Below the pieces are notes generated by a model. That model saw only the letters and a program-made list of their open reading frames with translations, made no database searches and was not told where the DNA came from. DNA of 64,000 bases. Source: Yuukianura sp. NJ FZ-2021. Lineage: Eukaryota. The position numbers and the translations under genes were made by a program. Position 1 is the stretch's first letter. Each line of letters begins with the position of its first letter. This document shows, piece by piece, positions 1 through 64,000 of this stretch. The stretch lies in assembly GCA_046563655.1 (NCBI GenBank), contig CM102290.1, positions 10,168,001 through 10,232,000 on the forward strand. Reading direction: 5' to 3'.

Positions 1-1571
1 AAATGACACAAAATGCCGCAACCGTGTTTGATGGTCACATCGTTCTAAATCAATTGGGTAAATCATGGCATAAATTGATGGGAAATACCGTAAAACTTCT
101 GGAAAAGATTGTGACTGAGGAGCTGGTGCAAGAAAGTAGTTTGTTGATTGTTTGGATTAGTTGGTTGCAACAACTGTGACGCGGAAGACGATGGGTGAGG
201 GAGCAAAGGAAGTCGTGTGGTTTGAGATGCTAAGTGATCCCAAAATAGAATCATCTTCAGCCACACGAAATGTGCTTCTCGTGGATTTCTGGAAGGGAGC
301 CTATATGTGGGTATCTCACATAAGTAGTGATTGAAGCCACTCAAAATCACGATCTTTTTCATGTCTTTTGTCAAACTTTTTTTCGAATCGTTCTGCCTCC
401 AAAGGTCATTGCCCCAACTATTCCCAAAAGTCCAGAAGTCATGCGAAGGTCAACTCCAATGAACAACTTTAAGTTGCCATCCACAGAAGAACACAATTTC
501 CAGCTATTCGTTTCAAAAGAAGTTAAAAAAAACAGCCTATTTGTAGCTCACCACTCTGCAACTTCTACTTTCTACATGTTTAATTTCAAATTTAAAAGAC
601 TGTATTCAAAACAGTTTTTATAAAAGTCAAAAAGTATAGCCAAAGCCTCATATAAAGCCTCTGAACTTTGCCTTTTCATGCGTATAAAAGTCGAAACTTT
701 TCAGCTTTCAAATTCTTGAAAACATTTGAAATTTAAACATAAGGTGCCAGAGACATCCCTCGGGGAAAGCAGGAAATTCAAATTCAAAGCAAAACAACAA
801 AAAACTTTCACTATTCCTTTCGCCCTCATCCACTCCATCTACCTGCTAGTGAGTAGCGACCGGTCCAATTTACCAACGTATTCCACATTTTTTTTTCCAA
901 TTTGTTCAAGCTAAAAAAACACAACAAATGTCTGTTTTGCGAATTCAATTTATGAGCGTCAATTTACAACTTTATTTTTGAAGCTTGTAGTAAGTAATAT
1001 AGTGTAGTACATAATACTTTATTTAAAAAAAAACTTGTATGAGTATGCTTCTGAAGCATGCTTCCGCCTAACCATTTCAGAATAAGAAAAATGCAAAGCA
1101 AAAAGGAATATCAGAGAGAAAATTTGATTTCTTGACGATGCAAGATTTTGTTTTATTCGTTTGAAACTTTTATTTCCATTTCATATTCTAAATCTACTTT
1201 TTTTAAGTGCTAACTTCTAAAATATTTAAACACGACTTTTTAAAAGTAAGAGCCACCGCTACCACTACAAGTAGTGTACCTACACTATCTACTGCTACCA
1301 CCACCGCTGCTAGTATCCACTTTAGCTCATGTTTTGATTCAAGTTGCTATAAATTCTAATTTGTAAGCAAATAGTATCTTCGCCATGCTAACGCTACAAG
1401 CTCCATTTATGAAGGAAATCCAGCTCAAATCCAAGTCGAATTTGCGTGAATTCCACACCTACATGCGTCGCTCCATGAAATTGAAATTGTTGGCGTCATG
1501 TGAAACTGGGGAACGCCAAAAGTTTGGAGGGAAAGGTCACACGCATACGCAGAAATATCGGTGGGTGGGGC

Positions 1572-1977
1572 CTATTCTTCCGTTACTATTTGTCGTACGT
1601 CGTACACGTCGTGTGGACTTGTCGCGGCAGACTCAAATACCTCACCATCTAAAGGTGGCACCCTCTTCCCAAACCTAAAAAAATGTGACACTTAAAATTT
1701 ATTTTAAAAACTTTTTTTGTTGTAAATTTTTGAATTTTGAAAAATTGTTGAACCTATTCCTCGATACTGTCGCGTAGTAGCGTGCTAAAGCTCCTAGGTA
1801 GGTTTTGAGTTCTTCTGGCGACGTGAAGACCCGCGGTCTTTGCGGCTTCTCCAGGTTTTCAATCTCCATGCTGGACAGCATCTCTGCGTGCGCTCCGTTT
1901 GAATTTTTTAAATATACCAGGAGACTGAACACAAGCACCACCCCAACACCGACATGCAGTCCAGAACCCATTTTCAT
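1572..1977 (-). CDS. NPF: Neuropeptide F (NPF/NPY family, NPF2-like) precursor, 108 aa; exons 1977-1754 and 1674-1572
   Basis: Signal peptide MKMGSGLHVGVGVVLVFSLLVYL...AHA, then EMLSSMEIENLEKPQRPRVFTSPEELKTYLGALARYYATVSRNR|F-GKR and a C-terminal spacer ending IVTEE*. A 79-nt GT-AG phase-2 intron (1753-1675) splits the last Arg codon, the intron position conserved in NPY/NPF genes. GKR is the amidation/cleavage site. Confidence 0.93.
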
Positions 1978-2367
1978 CCCGCGATGCTTCTCCGTTCCAC
2001 CTTTGGCTCGGCGGAAACACAGAGTACAGCTACATATCCAAATAACACACGTTTGAGCAAATTTTGAAAAAAAAGAGAGTTTCTGAACAGATTTTTTTTT
2101 AAACAAAAGTTGAACAGGGTTTTGAGTTAGTAATTAGGACGTAGCGTTTGAATGAACTTGAAGACTATGAAGAGGGCAGTAGAACTTCAGAAAAGGCAAA
2201 TACTTTTTGGCTTTTTAGAATGTGTTAGTGTCCTGAGCCTTTTCTGTTTTTGAAAAAAATGTTTTTCCCGGATGGTTCTAATCATAGATTATATTTAATT
2301 AAAATCTACAATCTACAATCTCAGAAGGTAACGCTTTCCCTGGAATTTGATTCTGAAATTTGGTTTG

Positions 2368-2521
2368 GAAGCACGCCGTTGGTTCTAAAATGAATTGCTT
2401 CTAAAAGAGAATTGCTTCTAAAACTTTGTTTTTAATAATCTTAAAGGATAGGCTTTTCAAAAGTAATGTTTTAGAAACTTTTCCGTTAGAAGCAATTCAT
2501 TTGAAACAATGGCATGGAATC
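2368..2521. mobile_element. ~154-bp MITE, Mutator-like; copy 1 of the family also at 21868-22020
   Basis: Closely similar reverse-complement copy at 21868-22020. Termini GAAGCACGCC... and ...AATGGCATGGAATC; internal inverted GAATTGCTTCTAA repeats. TSD is degenerate. Confidence 0.8.
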
Positions 2522-5500
2522 ATCGGTTTGCTATGCATCGTACCGTTCAAATTTAGATGTATCAGTATAGCCAAACCTGGTTAACAGCTGTCGATATTGG
2601 CTACGAATTTGGTTCCTGAATTTTGATTAATACTTGCGAATTAAAGTAATTTACAAAATCACCTCCAGATTACACTAAATCAAAGCGTTACCTTCATTTT
2701 CTGGCACCCTACTGCATTAGCTATTGCCACGTTATTAAAATCCAATATAATTTGTAGTCAATTCCAACGATACGTAAACTCAATATAATTTTTCTTTTTA
2801 AATTTATAGCGTAATGCATAAGTTATTAAATATATTCTGCTGGGGATTCTGTTTTCCATTTTCTTTTTTTTTCCTCAGAATTTTTTTTTATCTTCTAGTA
2901 AGTTTGTGAGTTTTGGATTTTGTAGGGGAGAATACAGCCCTTCCGTTTAAATTGAGTTTATTTTTGGGTAAACAAGGAAGAGATTTGAATTTGGAAGTCC
3001 ACTTCTACTTGTGAGTAATTAATGTGCAAAGGGATCGTTTGATATGAATAAGTATAAACTAGTTTCAGTTAAATCAGATCTGAGAGCCCTTCACCGTACT
3101 CTTGACTTGAGACAATGGCCCTTTCACTTTCTACTTTCTCCTTCAAAGAAGGCAGTGGAAGTTAAACCCTCTCACAACAAAGAAACAACTTTCGATTGTT
3201 TCCAAAGTCAATAAAACCCTGTCGTCACGTTTAGTCAATGATAAGAAGTCACTCCATACAGACTCACGTTGCTCAAAACGAACGGCAACTTACTCGTTCT
3301 TATTTTCGAAATATTAAAATAAATGTTATACAACGTTATACATTGTTACAATACAACCTAATAGTAGAAATAAAAAAAATATAAATTAACTGTTTCAACA
3401 AAACAAGAATTCAAATAACAACATATTATTTTAGAACATAGCGGAATGGTGAATGCGGGTTTACTAAAGTAGGATGTCGTTCGAATCCAGGCACCCTCTT
3501 GCAGCATATATTCTTTTTTTAAGTAAATGTAATTGCAATTTGTTTAAAAATCTTTGTTTTTTTTACAAGTATTTGTTCCTTCTGTCGTTATGTTATTTTG
3601 AATTTAGAAAAGTAGTGTCACCTATGAGTAAATGAGTTTTGACCGTTGCGTTCACACTTTGGCCTCACCTAGCGTTGACAAGAATGGTGGGAAGAGCGTC
3701 TCCGACCAGCCCTGGTTCCAATCCAGCTTCAAAAGAGAAAGTGGGGAAAGTAAGACTTTTCTCCCCGTCTAACGCCGCTTTTATTCAAGTTTCACCAAAC
3801 ACCCACCACTTCAACCCCTTCCCACCCCCACTCTCTCCAGGTCAAACACACACTCTGCCTAACCCCACCTCCGCCCACCCCACCACCCAAATGTACCCCA
3901 CTGTGCATTATCCACACTCACTTGTTTTGCAAAAACCTTTTCTTATCTTTTTACTTTCCCCCGTGACGTGTTTCAAAAATATCAAAATCTCTTGTTTTTC
4001 AAAAATTCTTAATAACCTTTGTCACAAATTTGAACGCTTTTTTGGACTTCATGTTTCAAAGGATGCGTCAAACAGAATTTTTGTATCAACTTCATAGTTG
4101 ATTAACCCGGATTATTACTGTATATTTAGAAGAAGCATTAAATTTTTTTTTAATACAAAATAATTTTTTTCGTGTGCGAAAAGAAAAGAGTAAATTTGAT
4201 TAATTTGTCACAGTTTGCGTCAATTCACTTGATTCGTCGTACGGAGTGGAGATGGGGATGGGGTGGGTTTTGTTAAACAAACCGAAATTTTGGTTTCACT
4301 AAGTCTCAAATACGGATAAGACAACATGTTGGATAAATCCGGGATTTATGTGTAGATATCCTTGTTAACGTTGAATTAACATGTTTCAGTGTTTCCGCAA
4401 AAGTGTAATTGTTTTATTTTCTGTGATGTCAATCACACATCCTGGAGTGACTAAATTTTTGTTTTGTTTGTGTGTGTTTTTTTTTTTGCAATTTACGGCA
4501 AAGAACGAAAAAAATAAATAAGAATTTTTGCCTTTTGCAATTTTTAAAATCTATTTTTGGAATAAAATAGCAAGTAATACATATTGCTTTTTTGGACGTA
4601 CATAATAAACTAGAGTACATGTTGTTTGTTGAAGTGAGGCAATTGAAGTGTGACCTTTGCAACAAATTGGTTTCGTAAATCCCTGACAAATTTCGTTTTT
4701 TTTTGTTCAAATGAAAACTTTTGCTCAAATAAAATGTTCAAATAGAAGTACGGAATTAGTGTCCAGCAGTATCCGTTCGAGTGAAGCTGGAAAAACGAGT
4801 TTATGACATGAACGACCATGTTGAATTGAGTTCAAAAGACTTGTAGGGTTGGACAACATGTCAGACGCCATTTTACTTTTTCCAAGAATAAGTACAGGTG
4901 AATCCAGCGGAAAAATTTTGTTCCATAAAATTTTGAACTTGAGTTTTAAACATTTACATGATCCGTATGAGCACTTCAAGAATTGGATTTTCGTTTTCCG
5001 AGATTTTCAAATCCGTGCTTTCCGTCTGAAAGCCTCCTATCCAGTTTGGAAGCCGGATTTGTAAAATTGTGCGCAGAGAATTTGAAATGAGACGGACAAT
5101 AATGCTGGGAAGGAGGAATGGGGCTCGGGCGGGTGTGGGAGATTTTGAAATCTAATTAATATGGGATAATGGGATCTCTTGTTTTCGGAAAGTTTTTAAA
5201 TGGAAACATATGTCTTAAACCGTACAAGTCGCTCCTAATAAGGTTATTTTTAGCCTCCCCACTCTGACAAACTTTGGGCTTCCTCCTCCAATTTTGTAAA
5301 TTGTGAAAACCAAATTCTTGTCTGAAATTCGTTTGAAACATTTTCGAAAAAGAAAAGAGGTTTGTTGTTAAGCCTGTTTTGAGATGTAAAAACTTCTGTC
5401 TCCAAATCTGGTTTGAAATTTCAAATCTTGTTTTTTAACACATACAGGGAGCCATAAAAAACTGCGAAGTTGATTTTGAATCGTGCTTTCACAGGTACTG

Positions 5501-5835
5501 GACTACCAAAATTTCAGAACTATTGCAGCAGCCAAAGCGATGGGTATGTATACACATATGCATTCACTTAAAATTGTTAGCTAACTTGTTTAAAAATCAC
5601 GTGTTAAAAAACATCTCTTTTGTTTAAATCATCTAAATTTGTTTGCAATACAAAAATTTTGCTCAAAAATTATTCACAAATGCGATGACTTGTTTGAGAA
5701 TGTTTACATTAAACACTAATTAAAAAGCGTTGACATTATAAACCAGTACCAGGAAAATATCAGATATTAATCCGTATTATACGTATTACACAGTGCATTT
5801 AATTTTAGGTTGTCACTAAAAACACGACATTATAC

Positions 5836-5865
5836 CACGTATTATACGTCGATGTATAATACGTG
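5836..5865. repeat. 30-bp near-perfect palindrome
   Basis: CACGTATTATACGTC|GATGTATAATACGTG, 14 of 15 positions pair. Confidence 0.7.
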
Positions 5866-6459
5866 ACCGGCTTCATGCCCTGCCATAAACTGGTCTAAAT
5901 AATTTGAAGCAAAAACAAACCCCAATTGAAAAGCATTTTCAAAAGAAGAAAACTTGGTTTAGAAATGGTTTGCATCAAGTACTTTTTGTTAAAAATCAAC
6001 ACTTCCTCAAAAATCGTTTTTGAAACAAGAAATACTGGCTTGCAATGTGTGCTCCCTAGTGGAGAAAAGTGAAAGTTAGGTTTCTCTTTTCCTTGGGATG
6101 ATGGAGAAAGGTGCTCCTTTTTGACGCGCCGTTGCGGTAGGTTTTGAAATGTAAAGGAATTGTGCTCTTTTGCGGTTGGCGCATGCTTTTCACACTCTTC
6201 TGGTTTTCTGTGTCATTCGAGGTCACTTCAATAGAACACCAGAATCGATAGGTTCAGCATGCCGTGAACGAGTGCTTTCTCCTCTCCCTTCTAACGAAAG
6301 CAGAAGGCAGTTCAGGTTGATACGGAGAACCAACTCATACAGGAAACAGCAACCCCAATCCACATACAGCCAGTCATCAAACAAGTGCTTTTAGAAGAAG
6401 TCATGACAACCCCGAGTCATACGTCGCGCGTCTAGTAGTTTGACCTGTCACGTGACCCC

Positions 6460-6493
6460 TTGTCGCACTCAAGAAATTGTCGCACTCAAGAAA
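6460..6493 (+). repeat. 17-bp tandem duplication just upstream of the ADH-like start codon
   Basis: TTGTCGCACTCAAGAAA x2. Confidence 0.8.
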
Positions 6494-6520
6494 ATTGTCA
6501 GCGTCGATCAAAAACTAAAT

Positions 6521-8772
6521 ATGCCAGAAAAAGTTGACCAGGACGAGGATCCTGGTGCCAGGTAATGTAAATTTTTGAAACTCTAAAACTTTTTGAAACG
6601 GGAATTTTCAACATTTGACCTTTGACCTGGTAGGGAGCGACAGCGGGTGAACAGCATGCCGTGTCAGTCGAGCAGTGTAGGGAGTAAGCTGTGTCGTCAA
6701 GTGAGCATCGAGAGTCCTGGGCCACTTCTGAAGGACTGCGTTTTCAGTTTCGACGTGCCAGTGCCAGAAGTACCCGCCAAAGGAGCCAGGATCCGGGTAA
6801 ATGTTCAAAAATGAAAACAAGTTTTTTTGAGATTCACAAAAATTCTAGGCCTAAACTACAATTTTGATATTTTGCAACTTCTAAGCAAAGTTGTAGTGCT
6901 CAGCTGATGTTGAACCTTGTGTGGTTTGCAGAGTAAACAAAACTAATCAACACCTCAAACCACATTTCCTAACTAATTGCAATTAGCAAAAAATTCGCAG
7001 TGTTTTGACGTCATTTTGTGGGAACGACGAACAGACCACCCGGGAAGCTAGATTTAACAAAAAAAAATTTCTGTCCAAGAGTGTTTGAATCAACAACAAA
7101 AGTTAATTTCTTTTTCAAAGAACATCAAAGAAAACAGACTACTTGGTCGAATATACTTTTTTAAGGAAAAACGAAAATGACTTTCTTCGAGAAATCGCTT
7201 GGTGAAACTTGTGAACCCTCCCCTGAAAGAGATGTGGAGCTGCTCAGCAGTCTGTTTATGGTTACAGGTTGAATGCGCCGGAGCATGCTACAGACTCCGT
7301 CGTACACCGTCACAGACGAGTATTGGCAGTGCGTCGAGTATCACGAGTATGTCAAGCACGACGAGCCTCACCGGGGACGTGTCAACCATTTGTCTGGGGG
7401 CAGGTCAAGGTCAACTCCCACCCATCCCAGCGAACACACCTCCTCATTATGGTGTCAGAGATGCAGCTCTATTTCCCGGATACGAGGTAAAAACTTTTTT
7501 ATGACCAAATTTGAAAGTTTTTATATTTTTTGAATAGGTTTTTGATTCCGATGTTTAAAATTTTAGGTGGCGGGAATTGTAGAAGCCGTAGGAGAAGAAG
7601 TGGATTCAAATCCAGACTCAATTTCTATTGGAGACAAAGTTGTAGTGTATCCCTACGAAGGCGTTCCTCACGGGTACTTACATTTTTAAAGCCTTTTGAA
7701 AAAAACTTTTCAAAATTTTACTTTTTTTCATAAAGTCGATTCCTTTTCCAACCATGTATAGCTACGCAGAGTACATTACAGTACCGGACTTGAAATTTTT
7801 GGTAAAAGTTCCGGATAGAATTCCGCTTGGCGTGGCAGCAATGCTACCCACTGGTGCCCTCTGGGCGATGAACACCATTCAAGTAGCCAAGGAACACATC
7901 ATGGCCATGCTTGAGGAAAAAGGTGACATTTTCAAAATTTCATTTCTTAAAGTCTTTTGAAAAAAATTATGTTCAAAATTTTTCAGACAAAGTGAAAGTT
8001 CTAGTAGTTGGGACTGGAGGGTTGGCTCTGTGGGCTCTGCGATTGGCCCAACATTACTTTAGAGATTTCCACGAAAAAGTGCTTCTGGCCGTAGCCTGTC
8101 TGCGTGACGAAGGAATCCTACTGGCCAAGGAAGCAGCCTCGTGAGAACCTGTTTTAAAAACTGGTTTGTTCAAACATGTTTGAACAGAATTTAAAAAACT
8201 GATTTGAACAGGGTGAATGTCGTCCAGTGGAACGAGGATTGCTATGAGAAGGTTCTCATCGAGCGAACGAAGGACACATGCGAAGGGGAAGTCAACATTG
8301 TCATTGACTTTGGCACGACTTCGCGCAGTCTGCACCGATCTCTCCAGTGTCTCAGCAAGGTAGCATCAGTTGCCCTTTGACCCGTGCTGCTCCTTGACTT
8401 TTAGTTTTGACCTTTGACCTTTTTTATTTCTAGGGCGGAATTGTTCTGATCAGTGCTGAAGTGTCGGACCGTCTTCTTCCAAAATTTAGTCGTCGATCGG
8501 AGGAGATGCAACAGCGAATCAAACCTGTCGAAGTGGGTTCACTAGAACAACTTCGGGAGCTCGTCGACTTAGTATCTTCTGGGCAGGTAGTAGTACTTTT
8601 CAATTTTGAAAAATTAAAGATTGTTTAAAAATATTTTTGAAAATTGAAATTTTAGTTGGAACCACCGCCCTACACTGTGTTTCCCGCTGATCAAGCTAAG
8701 GAAGTCATTCGAAAGCTGTGCAACTCTGAAATCCAAGGAAGAGCCATTCTCCGATTCCACTCTATTGACTAA
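6521..8772 (+). CDS. Medium-chain dehydrogenase/reductase (zinc-ADH-like fold) protein, 9 coding exons; probably related to Drosophila Drat/CG1600
   Basis: Phase-consistent GT-AG splicing gives MPEKVDQDEDPGAR...FSFDVPVPEVPAKGARIR|VECAGACY...FPGYE|VAGIVEAVG...IGDKVVVYP...|YAEYITVP...LVKVPDRIPLGVAAMLPTGALWA...|KVLVVGTGGLALWA (Rossmann GxGxxA)...VIDFG...|GGIVL...|LEPPPYTVFPADQAKEVIRKLCNSEIQGRAILRFHSID*. These are typical ADH_N plus ADH_zinc_N motifs. Drat identity is from memory, not verified. Confidence 0.9.
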
Positions 8773-10665
8773 AACTGAGTTTAAAACTGGCGGGGGCGTT
8801 AAAAAGCGAAAAAGATTCAAAGTTAGTCTTGCTTCAGAAAGAAAGTCTACGTTTAGAAGAAGCCTTTTTGGTTTAAAAATTGTTGTGTTCTAATCGTTTT
8901 CCAAGTGTTTTTCTTTGTGCAATTTTTTATAACAAGCGAGTTTTTAGTAATTTATTGTTGTACTTTTGTTCTAAATTTCAATGTTTAAGTATTGTAACGT
9001 TGAACAATGGAATTCACTTTAGAAAGCTTAGGAATTAGAATTTTAAACCCCTTCAACTTATGTTTCAAAATGGCGGCAAACGATGTGAATTCAAATTTTT
9101 ATAGAATTTAGAACCGAAAAGCGCTGGACACGAGAGTTAGGTAAGATGATGAATAAAATCAAAACGTATTTGCAAAAAATCGTCCAAATTCACATACACT
9201 CATCAAAATTCTCGAATATGACAAAAAACTTACAAATCGTTTAGTCTTGATGATGTTTACAAATCATTACTACTACGTTTTTTTTTTGAAAAAAAAAATA
9301 GTTGCAAATCGTAGACATCCGTCTGCCAATTCTTATTCTTCACAAAGGCTAAAAACGTCTGAAAATCGTGTTTTTTTAATATTTTAGTTGCACATGGACA
9401 AGTTCCCAGCGACATGTGTTTCCTGATTGGTTGTCTGAAACTTCGTTGTGCAAAAAATCTAAAAAGTTGCTAACACGCCGTTTGCCAATTTTTTGCCCCT
9501 TGGAATTTCTCGCTACTGAAAAATTTCTTTTTGAAATTGTGTTCTGTTCTGTACAAAGGTTTTGTATTTGTGATGCGTCATGTGGCTTTCCCTCCCGCAA
9601 AAACTCAAAAACCGCATAGAGGAAACCTAATCGCTCGCATATAACAGCTTCGTCCCAACTTTTAATTAAACCTCGTTGGAAATTCTGTTTAAGCAAAACC
9701 CTTTCAGCACATGGGAAAACTTTGGAAATATATTCACAATTTTTTGCAAGTTGTTTTGCCAATTCGACTCAAACGTATTATTTTGAGGTTTTATTTTGGC
9801 CACTTGGTCATAAACAAACGTTGTGTCATCTGGGAGGAGGGTGGTATTGGATATGACACTGTTGTGTTTCATTTGTTTTATTTGAGGCTTCTGATGTCAT
9901 TTTGTCTCCAACGAAGGAAGCCACTTATCGCTTAGTCTCCCTGCCTTTGTCTTCCGGAACGAAATAAAGTAGTCTTTGGACCAATTTCTTTAAAAAAGAG
10001 TCTAAAGTTTGGACCACTTCGTGTCTGTCTGCGCTTGAATTGGCACTGTTGAAGGATCAATCATTATTATTTTGTGGTCAACATTTTAGCACAAATGGGT
10101 TGTTAGTTTAGTTAGATAATCAATGTCGTTGTGAAACATTTGTGCTGGAATCGACTTATTGTGCACATGTATTGCATGTGCATCAGTCACATCCATGTGA
10201 CTCCACAAACTACAAAATGCCTTTCTTTCGAAGCAAAACTTTCTCCTGGCTTACACTTTGGGTAACTCTGAGAGTCCAGATCTGAAGACGTCAATTCCTT
10301 CAACGGAAATCCGTCAACACAATTCCGTCTACCAAATCAAAACGATCAAGTTTTAACTCCAATTTGGATTTCAGGAATTGTAAACAGAAAGTTGCGCTAC
10401 AAATTTCTCCCATTTAACTTTTTACCTTTCTGTTTCAACGAATTAGCATTGCCATTCAATGTGAAAACTCCGCCGCAATCCCAGGAACGATTACCACATA
10501 AAAGAACTGGATGCAATATTTTATCTTTAGTCAAACTGAAGAACTTATACTAATAATGTGCAACAGGAAATTGTGACGTTTAAAATTTTTAATTGTACAC
10601 ATTACATTAAAATTGTGCTGATCCAGTGCAGTGTCAAATTTTTACACTGTGAAATTGGCTGTGGT

Positions 10666-11903
10666 TCAGTTTGAAAATCGAAGTTGTGCACTTTCACATT
10701 GTGCATTTTGGCAATAGCTGTTGGACGTTTGGATTTTTCACGAGCAGTGAAAGTTCTGAGTGCGTCGAGCGGGAGCGAGTGAAAGTTTCGGAGAAAGCGG
10801 ATTTTGCGCAGTGAGTTCAGGTTAGGTAAAAGTAAGAAAGTGAAGTAGTATAGACAGTGGTAGGAAGAAAGTAGTGTTCTGAGCCTCCGGTGACCCACCG
10901 AGCCCCACCGGTCCCACATCGGGGGAGCAGCTGAAGAACGGAGTGAAGAGGTATAGACTCTCCATTGTTCAGTCTTCATCTGCCCTCCACCGCACCTCCC
11001 ACCACCTCACCTTCCAACGGAACAAGTGAAACACTACGACTCCAACACAAGTCTCAGTTCACTTCCAACTCCAAACCAATCAACTGCCACCCCGAGGAGG
11101 TCAGCTAAGGTCAGTCCAGGTCAGCCATACGCTTCACTGGTCAGCTAAAGGTCAGCAAAACTCCATACAACCCAACCAAAGGTCGGCCCTGGTCACCCAT
11201 ATCACACAACTCTCCGGAAAAGCAACAAACTCCAACAGAAACACTTTCATTTTCACCTGCTCCCGGAAAAGTCGCTGACAACGTCAATTCAGCTACTACT
11301 GAGGAAACTTGTACTTTCACCTGGCACTGGATCTTTAAGACATTTCGAAAAAGGAGATTGAAATTTTCAACATTCGATCCATTTTGAAAAAGTTAACTTT
11401 TTTAAAAACTCGGTGCATTGGAAAAAGAAAGCTGACCTGTCGTGCGTGGCAAGGTCAATGGGCATGGAGTAAGCTTCGGAAATCGACCCAAGAATTCTAC
11501 ATATCAAGACGTGTCGGAGGCCTCGACTGCAAACATATCAATTGAAAACGAAAAGGAGCCTCCGCAAGTTATACTGCAAGGATAGTTCAAAATTACATAG
11601 TTTTTTAAAATTTTAAATTTTACGAACAAAGAGACTTTTTCTAGAAGAGTCAAACCACAATTGCCTTTTAAACTTCAACCGTCGCCGCAAAAGTCCTTTT
11701 ATTTCGGCGGGAGTGCCTAAAAAGAAAATTTTCACTAAAATTTTCAAAAAAAAGTTGCTACAGAGCAAACCCGTAACGTTTGTCATCATCGACCAACTTT
11801 ATCATCGTTTTCAAAATCGACATTTGAATTTCAAAAAATTGAAAAATTCGTCAATCTTCGACTGACTTTTACAAGCTCCATTTGACAAAAAAAAAAGACA
11901 AAG
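10666..11903 (+). other. Probable long non-coding first exon (5'UTR) of couch potato
   Basis: Inr-like TCAGTT near 10666 and a strong donor AAG|GTAACT at 11903/11904, matching the TTTTTAG acceptor near 13102. An in-frame TGA lies just before the donor, so no N-terminal extension. The start position is approximate. Confidence 0.45.
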
Positions 11904-13150
11904 GTAACTTTTGTTTCTAAATCTTGTTATTTGTTTTAGAATCTGATCAAAATTTCTGAGAAACTGGATTGAAAATTTCTTAAAATATTGATTGATGTTT
12001 TTTAAAATCTGGTTTGTGTTTCAAAATTTGTTTTTGGATGAGTTTCAAATCTTTTTATTTTTCCTTAAAGCGTGACCTAACTTTCACCAATTTTTTAGAA
12101 TTGCTTAAAAATTTTAAAAAATCTTGTTGAAAAATTTATTTTGATGTTGAAAAAGGCACTTCCGCTTTTGAAACAGGAAAAGGAAGGGCCAGGTGAGTTT
12201 TTTGAGGCTCATTAATTATTTGGAGGGGGCCACTTTTTGAGGGCATTTGGCAAGCGACAAAACAAGGCTCCTTCCTTTCATGTCTTTGGCTCGAGCCAAA
12301 CAGCCCTTTGTTTTTTATTTTAAAAAAAGAGGAGCCCTTGAGGGCTTCTTTCAAAAAAACGGAAAAAGTTGACTTGACATTGCATTTCCGTCATGACGAG
12401 AGGACTAGGAAGGGGACCCTTGCCTTACCTATTGTAGGTAAAAACGCAAAGGTAGGCTAAGGCCTCATTAATTTTTCAGCAAATGGCTCACGAGAAAACT
12501 GTCTTGTTTTCCTCCACCTTTGAATTTCCCTCTTCTTTTCTTATATTTCCTAGCAAATAAAGGAGAAAGTAAAAAAGTAGCAGAAATTGGAGAGACAAAA
12601 GGAAAAAGCCTCTCGCTCGCTTTTTTCCCAGGGAAATTAAAATGAAAAACGAAACAAAAACTTTCAAAATATTTATTAAACTTTTCCTTCTCAGAAATTA
12701 ACCACTTTCACTTTCGCTCGGATTCTCTAAGAACTTTCAACAAACACACTTTTTTAAAAGTAATTTTTTTTCTCTAAAAAGTTAGAATTTTTAAAACTTT
12801 GAAAACTTTGAGGCTATTTAGATTCAGTTTGTTTTGTCGCCAAACGTATACGCCGCAATTGGGTTGGAGGTCACGACCTAAATAGTTCAAATTTTTTGAA
12901 ATTTTGAGCTGAATAACTTTTTCCTAAATCAAATAGTTTTAGTGCCATTCAAATTATTACAAAAAACTTTCCATTCAACTCCTGAATTTTAATGGTTCAT
13001 TTCCCCTTTTGATCTCATCTGATTGAGTCACATTTCAAACGAGTTTCAAAAAAAGGTTACAAAGTTAGTTTTTCAAATTCTGAACGTTTCTTTCGTTTTT
13101 AGGCAGAAGACTGCTATTTGACACGTCAGTCGTCAAAATCCACGGTCATT

Positions 13151-16100
13151 ATGGATACTTCAAGTGCCCTGAGTCAGAGTCTCGACTCTGTCAATACTGT
13201 CGGTGGAGAAGAAGAGGTAAAAAATTGACACTTTTTAATCATCCCCTCCCCGAATCGAACTCAAAGCAATTGGAATCGATAACCAACGCGAACGTAATAC
13301 CCGCCCTCCGTTTTCACCAATCTTTACGTTTTGGACGTGCCAAATTCAATGTAAATTATGAACTAGTACAAGGTTTGTAATTTTGTGAACTTTTTTTTTT
13401 GCTTTTGTATAAGAAGGAAATTTTTGAATTTTTTGTGAGTGTTCTCCACGCTTTGTTTCACAAATTCAGCTTGAACCGCCCTTCCGTTACTCTCCAAAAA
13501 TCCATGTCCGCTGACCCGTTAATTATTAGCACGAGCCATACAGACTCTGCTGCGCCAATTAAGCAAACCCTCATGCGCAGGAATCAGACCAACACAAAAT
13601 CTACCAACACTCAGTTTGGTTTGTTACGCTTTCGTTTTTCAGCGCATGAGCACTGACCGTACGCACCTCCATGGCCCACATGTCAGAATGAGGGCCGTCA
13701 AAAATATTTGCATGTACGTTATTATATAAAAAAAATCATGTTTTTTTAAACTAATTATTCAATTATTTTCTCCTGCCAATAACGTTAAGACAATATTAAG
13801 GGATTTAAAAAATACTAATATTTTTTTCAATATTTTGACGGTTTTTAGTAAATATTTTGGGCAAGCCTGATTCTCACTTTTGAACTATCCATTGTTATCA
13901 TCATAATAATCAAGTGACAGGTGCGAACTAAAGGGAAGAAGGGGGAAAACTTAAGTGATTGTAAAGAGGATTCGAACTCACGGCGGTAGTCGTCGTCGTT
14001 TTGTTAATTTTTAAATTTTTCATTCAGATTAAGATTTAACCTAACGCAAGCCTATTCAGAACATGATCTATCCAAGAATTTTTTGAAATAGGGCAGGCTT
14101 AGGTGAAACCGTAGAGGTCATTGACCTCTTGTGTATGGTGGGGTCACAGACCCCGACAGGTCAAGCTCCACCATTTCTCCTCAGAATTTCACAGGTTTAA
14201 GTAGAATTTCATTGGTTTTCGTTTGATTTAGATCATGAAGAGATAGGTTATGTTTTGGGTAAGGTTCAGTTTGGTTGATCTTCCGCTGGATTACGTTATT
14301 CTGCTTGGTGTTAGGCTAGATTAGGTTTGAGAATTCCACAAAATGTTGCTAAAGAAGTGGATAGGCCAGTATATTGTCCCAGATCCAGAAATGCTGCAGC
14401 TTCTGACGTCGAAGTTCCCCACCGCAGAAAGCTGCTTTTATCTGTGGAGTTAGTGTGAACAACAGGTAGGATCCAACTGCTCCACTTCATCTTGCAAATG
14501 GACTCCGAGGAACAGATGAGTAACCATGGGAATCCACTCGCACTTCCGCTCACACTTATCTTCCCCCCTTTCACCCCACACTCACCCCCAAACATAACCT
14601 TTGCAGGGGTCAAAGGTCACACCTCCCCCTAACGTGGAGAGCAAATCCCCTCACCTTTAAATCTCTGGACCCCCATTTGTCTCTCGAAAATGTCAGGTCA
14701 ACGTCTCTTTTTTTGCAATCGTGTCTCTTTTCCGCCGCATTTTTGTGCTTACTTGCAAGGTTTGCATGGTTTTTGTACGTATGTGGCCTATTGTGCTCCA
14801 TTTTCCAACAATTTGTGCACAATTTCATGAAAGGTTTTAGGTTTTTGTCTTTTTCTCTTTTTTTCGTGTGTTTTTTTTTCAAAGCCGTTCGTTTGCCTTG
14901 GTCTCTTTTTCGTATTTTTTTGCTGTGGAATGAAAAGGTGAGTTAATTGGCGTTGATGAATTGAAGTCCATTTCCCTCCAGAGTCATTACATTTTTTTTT
15001 GGCTGGATTAGCCATTGACTTTGGCCAAAAGCGAATCATGATGTGATGCATGTCATGATACAAAAACTTTGGACTCAAAAGTTCTGGAAGCCCATGCTAA
15101 AAATTGTCATTTTTTTATTTTTGTGTAAAGTGGTGGAATGGAGAAATGGAAACGGAAGCTCGCAGAAACGTCTCCACCCTTTTCCCTCAAATTCTAATGA
15201 CAACCGCACCCTTTTTTCACGTTTTCAATTTACACACCTACAAAAGATTGACAAAAATGTAACACAAAATTTTATTTTGCAAAATTGGAATACAAATATT
15301 TTGACCAAAATCGAAGTAAAGATTTTTGCACAAAATGGAACAAAGAATACAACATAAAATGGAACAAAGATATTTTGACACAATTGGAAATTTTTATGAA
15401 CTAAACTAGAGAAAAATTGTCCGCAAACATGTTTTTTGTCTGCTAAGAAATAATCGAATTCCTTAAAATTCGCAAAATCGGTTCCAATTTTTGCTCAACT
15501 TGCATTTCTTCTGCCTTCCTTTTTTTTTCTTTGTTTTTTTTTCTCTGCTACCTTCGCAGAAATAAAATTTTATTGAAAAGAAGCGCGTTTTATGTTAGGG
15601 AACTAAAAAAAAGTTTATATGTTGGAAGTGGACTTTGTTCTGTTTAATAATTTCCTCGTAGAGAGTCCGTCTTAATCCAATTTCCTTCCAACGGCTGTCT
15701 TCCAAAACTCGGATTGAAGCGCTGCGCTTTTCCCCCGAAAATTCGGAGTGAGAACCCGGATTCCTGGTTTTCAATTGGACGAAATTTAGTGTTATGGACT
15801 ATGGAGGTCAGAGAGGCACAAGACACCTTGGCTGAATAATTGAGACGCTCCCACTAAGGCTTCGGACGGACACAAAATTCGAATTTTAGGGAGGGGGGAA
15901 AGTTTGGAATTTGGAAGAAAGGAGAGAAATTGGGAGGTTTGGAAGCGTGTGTATTTGGCCGTGCCTGTTGTCTTGTGCTTTTTATTTGTTTGCAAAGGAA
16001 ATTGATTCTCTAAATGGGCATAGATCCTCTCAACTTTCACGTTTCTACATCATCCATTTCACTCACCCACAGACACAAGTCTTTTAGCTTCATACTTTCA

Positions 16101-19100
16101 CACTACTTGATAAAAACACTTTCACTCACTTACTTTTACTCGATTTTCATAATTTGAACCAGGTTGGGCCAGGTTCATAACATACAGTTGAACTTTGAAC
16201 GGCGAAGCAGTTATACGTCAACACCAAAAAGCTAGTTTTTTTTAAATAGTCGTGTTCTGGTGTTGAACGATTATAATCAGCTTTCTCTTGTGAGAAACTG
16301 TAAAATTAAAGGTATTAACTCAAACCTTATAACTTAAAACTCAACTACGGAATTTCTTGTTGTATCTTTTTCGGGCTTTTCCGTTATAGTGGAAATTGAT
16401 TGAGTGTGAAAGAAAGTTATTGATTATAACCGGTAAAATTGTCAATTGAGTGAAAGTGGTGAAAATGGGAAAATGAGGGTGTGGTAAAAAGCGAAGATGA
16501 TGCATAATGTAATACATGGAAATTTTATTGATCCTAAAACTGTTGTTGATAGAGACATGCCCATCGGAAGAGGGAATGAGAGAAAGCAAAGAAAGTTGTG
16601 GTCATCATTCGCAAATCCCCAACAGCCATGTACATATATGTTTGAACTCATTTCAGAGGTCAAAAGGTCGATAACGTTATAGTCGTGAAAATGTCAACGA
16701 CATCTCACAAGTTAAAAAAGCCAAAACTCCCTAATACATATGTTAGATTAGCTCCATTTTCAGAACTCAGCCAAATTTCATACGGTTAGTCACGTTCCCC
16801 TGGTCAGCCGTATTTCGGCGAAGGTAATGTCAGTATTTAGAGAAGATCCAAAATTAAGGGAGGTTTCTGACGTCTGTCCGTCAGCATTGCATTTCAGCGG
16901 TCAGCAACGTTTTAAAGCCAGGTCAATCCTTGCCTTATTGTTAGTCACACTCGTCAGTTATTTGCAGACATTCAGGATTGGTGAGTTATTGACTGTTTGC
17001 GGGAGACAGCGGTGGACAGTGGGTTGCCATGGAAATGGGAAGCACAACAGCAGTCGTTGCCCACGAATAAAACGTAATCAAATATTTGAAACATTTATTG
17101 AGTTTTGTGCAGAGGTGGAGCGTGGTTCCCCTCCATTTGCCACTCGCTGTCCTCTCTGGAGGGGAGTTAGGTTAGGTTTTGGGTTAGAGTTAGGTTTTAG
17201 GTTGCAAACCTAATGGAAACATAACCGAAAACCTAACGGAAAGACTCTGAGACATTCGCATGCTTATGAATATCAAATCCCAAACAACCTTAAACACCCA
17301 TCCCTCCATCGATTTCCACGAGAACTTTTGCAAAAGAAAATACTTTCTTGCCGTTTTATAACTTTAACCTAAGCGGTTATGCTGGGCGAGGTTTTAACCT
17401 AAATTTATGTTAGGCTGTAGGCTGGTAATTGATAAATAAACATAAAATTCTGCATTTCAAGAATTTTGAAATTGGAAAATTTTGGATTTGGACAACTTCG
17501 AATTTAAAAAAAATATGTTCCGTTTTTTTGGGTAAATTTGGCAATTTATACGTTACGAGGAGGAGGAGGAGGGAAAAGTGCAGTTTTTTTCCACGAGGGA
17601 AAGTTTAAATTCATGAGCCCCATTAGAAGGTGCTTGGACTGCATGAATTCGCAAGTAGAAATTTATCACACTCTTCCACTTTTGACTTTATTCCGCCGAA
17701 ATTTAAACTTGAAAAATGGCTTTCAACGAAGGGCAACTTTTAGACGTGTGAGGCCGAATTTGTTTTTCAAAAACCGAGCTTCTTCATAAAAAAGTTAACT
17801 TTTTTACATTAGTTAACCGTAGTTATTCATAATTAGGTGGACCAGCTGCTTTCCTCGTCCTGCGGTGAGACAGAAGTTTAGCGATTGTGTAGAGGTCACT
17901 GATGTCAAGCTCAAATTAGGGGCAAGGGAGCCAGCGATTAGTTGTGCAGAAAACCACATCCTTCTCCGCTGCGGTTTTGTGCACAAAACACAAATTTAGT
18001 CAGAACTTCACTAATCACTGTTTTCTTTCACGCCTAAACCTCAACTTTAAACATTTTTTTCCCGCCAAAACCCAAATTTCAAAATTTCAAATTGACAAAA
18101 AATAAAGCTAAGAAATTTGGTCGGTTTTACGTAAAAGAGTAAAAAATGCACGGCTCTGTGCATATTTTGTTGCGCATGTACTGACTGAGCTAGCCAGACG
18201 TGGCACGACACAAAATTTGTTCAAAATGAAACTCTTGCATGTGACGTAAAGTTTGTTCTCAAAATGTCCAAAAACTAAAAAATGAAAACGTAACAAAAAT
18301 TTCTTGAGAGTTTGTATCGTGGCGCTCAAAATGGCTTGAGAGTGAAAGAACGAAACGTAGCACGCCATTAGATCAAAAAAATTAGGTAAGCAGAATTGAC
18401 GTCAGCAGAAAAGAGGTAAGTCGAAATTAGGTAAGCAATGCATTTAGGTAAGCAATAGATTTAGGTAAGCAGAAAAGAGGTAAGTGGAAAATAGGTAAGC
18501 GGCAGAATTAGGTAAGCAGGATTTACATGTCCCAAAGGCAAAATTTTGATTTCATGTACTATTGCTGATAATTCTGAAAAATTTTTGTGCAGACACTGCA
18601 TGGACCCCTGATAACAACAAAAATTCACCGGAAAAGTAAACATCGATTTCAAAAAATGTTTCCGAGGGTTCCTTCCTATGTTTAGTTAGGGTTTGCTCGT
18701 TACGTTAGGTTAATTTTATAGTTTCCCGCGCCGAAGGCGCGGTGTTAGGTTTTTAAAAGTTCGAAATACTGATTCCGTCTCGAGGGCCCTCGCTAAGGTT
18801 TGATTATGTTATCTAACGATCAAAATTTGAGCAGTAAATAAATAATAACTGTTTTCAAAATTTCGCCTTCGTGACTTACGTAAATCCTGCTTACCTAATT
18901 ATGCCGCTTACCTATTTTCCACTTACCCCTTTTCTGCTTACCTAAATCTATTGCTTACCTAAATGCATTGCTTACCTAATTTCGACTTACCTATTTTCTG
19001 CTGACGTCAATTCTGCTTACCTAATTTTTTTTATCTAATGGCATGGAACCGAACGAAAAGCGTCTATTCCCGTCTTCATCACCGCATTGCGTTATTTGGC

Positions 19101-22100
19101 CACCTTTTATTGGATTATAGGAACTTCTTATGTAAAGGACAAGTGAAAGTAACCTTGGTTGAAGTAACTACCATAACCTCAAACATGATGGTTATCATGG
19201 TTACTCAATTGTGTAACCATAGTTTAATAGTAATCATACTTCCATAGCTACATTTCACCAGGGCAGGGTTTAGTGGATTATAGATACACCTTTTGGAAAA
19301 CGAGAAAATAACCTATTTTACGGTAACCACCGTAACCTAAGACATGATGGTTACCGTGGTTATCCAATAACATTGACATAGTAGTTCTTAAAAAACGATT
19401 GCCTTATTTGGTATGTTTTCTTTTGGACTGTGGGAACTCCTTGAAAGAGAAAGTAGTAGTATAGAAAGTAACCTCGGACAAGATTGTAACCATGGTTACT
19501 CAATTGCGTAGCCATTGTTCCATAAAAAAGTTAGGTAACGTGTTAGTGTAGTATAACTTAGTAATTGACGCCTTGTGATTAATGGCCCCATGCTGAGTGA
19601 ATTTAGGTAACGAAGAAAGGGAAGACGAAGTGGTTCCCATAAATTTCCTATTCAGAACCACTCGCAGTCTTTAGGTCACTGCGGTTTTCCTAATAAATTA
19701 TCAAAAAGAAAACCAAACTTTGAAAAATGAACTCCTTTTAGCGCCTACTTTTCAAATTTCCTGCAAAATATTTATACTTCCAAAATAACCGCCTTTTTTC
19801 TGCTCTCAATTTGGTTCCGGAGAAAGTTTCCTTAGGAGAAACCCTTAACACGTGGAAACGGAAATTGGAAACGACTTTTTGGAGAGTTTTTTTTTCTTGG
19901 AAATTTTTTCACGAAAGCGGGAAATTTTGAAGTTGCGGTTTTTCCTGAAACAGAAAAAACTTCCGTTGATATTGTTGCATATTGCTCACAGCCGACTACG
20001 ATTAAGTTGTATGTGGGCAAATACGATGTCAGAGGTGAACGAGGACCAACTTCAGTTTTTCAAAATAAGCTCCAGTGAGAGCCGTCGTTTCAAATTTCCC
20101 GCGCATTTTTCAAACGGCCCGCTTTCTCCATGGCACTAACCCATTAGCATAAACGTTATTCTGAATTGTGTCCATTTCTTTTCCTGTTCCTTTTTACTGG
20201 TGCACACGCGTACAAAGTTTGCTCGTTTGTTTCCAGCGCGCCATAGACTTTCACTTTAAAAAAAGCCGGTAAAAGCGGTTTGCTACCACGGCAGTAGCAT
20301 GGCCTAATTTAGGTTAACATAACTTACTAAGGCCACCGTGGTCACTACCGAGAGCGAACGTGCTTTGACCCACCATCACTCACTGACGGCATGAAGTGGA
20401 GTAAAGCGTAGGTGGTTGGTGGAGAGTAGTGAGATTGAAATCGGTCCCACCACCGCTATAATTTAAACTTTTAAACCGGAAGCGGTCCTTGGCGGGCAGA
20501 AAAGTTAAGTTCAAATGGGTTTCTCTGGCTCCTCGAAGTGTCTGATTAATGGCACGATTCTGAGACTCAACTTAACTCAAGTTAAAATACAGTCTAACCA
20601 TAACCTAACCGACCTTAAACTACGTTCACATTCCTCTGCTCTCTCCGTAGGTCCGAACGCTGTTCGTGAGTGGACTCCCAATGGATGCTAAGCCAAGGGA
20701 ACTGTACCTTCTGTTCAGAGCATACGAGGTAAAACGATTCTAGCATAAGCGACTCTGTTTTCTTCAAAATTTTGAATTTTTACAGTTAGGTTTTTAGTGT
20801 TTGACATTTACCAAAAACTTGTTTGTCTTTGACATTTTGAAAAAAGAAACATGAGAAATGATCATGAATAAATCTTTCAGGGCTACGAAGGATCTCAATT
20901 GAAAGTGACAAGCAAAAATGGAAAGACTTCGTCCGTAAGTTTCCGAAAAAAGAATTTCACATTTTTTTGAAAAAAATATTGTAAATATTTTTGAAAATTT
21001 TTAAACTATAGCCTGTGGGATTCGTGACATTTAGCACGAGAGCTGAGGCTGAGGCAGCAAAGCAGGTGCTACAGGTAAAAAATTAATGTTATATAAATAA
21101 AAAATATAAAAATGTTACTAATTTTTTTGGAAATTCAAATTTTTCAAAACATTTTATGCGATCAAAATTTTGAATTTTAGGGAGTTCAATTTGATCCCGA
21201 CTTGCCACAAACGATTCGGCTGGAATTTGCGAAGAGCAATACGAAAGCTAGTAAACCCAAGCAGCAGTCTCCACCCACTGCTACACCACATCCTGCAATC
21301 ATGCATACGCTAACTGGACGTAAGAACTGAACATCAAAGGTCACGGAGACATTGACCCCCGAAGAAGACCATTGACCTCTAACTCTTGATTGTATTTGCA
21401 GCACTGGGAACTCCGTTCTTTGCTGGAGCTCCCGAACTCTGGCCATCGGCCCTGACGTATTCCGGGGCAGCAGCAGCGGCCGCTGCGGGGGAACTGTCCG
21501 GCGGCCTTCAAGCCCCCACGCTGGTTCACCCTGCCTTACACCCTCAGGTGCCACTGCGCTCCTTCCTCTGACCCCGCCCCCTCCCATGCTCTCAGGGCTA
21601 CTCTCAAGGTCAGGTCAACCATAACTTATGAAGTTAACCTCTCAAAGGTCAACCTTAGGATCATCTTCCATCAGTCTCTCCGCTCGGCTCTGCTCAACTC
21701 GTGTAGCTCTCAACTTGGAACTGAGTAGGCGGAGTCATCTGTTCCGAACACTTCCGAAAAAACACGATCACACTCTCTCTTCCTGCGTTGAGCTAAAAAC
21801 ACCACTGTAGCACAGTCGTAAAAGCTGCCGCCAACTGCAAATTTGTCACTCACAACCTCATCCAAACGGTTCCATGCCATTGTTTCAAATGAATTGCTTC
21901 TAACGGAAAAGTTTCTAAAAATTACTTCTAAGAAACCTATCCTTTAACATTATTAGAAACAATTTTTTAGAAGCAATTCTCTTTTAGAAGCAATTCATTT
22001 TAGAACCAATGGCGTGCTTCCATCCAAACACGGGGTCACATTGACCTAGGGTTAATAACCTTTGACACAGAGGTCAACGACCTGTAAAGCAGGTCGATTA

Positions 22101-23935
22101 CTTTTGTAGAACACTGAGATGAATTGGAAGGTCATTGACCCTGGGACAGCGTGACCCCTTGAGCAGCAAGGTGTAGGGTAGGCAAGGGTTTTCACTTTTG
22201 TTCACTTGACCCTGTAGGGTCAAACATACACACACTCGACACAGACAAACACTAGAGTTGACCACAATCACGGTTGAGAGCCCAACTGTTAAGCCACACC
22301 CCCTGAGTCCAAGAGTTACTGGCACTTATGCGCAGAACTCTCTGGACAGAACCTAGCCTAACTTCCCTGCCTTGTTCACTTTGTTATTTTCACTTTGACC
22401 TTTGACCTTTGCCGAGTGTGATTCTGACCTTTGATCTTTGTAGCACACGCTGACTCTGGGTGGTCCGACACTGGGCTCTCTCCATGCCACCATTCCGCAC
22501 CTCCTCCCTTCACCATCAATGGCCTCACCCGTCGGCTCTGCTTGCTCTCAAAGCCTCGGAACGCACGCGCCCTGCTCCACGCTATTCGTCGCCAACCTCG
22601 GGGCATTCGTCACGGAACAGGAACTCAAAGACATCTTCGGAAGGTGAGCGCCATCTAGTGTCTTTGCGGGGAGTTTTACGAGAAATGCCACAAGAGGGCT
22701 TTGGTCAAAGCTAAGGAATGTCGAGTCGTGGTCTAGCGTTCGAATCTCAGTTCAATCACACCTAAAAGCCGTTTAATTCTTAATTCTTAGTTTAATTATT
22801 AATCACAGTAGAACTAGTGGGTAATACTTCTATGCTGGTGAATGAAAAAAAAACTTGGGGGTTCGAATCTCGGTTTAGTTTTGCCTACGAATCTGATCAT
22901 TTCTGTACTAATCCTAACAAAATAACTTTCTTTTTGATACAAAGGGACTTAAAACGCAATAATTCCCAGAATTAGGAAAAGAAACTTGCAAGTCTGTGCT
23001 AGAGAGTTCGAATCCAGTGGCTAGTGTCAATATTTTTCAATGTCAATATGTTATTTTGTTTTGCTTGTTCAAACAGAGTTAAGAAAAGGGGAAAGGGGTT
23101 GTTGAGGTTCCCCGGGGTTTATTGATTGAAACGGAAGTGACCACGCCCAAGAAAAAGCCCCACCCAAATTAATCTTCCTGCAGGATGACCTTCGTGACAT
23201 TTGGAAGACGTTAATTAGAGCAAACGATAGAGTCTACAGGGATCCATTACCTAGCGACAATGTGTTTCCGGTGTAAGGCATTTGAATAGTAACGGCGTCA
23301 CTAATCACCGACAAAATTAACGTTAATTTTATATTTCCCAGAAATTCCGAACCTTTAATACCCTTTCTCTATGAATTTCAAATTCTGGCGGCCCAACCCA
23401 TAGCTCAAATTAAAAAAAAGTTTCCCCCAACCTTGAATCCACTACATTGCTATTTAACGTAACAACTAGCACCATCTAGTTAGCGTCTTCAGTTTAGTAA
23501 AACAGATAAAATAAGACAAAAGAATGTAAAATATTATAAAAAGGAATGATAATTTTGAATTGCAGTTTCCCGGGGTTCAGTCGTCTCCGTCTGCACACGA
23601 AAGGTGGCAGTCCCGTGGCCTTTGTTGAGTACATGGACGTGCGGTGCGCCACTCAGGCAATGGCAGCTCTGCAAGGATCGTTTCTGCGCTACTCCGACCG
23701 TGGCGGCATTCGAATCGAGTATGCCAAAACAAAAATGGCGGAAGTGAACGGTTCGAGCGGAAGTAGCGTCATTTTAGCAGCCACTGGAGCTGCCACTCTC
23801 AACGGCCACCACTCTCAGTACGACCATTTGAATCATGTAAATCAGACCCTTTCAACTAGCGTCTCGACTCCCCACCACATCTACCACCACCCACTCGCCC
23901 CCCTTCCTGAACGCCACATTGTGAATGCAGCCTAA
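13151..23935 (+). CDS. cpo: Couch potato (RBPMS/MEC-8 family RNA-binding protein, two RRMs). Exons 13151-13216, 20651-20728, 20881-20934, 21012-21074, 21181-21319, 21402-21547, 22444-22643, 23566-23935
   Basis: [73 protein letters not shown]...|[22 protein letters not shown] closely matches the insect Cpo RRM1. RRM2 reads [11 protein letters not shown]...[30 protein letters not shown]...[15 protein letters not shown]. All junctions are GT-AG and phase-consistent. Confidence 0.96.
18357..19050. mobile_element. ~694-bp non-autonomous TIR element (Mutator/foldback-like) in the long cpo intron
   Basis: ~180-bp inverted arms built of AGGTAAG-containing subrepeats. TSD GAACGAAA at 18348-18355 and 19051-19058. 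Termini GTAGCACGCCATT / AATGGCATGGAACC are shared with the 154-bp MITEs. Confidence 0.9.
19148..19520. repeat. Degenerate repeat with three GTAACC...CATGATGGTTA/GGTTAC units
   Basis: Similar motifs at ~19150-19220, ~19322-19365 and ~19468-19515. Confidence 0.45.
21868..22020. mobile_element. 153-bp MITE, Mutator-like, with 9-bp TSD
   Basis: Flanked by perfect CATCCAAAC direct repeats (21859-21867 and 22021-22029). Imperfect TIRs GGTTCCATGCCATTG / CAATGGCGTGCTTC. Reverse-complement copy at 2368-2521. Confidence 0.88.
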
Positions 23936-26289
23936 GGGCACCTCCACCACGCACCCCCTTCAACCAATCAGGAACCACACAGAGGTCATGCTTCTACTTC
24001 TCGTTTTACATTCCTAACTTCAAGCTTCTCTTCTTCCTATTTTCAAAAAAAAAGTTTTTCAAATTTAAAAAAAGCGGTTCAAAACTCAATCGTAATTTCA
24101 TTCTGTTCTTGTTGCGCAGGATCTAAAAGAAGAAATGGGACAGTCCTGCTAACGGTCAATGACCTTCCTACCCAGCTCCAAAGTTTAACAACGCAAAAAA
24201 ACAATCCCATTTCTTCCTTAGCTTTTGTTTTCAAAAATGGTTCTGACCTGCCATTTTCCCGCTTTTCCTTTGATATGCTTGTCTCAAACTTTTTAAATTT
24301 TCAAAAAAATGTCGCTTGTTCGTTGTAATTTGGTTTCGAATTTTTGAAATTGTCCATTTTGTTTGTTGCATCTGCTAAATGGCTTTGCCTCGTTTTTTGC
24401 TTGTTTGAATTTGGTGCTGCGCATGTGCAGGCTGGAGTTTTTTGTTTCGTTTTGCTTTGAATGTTGCACAATTTCACAGGACTGTAAACTTTTTTCTTTC
24501 CTTGCTTTAATTTCCTGTTCTAAAATTTCCAAAAAGAAAACCGAACTCCAAAAAAACTAATGTTTGATTGTTCACCACACCCTGTTCTCCTTTTGTTTCA
24601 AAATCAAAAATCATTTGTGTGGGAAAACTTGAAATTTTCCTAATTCCTCCACTCATTTGAAGATTCACTGCCTCGTGCACGATGGAACTGGGAATTGGAA
24701 CAATGTAAGATGGATGGAAGCCTAGAGACAGAAAAAATATCTTTTTCACTCCCCACCCCTTCAAAAAATCGTCTCCCGCCCCCACAAAAATCGCCTCAAT
24801 TCTTCTCAAGAAAATCGCTTCTTGTCTGACCACAACCATAACACACACCTTTCAAGTCTCAAAAAATTCGTGTCTCGTGCATTCTCAAATTCTTGTGTAG
24901 GACTTTACGAACATCAAAAAATGAAAATGCAATATGTAAAATCAACATTAACTTATTATATTATATCATGTTTGTTAACCTAAGCTGGATCTTTTATGTT
25001 AATAGTGTCAATTCATTGTTATTAAATATTATATCATTAAAGTATTTAGTCCGAGTAGTAAGAAAACTAGAAACGAGCTTTTTAGTTTGGTAAGATAAGT
25101 GCTTTAGACCAAAGGCTTTGTAATTGTTTGTATAGAATTTGCCCAACTCTGTTACTAATTAATTAAGTTGACCATGTCTGTTACTGAAGGGTGGCTCTAG
25201 ATTAGTATGTTATTTTTCACGCGCGTGTGTAGCTTATTTCCGCGCGTGAATTTATTATCCCACAATTGCCGCGTGTTGAGGATGCTCAAGTCCTCAGTTG
25301 AATCCTTCAAAAGATTCCGTCCAGTTTGAACCAATCTCGTGCGCCAATCAGAGAGTGCACAGAGCGTGCGTCCAAAGGTCGAACATACAAAATTCGCACC
25401 TTTGTGATGAAAAATACAGAAAGACGTTGGCGCTCAAAAACTTTTTTCTTCAAAAAAAAAAACATTCAAAAAGCGCGCCTGTGTCGGCGGAAATCGCAGA
25501 CGTAGGTGCATTTAAGGCGCTGCGCTTAAACAGGCAGTTAACGCAGATAAAAAGGCTCTGGGACTGTGATAACGGATAGAAAAAAAGAGAAAGTTCCGCT
25601 ATGGAATTTTCTTTTTGTTTTAACAGTGTAACGGTTAATAAGTTCTACTAACTAATTGCGATGCCTTAGGAAAAAAAAGGTCAAAGGTCAATGACCTTCC
25701 CGTGACCTTTACTCCGGGGGTCAAGTGATCTTGACCTTGCAACGTGGTGTTTGGAAACCATTTAAGGAATGTTTTAGTGCGCATGCGACTCGAAAAACTT
25801 GCCTCATAAATCCACTTCAAAATTCAAACCCAGTAAACCAATACATATCAAAAAAGTGCTAGTTGGCGAGCGAAAGGGGGAGGAAGCAGGAGTTTTTTGA
25901 ACTTTTTGAAATATGGCGCCTTAGTCAAAAAAAGCATGTTGTCCATGCGCAGAGAGCGAGGACTTCGTCTCAATATTTAGTAAAGTACATTACAACGTGG
26001 TAGGGTTACCAGTTAGGTTTAGATTAGGCTAGAATTATGTTACGGTAAAGCTAATCAATTAAAATCTTGTAAAAAGTCTCACCTTACCAAAAAAAATCAA
26101 GTTTAGTTTTAATTTTTGGCTCCTATCGTCTTGTCTAACTTTAATTAACATGTTAATTAACTTTAGCTCTAATATAATTTAATTCACTTTAAATCGTTAC
26201 GATTTCTTACTTATCAGAATAATTTCAATTCGTAATGGACCTCTCAAAAGTAAAGCAGCAAAGGGCGCTGAAGAAGTGTGAATAAGTTA

Positions 26290-27120
26290 CCGTATTTTCG
26301 CGTCTATAATACGCTCCCGTGTATAGTACGCAGTCTCAAAATTTACTAAAACTGGGGTTGGGCGGGAACAACGCGTTTTAAGCTTCCCAATATAAGTATA
26401 ATTCATTTTTCTGGACACTTTTTTTTTAATTTGAATGTACGCATTTAATTTATACTTTTGACCTTAACTAACGATGGATCCTAAACAAAAGGTCTCACGA
26501 AAATCGTACACCGCTGAGTTCTACCTTAGTTTGTCGTAGAGCTGCATTAATTGGTAACCGTAGCGCTACTCGAGAATTTCCAATAAGCGAAGCAAACGTC
26601 CGGTTTTGGAGAAAAAGTGAGTCGACTTTTTCTAAAACGTAAGCTTAAAACCACGGATGACAGGGACTTCCGTAAGGTACGGGACTCTTTCAAATTTGAA
26701 ATCAACGTTAACCAATTCTCATTCAAACTTATGGAATGTACGCTACACTCCATGCCAGGGCTTTGGCACAACTGAAAGGAATTACCGGAGTTTTGCGCGG
26801 GTGATGGTTTAGTACGACGGATTCATGAAAAGAAACAAGTTTTCAATACGATAAAGGACTGCGGTTGGTCACTTCCGGCGGATTGGTTAGAAAAGCTAGA
26901 GATTTTTCGGGCGTGTACGTGGCCGAAAAAAATGCTCGCGGGTCAATCTCTCCAAAAAGTTACGTTTAATTTAGGTTAGATTAGTTTAGGTTTAGTAGCT
27001 AAACCATCATCACGTTCTACAGTGAACAATTTTCTTTGATTTCAAAATAAAAAAAAAATTCTCGCCAAAATTCCTTGAAATTTCATAGATAATACGCGTA
27101 TTATAGACGGGAAAATACGG
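26290..27120 (+). mobile_element. Internally deleted, decayed pogo-like (Tc1/mariner superfamily) DNA transposon
   Basis: 25-bp TIRs CCGTATTTTC(G/C)CGTCTATAATACGC with TA flanks. Frameshifted remnants MDPKQKVSRKSYTAEF...GNRSATREF.ISEANVRFWRK (Brinker-type DNA-binding domain) and RFMKRNKFSIR..LPADWLEKL (CENP-B HTH). No DDE domain remains. Confidence 0.88.
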
Positions 27121-27523
27121 TAATAAAACCAAACATTCTCGTTTCAAACACTTATTCCAAAAAATTTCAGAAAAAAAATGTCTTGAAAAAGTTTTAGAAT
27201 CATTCAGAAAGAAGACACTCCCACAAAAAAAAAAGATTGAAAGTGGAACTCATTTTTTGTTCATTCAACTCGAAGTTCAAAATCAAATTTCAAGAATTTG
27301 GCAACTTCAAATTAATTTCTCTTGCCATCTCTTGTCTGCTAAGCGTGAGAGTTTTATTCTTGTCATTCGGTTTTTTTCAAATTGAAAAGACTGTTTTTCA
27401 TAAAAAACAAGTTCCATTGGAAGTAACCCAAATGAGCATGGGTGGGCACATAATATACTGTACACACAATGGTAAGTTTCCCTGAAATTATCCTGTCATC
27501 CTATGACAATATGTACAGATCTG

Positions 27524-27620
27524 TAATATATAATTATAACTTATATATAATCAATCATATATATATATATAATCATATCATATATCATATATTATCATAA
27601 TCAATATATATATAATCAAT
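27524..27620. repeat. AT-rich low-complexity/microsatellite (TA, ATCAT)
   Basis: ATATATATATAATCATATCATATATCATAT... Confidence 0.75.
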
Positions 27621-27988
27621 TTGTCATACCAATGTCAATACGTGGGGCAAATGGAGATACAATCTACGCAGAAACTGTCCATCTCCATCATCTCTTCTGT
27701 GTATACTGTATATTACGCAATCAATTATTATAGTATCAATTAATGCATTATACATATTATCTAAAATTATTACATTGCGAGTTTCAGTATAGAAGCAAAT
27801 CCAAACTGGAGGGCGGTGATGAGAAGAGGGTGCCCAAGTGTGTGATTTCCATCTGAAGAACACAATTGAATAAAAATCTCCATAATTGATGGTGTGTCAT
27901 CTAATTTCTTTATATTCTTCTCAAAAATCCATTTTTAAAATTACGAGCACTTTTTCAGAAAAAAAAGTTTTCCATTTTGAACAATACC

Positions 27989-28054
27989 CACGTGGAGATG
28001 TGGAGGAAAAGACGTTCCTATAAATATGAATGGAAGTGGCGTCGTTAGCAGTCA
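27989..28054 (+). promoter_or_regulatory. Putative natalisin core promoter: E-box, TATA and Inr
   Basis: CACGTG at 27989, TATAAAT at 28019-28025 and Inr-like GCAGTC ~30 nt downstream, 150 nt before the ATG. Confidence 0.55.
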
Positions 28055-28198
28055 TTCCAACAGTCGCTTCAAAGAGGATCAACCCTCTGATCTTATCAGT
28101 GGACTTGACCTTTGACTCCTCAATTCATCATTTCAAAATTTAAATCTTTTTGGAAAGAATTTTTTCAAAAAGTTGTCAGTTGAATTAGAATACTCAAC

Positions 28199-28753
28199 AT
28201 GAGGCAGATCCTGGTTATCGTTGTTGCGATTTTTCTCGTGACAGTGATCAGAGACGCTATCGGAGAACAGCTTACCGTCAGAACTCGAAGTGATACGCAA
28301 GACGTGAGCTCATTCACTTTTTTTTTCAAAATTAATAAAAGAATATTTTTGAATTTTTTTTTTGGTTGAAATTTTGAAACCTAGGCTGCTAATAGTGCAT
28401 CACCATTTTGGGCTGCTAGAGGGCGGCGGTCACTGTGTCCATACGACTCAGAACAGGACTGTGATCCACGAAACGGTACGTGTCCGATTTGGTCGAATTG
28501 TGATCCCATGAGCTAAAACTGTACTTTTGGTTTCTGCATAGAAATTGGTGACGAGGAAGCTTTGTCGCAGAGACGTGAAGCCCGGGAAGATCGGCGTGAA
28601 CGTCCTAGTTTGGGAATGGAGGAGAAGCGACTGCGCAGTCTGGGCGCTTTGTTTCAAGCATTTCTTCAAGGTCAACAGCAGCACATCAAGCGGCAGATGA
28701 CCTTTGACCCCAAAGCTGACCCCAACGTACCCTTCTACCCGGCGAGAGGTTGA
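28199..28753 (+). CDS. NTL: Natalisin precursor, 135 aa; exons 28199-28303, 28385-28475, 28542-28753
   Basis: Signal peptide MRQILVIVVAIFLVTVIRDAIG. Peptides ...SDTQD|AANSASPFWAAR-GRR and KR-QMTFDPKADPNVPFYPAR-G* both have the PFW/YxxR-amide natalisin C-terminus. Introns are GT-AG and phase-consistent. Confidence 0.88.
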
Positions 28754-30433
28754 ACCCCTTAAGGTCAACCTAACCTTACACATCCTTACTCATTGAAATT
28801 CCAGTAGTTAGCTTTAAAAGCACAATATACAAAACTTCAAAAAATTGAAAAAAAAAATCAATGCCGAAACCGGTATGAAAAGATACCACACAACTTGTAC
28901 AAATCTAGTTTTCACGAAATCAGACATTTTCTAAATTTTTCTTTGAAAAATCCAAGGAAAATTGAGGAACTTAAATTCTCCAAACGACCTGCAGCCATAC
29001 TGTTGCCACTTGCCACCCGTGGGCTACGATAGCGTTGCCACCTTTGAATTGGTTAGCATAAAAGCAAGCGATGGTGGGTATCAAGTGTGTTTACGTTGCA
29101 GCACCATGCAGCCACTCATAATAGTAGTCACAGCGTCGTTATACACTGTAAGGATACAAGGGTTCATTTTTCCGACCTAAAATCCTAATCCTAACCTTGA
29201 CAACAAAGTTAGAGTAAAATGGAAATTGAACTGGAGTTTCCGAATTGAATTTGGCAAATTTCCAAATTTAAATTTATAGTTTGACTTTTTATTTTTGATC
29301 CTTTGTTTATTTCGAAAAAGTTGCGTTGCTAATAGCAATTTCGATGACTGAACGCAACTGTACGGAACGAATCGGACTAAATGGTACAGCGTAGTTCAGT
29401 TATTAGTTAAAAGAAAAGTTGGAAAACAGACCAACCTGAACTTTAAATTAGTGTACATTTGACCACCAAATCCTGAAATTGTACCCAAAGTTCAATTTCT
29501 TTGATTTTTAATGCAGTTTGGATATGTACAGTGTTGCCGCTTTTCGTAAAAATTTTATTCGGGTGGGTCGCAGCCCGTGCCGACCCAACCTTCTGTCACT
29601 GCGACTTTGTCAATTGTACTAGCATTTTCTTTAAATATTTCGAATTAATGCTTTAGTATTTTTGCAAAACTAGTGACTGTTTTAAAAACTAGACAAAATT
29701 TGGCATCGACTGATATCAGATTCGCCAGCAAATCCGTTTGCCAACACTCGGAAATCAGGGATTGAAAATTAAAACTTGTACCATATCTTCGGCTACGAGG
29801 CCAAGGACGGAAACCCCAACGACGCAACGTTGCGAAATTACGTTTTCTGTTGATTAAAAGAAAGATCCACATCCACAGCTAGGCATTACGATTTCAATCA
29901 AAATATTTTTTGTTAATTTCGTTATTTTCTTATCAGTAATTAATTTCGCAGTAACGTAATAAGTTACGGGAACACACATTCCGCCTAATTTTCCCTGTAA
30001 CTGATTCTTGGTTGAGAAAATGCAATCAACAAAGGATCAAAAATAAAAAGTCAAACTATAAGAATTACATGCGCCATAATCCTTTTTCATTTTTTTTTGC
30101 GAGTGGGCAGACATACAAGGTTTCAGCTGTAGCAAAAGTATATTTGGAACAAAACTTTTTGGCCAAGCACAAGCAGGCTACGAAAGAGTCACTTATTTGA
30201 CACCTTCTACAAAGACTCTTGTTTTCCCAAGGGTCGAAACTTTTGCGTTGGTCTTCAAAGAAACTGGAGGTAGATTTTGAAATTGAATTTTCAAAATTTT
30301 GCAAAGCCAAAACCAAAGGATAGACACAAGGTTGTTTCTTGATGTGATGTTCCATAATTTCAAATCTTAATTACAAATTGGACAAAGTTCTACTGACACA
30401 TACGGTCAGTCCTTGGAGACAATGGCAGTCACC

Positions 30434-30548
30434 TATAAAACCAATGCCGCCACACCATCAGGTCCGCATTCCTTACAGATCCGTGTTTCGCAAAGGTCGT
30501 TGACCTCTACAACGCAGGTCACACATCATACATCTCTAGTACCAAAAC
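30434..30548 (+). promoter_or_regulatory. Putative kinin TATA promoter and first non-coding exon
   Basis: TATAAAA at 30434-30440, Inr-like GCATTC ~30 nt downstream, donor C|GTAAGA at 30548/30549. A second UTR exon is likely at ~30712-30779, and TTGCAG|GTCATG precedes the CDS. Confidence 0.55.
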
Positions 30549-30935
30549 GTAAGAACCTTCTTTTGGAAATTTTAAATTTCGAAATCCTTAAACTGCAAAT
30601 TTGGAAAACCAAACAATTGTTGTTCAAATGTAGTAAAATTCAAATTTTGATTCCTGAATTTCCACCTCGTATTACCTATATCTCACCTATTACCTAATTT
30701 TTATTCTGCAGGTCGTTGACCTCTGCAACTTTGGCCAAATTTCACAACCTTAGTCTTACCTCACCGATTTTCTCATACGGTAGAGAATTTTTATATAAAT
30801 TCAAAATTTCTAAAATTAGAAGAAAAAAACAAATGTAGACGAGACAAAATTTGCGATAGTAAATTTATACGAGAAATGTTTATCGATGACATCGTCTGAC
30901 CTCTGAGGTCTCAATTTGACTTAATTTTGCAGGTC

Positions 30936-31364
30936 ATGGTCGTGTTTTCCTTTTTCGTGTGGCTAGTGATGTCAACTGCTCTGGTGTCTGCTTGTTCCAT
31001 TGGCGCAAACGCCTCGAGCATACTGGGCAAAGAGATCATGGACCCAATGGACAACATGGAAGAGTCACTCATGTCAGCAGAGAGAATGTACGGAGCGGGG
31101 TTTGGACGGGGGATGGCAGTGGACGACTTGCCCACTCCTTACTACGGGGGTGGGGGTGGGAAACGGACGGGGTTTAACAGTTGGGGTGGGAAGAGAGGTG
31201 GGGGTGGGTCTGCAGATGACTTGGCCAAAATATACGGGCTGCTCAGTCGAAGATTCAATTTGGTCAGTGGAACTGGCGGGAAGCGATCCGTGCCAACGGA
31301 AATTCGAACGTCTGTTCCAGCCACACGGCGTGAACCACTCTTCTCTTCTTGGCGGGGAAAGTAA
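30936..31364 (+). CDS. Lk: Kinin (leucokinin) precursor, 142 aa, single coding exon
   Basis: Signal peptide MVVFSFFVWLVMSTALVSA. KR-TGFNSWG-GKR gives a canonical FxxWG-amide kinin; the second copy RR-EPLFSSWR-GK* is a variant. Confidence 0.9.
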   Translation: MVVFSFFVWLVMSTALVSACSIGANASSILGKEIMDPMDNMEESLMSAERMYGAGFGRGMAVDDLPTPYYGGGGGKRTGFNSWGGKRGGGGSADDLAKIYGLLSRRFNLVSGTGGKRSVPTEIRTSVPATRREPLFSSWRGK

Positions 31365-31890
31365 AGTGAAAGTTTACAAATTCAAAATTTTGAAATTGCA
31401 AACGTAAAGAAATATTAACTTGTAAGTAGAAGAACTCTATTCCTGGCGTGCTTAAAATAAAATAGAGAAACGACAATTTGAATTTGAAAAAAATTGACGG
31501 ACTGTTTGAACTTCACAATTTTATTCTACACTACTTCTCACTAACCTATGAAAGTTAGAATGAAATAAGCAATCAGATTTACATTTACCACAATGTAACT
31601 TTTACATGATTGCATTTTCCTGAAGGTAAGTCTACATGATAACACTTTACATTATGTGCATGAGCTTATATTTTAAGTCTGCCGCCAACCCACACTTTAA
31701 CCCTTCCCGTCATCTACATTTTCAAAATGGAGACTCCAGATTTACTACTTAGGTGAATGGGGACTTGTGATTGGCCATTTAAGTGTGCTCAAAAGTGCAA
31801 TTGAGTTAGGTTCACGTAGTTTCTTTCACTAAGTTAGAATAAAATTGAATCGAGGATATTTCCAGTCATGTAGAGGGGTGCAGGAGATCC

Positions 31891-32623
31891 CTAATGAATC
31901 GTTTGGAAACGTCCGGATTCCGAGTACTGTCCGAGTGATCGTTTCCCCCTGAGCCCCATGAACCCCGGGACTGGCTCTCTTTTTTCCCATGATGTAGCTG
32001 ATGACGACGACACTGCGGCTTCCTCTACGTCATCTCGGCCCCTTTTCTCTTCTTCCGAACCCCCCACCACCTCTTTTGACTCCCACCCACTTCCACCCAT
32101 CCCCTGCTCATTTTTCTTGCCTCGCATGCCCAGGAAGCCTACAGGCCCCTTCTTCCCACGCATTCCGTAAAAGTTCGTCGCTGCAGGAGCCTTCTTTCCT
32201 CGCATTCCGTAGAACCCGGCAGATGGCGCTCGTTTCCAGCCCAAGTCGAACTGGCTCGGCATCTGAAACAGAAAATCAATTGTAAGTAATGTAAACTATT
32301 ATAAATACAATATAATAAATAGAAGATGTATACATATAAAATTTCAGAGTAAATTAAGAAAAATTTCAAATTCGAAGAAAGTAAAATGAAAAAAGTTTTG
32401 AGCATAAGTGGGCAAACCACCCTCCGCAATCACCCTATTGTACCTCGTAGAAATCTTGGTAGTTTGGGTCCCCCATGCCCCTCAAGTATGGATTGATGAC
32501 TTTGTTGCCCTGTTGGTGTGCGGGGTCAAGTGCTCCAACTCTTGTGCCCTGCCCTTCCCCCAAAATGAGTAGGAGGGTGGAGATGCAGAGGGTGGACATG
32601 AAGGCAGAATCCGTCGAGAGCAT
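31891..32623 (-). CDS. Tk: Tachykinin-related peptide precursor, ~183 aa; exons 32623-32444 and 32262-31891
   Basis: Signal-like MLSTDSAFMSTLCISTLLLILGEGQG. Four FxGxR-amides are flanked by dibasic sites: APSAGFYGMR, APAATNFYGMR, GPVGFLGMR, EPVPGFMGLR. The intron (YE|MP) is phase 0 GT-AG. Confidence 0.95.
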
Positions 32624-35600
32624 GTCTTCACCCGCCAAAAGACTCCAACTCCTCGTCTGCTGCCTCTGGGAATTGAAAAGAAAGTAGAAAATCAGAAAAA
32701 ACGGAAAAAGTGTGTAAATCCATCTAGTGTTTTATTTTTCATTTCCTCTCTCTCTTTCAATTTCCAATTCTCTCCTTGGCCACTCTAAGATGTTCCCATC
32801 CATCAATAATTAAGTACTGCTCCCACTAAACAAACTGCGACCCAAAGTGACTTGGACATGACGCCATGATCAGTTCCACTTTCGCTGAAAACAGTCTAGT
32901 CTCATCCGCACCTTCGGAGAAAACCAGAGCAGCATTCCCAAACTTAATTACATTTACAACCTTTCGTAACCAGCGTCAGCCACTTTTTCAGCGGCAACTG
33001 CACCAAAATTTAAAAAAGGTATCAATGAAAGTTTAAAACCAAATGCCGAGTAGTTTGAAAGAGTATGCTGGACAGGATAATAAGTAGTGCAAATCATGGC
33101 TTATACTGAGGCAATTTACAACATCGCAAGATAATGAAAATGCGATAGGTTTGTGTTGACCTGATTCTAAGTATTTAGTATAGAAGTAATAGTTGAAGTA
33201 TTTGAGGTATTTCGTTAACTAGTAATTGATTTGTCGTTGATAAGTTATTGCAGCATTCCGTAGTCTGAAGTGTTTAGTATTCCGGTAATTGCCAAGGTTC
33301 CTTGACAACGAAAAGTTAATTTTGTTTAACAGGTTGAGTACTACCACGCTTGTTGACAAAAAAATGAAAAAACAAAACAAAAATTGGTACCAATTCGTAC
33401 TTTAAACTTTAAAAAAAATTGGTTGTATTGTTATGACTACGATGCACTGAATTGAAAAGTTGCAAAATCAAAATGACATGAGGTATTACCCAACCTGCTA
33501 AAGAAAATCAACAATCAACACACCTTATGTAATTGCAGTATTTCTTAAATATAACACAAGTAATTAAACTAATTTAACCATAATTCCAATGTTTCGTAGT
33601 TCAAAGGAAATTGTTGCATCGTTTTGTAATTTTGTGAGTCTGCGAAATTGTAATTTCTGAAAAAGTCTCCGCAATTCTTTTAATTTTTTTCCCCTTCTCG
33701 AGGGAGTTGCAAATTCTACTTCTGACTTTTTCAAAAAGTTGTTTCTGAGTTTTTGTTTGATTGGTAAAATTAGTTGATGAGTGAGATAGAACATGGGGGA
33801 GTCAAACGACAAGTACTAGCAAGGGAATCAAGTTCAAACTTTTTTTCTCGGAAATTGTTCGAAAAGTCAAAATTATCAAGTCAAAATACTTTTTTTGAAA
33901 GTTCGAAGTTTGCCACCACAGGAAGGGTGGGTCGGAGTAACGCGGTTAGCAAAAGAACTAATTAAAGAATACGAAGAATTGACGCAGTTCGTATTTGAAA
34001 AAAGTCCTTATTTCCCACAGTAGTTGAAGTGGAGCGAATTTTAAACTAATTTTTCTCGCTCCACAAATTCACTTTCTCCTTCCCAGATTACCTTAACCTA
34101 ACCACTTTTGACAAAGCCTAACGCGACCTCACAAACCGAACCTTAACAAAACCTAATCATTCTTTTACGTAATGCAATCCAAGCAAACTAACTTTCCAGC
34201 ATTTTTTTAATAAAAATATTCAAGAAGGTTTGAAATTTTTGCGGTAGGAACTAAAGGTTATTAAGGAACTACAGCTTTCAAAAATTAAAAATTTGTGTAA
34301 AACGTTTCTCAATTTTTTTGAAATATTTTGCGAGTGAGAAATGTGTGGTACTGTAAAGGTTAGGGCGGAAGTTGCATTAGCCACTCATTCTTTGTCAACT
34401 TCATATCCTAAACCTGCTTTTCTTTAGAGAAAGTTACCTTTGTGGACCATTAACAAAAGTAAATTGGAGTTGCGTGTTTTGGACACGAGAATATTTTGTT
34501 CCACTTGACATCAACCAATTGAAACACTAGTTCGCGAAAGTGAGACCGATTCAAAATTCATGCCAATTTAAATTTCCCGCTTGTAATGTAGGCATACTTC
34601 TGTCTCACTTTCCCCGCAAACTCCACAAGTGGGCAACTCCGTACAGTAACTACACTTCCAAACAATCCCCTGCCACAATTACGCGTTTTCCTGCAAATAT
34701 TTGCATTTTATCATAAAATATTTCCCGTTAACATTTAAATCTCCCGCTAGCATTTGCAAGTTCTCGCTAACATTTTTGAATTCCACCCAAAACATATCCA
34801 ATTACGATTCCCTCGAGGACCCATGTTTATTTTCCCTCAGAAATAATTGGGCAAAAATAAGAAAACCCAGATTTTTCTTCATCGCAAATTGATCTTCTTC
34901 TTCTCATAGAATAAGAATACCAAAATGTCAGGGGCAAGAGGCGGGGCATATATTTTGCCGTCCAATTAGTACTTAGTAGTTGCAGAAGCGTAACACTAAG
35001 AATGCACGAAAACAACGAAGCACATGATAAGTTTTTTGGAATTCGAATTTTTCCTCACTTGTCGATTTTTTCAAAGAGAAATCGGTTAAGCCTTAATAGT
35101 AAAAAAAAATGGAGCAAGTGAAAATCCATTCCTTCTCGGTTATGATCTTCGTTGTGTGTTTTGCAACTTCAAATTTAAAAATCGCGCAGATCCAGTTGCA
35201 ACATTTTGCTCGTGCTATTTCTCGGTAAGCTATTACCATTAACCTACTTATCTTACACAGTTCTACTCGATGACAAATCGAGTTCTCCCAATTAACTCGC
35301 TCCACCAATGGTATGAAAGGCAAAAAAACAATTCCACATTCAATCCGACTTTTCCGAGAAAAAGGGATTTCGACATTTGACCTTTTGACCTTTCGGTTAA
35401 TAACTCCGTTGAGGTGAAACTTGAATCCAATAGTTAAAAAATACAACGTAACGTTAACTCTCGTTCCATATCCCTGAGGAATTACAAAAGTCAAATCAAT
35501 TCCCTTCCACTTGTAGCCGTGTTTGCTCAGTTCGTCTTCTGGTCGTGAGAATGAATGTGAATATTTGATGTGGCGGTAAAATGGAAATTTCAATTGGAAT

Positions 35601-37151
35601 TCAATGGCTGAAGTCTGATACAGATCCCTAATCGAACAAATTCAAAATTTCAAAATTTCCTTCCAAAATGTTTGTTCCATTTCTTATGCAACTGTTTACT
35701 TCTCCAGAATCCAAACTTTCCTACTTGACTGAAATAGCTTTTCACTACAAGTAAAAGTCATTCAATCCTCCAAATTACTTTTGAAAGTATGTTACGAAAC
35801 TGTTTTCAAGAAACGTTCTTTTTGATTATTGGCGACAGTTTAGTTTTGTTGAAACCACTTTCGGAAAGTTTGAACTAAGGGTTTTAAGAGTGACTTTTGT
35901 CAAAATGGTGTTAATAAATCAAAGGGCTGGAGGTTTTTTGAGGTGTGGTTTTTGTTAACGTCCTTTGCCCTCATTCCCTGCTAAGGAGGAAATCCTGTTT
36001 AAGTTTTCATGTTTTAAGAAAACTCAAGTGAAAACTTCAAAATAAAAAGAACACCGAGGTTGGAGAAGTGAAAACTCTCTCTGCACGCACACTTCTTTAC
36101 GACTTTCACTTTGGCAAAACAACAGCATCATAAAAGGGTTAGCGAAAGTTAGCTGGGTTAACTAATCAGAAACCCACGCCTCTGATTGGTTAGTTAATTG
36201 CACTGTGATTGGGCCAGGTTCAAGTTTGGCTCAAATGCCCAATGCTTAATGTAATGATTAAATCAAATACTTGTGGTTACTTGGCAACCCCAGCATGCAA
36301 GTTTTAAAAGAAACTTGTATGCCGAGGTTGGCAACTTATGTTTTAGTGTTAAGTTTTACGTCAACAGAGTTATTAAGGTAGAATGGCATGGTGGTGATTA
36401 AAGACGAAGAGTTAAGTTAGGGTAGTTTTTTCCACCCCCATCGTGGGTTTTTGAAACCCTTAATCATGTGTGATAGTGATTGAGATTTAGGATGTTCTTC
36501 CTAAGAAGAAAGTGGGATTGACATAATCTGGCCGTGGGAGGAAGTGTCCACGTCGATTAAGGAACCACCGACTTCAAAGGAACTCCAACGTCACTTGACA
36601 GCAACAGACACTCCTCTCTGACCTAACCCTACACAGGTCAGAAGTCAACTTTAATTTAAAAAAACTAGTAGCCTCGACTTAACCTCAGCAAATTAAATCT
36701 GTCTTTCCCATTCTTTTCTTTTGTTTAAACCTACGTTTCAATTTTAATCAATAAAGTTTCAAAACCAGTTTTTTAGAAAAAAAAATTAAAGTCAAAATAT
36801 TTGCCACCTCTTATTCATCCACCGTTAAAGTTCCTCAAAGTTTTCAAAAGCTGGTCACTGCTTTTGAAAATTCGAAATTTTCAAACTTGGACATATTTGG
36901 ACACTTTGGAAAACTTTATTTTAAAAACATAGTTAATTAACTTTTAACAGTTAATTTGAAGTTTACTTAAAAATAGTTACGTGAAAACTAACTTTTCTAA
37001 ACTCAGTTTCTTTAAAAGTGAAGAATCATTTCTAAACTATTTAAAAAAAAAAGAAGTAAACTCTCCCCCTTTCACGTTTTCTTTGCTAAGAACGCTATTG
37101 AGCAGTTTGTGCCTGAATTAAAATTTTGCAAAAAGAAGAACCGAGACTTAC

Positions 37152-37311
37152 TGGATTTCGGGAGTAGTTTTAAGTTGGAAGGGTGTTAGTCTAAATTGAG
37201 TCTTCAATTGTTCGTGTATGTCCCCTGGGTTCGATTCCTAGTTGCTTCCTCTGGTTCAGTTGACGACAACCGTTGGACTTCCACGTTCCTTGAGCTGAAC
37301 ACCCTTTTATA
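37152..37311 (-). promoter_or_regulatory. Putative tachykinin TATA box and non-coding first exon
   Basis: Minus-strand TATAAAA at 37311-37305 and a perfect GTAAGT donor at 37151-37146. This could splice to the polypyrimidine/CAG acceptor near 32666, giving a ~4.5-kb intron. Confidence 0.5.
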
Positions 37312-40300
37312 AGCAGCATACCGGTGGAGCAGTGGTGAAACTCACCCACCACTTCAGCACAACTTTCCCTCTCGGCACAATCAAACTCACAAATTCACTC
37401 TCAAAAGCCAAATCAAGGAAACCACCTTTCCAACAAACATTCAAAAAATACCGCTGCTTTTTTTAAAAAAAAAAGGAGAAAAAAAAAACGACTTCATTTA
37501 TCCTTTTTGAAACCGCTGTAGAAAAATTCTGAGAATTTCAATTCCATTCAACTTTTTGTTCCACTTTCGACTGGATTTAAATTCAAAAATTTATTTAAAA
37601 AAAAGCATTGAAAAACTGACTTTTAAAAAGCAAGTATTTAGTTTTGGTGTTTTAATTAAAATGGAGTTTTTTCTAAATCGTAATCAGAGGTTCACATTTA
37701 GTATTTCTCAAACGATTTGAAGCAAAAGAGAAAAGAAAAAGTTGTTTCAGCTGCAGAGTAAAAATCGTTTGAAATTGAAAATCTATACAAGAATTTTGTT
37801 GAATTTAAATTTGAATTCAAAAGGCGCGCTATCTTTTTGCTTCTTTCTTTTTAAATTAACGTTCCCTTCATCACATTCAATACTAACGAAACTTCTTAAC
37901 TTTCACTGTTCTACATATTCACACACTGTCCGTTTAGCAATATGTTTGAAACAATTTGGTTTAACACCAACGTGAGTGGTGGAAATTGGAAATGAGAGTC
38001 ACGGGTGATTCTCATTTCCTCTGCCCGTCACCGCCTCCGCGTCGGTGACCTTTGACCTGTAGAATTGACAAAGTTGATTGCGCATGGGCAATTACGGTTC
38101 AGAAGGAATCCTTTTATTGACTGCTGCATCTGAATTATTGAGTTCGTTTTGAAGAAGAAACGTTCATGATATGACTTTCACGATCTTTCAATCTCCTTTC
38201 TCCCTTGTCAATCCTTGTCAACACGTCAACACAAGTCCATCCGCGACCTCCGCATTTCCCGTCACCTTCTTTGGAGAAAATTGGGGTCAAAGGTCAAATT
38301 TCAACATTTTGTAGATAAAATGTTTCAATATAAAAGTCATAATATGACCTCTGCCAAATGATTCTGATTGGTTGCCGTTAGGGCTTGAGTTGCACGGCAG
38401 CAGAAATCGGAGGTCAAATTTTTGCCGGTTTTCGAGTTTTTGAAATTAACTGGAAATTATGAGAGAGGGTCACCAGGGAAAAGCACGGGTTCGCGGCAAA
38501 AAAGATAATTTTATTTTTCGAAAAAGTTTCTTTAAAGTTTTTTTTTTTTTGAATTTGAAAGTGGAATGTAAGTTTGTGTAATTAGGCCATCCCACGGTTC
38601 TTATCAGACACAGTTTGGTTCAAACTTCCAATCTCCCCTGATTCCAATCTCATACTTTCTCCTGCACCCTCAGCCTAACTTATTCTCTACTTTCGTTCTA
38701 CCTTGTGGGCTCGAAACTTACCAAAAATCCATGCAAATTAAACAAACGATGTCACTTTTAATAACTTTACGAAAAAAAAAGTATTTTACGTTGGCAGTTT
38801 TGGAGATGGCAGAGCTGCAACTGTTTAGCGTATATTCTTGGAATTTGTAATTTTTGGGTTCATAGGTACCTTTGAGTCCACAATTTTTTAGGAGAGTTTT
38901 TGTGCCATATAGGTTTTTGAAAAACGAGTTTTTGAGTTTATAATTTTTTGCATTGAGCGTGATTCTCGCAGATTCTTGAATTGAAGACTTTTAGCGATCT
39001 CGGAGTTAGCAATTTGCGAATTGCTCCGATTTTTTGCTCGAAAAGGTGGGTTTTTCCTCCCGTTTTTTGTTTCTTTCGAAAAAAAAAATTTTTTTTTTGG
39101 AGTCTTGGAGGTGGGTTCTCAGTGTCCAAGCACTTTCTCTGATGATTTCCAATTACTCTTCCCATCATCAAATTATTAGAAGCTTTCTCCGTCCTTTTCG
39201 CTCAACACAAAAATGAAATGCGTGACTTCAAATCCATTCTGTCTCTCTTTCTCTCTCAAAAGGAAAAAAAAGGTCTTTTCCCTTCACAACAGCTTTTTCT
39301 TGAAAACTAAAGCATGAAAATGAATCCGAATTTCCCTTCAATCGCAACTACAGCAAACGACAATCACATCATTTTGACCTCCATCCGACATTAAAAATTA
39401 TGACTGCAAAGTCAAGAAGTAAATTGGTAGTCATAAAATCTGGATGAATATCATGAAGCTTTCAAATTCAAAATTCCCATATAGACAATTTACTTTCCCA
39501 ACATCATTTTGGCGCCAACTTCCAAAAACTCAAAAAACTGCATCTTTATCTTTTTCATCATTTGACTCTGACCCCACCATGATCCTGACCTACAGTCAAA
39601 AATTTTAGTGTTGGTTTTATGGTGGAAGTACGACTACACTAATGCCTTGGAAAGATCGTGCAGATTTGGCTGAAAGATTTTTTTGAAAGGGAAAATTTAA
39701 AAATGTGAGTTTATAATTTATCGGTGCCTAATTGCAGAGTGGAGTCAATTAAGTTGAGATTGTGAGTCCTGCTGGTGGAGGGCCAGAGTGCTTTCTCCGC
39801 TTTCACCTTAATTTCTCAATGTCGTCATTCCACCTTAAGTTCCCACAAACGACACTTTCTCTAAAAAAAAAAGTTCGAACACTCGCACTGTCGGTGTAAC
39901 CAACTTTTTCAAAAATAAAGCTGTTTTAAAACATAATTTGTAAAGGGAAATTCAGCTTTTCTTATTAAAATATAATTAGGATTTTCGATCTGATTAAAGT
40001 TGATTTTATGATAAAGCAAACATAATGCGTGGAAACATAACGTTTGAAAAGGCGACAAGGCAAATGACGTAATCGCAACTTTCACTTCAACCAACTTTTT
40101 AAAACGCGAAAAAATTGAATTTTTTGTTGTCTAAAGTTAGCAAGTTTTAGGGGGTGGAGGACTCTAGGAATGCCCAGTGATGGTACGTAGTGCAGGGCAG
40201 TGAAAGCGTGACTTACTTCTTTTTAGGTCCTTGAAGCTTGTGCTGGTATTCCCACTTACACGCCCTTCGTTTGCATTTGTTTTTAATTAACAAAACCTTT

Positions 40301-40743
40301 GGAATTGAGCCAAGAAAGAAGAAACTTTTCAACTTTCTCTGAAAAGTGCAATGATAGTTTCAGAAAAAAGCACTTAGACAGTCGTAAATTTAAAAAAGAA
40401 GTTCAAAAGAAAGCGTATGTTGGGTGGGGAATTTGGGAAATTCAAAGCTTCCCGAAAATCCTAAGTTGGTAATTACTTTCTCAAACTGTGCCCTCAACTT
40501 CAAGACATGCGCGAGAGGTCAAAGGTCATCAAAATTGGCAATTTGACAGTGAGCGATGTCCAAGAAGCTATTAAGACTTCAAAAAGTTTACAAATTGTAG
40601 GCACATTGGCGGAATGGAAACAAGACAGGTTTAGTAAATGACTCGGAACTTTTTTGAATTTCATACATTTATTTTTTGATTTCCCGCATTTATTCTGAAT
40701 TTCAACCCTTCTAACGTCCTGTCCTCCTAATAAATTTCTTAGT

Positions 40744-43198
40744 TCAGACGACGTCTTCTAATTTATGAGCCATGAATGATGCCAAGTGCGGTGTATTTTC
40801 AGTCGTTGGTGGTACTTGTACGTCTCTGATGATCGATACTTGGCTCGGCTGGGGCGCTGTGAGACAAAAACTGGCTTGACGACCGTGCGATGATCGAGTT
40901 CTAAGAGGATCTATGGTGTCGTTGACCGTGATCACGGGAAGAGCTCCATTTGTGCTGTTCACAAATAGAAAGACACCATTACTGGAGAAAGAGATTTGGA
41001 ATTTCAAAAATTTGGAAATCTGAAAACTTCGAAGTTTGTAAAAAATAAAAGTCCAAAACTGCAACTTACTTGGCACAAAACGGTGTCAAATTATTGTTTT
41101 CGACTACAGATTCATTAGCAGAGCTTGAGCACTGGAACAACTGATGCTGCGAGGAGACCAAATCTTCTTCCCGGCAAGGCGGAAATCGCGGTGGCCTTTG
41201 AACTGGGAAACACGCAATGTCACCCGTTCCAGAAAGTGACACAATGGAACCAAACGGCTCATCACTTTTCTGGTAAGATCCTTCCACTGGAGTCAGACTC
41301 CGAACTCTGCGTAAAGCAAAACACAACAATTAATTAAATATTATAATATATTAATAACAATAAATCGAAAGGCCACTGACCTCATGAACTTAGGTGACCC
41401 CAGCAGTGGTATTGGAAGTGAAGCGCGGAGTGACAAACTGGCTTTCCGTCGTGAAGTGGCGCTGGGTAATCTGCTTTCGTTTGACGAAAAATTTGAATCG
41501 TACCCCGCCACTCGCCCATCGATTAAAAATCCTAGGGGTACGGCCTACCAAACAAAAAATAATATTTTAGTAAAAGTAACTATGTAAATATTAATATAAA
41601 ATATGCAAAATCTAGTTCCACTGTACCTGAGACACTGTTGGCAGAGTTCGTCTCCTTCCCATGAAGTAGTTGCTAGGAAACAAGCTTTGGCGTCTACTGG
41701 AAGGGAAACTGGACGATGAATTGGGCATAGCTTTCGATGAATTGAGGAAGTACGAGGGAAGTTGAACATGCGCAGTGGTATCCCCAGTCTGTGCAGTACT
41801 GGACTGCCTGGAGTGTAGTGGAAGGCCTTCAACAGAGAAACGACTGCGTAGTAGTTTTGCTTCTCGGTGAAGTCTCCAGTGCGCAAGACTCAGAACAGTT
41901 CCAACGATAAACAAAATACTTCCAACTACAAGGAAAATTGGACCGCCGACTTTCCCTTGTTCTCTGGTAGCAGAAGACTCCTGTTTCCAAAGACAAAAAA
42001 TAATTGATAAAAATTTAAATCTGGATTTTTTTCTTCTAGAAATTCGGAAAAAGTAAAGCCAATATCGTCTATGTTTCGCAATTCATTGGAAGCGTATATT
42101 GGTCGTTAGTATGTCAACGGAAATCAAAGACTCAGTTCCAATTTTTCTAAATTAAGAAAACAGTATCCAAGGCATGAAACGAAATCACTGCAGGTCTCTG
42201 ATTCCGCCAAATCGAAACGAAACGGTATTACAGTACTGTTTCACGGTACGCAATTCCATCATAATATTCTGGTTAATTAAACTTCGGTTAAAATTATCCG
42301 ATGCTTTTCAATTCAAACTTCAAGAAGTAAATTAATTTCATTTTTAAATGAGGAGGAAATGTCAGTGTTTTTTTTGGACAAATTCTTCTACTCGTTTTTT
42401 ATCTGATTTTGGAAAACCTTTAAGTTTTCCGTTCGTTGACTTCTCGCTGTGGTTAGAGTTTGTTTCAATTCGGAGCGAATGGAGGGAGTAACTATGCCGG
42501 AGAAACTAAGGCCTATGGTTGGGAGTAGGTTAATTTTTAATGAGAGAAAGCTCGTTCCTCTTGTATTTCCCAATTGATTGACTGCCCTTGTTCACAAATA
42601 AACAAAATACACAAGTGCTTATTGACTTTCCAAAAATACACCGCTAGCCTTGATAGCCCTGCGTCCAATCAATTCTCATGACGCTGCTTTTAACTATTTC
42701 GCAAAAATGGCGTTGTTTTAGTGTTTTCAAAACTTACCGCCACTTTGGAGTTGAGCGGAGTCTTGTAAGAAATGATCGTCAGGACCACTCCGGCGAAGAT
42801 GAAGAAGAAGCCGAAGATGACCAAAATCGCTTGGCAGTTGTGGGCCAACGATAAGCCTCCGATGAGCAAGTTTCCGCCGTCTTCACGTTCAATATGCAGC
42901 CGCATTTTGGAACAGCATTTGCCTAGATTCAGGCTCTTCCGCCTGACGCCACCTTTCAAACAGTAAAAAACGCTGTTTTTAATGGTCACAAACAGAAAAT
43001 ATTTAGTCAAAGTATAATTATTAATTAATTAAGAGTTTAAAGTAATTAATCAAGAAAGAATCTTGTACCTTCCAAGAAATTGTTGGGTAATGGAGACTGA
43101 TGGTTACCGGTCGGCATATCGTTGGTGAACGAGACAGAACTTTTGCGTCTTGAGTTTCCTCGGCTCAGCTTGACCTGATCTTCGGCATGGCGGGTCAT
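40744..43198 (-). CDS. Two-transmembrane protein with long Ser-rich C-terminal tail, TMEM200/DUF2371-like; 6 exons (43198-43069, 42952-42738, 41980-41627, ~41544-41381, ~41307-41070, ~40981-40744)
   Basis: Phase-consistent splicing. TM1 AILVIFGFFFIFAGVVLTIISY, a short loop, then TM2 GKVGGPIFLVVGSILFIVGTVLSL; the G..GP motif before TM2 resembles TMEM200-type proteins. The tail has several RRxS motifs. The family call is tentative. Confidence 0.75.
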
Positions 43199-45730
43199 CG
43201 CGAATACGCAGTGACGTTATTGTGTCACCTCACATTCTGACTTGGAACATCAGAAATGGTCAAACAGGGGTCACGTAGTACGTGAATGTTGAAATGCTGC
43301 TTGTTACCCTTAATGACGACAGAATTGGTGAAGCGTTTGTTGTCTTTTCCCTTTGACACGTCCAAGATCAGCAACTTTAGAAATGATTCGTGTCTGTTTT
43401 TAGGCAAAGATTGACGTGAGCTGCGTTCGCAGTTAACTAACTTCTTGGAAATTAATTAACCAAAAAATGTGGGATTCCAAATGAATAGTGGTGACGGAGG
43501 TGTTGACAAGTGCTGTGGTTCACTACATGTGCCCACTCTGTCGTTATGCCTCCTTCATTTGAAGCAGATTCAACCGCACAGCAGCGATCCGCTATCGATC
43601 GCTCTCCCTCCCTTCCCATAGTAGCGCAGTTTTATTCCCAAGGATGCAGTCAAGCATTGGAAGCATCTCAAGTGTGGACAGACGCTTAAGCGCTACAAAT
43701 CACGATGGAACATGTCCATCCGCACCAGTGTCGTCCCATGTCAATTATTCATGTCACCAGTCATGTTCTGTTCATGTTGGTGGGTGGGTGGACATGGGCA
43801 AACGTAAAGGTCCAACCAATACCCATTACTTTCTGGGAAATGTCACTGAGACAGAATGGTGCCGGTCAATGTAACCCATGAATGACTATTTATAGAAACG
43901 AAGTTAACTATTTATAGAAACGAAACTAAAGCGAAACGTTTTGCGAACATGGGGAATTTTTAGCTTTATTTTCGACATTTTTCTAAAGTTTTATAGAGAG
44001 GAGTGCACGTCTAATTTCGACCTAAATTGATCGTGACGTGAGTATTACAATGCTGCTTAACTTATACCTTAACGTACTAATCACAATGGTTGCTGGGTAA
44101 TATGATGTAAATGTAGTAAAACTGTTAAAAAAGTCCTCAACTAATTTATTTAATTACTTTATTCCAAGATACATTCCGAATCAGAAAGCGGAACGTAAAA
44201 AAACGAAATACAGCAGTCGAAAGCGGGAAAAGAAGAAAAATTTCCTCACGCTTCGTCTTTATGAGAATCAAACAAAAACGTTTGATCGTTGACTTTTACT
44301 TGTTAATCTTAGTTGTCAACTAGTAATTGAGTTTGTAATTAACAAACAACTAGTGCCTCTAGAAGCAGTTCTGCGGAGACACTTTAGCGGATAAGAACAA
44401 GAGTGAATTAGGTAGAGACCCGTGAATTGCATGCTTTATAGAGTAAGCAAACCAGCTGGATGGGGTAAAATGTCAACGGTTACATACTTCCTTAATCAAC
44501 ATTTTAACTTTGATTTAATACATGAATTGTGATTTAAATTGGAATAAATTACACTTATTATTATTAATCAACTAGAAAACCGCTTAGAAAATCTATTTAA
44601 ATCCTTCAGCGCAAGAGGCAAATCCAAGGATCGGAAATGTAACAAGTCCTCTACTCAAAAATGAGAAGAAGGATAGCCCTCATCTACAATCCTCAAACTT
44701 CCTGGTTAGCTCATTTTTGTTCGTTAATCAACATAGTAGTAATACATCGAGATCTAACGTTGGGTAAAAGTTTTTGTTTCATTTCCGGTTAAAGTTCGTT
44801 TATTTTCGGTATTACCAAACTTCCATCATGATTTACTGCTTTAATTGAGTTAATTATTAGTAGCACAAGGTTGCATTGCTACAAAAACCCATAATACTAC
44901 TTCCGCCATTGTGTTTTTTTGGTTTTTAACCGTACCGCTATAAACAATTACGTAATTTCTCGAGCATAACGTCGAACTTTCGATCTAAACGCTGATTTCA
45001 CTTGAACGTGGATTCACTGGCTCCAATATGTCTGAACGCAGCGACCCTCAAAGCCGGAGAATAGCCCTCTCACCCCCATATCCGAACGAAGTTGATCTCT
45101 GGCATTATCGTTCAGTGCACAATAGAGTCGTGTGCGGACGAGGAATTGGAAACGGTTACGACTCTGCGTTATAATTTCACTAGTAATTATGTTTAGATCA
45201 TCTAAAATATGGAATCCAATACTTCAAATACATAATTCGTTGACAAATTGTTAATTTAAGTTAACTAATTAGTGAATTTTCCTTCGTTATAGGTGTAAGT
45301 GGCGCAAGATTCGCAGGAGTCCTATGTTCCTGTCTCCTCCCTCCGACCCTCCTTGCTCAAGTCGTCAAGTTGATAAGCTCTGTGAAAAAAGAGGAAGAAT
45401 CTTTGAATTGAATTTATAATACAAGAGCCCTCCATAATCCAGGTAAATTTGAGTATATATAAATAAATTATTGTTATGAATTTAGTTTTTAGATTAATTA
45501 GTGCTCAGAGGGTTTGCTATCCTCACTGGTAGTAAGGTTCCCCCAGTTATTAATAGCCGGAAAAACACTGGCGACTACAACTGCAGACGAGATCGACTCC
45601 ATCGTCGTCGTCTTCCAGTTCCAGTGGTCTCTGAAGCATCAATTACTTCGTCTTGGTCAACTAACTGGCAGTGGAGATCCAAGGTCACAGACGGACAGCC
45701 CTGGAGACGGATGACAATTAGTGACTTCAA

Positions 45731-48700
45731 ATGGAGAGTGGTGCGTCGGAACTGATAGAAACTCATCATCTGACACCGATTGGTGGTGGAGGTGACGATC
45801 GTCATTCGTTTGTGTCCAATTCAATTATCTCCTCGGTACAATCATCGTACACCTTCTCTTCGGTGTCAGCTGTATCTTCAGTCGGAGGAAAAAGCACCTT
45901 GGTCAAGGACTCTCCTCCGGACCTACCAAAGTTACTTTCCAAAGACACTTACCACCATCATTTCCAGTCAGCTTCGGTTATCGTCGAGAGTAAGTGACAT
46001 AGGAACACAAATACAATTCATCAGAAATAGTCACCAGTACCATCATGCAAGTATTTACTGACCACTCATCTCTTGATTCCTTTCCAGACGGATTGTTTAG
46101 TTCTCGATCTGAACCCAATCTCCTTTCGGCTGCTGCTGATCAAGGAAGCAGTGAAGGCTCATCTGCACTGCAACCACCACTCCATTCCGCCAGTGGAACA
46201 CCGATGTGCATTAAAAGGGGACCAGGGAGACCACGCAAGGACGGTGCTTCTGCATCCAAATGTTCAAATTCATTAAATAAGTTTAAGAAATTTTGCAGGT
46301 AAACAATCGCTGGATCTTCAACTAAACATTTGCATCCTACATTATGAAACTTTGGGGATTGATCTTTGATTTTTTTTTCAGTGGAAACTATGTCTCAGGA
46401 AATGTACGAGGAGTTCGAGGTAGCCGAAAGAAGCTGGACTGTTCATCGCTGCCTTTCCCTAGCAGTGGTGGCAGTTTGTCTGATTTGGGAATAATCGATG
46501 GAGACTTGGGGAGTTTTACAGAAGACACGATGGGGTCTGATTCCAGTAGTGTGGCGTCTTCCTTTGACAAATTATTAGAAGATTTCACATTCTCCGAGTT
46601 ATGGTTAGTTCAATACTTTCGAGACTCTAAGAACTCACTAATTAAGCAATCAATGGACCGTGATTGATTCACTACTAGTACCTTGGCATCCAATATTTTC
46701 TGAAGTATCATTACACTCTCGCGAACATACATGAAAACCTCCCTAGTACTCAAGGGGGTCTCCCGACCCTACCCAAGGGGGGGTCTCCCATTTTTTTTGT
46801 CGATTTGCCGGCCTGCGGCCGGCAAAACGACATTGGTTTGCGTTCATTCCCGACTTTTTGGAAGCAAACGCCGACATACTTCAAACGTCATAGTGTGTTG
46901 TGGGGGACGCAATATTCGCGCCGTAGGCGCGAGCAAATTTTGAATCTGGGATGGTGAAAACGATGCGGAGACCCTTAGATTTCATTGGTGACGTTGATTT
47001 GCGCCGTAGGCGCCCGAAAATTTTGAATTTAGAGAGGCGAAAACGAAGCGGAGACCCTTAGATTTCATTGGTGACGTTCATTTGCGCCGTAGGCGCCCGA
47101 AAATTTTGAATTTAGAGAGGCGAAAACGAAGCGGAGACCCTCAGATATCATCGGAAAGTAGCGATCGCGAGAAAATTTTGAAAATTGGCACAAAAAGAAG
47201 CGATTTGGGAGACCTCTCGGTTTGTCGGAGGTCAAATTTGTGTAATCAGAGGGTCGGGTGAAATTTTTTGTCGGGGGGTCTCCCCTTGGGCCTTCGGCCC
47301 AAGGGGGTCTCCCCGATATACTTAGGTGGGAGGTTTTCATGTATGCTCGCGAATCAACTAATACTGAAGGTTATATGAGTGTTTGTTTACACTTGATGAT
47401 GGTTTTTTGTTATTTCAGGCCAGGGAAGGTTTGTGGTTTTTGCAACCTGAGTGAAAAGAGTATGTCTGGACAAGGTGACCTCCTGCGTCTAGAGATCCCA
47501 GTGGGCTTTGACCCTTCAGCTATTCTCAAGAAATTGCTTGAAGGAGCTAGAGAGATTTCCGACCCTGACAAGGCTTCCATGAAAGAGCTACTGGCATCTA
47601 GGAAGGCAAAGGTCGCTGGCAAAATTAAGTAAGAAAGAAAACTTTAGCAAACTTTTTCACTTTTTAGTACTGTTGTAGTAGTAGATTATTGTTTACTTGC
47701 AGAAGACTCACATCACAAGGGAGCCTGGAGAGCACAAATGATTCCATAGAGGAAGTGGTTGGTTACCCCGAAGAAATAGACATGAGTCTCGTTTTCGAAC
47801 AGCCCGCGGGTTAGTTGCTAGTTGCAGAAAATTGATTCTCCGAAGTTTATGGTTGTGTTTTGTTAGTAATCGGTTTTGTGTTGTGGTTTCAGGGCACTTT
47901 TTTGTGCACTCGGGATGTGCTCGATGGTGTCACAATGTTATCACGGGAGACAAGTCGTCGTCGTCCTTTGAAAACTTGGAAGTGGAACTGGTACGAGCCC
48001 TAAGTCATCGATGTAGTCACTGTGGGAATTTTGGTGCCGGCTTAGTATGTTCCGTTCCAGATTGTGTCAGTCTCCTTCACCTTCCCTGTGCCGCTGCCAG
48101 TGGAGCATTTCAGGAGGCGACGTCTCTCAAAACAGTTTGCTCCTTGCACCTCGACATGGTTGTTTCTCTTGGTACGCAGTTTAAATTATACCAAGCATTT
48201 TTTAAAGATTCGCTGCTAATTTTTTTTTCAAAAACGTTTTGATTTCGTTTTCAGTTGGCAACTCCTCTCTTTGTACCGTCTGTGATGAACAGACTAACCT
48301 CACTTCAATGATTATGTGTTCCACTTGTGGCCATCACTACCACACGGCATGCATGGCACTCTCCTCCGATCCAAGTGAGAAACCATCCTTGTACCTCAAT
48401 TGTTTACACGAGCGGTAAACATTGTAATGCTCGTGAATAACATTTCATAATTCTTTGTGAAGGTATTCGACCAGGATGGCAGTGTCCAGCTTGTAAAATG
48501 TGTCAAGCATGTCGTCAACCTGGTGATGAGGGGAAACTACTTGCCTGTGAGGCCTGTGACAAGGCTTACCACACCTTCTGTCTACGACCTGCCTTAACCT
48601 CTCTTCCCAAGCACAGTTGGAAGTGTAAAGTGAGTCAAATCGGAGCTGCAACCAATTTAAATTTTGGATAAATTCACAATTTATTGGTATTGGTAAAATA

Positions 48701-51700
48701 ATTTTGTTTTGAAAACTTTCAGATGTGTCGTGAATGCTCAGACTGTGGATCTCGAACGCCTGGATCCGGTCCTTCGTCCCGGTGGCACGGCAACTTTTCT
48801 ATCTGCGACTCATGCTACCAGCAAAGGAACAAAGGTCTCGCTTGCCCTCTCTGTGGAAAAGCCTATCGACACGTTGCTCAAAAGCTTATGCTTCAATGCC
48901 ATTTATGCAAAAAGTAAGTACAAACAATTAACTTCTCTTTACTCGTGGTAGTTGGTTGGCTCGTTTGTCGTTTAGAGACATAGTTGTTACACGAAATAAC
49001 TGCGTTTTCAAACACAATGGTCGTTCGTTAGCTTATTCTTGAATTTACTCACAACTTGACAACGAAAAATCACAACTACCTAATCTATTTCCGTTAAAAG
49101 TTAGATTCATGATGATTCACTGATTATTGTCCATGGGACACGAGGATTATATATATGACAGAAGTATTTAGTCCTGTGCGTAATATTTGGGAAATAACTG
49201 TGTGGCGGTTTTGGCTAAATATTTATTGATTACCCCGCGACGTTAATACTAATTAATTAATTATTTCTAGACAAAAGTATTTAAATATTTCCTAACTTTT
49301 TTGAAAATATTTCTGTCATGTGAAATTGATATCGAGTTGTATGGTGATGCTACTATTGTCCTCAAATAGCTTGCGAGGGAATATACTACTTGGGTGGAGG
49401 GAGAACAGTTTTTTTTCGATGGCGGGAAAAGAAAACATTTGAATTTGAGGTCTTCTTGTCAAATACTAAAAACAAAACTCTCACTCTCTCTCGCCTCTTG
49501 TTTGTTTTGTCTTTTTTTTCGACTGTTTAGTTTAGTGTTGTTTATTTGTTTTCAACAATCAGCAGTGAACATTGTTTTTGTTTTGTTGAGGTACGTTCAC
49601 GGGTCCTGTGATGCCAATGCTGAGTTGAGCACTTACCAGTTACGGAAGGAACTCTACCCGGACTACGAGTACATTTGTCCAGTTTGCAAGGCTGGAGGGA
49701 ATTGTAACGCCGTTGTTGCTGGAGGAGGGAATCTACGTGCACTGTCGTCTACTAGCAAGAAATCGTCGGACAAAGACGTTTTGTCCACTTCTGAATCCAA
49801 TTCTCTTATTACCAGTAACTTTGCACTCTCACAAGATTCTCTCGTCTTTATGGAAGAGGACTCAGCTGGAGCGACAGAATCTGGCATTGATCTCATCTGG
49901 TCTGACAAGGTAAGCTGTCTGGCTATTTGCCTGAACATTATCTAAACATTTATATCCAAGATCTACAAGTGTATTTAAGAATTCTTAAAGTACTAACTAG
50001 TATTTGACAGTTTGGGAATTGACCAAAATTGTTTAAATCGTGAATCATTCATTATCTAATCACTGTTGAATTTCATCATGGTTTGTCATTGAAATCAATG
50101 TTACAGCGATAGGAAGTGACTACCTTTTGTGAGTTGTTGTAACTTTTTTGGGAGGGTAATTTTATTGTTTGTGGTCAAATGGATATTGATACGGATTCCT
50201 ATTGTTTGAATCTTTTAGGTCAGAACTGCCTCGGTAGTCCCGTCTGAGTCTCCTCATACAATGCCTGTTACGACGCCTCCATCACTTCAGGCCTTAGCGC
50301 TTCCGCCTTCGTCGACTCCAGTACCAGCAGTACAACCCAAGAAGCGAAATGGAGCTGGTAGGCAAAAGAGTACGGAGAAGATGGTTGAGAAGGCTGCTGC
50401 TAAGAAAAAAGGAAAAGGGCGCGGCGCTGAATATGGTCGCAAACGAGGGCCGAAACCAAAGATGCGTGGAGTTTTTGGTGTTCCGGGCGTTGGACTTCAG
50501 GTAAACTTGAGTTTAAACAGTTTTGTAATCAATTTGTATTTGGTTTTTGAAACATTTTGATCGGTGACTTTGTATAATAATCATATGTGCATGGATTGTT
50601 ACAGAGGCCTTCGTCTGACGTTCCAAAGGGAGAGGAGGAGCCTGGTGTTGAGAATCGTCTAGTTTTGTGTTCATCCAAAGATGAGTTCGTGTTGGAGCAA
50701 GACGTGTGTGTCATGTGTGGAGCATATGGGAATGACCTTGAAGGGCGACTCATTGCTTGTGCACAGTGTGGCCAATGTTATCATCCGTACTGCGTCAATG
50801 TCAAGGTAAAACGGATTATGCATTGTCTTAAGTTTTAATTGTTGGTTAGTTGTAATATGTTGGTATAATTTGTTCTCTTGTGGGGTTCAGGTGACCAAAG
50901 TAGTGCTGGAAAAAGGATGGCGCTGTCTGGACTGTACCGTGTGTGAGGGTTGTGGTCAGCGACACGACGAAGGCCGACTCATTTTGTGTGACGACTGTGA
51001 CGTATCCTATCATATCTACTGCATAAACCCACCGCTTGAGGTTGTACCGCAGGGGAACTGGAAATGCAAGTGGTGTGCAGTTTGTACGTTATGTGGATCC
51101 AATGACCCTGGAGTCAATAGTAGTTGGCACCAAAATTATACACTATGTGGACCCTGTAATTCCCTCCACTCTTGTCCAGTCTGTTCGGCGGAGTATGCAG
51201 AGAATGAGCTTATAATCAAGTGTCAAAATTGTGATCGGTAAGAAATTCAGTTTTTAAGATATTATAAGAACAACTAATGTGAAATGTAAGGGTTACTAAT
51301 ATGTTTCAATTTGTTTGATTCAAGATGGCTTCATGGCTCTTGTGATGTAATTTTGACGGAAGAGGAAGCCGAAAAATGTGCCGATTTCGGGTATCAGTGT
51401 ATTCTGTGTCGTCCGCGAGAGATTCCACCGCCTCACCTTCTTCCTCCTCCTCCGGTTTTGGCCAAACTTCCTCAAAAAAGTCCAGGTTAGTATTTTCCAT
51501 TGAATATTGTTATATTTCTTTGCTACATAATTGATTTTGTAACTTTTATGAGAATTCATGTATTTATACTTGCAGAGTGTTCAAGATCTCGCTCATCCTC
51601 TAATCATGTTGTTGATGGAGTTTGGCTGTCGAATAGTGGGATGTCACATATCAGATGTTTGTCGTTGGACCAACCAAGAAAGAAGAGGAAGAAGTTGTCG

Positions 51701-54700
51701 AACATTGCTGATATGGAGGCAGGGATTCTGGAAGCAATTGAGTCAGTAGTTTCTGGTGCAGCTAGTCGCAATCGTAAGGAATAATACCTTTTTGTTTCAT
51801 TACTGTTTTACAGTCAAAATTTCTTGTAAGAAACGATTTGTTCCGTGGCCTATTTAGATTCGGAGGGAGAAGATAGTCAATCAAGGGCTGAGGATAAGGA
51901 TGATTCCGACAAAGGTATACAATTAGTGAAACATTATAATGAACTCATTGACCATGAACCTGAGTAACTGCATTACTTGCTTACTTGTACCAACAGGGAA
52001 GGACGGTAAGAAGCGACGGACATTACAGAAGTTCGGTGTTGGGGGTTTTATTGCGAGGCTGCGAGGTCCCCGTTTCAAAGACGAGGACTTGGACATGGAG
52101 ATTCAGAATGGTGGGCCTCTTGAGCAACCCCTGGAGAAACCAAAGCGTAAACCCTCGAGGCGAAAAACGAAGAGCAAATTGATAGAATGCTTCCCGGCCT
52201 ATTTACAAGTGAGATTTTATCAGCTTCTTAGAAACAAAGATTAGAAATTATTAACGTTAACTTTTGTGTGGCGTTACAGGAAGCATTTTTTGGGAAGGGT
52301 TTGCTGGATTGTCAGTCACTGAAGGAAGAAGTTAGTGGTGCTACAGCCGGAGAGGATGACCTTGACGTCGAGTCTGTCAACCAAGTTTCCCACGAGAGTA
52401 CAATCAATTTATCTGCTGAGGACATGAGTCTCTTTGAAGGCTCCAGCAGTGAGTCGAGGAAGGAGAACGTGAAGGTCAGCGTAAATGTCAAGAAGGAAAC
52501 ACCTCCACCGCTGTTAGTCAAAACGGAACTTAAGAAAACTCCGAAACCAATTTCACAAAAGGTAATGACTTAGTTGGATAAACTATTTAACAAATTGTTT
52601 TGGTTTTGAGAGAAAAGATTGTTTGATTAATTTTTAGTCGAAGAGTTCTGGTGCCCTGCAAGAATTGTTGCCACTGCCTGGTGATTTATTGGACAATGAT
52701 TTAGTTGATACAATCATGAACGAGGACATGACAAAGGTGCCAGATGGAATTGATGACCTCGGTGGTGAGTCTATTGGACATTATTATTTTGTACTATTAG
52801 GTACTATTATTATTTAATATTTATTATTTGCAGTGACTTCTGGGTTAGTGGACGATTCAGAGTTGGGCATTGACCGGGCTGTTGGTGAAGCCAATCAGAA
52901 GGATTTGACGGATTTCCTCAGCTCCATAGACAGCGGTCTGCCGAGTATGGACAGCAAAGATGTGGAGGACATCTTCAAAGGAGTTCTCACGGATGAACCA
53001 GCAGCGGCCCCATCGTCAGGCCCACCCCTTTTCCCAATGGGAGGATCTCAACCCCCACCACAAGTTCCACCAATTCCTTCTCCTGTACCCATTCCAACCG
53101 GTGGGATTCTCATGCCACAAAATTTAAACGCTTCCGTCTCAGCACCAACAGGTTACACGTTGTTTTTGGATTGAAATGCATTCCAACTTTTGAGCCAACT
53201 GCTTTTGAAAATAATCTTATAGGCGATTTTGTGGATTTTAATTATTTTCAGTACAAGGAAGTCCAAGTCTGTCGAGATCAAATTCACTTCACAGTGTCCC
53301 GCAAGGCTTGGCATCTCCGCTCAACTTTCCGCCGCCATCTCCATATCATTCCGAGTATAGCAAGTACGATTACAAAGTTTTTTTTTAAGACATGGTTTAT
53401 GGTTTTCTAAATATTTCAAATATTTCTAAAATGTAATTTTTGTGAACCTGCAGTAGTCCTGCCTTCTCGGAGCCTCCTAGTCCTTGGCCAGCGGCAGTTG
53501 AAGGGGACGTAGAGACTCCAGGAAACTACAGTCAGAGGAGTATTCTCAAGTGGGAAGTGGATGAGGCTCTGGGTTCTAATGCAACCATCTCTGCCGTTCT
53601 CTATGCCAACATGAACCATCCAGAACTGAAGAGAGACCATCCAAGTAACTGCTTCTATTTCTTTCTACCTCTTTAATCTTTATTTCATTTTTCACGGAAA
53701 TTCGTTTGAGATAATCTAAAGTGTGAATTTTTTTTTCTTGTAGATTGGGCTGAGCGCTCTAAACAAATTGCAAAAATTTGGAGATCTCTTCCAACGGACA
53801 AGCGGGCTCCATATCTACAAAAGGCTCGAGAGAATCGAGCTGCGAGTCGCATGCAGAAGGCTCAGCAAGTGAGTGCAAAATTCTTTTAGTTTCTCTGCTG
53901 CGCAGGAGATTAGGTTCATCTCATGCGCAATTAGTGTTATTTGGACTTTTCACTAATACGGCTCATCAGCACGCAATACACTGAAGCACGATTCAATTTT
54001 AAATTAACGAAATTTTTAGTAATATTTTGAGCAAAATTAACTAATGTTTGCTTAGGGTTGTTGGGTAAAGTTAACTAACCTAACTTTAAAAGCCAGAAAT
54101 GAGAATGGGAAACTAATCCCGCCTGGTTTGCCATTGGATAATCATTATACTAGATTCCGCTAGACAACAAAATCTCACCAGCATCTTCACCGGGACAAGG
54201 TCAAGGGTCAGCTGATCATTCTCCCACTCCAACTGACTTTACTAAGGAGAAGGCGGATACTGGAAGTACTGCAAAGGGAACACGGTCAATTCCTGCTACT
54301 CCACCACCAACTCCAACTCCAGTAACAGTGGGAGGAGCCAAGGACTTTGTTCCAGTTCCTCCTGCGACTTGCGTCACGCCTACTTGTGTCACTAGTCCAG
54401 TCTCCTCTCGCACACTTTCACAGTCTCACCGCTGTTACATTGTTCACATTAACACGAGTCAAACGAGTCCAAGCAGTGGGCCGAGTCAAACCCCACCAAA
54501 ATTAACAAAAGTAACGGGATCCGTGGGGGTGGCACAGGGTGGGCCGCCAAAAGAGAAAGCCCCACCCCAAGAACCCAAATGCTGTTCAATGGCTGATCAA
54601 CAGATCCGCGTCCTCACTCCATCAGAAATCATGAGAACGCTGCCAGCATTGAGTACGGAGCCTTGCAGCTTCCCTCTGATGGTGAGAGACACTTGAGCTG

Positions 54701-57700
54701 GAACGAACTGTGCTTCCTTACCACAGTTCTCGAATTTTGAAATTCGCTGCATTTTCGTCGTCATTTTCTTTTCTTTAAGTTCAGAATTGTGTGGTTTTTG
54801 CGTGTTATATTTTTTGTTTACGTGTGAGTTGGTTTTTCATTTCTTTACGTTTATTTTGCAGAAGTTTGTCTTGAGGGAGGAAATTATTTCTTTGAAAACA
54901 ATTAGCATCCTGATACTCAACAGCATCAGAATGTCGTTGGATCATGGGCGACGACGACGTTCAAGGGTTGTTAGAAACGACAAATGGATACGGAAACATA
55001 CATTAGCTTGCTATATGAATTTATGTGCTAAATAACTGCATGTGCATGCGCTTACTGCAATGAGTTTCTTTTGAGTACTTGTGTCGTTTTGCTATGTCAC
55101 TAAAATCTACGAACATTTTGGCCACAAAGTTTGGAAGAGGTGTAAAGGTAGTTTATTGATTTTAAGGAGAGGAAAATAGGATTTTTTCGGTTTTCTGATT
55201 CCAAACTTTGTGGACAAGGAACCTGAAAATGACAATGCGTTTTTGCGATACTTTGATAAGGTGCATGAGGATTTTGAAAAATTGGGTTGTAGAGATCTGT
55301 TCTAAATTGCCGATGCATGTCTCCAAAAAACTTCTTATTCTATCTAAATGCTGATTTCTAATCTGAGTCTAAATGTTTTTAGGATCAAGAGAAGTTAATG
55401 CCACCAGTGAAGGCGACTCGGGGTGAGACGCAGGAAGAGAGGCACTGGAAGCAACTCCAAGCCTATCGCCAGCAGCAAGCACAACAACAGCAACTGGCGC
55501 TGCAAGAACAGCGATTGCAAGGTGATCCTAAGGATCATTTGCTCTCTCCTGGAAAACATCCTTTCCCATCACCTGGTAGGGCAAAGTTAGGAGCACCACG
55601 AATTTACTTGTTCTTGCACAAAATTTCAAAGAAAAGGTTTCTCGAAGTTTTCAGAAATTCAATCATGTTTGGAACAAGTAGATTGGTGGTATTGGTATTT
55701 GATAATTTGAACAATCCAAACTAGAAGTTTTATTTGAAGTGAGATACTTTACATCGTATGATTTGTGGGAGTTTTGGCTCAAATACTGACTTTTTGGACA
55801 CAGGAATACCAATGGTGCATCGACAAGGGAGTAACGACATGAGTCAAATGTCTTCGCAGATGGATCATGCGCGACTACCACTCCAAGTCTCTACAAACCA
55901 ACATGTAAGGACGGACTTACAGAATATTGGTAATAACTGGATTTTTAAACTGAATTGATTTGTTGTTTAGATGTCAGATGGCGGCCCTGGTGGTCTAGTA
56001 TCACCTCATCTTCAGTCAATGAACAACCCACGACAATCATTTCCAGGTCAACTGAACACGGGTCAAAGTCAAGCCACGCGAATGCGACCTCCTACTCTAG
56101 AAATGCCTCCACCTAGTCCATCTCCTCACTTCTCTCCTAAGCATGGCCTCAATACGCAACAACAATCTCCATCCCCTCTGCTCGCTCGCTCTCCGATGTA
56201 CTCACGTATACCTTACATGCACTCTCCACGACCACCTTTGACCTCACCATCAGCTGATCCATACGGAAACTCACCACTGACCCCACAGTCAGACCCGTAT
56301 AATCATCCACCCTTGACGCCACGCCCTGATAGCGATTCCAACTTTTCACCGAATGCGGCAGAGGGTTATGGACAGCAAGGTCAGAAACTGATGAATGATC
56401 AGTACATGAGCAGTGGGTCACCGAATGAGATGGATACCACGGGCCCACTAACCAGTCCTAGAACACCAGGAGGTGTCCCACCAGCACAGGAAACGAGACA
56501 GCATCTCCGTGATCTTCTCCAACGGCAGCAAATCAAGAAGATGGAGCAGGACGGATCACCAATGTCTTGTGACCTGGGGCCCAATGGGCAAAGGCCAATG
56601 AATCCTTGGCCCACTGGTAAGTACCTCTGTATGCACCCAAGATACTGACAAAAACAAAACCATAATTTGGGACCACATTACTAAAAAGTAAAATTTTATC
56701 GGGAAACTTCACACCAATGGATTTAATTTTTTAAATTGTAGATGAGTGGCAGAAGGGATCGATGGAAAGTGGTAAACATGCCAACCTGAGTCCGTGTTCC
56801 CCGATTTCCCAAATGCCTGGAACTCAATTTCGTCAACCTTTTATTCCTCAACATTCCCGAATGCCTCCGAACAGTGCCGGAGCGACGCAGATGCTACAGG
56901 GTAGGATACCGGGATCGGAATTCAGGCAGGTTGGACCACATTCTCCGCTCCCACAAGGGCAGCAGCAAGTTCAGGTGATTATTTAGGAAACAACAGTTGA
57001 CAAACTTTAACCGCAATTGAATTTTTCAAGCGAAGTGCAATAGTTTCATTCGCAATTTCAGATCGATCAACGCATGCGGGTTTTACTTCATCATCAACAA
57101 CTACAACAGTCACCTTCACAACAGCGTGGAATGAATGTCCATTTACCGAGGAACCCAGGGAATCCATTTCCGAACTTACAACAACAACAACAGCTGATCC
57201 ATCAACAACAAGGAATTGGACAGACTCAAGCGTCGTTTCAAGTGAGGCCGAATGGCAGTGGATATGATACCATGCAGCAACAAAATCAGAGGCTATGTCA
57301 GATGGGTGTCATCGGTAAGTTTTGTTTACAAAGGAATTAGGTTGGATTTTAGATACTTTTTGTGACATAAGCTTTGAAATACACAGATTCAAACGCACAA
57401 GTGACCTCGTCCATGCTGGCTCAGCAGTTAGGTCGACCACTTGCCCCTGGACGTGGTCTACAACCACCCCAGAGCCCTCTTCCAATTTCGCAGTGTTCAA
57501 ACATGCTTCAGATGAGCTCAGGAGGTTTGAGCGATCGTGTAGGATCAGATGTGATATCTTCAGAACATCAAGAATTGCCAGAAAGTGTAACAGCAGAGTT
57601 GGAGAAACTGGAGGAAGAGCAACATCGCGGAGATAACGGTGGAGGTGTGGAAGGAGATTCAGTAGAACTGGCAGACTTGGGAATGGATGACGACGAACTG

Positions 57701-60700
57701 CTGGGAATGGGAGCGGATTTCAACATTTTAGAGTACGCTGACCCTGAACTGAACATCGTCGTGGGCGGAGAGAAAACAAACATTCTGGATGATAATCTTG
57801 ATCTGGAAGAGGAGAAGGAAGAAGAAAAGGAAATCAAAAGGAAGGAAGAGGAAAAGTTAGTGCGGCTTAATTTCGATACAACTCTTCTAAAACTTCTACT
57901 GATTTTAAAAAAAACTTTTCATAGGTCTGAGAAGAAGGAATCCAACGGAGCCCAGTTCAATTCCAACTTGCCGCCAGTTCCAGTTGTCAGCGGAGCAGGA
58001 AACCAAGACACTTTGACAGGATTTCCTGCCCCGCAAGTACCGAAGCCCGAGTTTCCACCTTGCCCGCCAGAATTGGGCGCAAATATTCTCGGCCCACCAC
58101 AACCTCCACCATATCCAGTTCCACCCCCACCCTACCCAGGACCTGGAAGGCCAACTTCGGTAAGTCAACTTCCACTAAGTGGCATTACTTTGTAACCTAA
58201 ACATAACAGTGTGCCTTTTGTTCGTTTTCCCATACTTTTTGTTGGGTTTGAAACAGCTACGAGTTTTAATTTGAATTTTGAATGGCAGTTAGCTTCGTTC
58301 ATTGGCAGATTAATTCAAAGTGCTGGCAATGAACGAATTATTTTTGTAACCTCGTTTGAAAATTGGAACTAATCAGTAGTTTGACCTCTGACATTTTTTT
58401 GTGGCTTGTTGGCTCAGGTGGGAGTGGGAATTAGAAATGGTGGTGGTGATCTCAGCTTACAGCCTGTTCAGCCTGCGATGCATATGAGCATGATTTTCAA
58501 AAATTCAGTGATGGGAGGTGGGTCTGCTCCACCGCGGCGACCTCAACAACACCATCAAGTTAATCTTGCTCCCCCCATTCCTTCTCATGCTCCGCCTCCT
58601 CCTCCTTCCACACTGCCTCCTAATCAACGGAGGACTCTCCTCCTCCAGGTAAACCATGCAAGAATTAAACTTAATAAGCACGTCTTTACGCATGTCTTAT
58701 GTACCCTTCGGTTTTTGACTTTTCGAACCTGGACTCATTCCTTTAAAAAACAGTTAATAGGAAAGTGAGACTTAATTCTATGCCGTTTGTAAAGGAACAG
58801 CCGTTACTCCTTGAAGATTTGCTGGAACAGGAGAAGAGGGAGCAGCAGCGCCAAGGACCAATGCTGATCAATCCAACTGCAGAAGAACCACTCCTAAGCG
58901 ATTTTGATTTCGAGAGGCTCAAGGCCGACGTTCTATCTTCCAACAATTTGCCACCAAGCCTCTCTCCTCCGACACTTCCAGGTAACCATACGATTCCGAT
59001 AAATTTTTGTATCAAACATCGAAATCCTATGGTATATCTGTAGCTGCAATTTGTCGAGATTACTAAATGACATATTGATCATAAGTTTACCGGCTTATTC
59101 CTTTAGGTCAAGGTCTGCTGCCACCCCCTGCCCAGCAACCGATGTACAACAGGCATCCTATCCCAGCTCCTGCGTTGACAAACGTGAATAGCCTGCAACA
59201 AACCAGTCACATTCACCAACCAACAATGAACGAATGGAAATCGGATCCGCATAGGAAGACGGACATACACCATGAGAATGTTGGTATGCACGTTATGCCG
59301 GTTCCTGGAGGTAACCATGTGAATAATGCTCCCATGAGACTCCAAGTTTCTCTGATCCCGCCACCACCAGTTCCACCGGATCATCCCACTACAGACCAAG
59401 AGAGACAAATGGTGCTCCAATATGAACAATGGATTTATCATCAACAACAAGTTCTCAACCTACATCAGAAATACTTTGACGGGGAAGTCGCTAAACTCCG
59501 TAAAATCAAGAAGGTAAGACTCAGTCATTATACGATCAGCTGATTGTTTTGTATGATTTTGATCAATAATTTGATGCCATCTTTGGTTTATAGTCACTGA
59601 ATAGTAAGCAGAGGCAGCTGAGAAAGAACGGATCTGAACTGAATGAGAACGATGCTATGGAGCTGGAACGCGTTGTGAAGGAATTAGGTGGGATACAGAA
59701 ACAGCTGGATCAGGCAAGAAAGCAAACTCGCCAACACGGTACCATCATTCAGGTATTTTAAGGACCTTATAAAGGCCTTGAGAACAGTATTACGTTTTAA
59801 AATAAATTAGTACTGGAAACCAGCAGTACCGATGGCGACTTACTTAGATATGAAATTCTCTTCTTACTATTTACGCAGGACTATCAAAATAAACAGCAAA
59901 AGCGGAACCAGATTATGATGATGAACAAGCCAATGGGCCCTGGACCACTTCCACCGACCACCATTCGACAAAATATGGTCAACAATCAACCGATGCAACC
60001 TTCACCCATTGGAAATCCCAACCATTCTCCATTACACTCCACACCACAGTCACCGATGTTGAGTCCGGCACCAGCAATGAGTCCTCTCACCCAACACTCT
60101 CCCATGCCAAGCCCAATGGCACCAAGTCCAGGTTACCCATTTTTCAGTGTTTCCGACGGAATAATATGTTTGCATGTGGATTTTGTTTATAAGTTGAAGT
60201 GTTTTGATATTAGGACCTACCAACTCAAACGTACAGACTTCTCCAAGGGGTTCCCTTACCGGGGGAATGCATCACATGGATGATCGTCCGTTCAGTCCAA
60301 ACAATAACGACGGAATGCGGAGTATTCAATCCCCGGGAGGAATCATGACTCAAAATCGAATGCAAGGGCCACCTCAACATCGAAATATGGGAAATGGTCA
60401 AGGTCAAGGGATGCCTCAGAATGCCCCACAGCATGTTCTACAAGGGAGAGGGATGGGGATGCAACAGCAACAGCAGCAGAGGCACATGACATTTGTTCTC
60501 TCCAATGTTCAGCAGAGGATGAGGCCGAGCACTGGTTCCGACCAATTAAGGTTAGAGGAAATCTTCAGATATAAAAGTGATTTCGTGTTTAAGGAAATTG
60601 ACAAGACGTTTCTAATATAGAATGCAACGTTTCCAACGTCTTCCGATGGGCCAGGAAATGATGATGAGGGGACGGATGTGTTTACAGAATCCTCCGTTTC

Positions 60701-63700
60701 AATCTCCAATTTCTCAGCAGCAATCGCTCGGGAAACCACCGGGATCACAGCATTACAATTCTAGTCAGAAAGTTCCATTCCCTGTACAAAGTCCTACTGG
60801 AGGAATGAACATGAGAAGCCCGAGTCCACTCATGCAAATTGGAAGTCCACCGGGAAATCAGGTGAGATCAATTAGATGCTTTTGAAGAACGAATTTCGTG
60901 CTCTCAACGAACTAGTAACAGAAATTTTTGGTTGCTGTAGATGCTCAACCAGAATCGTGTGTCTCCTGCCTCTTCTCCTATGAGGCGACCATCCGGAAGC
61001 GGAAGCGTAGGGCTCGGCAGCCCTTGCCAAGACAGACCTAAGAGTGTGGAGAATCCATTGACACCGAGAAGCGCGGGAAGTGGGCCACATACTCCGAGCA
61101 GTGTAGGAGGACCTATGTCGGTCATGAGTATGGACATGAGCGGGGGAAACCATCATTCAGGGGAAGGTTTGCATGAAGTGCTTCATCATCAACAACAGTC
61201 CTATGCAATGCACAACCCAAATCCGTTCAATCCGCACGGCGAGATGGGTAGTAGTAGTCAGATGATTCAAAATCAGCAAATGGGTTCTTCTCATGGTACA
61301 CAAAATGACATTGGTAGTGGAGGTGGCGGTTCATCACGAATGATTCCTTATCCGACTTTCTCATGGTACTCGGATCCTGATCGTTTGGGTCTCAAAGGAG
61401 GTAGTCCATTCTCCGTCGTCAATGGGGAAACCCACGCAGCTACTAGTCATACGGAGCAAGGACAGTCTAATAATGACATCAACACTGAGAGAATACCACC
61501 AACTGAAAATTCTAATTCTGCACCAGTATCGAATGGATCCTTATCTCCAGTTCTAACGACCTCGGGTTCAGCTATGGGGGAATCTCAGAATGCCCTCCTC
61601 AAGCAACTGTTACAGAATACTGGATGTGCCAGTACGAGTCAGTCAACAACTGAACCAACTCGATTCTCTCTTAGTAATTGTCTACCAACGAGACCGACTT
61701 CCAACGCTTCGCCTGTTCATACTTCACAGTTGTCAGAAGCGGCTACAAGAATTCCACAACCGCAGGCAATATCACGACAGGCAGAGTCTCCCCAAGCCCC
61801 GCCGTCTCAGATTTCCCCATCAATTCTCAAAGTGGAACCGATGGAGCGTAAGTTTAAGTATTCCTATTTATCCTATTATTCCACCAATCGCTTACTTGAG
61901 GTAGAGGTAGTATTTCTGATGTGTTGTGTGTTGTGTAACCAAGTAAAATAAGTAATTTGAAGAATTAGAATTTGGCATTGTTGCAGAGACTGAGGCACCC
62001 CAATTTGGGGTAATGAGGAACGTTGTCAGAGTGGATGAAAGCCTTGTGAAGGAGGAAGTATTGTCGGCAGCATGCAATACTCCTCGACCTCCAAAAGATC
62101 TCATGAGAAAAGAATCCTTTTCATCGACGCTCGCCGAAACGATCGATGTCGTTGCGAGTGATCAGACGGCCTTGGATCCCGCTATATACGGTTGGATATT
62201 TTTTAAACAACAATTTAAACTGTACCCGTAACGCGATATATGGTCAAATGATAATGTATCTGAGCTTATTTCCGGGCTTGGTTTCTGTGAATGTCAACAA
62301 TTTTTGGATTGGATTTAGAAGCTCGACGTGCTGAGGACGAGGCTAGGAAAGCAAGAAGGAGGCAGTATCAATCGAATAGAAGACGACAAAGTACTGGAAA
62401 GGAACCTCAACCGCCCAAGAAACGAGCGCGCAAAGTAAGCTATACAAAACGTCAAATGTCTTCAGAGCTTGAAGTGATTGTTAACTTGTGTGGTTTGTTC
62501 AAGGGATCGAAAATGGAGGAAGATTACGAATTGTACTTGGAGACACTGATGACGCAACTGAGGCAACTACCACCAATAGGGATTACGGAACCGGACCTTG
62601 GCAGAAACTATGGGGTCTGTGCTCCACCTGGGATAGGTGACATGTCGAAGTTACATACGAGGCGTTACAGTAGGATCCATGGAGATCTTGTGGGTGACAT
62701 TGGGAATTCTAGAATTCGTGGGGAAGCGGACTACTATTACACATTTCCATTCGGAACAGAATTAGCCGAGCGTGAGAAGAAACCTCCATCAACACAGCGA
62801 GGATTCTACAGCCAAGAATTTGCATCACCCAGAATGGGGAGTTACTGTAAGTGAAAACGTGAATGTTCGACCTTACTCACATGAACACAAAAATGAATTA
62901 TTTTTAACATTTACAATTTCAGGTGACAGAGAAGCTAGCAATAGCAGATCATCATCCCCAGGAAGAGACTGTGATACACCGGATACAATAGTTAGTTCAT
63001 CTTCCCCTGAACCTGCTTGCTATGATAGAACCAATCCCTACAGTGGTAAGAGACTTCTTCCGAAAAAAAATAACATAAGAAATAGAATCAAAGGGGAGAT
63101 GATTCATCCTTTTTCATTTGTTTATGATGTAAGAACTCAAGTATATCAACGAGGAGGAGGATATGGAAACAAGAAGTGCGTCGCCCGGTTACGAAATTCA
63201 GCGTCCTATTCCCATTCGGCCTGTTCCGCCGAGATTTGACCTTGGTACTATCAAAGAGGAAATGGTAATTTATCACGTCTCAAGCTATTTCAATTTCTTA
63301 ATCATAAAATTGATGTAATTCTGATATGCTTCTCTCCTACAGGACAAGGAAAACAAGAACATTGCTGTGGATGTGAACTTCAGCAAAACACGGTGCTGCG
63401 GTCCGTTGAGAGAGAGCAGAAATGTGACTGTAACACTCACTTTAGCCTCCAACGCTGTAGATGATATTAGTGGAGTATTGCGGAATTTGGCTAACATCCT
63501 ATCTATTTCCTCCCCGTCTGGTTTTCAAGTCACTGATAGAACGCTCACACCTCCTTCAACTACTCAAAAGGTTGGATCGTACACGTATCGTAGCAAAGAC
63601 GGGAAAGAAGCAGTGGACATCCAAAGTATACTCAACGGCACTGCTAAGTTTTGCCGCCATTGCGACGTCGTAGTTTTGTCAAATATTATTCGAAAAAAAC

Positions 63701-64000
63701 CATCGGATCTTCCCGGGCTAAGACTTCCCAATGTCAAAGAAGAAAATGGTGATGGAACAGAAGATTTCTACTTCTGTAGTTCTACGTGCTTTGTTCAATT
63801 CTCCCTGTCCCATGGAATTGCGCAAAGTGTAGAGGAAAAGGCAAGTTGGAATCCTCAAATGACCAATGAAACGCTCATTCGTACATTCTAACTAATATAT
63901 AGTTCTATATAAACAAAAATTGCAACTTTACCTTATTTTAGGCGAGTGCTGTAGTGAGACATCCCAGTGAGTCTGAAACTTCAGACACAAGTCCAAGTAA
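45731..64000 (+). CDS. KMT2C: Histone H3K4 methyltransferase KMT2C/D (MLL3/4; Lpt+trr unsplit), multi-exon, 3'-partial (FYR/SET domains expected beyond the window)
   Basis: N-terminal AT-hook KRGPGRPRKDGAS. ePHD (CGFCNL...FVHSGCARW...CSHCGNFGA) plus PHD fingers, and a second PHD cluster (LEQDVCVMCGAYG...CAQCGQCYHPYC; KGWRCLDCTVCEGCG...WKCKWC). FPAYLQEAFFGK motif, HMG box (KWEVDEALG.NATIS.VLYANMNHPELK...WAERSKQIAKIWR), LxxLL motifs (LRDLL, LLEDLL, LLKQLL), Q/P-rich regions and FCRHCDVV...FCSSTC. Confidence 0.96.
46719..47352. mobile_element. ~630-bp non-autonomous TIR element with three 83-bp tandem repeats, in a KMT2C intron
   Basis: 25-bp inverted ends TCGCGA(A/G)CATACATGAAAACCTCCC with 1 mismatch. 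Repeat units start at 46918, 47001 and 47084 (GCGCCGTAGGCGC...CGGAGACCCT). Several GC-rich hairpins. Exact boundary and TSD are uncertain. Confidence 0.82.

Follow-up and report, generated by a model that had tools for sequence, protein, structure and literature searches.

Natalisins are known from precursors encoded by a gene separate from tachykinin and ending in F-x-x-x-R-amide, and in the accessible part of a review summarising Jiang et al. 2013 (PMC6880623) the consensus is given as FxxxRamide and natalisin-tachykinin paralogy as the accepted view. Kinins are characterised, in the accessible text of PMC7913504, by the pentapeptide FX1X2WG-amide (X1 = H, N, S, A, Y; X2 = S, P, A, R), and that text also places them in molluscs and annelids and calls kinins and their receptors 'not ancestrally related' to tachykinins; the available part of PMC6880623 likewise holds kinins unrelated to tachykinins. 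A related arrangement is that of the mixed tachykinin/natalisin precursors of the spider mite Tetranychus urticae and of tardigrades, in which, as far as the available portions of PMC6880623 and PMC4730192 go, both peptide types occur at one locus and on one precursor in support of duplication, whereas at the locus considered here each type has its own gene, the two genes lying on opposite strands and flanking a kinin gene. Small neuropeptide genes long kept adjacent are also known from the tandem paralogue pair allatostatin C and CC, which share a scaffold in Ixodes and Habrobracon, but those two are recognisably similar in sequence, in contrast to the three families at this locus, which are unalignable and of which kinin is held to be unrelated.

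In the window, the whole stretch of 64,000 nucleotides that was analysed, three complete prepropeptide genes lie within positions 28199-32623 in the order natalisin (+), kinin (+) and tachykinin (-) (Table 1). Coordinates, frames, splice sites and motifs all bear out the earlier note, which had proposed three complete adjacent genes there. In all three precursors the N-terminus is hydrophobic, and basic sites for cleavage and Gly signals for amidation are present; the introns of the genes are GT..AG. No Pfam family was found in the natalisin, kinin or tachykinin sequences, tachykinin exon included, nor in any of the eight ORFs tested between or flanking the three genes (0 families in 8/8), and Rfam and tRNA searches gave no matches across 26000-35000. 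No recognisable unrelated gene separates the three, the sole intervening element being a polymorphic MITE, and no RYamide gene was found in the window. The earlier note had raised co-regulation as a possible consequence of the adjacency; kinin and tachykinin are convergent and have no common promoter, and from their candidate poly(A) signals the 3' ends of the two genes would fall within about 70 bp of each other.

Table 1. Coordinates and content of the gene parts, the transposon and the candidate signals of the locus
Feature	Position	Strand	Content
Natalisin exon 1	28199-28303	+	Start codon and signal-like hydrophobic stretch, then first part of propeptide (35 codons in all); phase 0; donor GTGAGC
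Natalisin exon 2	28385-28475	+	..AANSASPFWAAR then G-RR (natalisin 1, FWAARamide); phase 1 end, G before donor GTACGT
Natalisin exon 3	28542-28753	+	Spacer, KR-QMTFDPKADPNVPFYPAR-G-stop (natalisin 2, FYPARamide)
MITE, non-autonomous DNA transposon	29275-30058		784 bp, natalisin-kinin gap; 38-nt terminal inverted repeats
Kinin precursor CDS	30936-31364	+	142 aa, one coding exon; KR-TGFNSWG-GKR and RR-EPLFSSWR-GK-stop
AATAAA, kinin gene	31456-31461	+	Candidate poly(A) signal, presumed; 92 nt past stop
AATAAA, tachykinin gene	31520-31525	-	Candidate poly(A) signal, presumed
Tachykinin exon 2	31891-32262	-	Four FxGxR-G-K[KR] copies, stop
Tachykinin exon 1	32444-32623	-	Start codon and signal-like hydrophobic stretch, then propeptide (60 codons in all); phase 0; donor GTACAA

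The spliced natalisin coding sequence is 408 nt long and encodes 135 aa free of internal stops, with introns of 81 and 66 nt, both GT..AG and in phases 0 and 1, and with a hydrophobic N-terminus (top 12-residue Kyte-Doolittle mean 3.5). Its peptides have the FxxxR-amide endings of natalisins, lacking the Gly found in tachykinins, on a three-exon gene distinct from tachykinin, and the pattern PF...RG([KR][KR] or stop) occurs twice in the window against 0.097 expected (300 order-2 Markov simulations, six frames). This motif, and an orthologue of matching exon phases on a metagenome contig (L002, described below), suggest that the gene is a natalisin. Collembola and Tribolium are also reported to have two copies, whereas the available text of PMC6880623 gives 5-15 copies for insect natalisin precursors. 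Unlike known precursors, that of the window is very short and its second peptide closes the protein at G-stop.

The 181-nt intron of the tachykinin gene is in phase 0 with acceptor TTTCAG, and the protein of 183 aa has a hydrophobic TLCISTLLLILG within its first 25 residues (top 12-residue Kyte-Doolittle mean 2.3). The four peptides APSAGFYGMR, APAATNFYGMR, GPVGFLGMR and EPVPGFMGLR, at 32214-31942 (-), are each followed by G and KK or KR and so have the FX1GX2R-Gly-dibasic form; F.G.RG[KR][KR] occurs four times in the window against a mean of 0.017, and none of 300 order-2 Markov simulations reaches four (six frames). Matches at E<=1e-3 comprise 37 of 83 candidates, include tachykinin-named proteins of Cimex, Rhynocoris, Penaeus and Callosobruchus, and in three cases carry a precomputed PF08262. 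The TRP/TK precursors of Cimex lectularius and Rhynocoris fuscipes (HMMER E 8e-22 to 3e-20) likewise hold multiple FxGxR-G-dibasic copies, although the window gene differs from the named precursors in having only four. That four-peptide layout recurs in five of six aligned relatives (P0003 and P0005-P0008), with P0011 being without the fourth.

The kinin gene, also with a hydrophobic N-terminus (top 12-residue Kyte-Doolittle mean 2.6), carries KR-TGFNSWG-GKR at 31173-31196, which fits the defining pentapeptide of kinin/leucokinin precursors, yet this is its single canonical copy. The C-terminal copy FSSWR-G-K ends in W-R-amide and is atypical, falling outside the FX1X2WG-amide definition; the earlier note had recognised the FNSWGamide and overlooked this FSSWRamide of the same gene. 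The pattern F..WGG[KR][KR] has two matches in the window against 0.017 expected (300 order-2 Markov simulations, six frames), one being the kinin gene and the other, at 3891-3868, lying in a G-rich stretch and taken as chance. A full HMMER scan with the kinin precursor returned ten proteins at E<=1e-3. P0158 matches it end to end (E 9e-11) with an identical two-peptide layout, and the P0163 cluster (E 5e-6) contains a 'Kinin' of Apolygus lucorum and a 'leucokinin-like peptide precursor' of Lygus hesperus; scores to such named precursors reflect mostly the repeated motif, the whole-length match being to the unnamed P0158. The FSSWRamide variant is kept in P0160 and P0165, and appears as FSSWGamide in P0158. 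That the gene might be a diverged natalisin or tachykinin duplicate which has converged on an FxxWG ending, and not a kinin orthologue, is suggested by its position between these two genes and by the variable last residue of its copies, G and R in the window and Q and S in L002 (FNPWQa and FQPWSa). This is a highly improbable account given the HMMER matches to multi-copy FNSWG-GKR precursors named kinin or leucokinin-like by their sources, an FNSWG core consistent with the kinin definition, and, in wasps and cricket, genes annotated as leucokinin that also lie beside natalisin.

Details of the assembly bear directly on whether the three genes are neighbours at all. The MITE, a high-copy element with terminal inverted repeats that are 97% complementary and with TA..TA ends, lies in a stretch of raised depth (29106-30275), and short-read contigs of runs X1, X2 and X4 break at this repeat between natalisin and kinin, as they might if the genes were not contiguous in the real genome and had been joined artefactually. 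However, a Logan contig of 12,579 nt from run X3, which may be the sample behind the window assembly, covers 27114-29274 and 30059-33323 and joins all three genes in a MITE-less haplotype. The joint of 29274 to 30059 without the MITE is present in 4/4 runs (X1-X4), among them X4 from a second study, where parts of all three genes are found on short contigs only; and L002 independently has the same gene arrangement. Artefactual joining is thus scarcely credible, and the possibility of misassembly raised in the earlier note is answered by the single 12.6-kb contig from X3.

Contig L002 carries tachykinin (+) at about 417-2266, a kinin-like gene (-) at about 5406-5029 and natalisin (-) at 7846-6989, a gene order and orientation identical to that of the window, with identities of about 53% for tachykinin and about 25% for kinin; by its sequence it is from a divergent organism. 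The L002 natalisin has three exons in phases 0 and 1, a G before its GTAC donor as in the window, and FWAAR twice, the first peptide being followed by G-RR and the second ending in G-stop. At a second metagenome locus, L004, the 10 kb upstream and the 7.6 kb downstream of tachykinin are free of kinin and natalisin motifs, and one of the two metagenome loci above 5 kb thus shows the cluster. Published tables supply pairs. In Gryllus, kinin (Scaffold34:8543640-8544062) and natalisin (Scaffold34:8647546-8652008) are 103 kb apart on the same strand (StringTie loci 7466 and 7468). Leucokinin and natalisin are consecutive in Aphidius (KAF7987704.1 and KAF7987703.1) and are consecutive gene models in Habrobracon (Hheb035510.1 and Hheb035520.1), where 227 gene models separate the two from tachykinin (Hheb033240.1); physical adjacency is here read from consecutive accessions or gene numbers, and as both are braconid wasps they are not independent cases. 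In Ixodes ISE6, kinin and TRP are linked at the level of the scaffold, both being on PKSA02005591.1, and natalisin is on a different one. Tachykinin was not found in the Gryllus and Aphidius tables. The authors of these tables pass over the linkage without comment.

Among the loci examined all three genes are together in the window and L002 only, with pairs elsewhere, and the linkage is not universal among arthropods. The L002 order and the wasp, cricket and tick tables suggest that the natalisin-kinin-tachykinin neighbourhood is old and not due to chance. A recent chance rearrangement in the window lineage, of no wider meaning, would fit the absence of kinin and natalisin near tachykinin in L004, the separate scaffold of tick natalisin and the distant Habrobracon tachykinin, but it is already disfavoured and very unlikely, since order and orientation are kept in L002 despite the low identities, and pairwise linkages occur independently in Hymenoptera, Orthoptera and Ixodida. 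The linkage group seems to date back to early pancrustaceans at the latest, and probably to the arthropod ancestor. The L002 order and the pairs in braconids, cricket and tick argue that the linkage is not private to this genome. The earlier note knew of no account of the three-gene linkage, and full-text literature searches likewise found no description of it.

Quite how the neighbours are related is a separate issue, as adjacency alone is no proof of common descent. The adjacency of natalisin and tachykinin fits their accepted paralogy, and each has a phase-0 intron after a signal/pro-region exon, kinin being without a coding intron. BLASTP among the three precursors gave E 2.1 for kinin against tachykinin, E 4.0 for natalisin against tachykinin and nothing for natalisin against kinin. 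Of what would mark tandem paralogues, then, adjacency is found and so is conservation, L004 excepted, and detectable homology between the members is not. The claim of the earlier note that the cluster is 'direct genomic evidence' of tandem duplication does not hold up, there being no precursor similarity beyond chance and no coding intron in kinin. Its premise of a recognised group of related receptors was stronger than can be confirmed, because PMC7913504, in its accessible part, separates kinins and their receptors from tachykinins.

It is nonetheless possible, though doubtful, that kinin, natalisin and tachykinin are all true paralogues that arose by tandem duplication of one ancestral amidated-peptide gene, with the cluster as the remnant of that array, as the earlier note read it. 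Consistent with this are a three-gene adjacency kept in two divergent organisms, the place of kinin between two accepted paralogues, the kinin-natalisin and kinin-tachykinin linkages of wasps, cricket and tick, the likeness of the three peptide types (short, amidated and with a Phe-first core), and a conserved Arg-amide copy, FSSWRa, in the kinin precursors of the window, P0160 and P0165, as in natalisins and tachykinins. Set against it are the undetectable similarity among the precursors of the three families, a kinin gene with no coding intron to compare, and the denial of kinin-tachykinin ancestry in the available texts of PMC7913504 and PMC6880623. Further, the kinins of molluscs and annelids would require the duplication to predate arthropods. 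In its fullest form, a single ancient tandem array from before the arthropod radiation, with kinin possibly reaching back to the protostome ancestor, would have left three survivors nearly intact in a compact genome and FSSWRa as a relic, a scheme which is at present tentative and rather unlikely.

The picture that probably holds is one of three separate, functional-looking secretory prepropeptide genes of an arthropod that form the compact survivor of an old linkage group, with kinin as a long-standing neighbour. As is established for neuropeptide biochemistry, an N-terminal signal peptide would route each precursor into the secretory pathway, prohormone convertases would cut at the basic sites, a carboxypeptidase would trim the products and the C-terminal Gly would be amidated. 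The predicted products are FWAARa and FYPARa, TGFNSWGa with the FSSWRa variant, and four FxGxRa tachykinin-related peptides, which may act on rhodopsin-type GPCRs. The natalisin/tachykinin part of the cluster would match the accepted origin of natalisin by tachykinin gene duplication; for kinin the data point to an old neighbour and do not demonstrate an ancestor shared with the other two.

To our knowledge the relationships of short neuropeptide families are not resolvable by aligning peptides of 5-10 residues and currently depend on receptor trees. Physical clustering, where it is conserved, offers an independent and countable line of evidence on such relationships, and the recurrence of this neighbourhood in the springtail-like or crustacean-like genome of the window, a metagenome relative, wasps, cricket and tick makes the old idea that kinin is tachykinin-like testable again. 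At 3.6 kb once the MITE is left out, the locus is very compact and suits the study of how neighbouring neuropeptide genes are regulated, and the FSSWRamide variant is a ready ligand with which cross-talk among the receptors for kinin, natalisin and tachykinin could be tested. The question of a shared origin for the natalisin, kinin and tachykinin families is thereby reopened, and descent from one array, if true, would overturn the textbook view of kinins as unrelated to tachykinins.

The models of the natalisin, kinin and tachykinin genes were drawn from stop-to-stop frames and the sequence and then checked by script, and three complete predicted genes lie where the earlier note had placed them, its interval having the natalisin ATG and the tachykinin ATG as its exact ends. 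Natalisin has two introns of 81 and 66 nt, both GT..AG and in phases 0 and 1, and its spliced frame of 408 nt, with zero internal stops, begins with a strongly hydrophobic N-terminus (VIVVAIFLVTVI) and carries one peptide ending ..AANSASPFWAAR before G-RR and a second at the extreme C-terminal end (KR-QMTFDPKADPNVPFYPAR-G-stop). In the kinin frame a hydrophobic N-terminus precedes KR-TGFNSWG-GKR and RR-EPLFSSWR-GK-stop, and the tachykinin gene, with one phase-0 GT..AG intron of 181 nt, encodes in its second exon APSAGFYGMR, APAATNFYGMR, GPVGFLGMR and EPVPGFMGLR, each followed by Gly and then KK or KR. Neuropeptide precursors pass through signal peptidase, convertases, carboxypeptidase and amidation, and from this established biochemistry the precursors predicted here would be processed in the same way. 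The peptide copy numbers (tachykinin four, natalisin two, kinin two) resemble those tabulated for Collembola; Daphnia is said to be without kinin.

Features of the window and of L002, a metagenome-contig locus from a divergent organism
Feature	Position	Strand	Description
Natalisin exons	28199-28303, 28385-28475, 28542-28753	+	predicted gene model
Kinin ORF	30936-31364	+	predicted gene model; single, 142 codons
Tachykinin exon 1	32623-32444	-	predicted gene model
Tachykinin exon 2	32262-31891	-	predicted gene model
MITE (non-autonomous DNA transposon)	29275-30058		784 bp, between natalisin and kinin; polymorphic; terminal inverted repeats
Neuropeptide F (NPY-family) precursor exon	1699-2133	-	PF00159, 39.2 bits vs cut-off 28.7
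Large KMT2C / 'lost PHDs of trr'-like gene	46000-64000	+	PHD fingers, zf-HC5HC2H domains
L002 locus	12.2 kb of 14.7-kb contig		tachykinin, kinin-like, natalisin
L002 tachykinin	exon 1 ~417-584, exon 2 1889-2266	+	
L002 kinin-like gene	~5406-5029	-	single exon; hydrophobic N-terminus, FNPWQ-GKR, FQPWS-GKR
L002 natalisin exons	7846-7766, 7450-7327, 7212-6989	-	

That the amidated motifs occur by chance was weighed against 300 order-2 Markov simulations of the window read in six frames. The tachykinin pattern F.G.RG[KR][KR] was observed four times against a mean of 0.017, the strict kinin pattern F..WGG[KR][KR] twice against 0.017, and the natalisin pattern PF...RG with a dibasic site or stop twice against 0.097. 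The second strict kinin match, FGWWGGRR at 3891-3868 (-), was itself judged to be chance, lying in a 27-codon G-rich frame with neither a start nor a hydrophobic or signal segment. Pfam returned zero families for the natalisin exon, for either tachykinin exon and for the kinin ORFs of both the window and L002. For the tachykinin exon 37 of 83 candidates matched at E<=1e-3, some of them named as tachykinin(s) (Cimex, Rhynocoris, Penaeus, Callosobruchus), and among six unnamed relatives that were aligned the four-peptide layout is present in five, the protein P0011 being without the fourth peptide. The putative natalisin assignment rests on the FxxxRamide consensus of that family (PMC6880623) and on the L002 orthologue, which was found by position; the Atlas neighbours of natalisin exon 3 were bacterial clusters with a top score of 0.78 and are meaningless.

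For kinin a word-indexed search gave none of 19 candidates at E<=1e-3, and an exhaustive HMMER scan did find relatives, with ten matches at that threshold. One of these, P0158 (E 9e-11), aligns over its full length and has the same two-peptide plan, also seen in P0160 and P0165, and the P0163 cluster (E 5e-6) includes a 'Kinin' of Apolygus lucorum and a 'leucokinin-like peptide precursor' of Lygus hesperus. The kinin alignment (A2) has invariant F, N, W, G, K and R in the first peptide and invariant F, W and G in the last, and the first copy, TGFNSWG, matches the FX1X2WGamide definition in the accessible text of PMC7913504. The last copy (31341-31364, +) reads PLFSSWR-G; P0158 has a canonical FSSWG-G here, and since FSSWR-G is common to the window and the unnamed P0160 and P0165, the predicted Trp-Arg-amide ending is therefore a conserved non-canonical variant and not a one-off mutation. 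By Atlas the closest clusters are mixed neuropeptide precursors (DH31, FMRFamide-related, PBAN, allatostatin, protachykinin) at 0.89-0.91; the recognition value of 1912 falls short of the 2300 mark, so that the result serves only as a lead. The sequence at 30921-30938 (+), ttaattttgcag, makes a good splice acceptor 3 nt upstream of the kinin ATG and in frame with it; most simply it would mark a 5'-UTR intron, and splicing to it from a phase-0 donor, for example the one closing natalisin exon 1, would likewise keep the frame open.

No recognisable gene separates the three, as the earlier note had it: neither Rfam families nor tRNAs were found between 26000 and 35000, and the ORFs between or beside the genes carry no Pfam family. 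The window is AT-rich eukaryotic DNA (GC ~0.39) with very short introns. Natalisin and kinin are arranged in tandem, and kinin and tachykinin are convergent with their stop codons 526 bp apart, so that these last two cannot share a promoter; AATAAA occurs at 31456 (+) and 31525 (-), and if these candidate signals are used the 3' ends of the two genes would fall within ~70 bp. Between natalisin and kinin sits a MITE with 38-nt terminal inverted repeats (97% complementary), TA at each end, raised depth and an internal sequence that is multi-copy in the genome. The five runs listed for the stretch include DNA runs only, which speaks neither for nor against expression. In all four that were compared (X1-X4, the last from a second study) contigs lacking the MITE share the same joint, giving a cluster span of 3.6 kb. 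One such Logan contig from X3, 12,579 nt long and from a slightly divergent haplotype, covers 27114-29274 and 30059-33323 and so carries all three genes and no 29275-30058.

Beyond the cluster, a very high-copy repeat at 33084-33551 reaches a summed contig depth of 20,000-53,000 against ~180 in its flanks, with many loose contig ends and joints at 33292-33293, 33476 and 33511. A search for RYamide/luqin found neither an RYG nor an RFG precursor close to the three genes. The neuropeptide F exon has a hydrophobic N-terminus and then ..PQRPRVFTSPEELKTYLGALARYYATVSR.., its RF-amide end being probably completed by a downstream exon, and thus a fourth neuropeptide gene lies ~26 kb from the cluster. 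In the frame at 13084-13377 (+) an RFamide-like ending occurs together with a monobasic site, and this could be an sNPF/FMRFamide-type exon, or chance. An ORF at 23540-23935 (+) gives a weak RRM match (PF00076, 18.7 bits, under the 20.7 cut-off), and we take it that this may be a gene of RBPMS / couch-potato type. Named matches to the PHD ORF of the KMT2C-like gene are led by the ostracod Cyprideis torosa at 75%, with Orchesella and Saccoglossus at 69%, and the ORF is too conserved for taxonomic placement.

Scanning of metagenome contigs with the tachykinin alignment gave 248 pattern matches and ten confirmed loci, only two of them longer than 5 kb. In one, L002, gene order and orientation are exactly those of the window, and the natalisin architecture is identical: the introns are in phases 0 and 1, exon 2 holds FWAAR-G-RR and is followed by a G|GTAC donor, and the protein closes on FWAAR-G-stop. 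Identity to the window is only 53% for tachykinin and ~25% for the kinin proteins. The other, L004, has a tachykinin gene at 9977-10393 (+) that has lost its fourth peptide as in P0011, shows no kinin or natalisin motif from 10 kb upstream to 7.6 kb downstream of it, and in their place has a TANC-like ankyrin / AAA-lid gene at 13719-17669 (-). The cluster is therefore kept in one of two informative loci, the remaining eight (1.0-4.3 kb) having no kinin or natalisin motif and being too short to be informative. When every L002 and L004 ORF of at least 30 aa was compared with the window by tblastn, tachykinin was the sole match, and there is therefore no flanking-gene synteny.

A rearrangement private to this lineage is very unlikely, subject to two reservations on the tick scaffold and on the full trio, because pairwise linkage recurs in published cricket, wasp and tick tables. 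In Gryllus bimaculatus kinin (Scaffold34:8543640-8544062, -) and natalisin (Scaffold34:8647546-8652008, -) are StringTie loci 7466 and 7468, with tachykinin 'not identified' (PMC9960350, accessible part). The accessible tables for two wasps, which are not independent cases, list leucokinin KAF7987704.1 and natalisin KAF7987703.1 in Aphidius gifuensis, where tachykinin is reported missing (PMC8397052), and leucokinin Hheb035510.1, natalisin Hheb035520.1 and tachykinin Hheb033240.1 in Habrobracon hebetor (PMC7596734); we infer physical adjacency of leucokinin and natalisin from their consecutive accessions or gene numbers. For Ixodes scapularis ISE6 the available part of PMC7828734 puts kinin and TRP on PKSA02005591.1 and natalisin on PKSA02002188.1, showing only a shared scaffold and not proximity. 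All three genes were seen together in the window and L002 only. The accessible portions of these four papers leave the linkage uncommented, and those of PMC6585902, PMC7570057, PMC4237046, PMC13302288, PMC7818427 and PMC4730192 hold no word on it. The one table located for the Drosophila genes CG34388 and CG13480 gives no map positions, and text matches to the peptide strings were noise. The three-gene linkage, which the earlier note did not know as described, likewise has no description in the full-text literature covered, mostly without subscription journals, and an earlier mention elsewhere is possible. Each gene adds a new member to a known family; linked neuropeptide genes are themselves a known phenomenon, of which this conserved cluster of three families appears to be a variant not described before.

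Natalisin is regarded as the sister of tachykinin and of duplication origin (PMC6880623), mixed natalisin/tachykinin precursors being reported, in the source text available, from spider mite and tardigrades, and the proximity of the two genes here fits that origin. Two reviews, in their accessible parts, hold kinins to be neither homologous nor ancestrally related to tachykinins (PMC7913504, PMC6880623). Pairwise comparison of the three precursors found no similarity beyond chance, and therefore common descent of kinin with natalisin and tachykinin is entertained here as a tentative proposal, and a rather doubtful one. The interpretation first offered is partly supported: the linkage stands as real and old, from L002 and the published tables, and the homology of all three families and their co-regulation stay hypothetical. 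What the evidence supports is an old, conserved linkage of kinin, natalisin and tachykinin, in which kinin is the surprise, being a gene between two accepted paralogues and linked to either one across distant arthropods.

Follow-up and report, generated by a model that had tools for sequence, protein, structure and literature searches.

An Arg-for-Gly variant of the terminal kinin paracopy in a springtail precursor, probably a derived kinin with a natalisin- and tachykinin-like ending

The kinin (leucokinin) gene of the springtail Yuukianura sp. NJ FZ-2021 encodes, as its last paracopy, a predicted amidated octapeptide, EPLFSSWR-amide, in which position 5 of the kinin core is Arg instead of Gly. 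The gene lies in a stretch of 64,000 nucleotides (assembly GCA_046563655.1, contig CM102290.1, positions 10,168,001 to 10,232,000), hereafter the window. Judged from assembled contigs and related precursors, the Arg is a real, lineage-level variant of the terminal kinin paracopy and the peptide a new variant within a known family. We regard EPLFSSWR-amide as probably a derived kinin that acts on the kinin receptor. Structure-activity rules for kinins assume Gly (or Ala/Ser) at position 5; if the peptide stays a kinin-receptor ligand, the known motif would merely be widened. Together with a near-identical Gly-bearing orthologue, the natural Arg variant forms a ready pair for probing position 5 and a shift between receptor families.

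Kinins share the core FX1X2WG-amide, in which Phe, Trp and the amidated end are crucial and position 5 (once given as X3) may, in non-insects, be S, A or G, as described in the kinin passages of PMC7913504; excerpts of PMC6692460 name the amidated Gly5 among the characteristics required for kinin activity. FxxxR-amide is the motif common to natalisins and tachykinins, with natalisin subtypes FxPxR or FWxxR by order (PMC4730192). Natalisin derived from tachykinin by duplication (sections of PMC6880623), and the corresponding parts of PMC7913504 and PMC6880623 deny any homology of leucokinins and their receptors with tachykinins. Our literature search found no paper mentioning the Arg form; the main text of PMC4770511 does not have it in any of its seven kinin/TKRP passages, the excerpted text of PMC5940834 does not mention leucokinin, and Additional file 1 of PMC4770511, with nine springtail kinin precursors, lay outside the search and may well show the ending. 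Arg-bearing relatives are already present, unannotated, in public collections.

Table 1. The kinin precursor, its parts and the adjacent neuropeptide genes, in coordinates of the window
Feature	Positions	Strand	Basis or remark
Natalisin gene, paracopies ...SPFWAAR-amide and ...VPFYPAR-amide	28199..28753	+	Translation; placement of the exon 2-3 junction uncertain
Kinin (leucokinin) precursor CDS, 142 aa	30936..31364	+	Single coding exon (translation)
Probable signal peptide, about residues 1-19	30936..30992	+	Hydrophobicity; cleavage site placed by eye
Canonical kinin paracopy TGFNSWG-amide with GKR	31167..31196	+	KR upstream at 31161-31166
Second conserved amidation site, possible non-kinin peptide FNLVSGTG-amide with GKR	31254..31286	+	Alignment A1
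Arg-Arg cleavage site (predicted) ahead of the terminal paracopy	31326..31331	+	R131 R132
Terminal paracopy EPLFSSWR, predicted amide	31332..31355	+	7/9 columns (residues 133-141) invariant among four precursors
CGG (Arg, R140) at kinin core position 5	31353..31355	+	Translation; contigs
Amidation signal: Gly, Lys, stop TAA	31356-31358, 31359-31361, 31362-31364	+	Gly invariant in A1
Tachykinin-related peptide gene, four FxGxR-amide paracopies	31891..32623	-	Tail to tail with the kinin gene

The precursor (Table 1) is homologous to kinin precursors and has a hydrophobic N-terminus and basic cleavage sites. A splice-acceptor-like TTTTGCAG finishes 3 bases upstream of the ATG (30936), and in A1, an alignment of four short kinin precursors, the start Met lines up with the starts of the relatives P0039 and P0046. 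Mean Kyte-Doolittle values exceed 1.5 only in segments starting at residues 1-14, with a peak of 2.65. The TGFNSWG paracopy gives a weak match to the Pfam Kinin family PF08260 (11.8 bits, under the cut-off of 19.7). Pfam assigned no family to the precursor at E 0.1, and at E 10 sub-threshold Kinin matches appear in 3/4 short precursors. Matches from phmmer and profile searches include proteins named kinin or leucokinin-like, the neighbours in the ESM Atlas are generic neuropeptide precursors, and a PDB sequence search with the precursor returned 0 hits. At the second amidation site, G115 K116 R117 are invariant in A1 and the residues upstream vary; the peptide ahead of this GKR, FNLVSGTG in the window and LIGLGF, LSFNGN or LSFGGN in the relatives, is not kinin-like and is possibly a precursor-associated amidated peptide.

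The C-terminus reads R131 R132 E P L F S S W R140 G141 K142 stop, so that translation bears out the ending RR-EPLFSSWR-G-K-stop described in an earlier note on this DNA; the note placed the CGG codon correctly and its start, 31327, lies one base off frame and should be 31326. An RR pair also precedes the last paracopy in the relatives P0041 and P0046 and in 15/33 other terminal paracopies; RR sites are reportedly cleaved less reliably than KR. The calculated MH+ of EPLFSSWR-amide is 1020.53, or 1002.52 with an N-terminal pyroglutamate. Across the six frames of the window, a dibasic-FxxW-x-G-basic/stop pattern matches twice, both times in the kinin ORF; 100 block shuffles yield 0.01 matches on average. 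Its WRG form matches once, against 0/100 shuffles. When the back-translated motif was allowed up to two mismatches, the terminal paracopy was the sole site in the window.

The chance that the true codon is GGG and that CGG is a sequencing error or a rare allele is practically negligible: the two codons are one base apart, P0039 has Gly and contigs drop rare variants, against which stand the absence of any alternative letter at 31353-31355 in 4/4 runs and the matching Arg of two other precursors. Parts of the region occur in five runs, none of them recorded as RNA, and the Logan contigs of four, from two studies, were compared over 30800-31600. X1 (record 4, 31240-31600, depth 180) and X2 (record 11, 31284-31600, depth 155) show 0 other letters, and X3 (record 16) spans the entire compared stretch. 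X4 (record 22, 31287-31600, depth 8) has three other letters, at 31328, at 31449 and at one unlisted site; the change at 31328 is synonymous and keeps the first Arg of RR. A second X4 contig, of depth 3, exchanges Thr for Ala at 31272, perhaps erroneously. Runs X1-X3 come from a single sample, which may be the one assembled; X4 belongs to the second study and carries another organism label. A sequencing error, which the earlier note had entertained, is thus ruled out at contig level; contigs give the majority base only, so that a rare GGG allele could still exist. The agreement of the codon across runs and the Arg of two other precursors together mark it as a lineage-level variant. Elsewhere in the compared stretch, the X1-X3 contigs differ from the window at 30910, 30953 and 30956, the two coding differences being synonymous Phe codon swaps, which suggests another haplotype.

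A phmmer search of 1.84 billion representatives with the precursor returned 10 proteins, of which three, P0039, P0041 and P0046, align over all or most of it; P0049 is the P0046 sequence with a longer start and is not counted separately. We infer a springtail origin for all three. With the window precursor they make up four distinct precursors that are 30-58% pairwise identical and have a short layout in common: a signal peptide, one to three FNSWG copies, the conserved GKR and a terminal PLFSSW(R/G)G. Identity to the window precursor is 33-39%, and 33-36% for the two that bear Arg. These are P0041 (ENA), ending RR-ANTSPLFSSWR-G, and P0046 (JGI, NCBI, ENA; likewise P0049), ending RR-SKSPLFSSWR-G; P0039 (Logan) ends QRQ-EPLFSSWG-GK, with Gly at position 5. 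All four agree in P, L, F, S, S, W and the amidation Gly. Invariant columns number 7/9 in the terminal peptide, 8/10 in the canonical copy and 8/98 elsewhere, counts that are biased by the retrieval of the relatives via these same motifs.

The four short precursors form one branch with support of 100/99 against six or three other kinin precursors. Within it, the best tree places the window precursor beside P0039, which bears Gly (76/70, unstarred). The alternative in which the three Arg precursors group together also survives the test (p-AU 0.245; 7 rows, with the position in question masked), so that one gain of Arg, with or without reversion, and two gains are indistinguishable. Retrieval of kinin-like proteins gave 492 FxxW-x-G paracopies in 75 proteins among the best 8000 candidates scored, a set skewed to FNSWG-like sequences; four carry Arg at position 5, all of them terminal and all in the short-precursor group. 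With that group left out, Arg occurs in 0/477 paracopies of 70 proteins from the same best 8000 candidates, Gly in 433 and another residue in 44 (Ala 34, Ser 4, Asp 3, and Val, Asn and Glu 1 each). A metagenome scan with A1 gave 106 stretches that fit the pattern and one confirmed locus, on a 1.6-kb contig that carries no synteny information; this sole locus is a canonical multi-copy kinin without the Arg form. A single-sequence word search with the window precursor gave 19 candidates, none of which was scored.

By descent, then, EPLFSSWR is a kinin paracopy and by motif a non-canonical one, and the precursor is a kinin precursor by virtue of its TGFNSWG copy. F136 (core position 1) and W139 (core position 4) are invariant in A1, and G141 K142 stop forms an amidation signal from which the amide itself is predicted; core position 5, which would be Gly (Ala/Ser outside insects), is Arg. 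Insect kinins (FX1X2WG-amide, PF08260) resemble the peptide in Phe1, Ser-Ser, Trp4, the amidation Gly and the neighbouring canonical FNSWG-amide copy, and its RR-flanked terminal position is that of the last paracopy of many insect precursors (15/33). They differ from it at position 5, where the relevant parts of PMC7913504 give only G, A or S. At X1 and X2, Ser occurs in 110/477 and 341/477 kinin paracopies, respectively, among the best 8000 candidates, whereas Trp at X3 is preset by the search pattern.

The earlier note called the peptide a hybrid, and EPLFSSWR does formally satisfy both the FxxW and the FxxxR-amide patterns. The latter (F-S-S-W-R-G) fixes two letters only, and every kinin has Phe, so one Gly-to-Arg change is enough to meet it. 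The residues in between are kinin-like and speak against a hybrid. Tachykinin-related peptides have Phe at -5 and Arg-amide in common with EPLFSSWR, but their FxGxR-amide ending has Gly at X2, where EPLFSSWR has Ser: among 146 tachykinin-type paracopies from 37 proteins, X2 is Gly in 142, and Ser at X1, Ser at X2 and Trp at X3 are each found in 0. Natalisins likewise have Phe at -5 and a C-terminal Arg-amide, and mosquito FFSSR-amide copies have the same X2 Ser, whereas the subtype motifs FxPxR or FWxxR, with hydrophobic X1, are absent from EPLFSSWR. By a hand count of the 34/45 entries ending in FxxxR-amide in the accessible portion of Supplementary Table 5 of PMC6880623, 33 have a hydrophobic X1, none has Ser there, none has Trp at X3, and two mosquito copies have Ser at X2. 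The peptide is also encoded apart from the natalisin gene, which is a separate gene in the window; the neighbouring natalisin precursor likewise ends R-G-stop. Scored over its last four positions, EPLFSSWR reaches +5.5 bits on the kinin matrix and -5.2 on the tachykinin matrix, and the canonical TGFNSWG copy 14.9 bits on the kinin matrix.

Neuropeptide precursors are secreted, cleaved at basic pairs, trimmed of Lys and amidated from Gly. On the derived-kinin reading, Arg would have replaced Gly at core position 5 of the last paracopy in a short kinin precursor of springtail type. By known neuropeptide processing, this precursor would then be secreted and cut after RR, its final Lys trimmed and its Gly converted to the amide, releasing the 8-residue EPLFSSWR-amide alongside canonical TGFNSWG-amide. 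Such a peptide would be expected to act on the kinin receptor: it keeps Phe1, Trp4 and the amide, which carry kinin activity, and its one substitution falls at the core position that is naturally variable. It may be less potent than TGFNSWG-amide or otherwise differ from it in potency, and the natalisin/tachykinin likeness would be a by-product of the single substitution. In favour of this reading, the orthologue P0039 has the same EPLFSSW with Gly, and the terminal peptide is far richer in invariant columns than the sequence outside the two kinin motifs (7/9 vs 8/98). The inner residues and the matrix scores given above are on the kinin side, and position 5 is already other than Gly in 44/477 other paracopies (best 8000 candidates), terminal copies of two wasps among them. 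A stable-fly tachykinin activates a tick kinin receptor, as cited in the excerpts of PMC6692460, which shows a kinin receptor taking a tachykinin-type ligand. From Gly codons, Arg is moreover the most reachable change, with 6/24 single-base non-Gly outcomes. Arg is most simply regarded as derived, since it is confined to one small clade and absent from 70 other kinin precursors. Against it, a large charged Arg is found in 0/477 other paracopies and the score is 5.5 vs 14.9 bits (best 8000 candidates), and the retention of Arg in three precursors hints at a possible role that Gly does not fill.

One such role would be that of a tuned ligand within the kinin system, which would either act selectively on a duplicate kinin receptor or, by partial agonism or antagonism, modulate the response to the canonical peptide. 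We consider this unlikely; the Gly of P0039 means that Arg is not required across the whole group. What speaks for it is that the rest of the peptide is constant while the Arg is common to precursors 33-58% identical, and that kinin receptors have duplicated elsewhere, with four in Ixodes (excerpts of PMC6692460) and a local duplication in thrips (excerpts of PMC7570057).

There is also a slim chance that a change or broadening of target lets the paracopy activate a natalisin or tachykinin receptor under physiological conditions, which would make the kinin gene a two-ligand gene. Its ending matches FxxxR-amide, common to both families (PMC4730192), three divergent precursors carry the Arg, and two mosquito natalisins in the accessible part of PMC6880623 end in FFSSR-amide. 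Of the tachykinin receptors, that of the honey bee is promiscuous and that of Varroa responds to FWxxR natalisins (PMC4730192). Genes with mixed ligands have precedents in capa/pk (passages of PMC4770511) and in spider-mite TK/NTL precursors (passages of PMC6880623), and the kinin gene is located between the natalisin and tachykinin genes. On the other side, X1 Ser and X3 Trp occur in 0/146 tachykinin-type paracopies and 0/34 FxxxR natalisins from the part of the table counted, one orthologue has Gly, and the animal's own natalisin and tachykinin peptides are encoded next door. The Varroa natalisin receptor is more than 100-fold selective for its own ligands, and no mimetic activated it (PMC4730192). 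Given the promiscuous bee receptor, some cross-activity on a tachykinin receptor at high dose in vitro would be unsurprising and by itself no proof of a physiological role; gene adjacency does not bear on which receptor EPLFSSWR binds. If a switch had occurred in part of the springtails, one precursor would co-release ligands for two receptor families from a natalisin-kinin-tachykinin cluster, and a ligand would have been caught changing receptor family via one substitution, with the Gly-bearing P0039 as natural control.

It is improbable, too, that the paracopy is a weakened or inactive leftover whose position 5 drifts while TGFNSWG-amide carries the function. Wasp terminal paracopies do have odd residues at this position, with Asp in P0062 and Asn in P0068, and a change from Gly to Arg takes one base; the tree does not separate one gain from two. 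Drift, however, should not stop at Arg in 3/4 precursors, nor leave P, L, F, S, S, W and Gly invariant. The wasp peptides themselves, FFPWD-amide in Vespa crabro (P0062) and FFPWN-amide in Polistes fuscatus (P0068), mean that position 5 of the last copy varies in wasps as well.

Finally, the earlier note raised an intermediate form between kinins and natalisins or tachykinins, here one kept in an ancient three-gene array, which is very improbable: three genes within 4.4 kb and a kinin-tachykinin adjacency that may be shared with Bourletiella hortensis favour it, but Arg is limited to one clade (100/99), is absent from insect, crustacean-like and mollusc kinin precursors (0/477 among the best 8000 candidates; 70 other precursors without Arg), and the families are not homologous according to the review sections cited above (PMC7913504, PMC6880623).

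The gene neighbourhood is a separate finding, one that may outweigh the peptide in interest. The order described in the earlier note, with the kinin gene between the other two, is confirmed: natalisin (+), kinin (+) and tachykinin (-) genes all lie inside 4.4 kb, 28199-32623, the natalisin gene 2.2 kb upstream of the kinin gene. A literature search on synteny and gene clusters found no paper on such a natalisin-kinin-tachykinin cluster. A match of the tachykinin exon has 51% identity over 85% of the exon and clusters with an Orchesella dallaii protein. With two kinin, four tachykinin and two natalisin paracopies, the window agrees with the means for Collembola of 4 +/- 2.5, 3.6 +/- 0.47 and 2, respectively, in Table 1 of PMC4770511, and FWAAR, the ending of one natalisin paracopy here, is the commonest ending of Daphnia natalisins in the accessible portion of Supplementary Table 5 of PMC6880623. 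Between the convergent kinin and tachykinin genes, AATAAA occurs at 31456 (+) and 31525 (-); with these signals about 70 bases apart, the two 3' ends may touch or overlap. In the accessible part of PMC4770511, Additional file 3 enters scaffold s15217 of Bourletiella hortensis under both Kinin1 and TKRP2. This scaffold may represent two convergent transcripts merged in assembly, hence a shared adjacency; the double entry could also be a table slip or one precursor partly filed twice.

Further observations concern the remainder of the window. The natalisin precursor has a short Cys-rich stretch with four Cys (28430-28516) directly after its first peptide. A neuropeptide F gene exon lies at 1699-2133 (-), about 26 kb from the cluster (Pfam PF00159, E 7e-10), and an exon with an RRM domain at 23540-23935. 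Many exons of a large PHD-finger, glutamine/proline-rich protein, which we take to resemble KMT2C/D (MLL3/4-type), occupy 47000-64000 (+).
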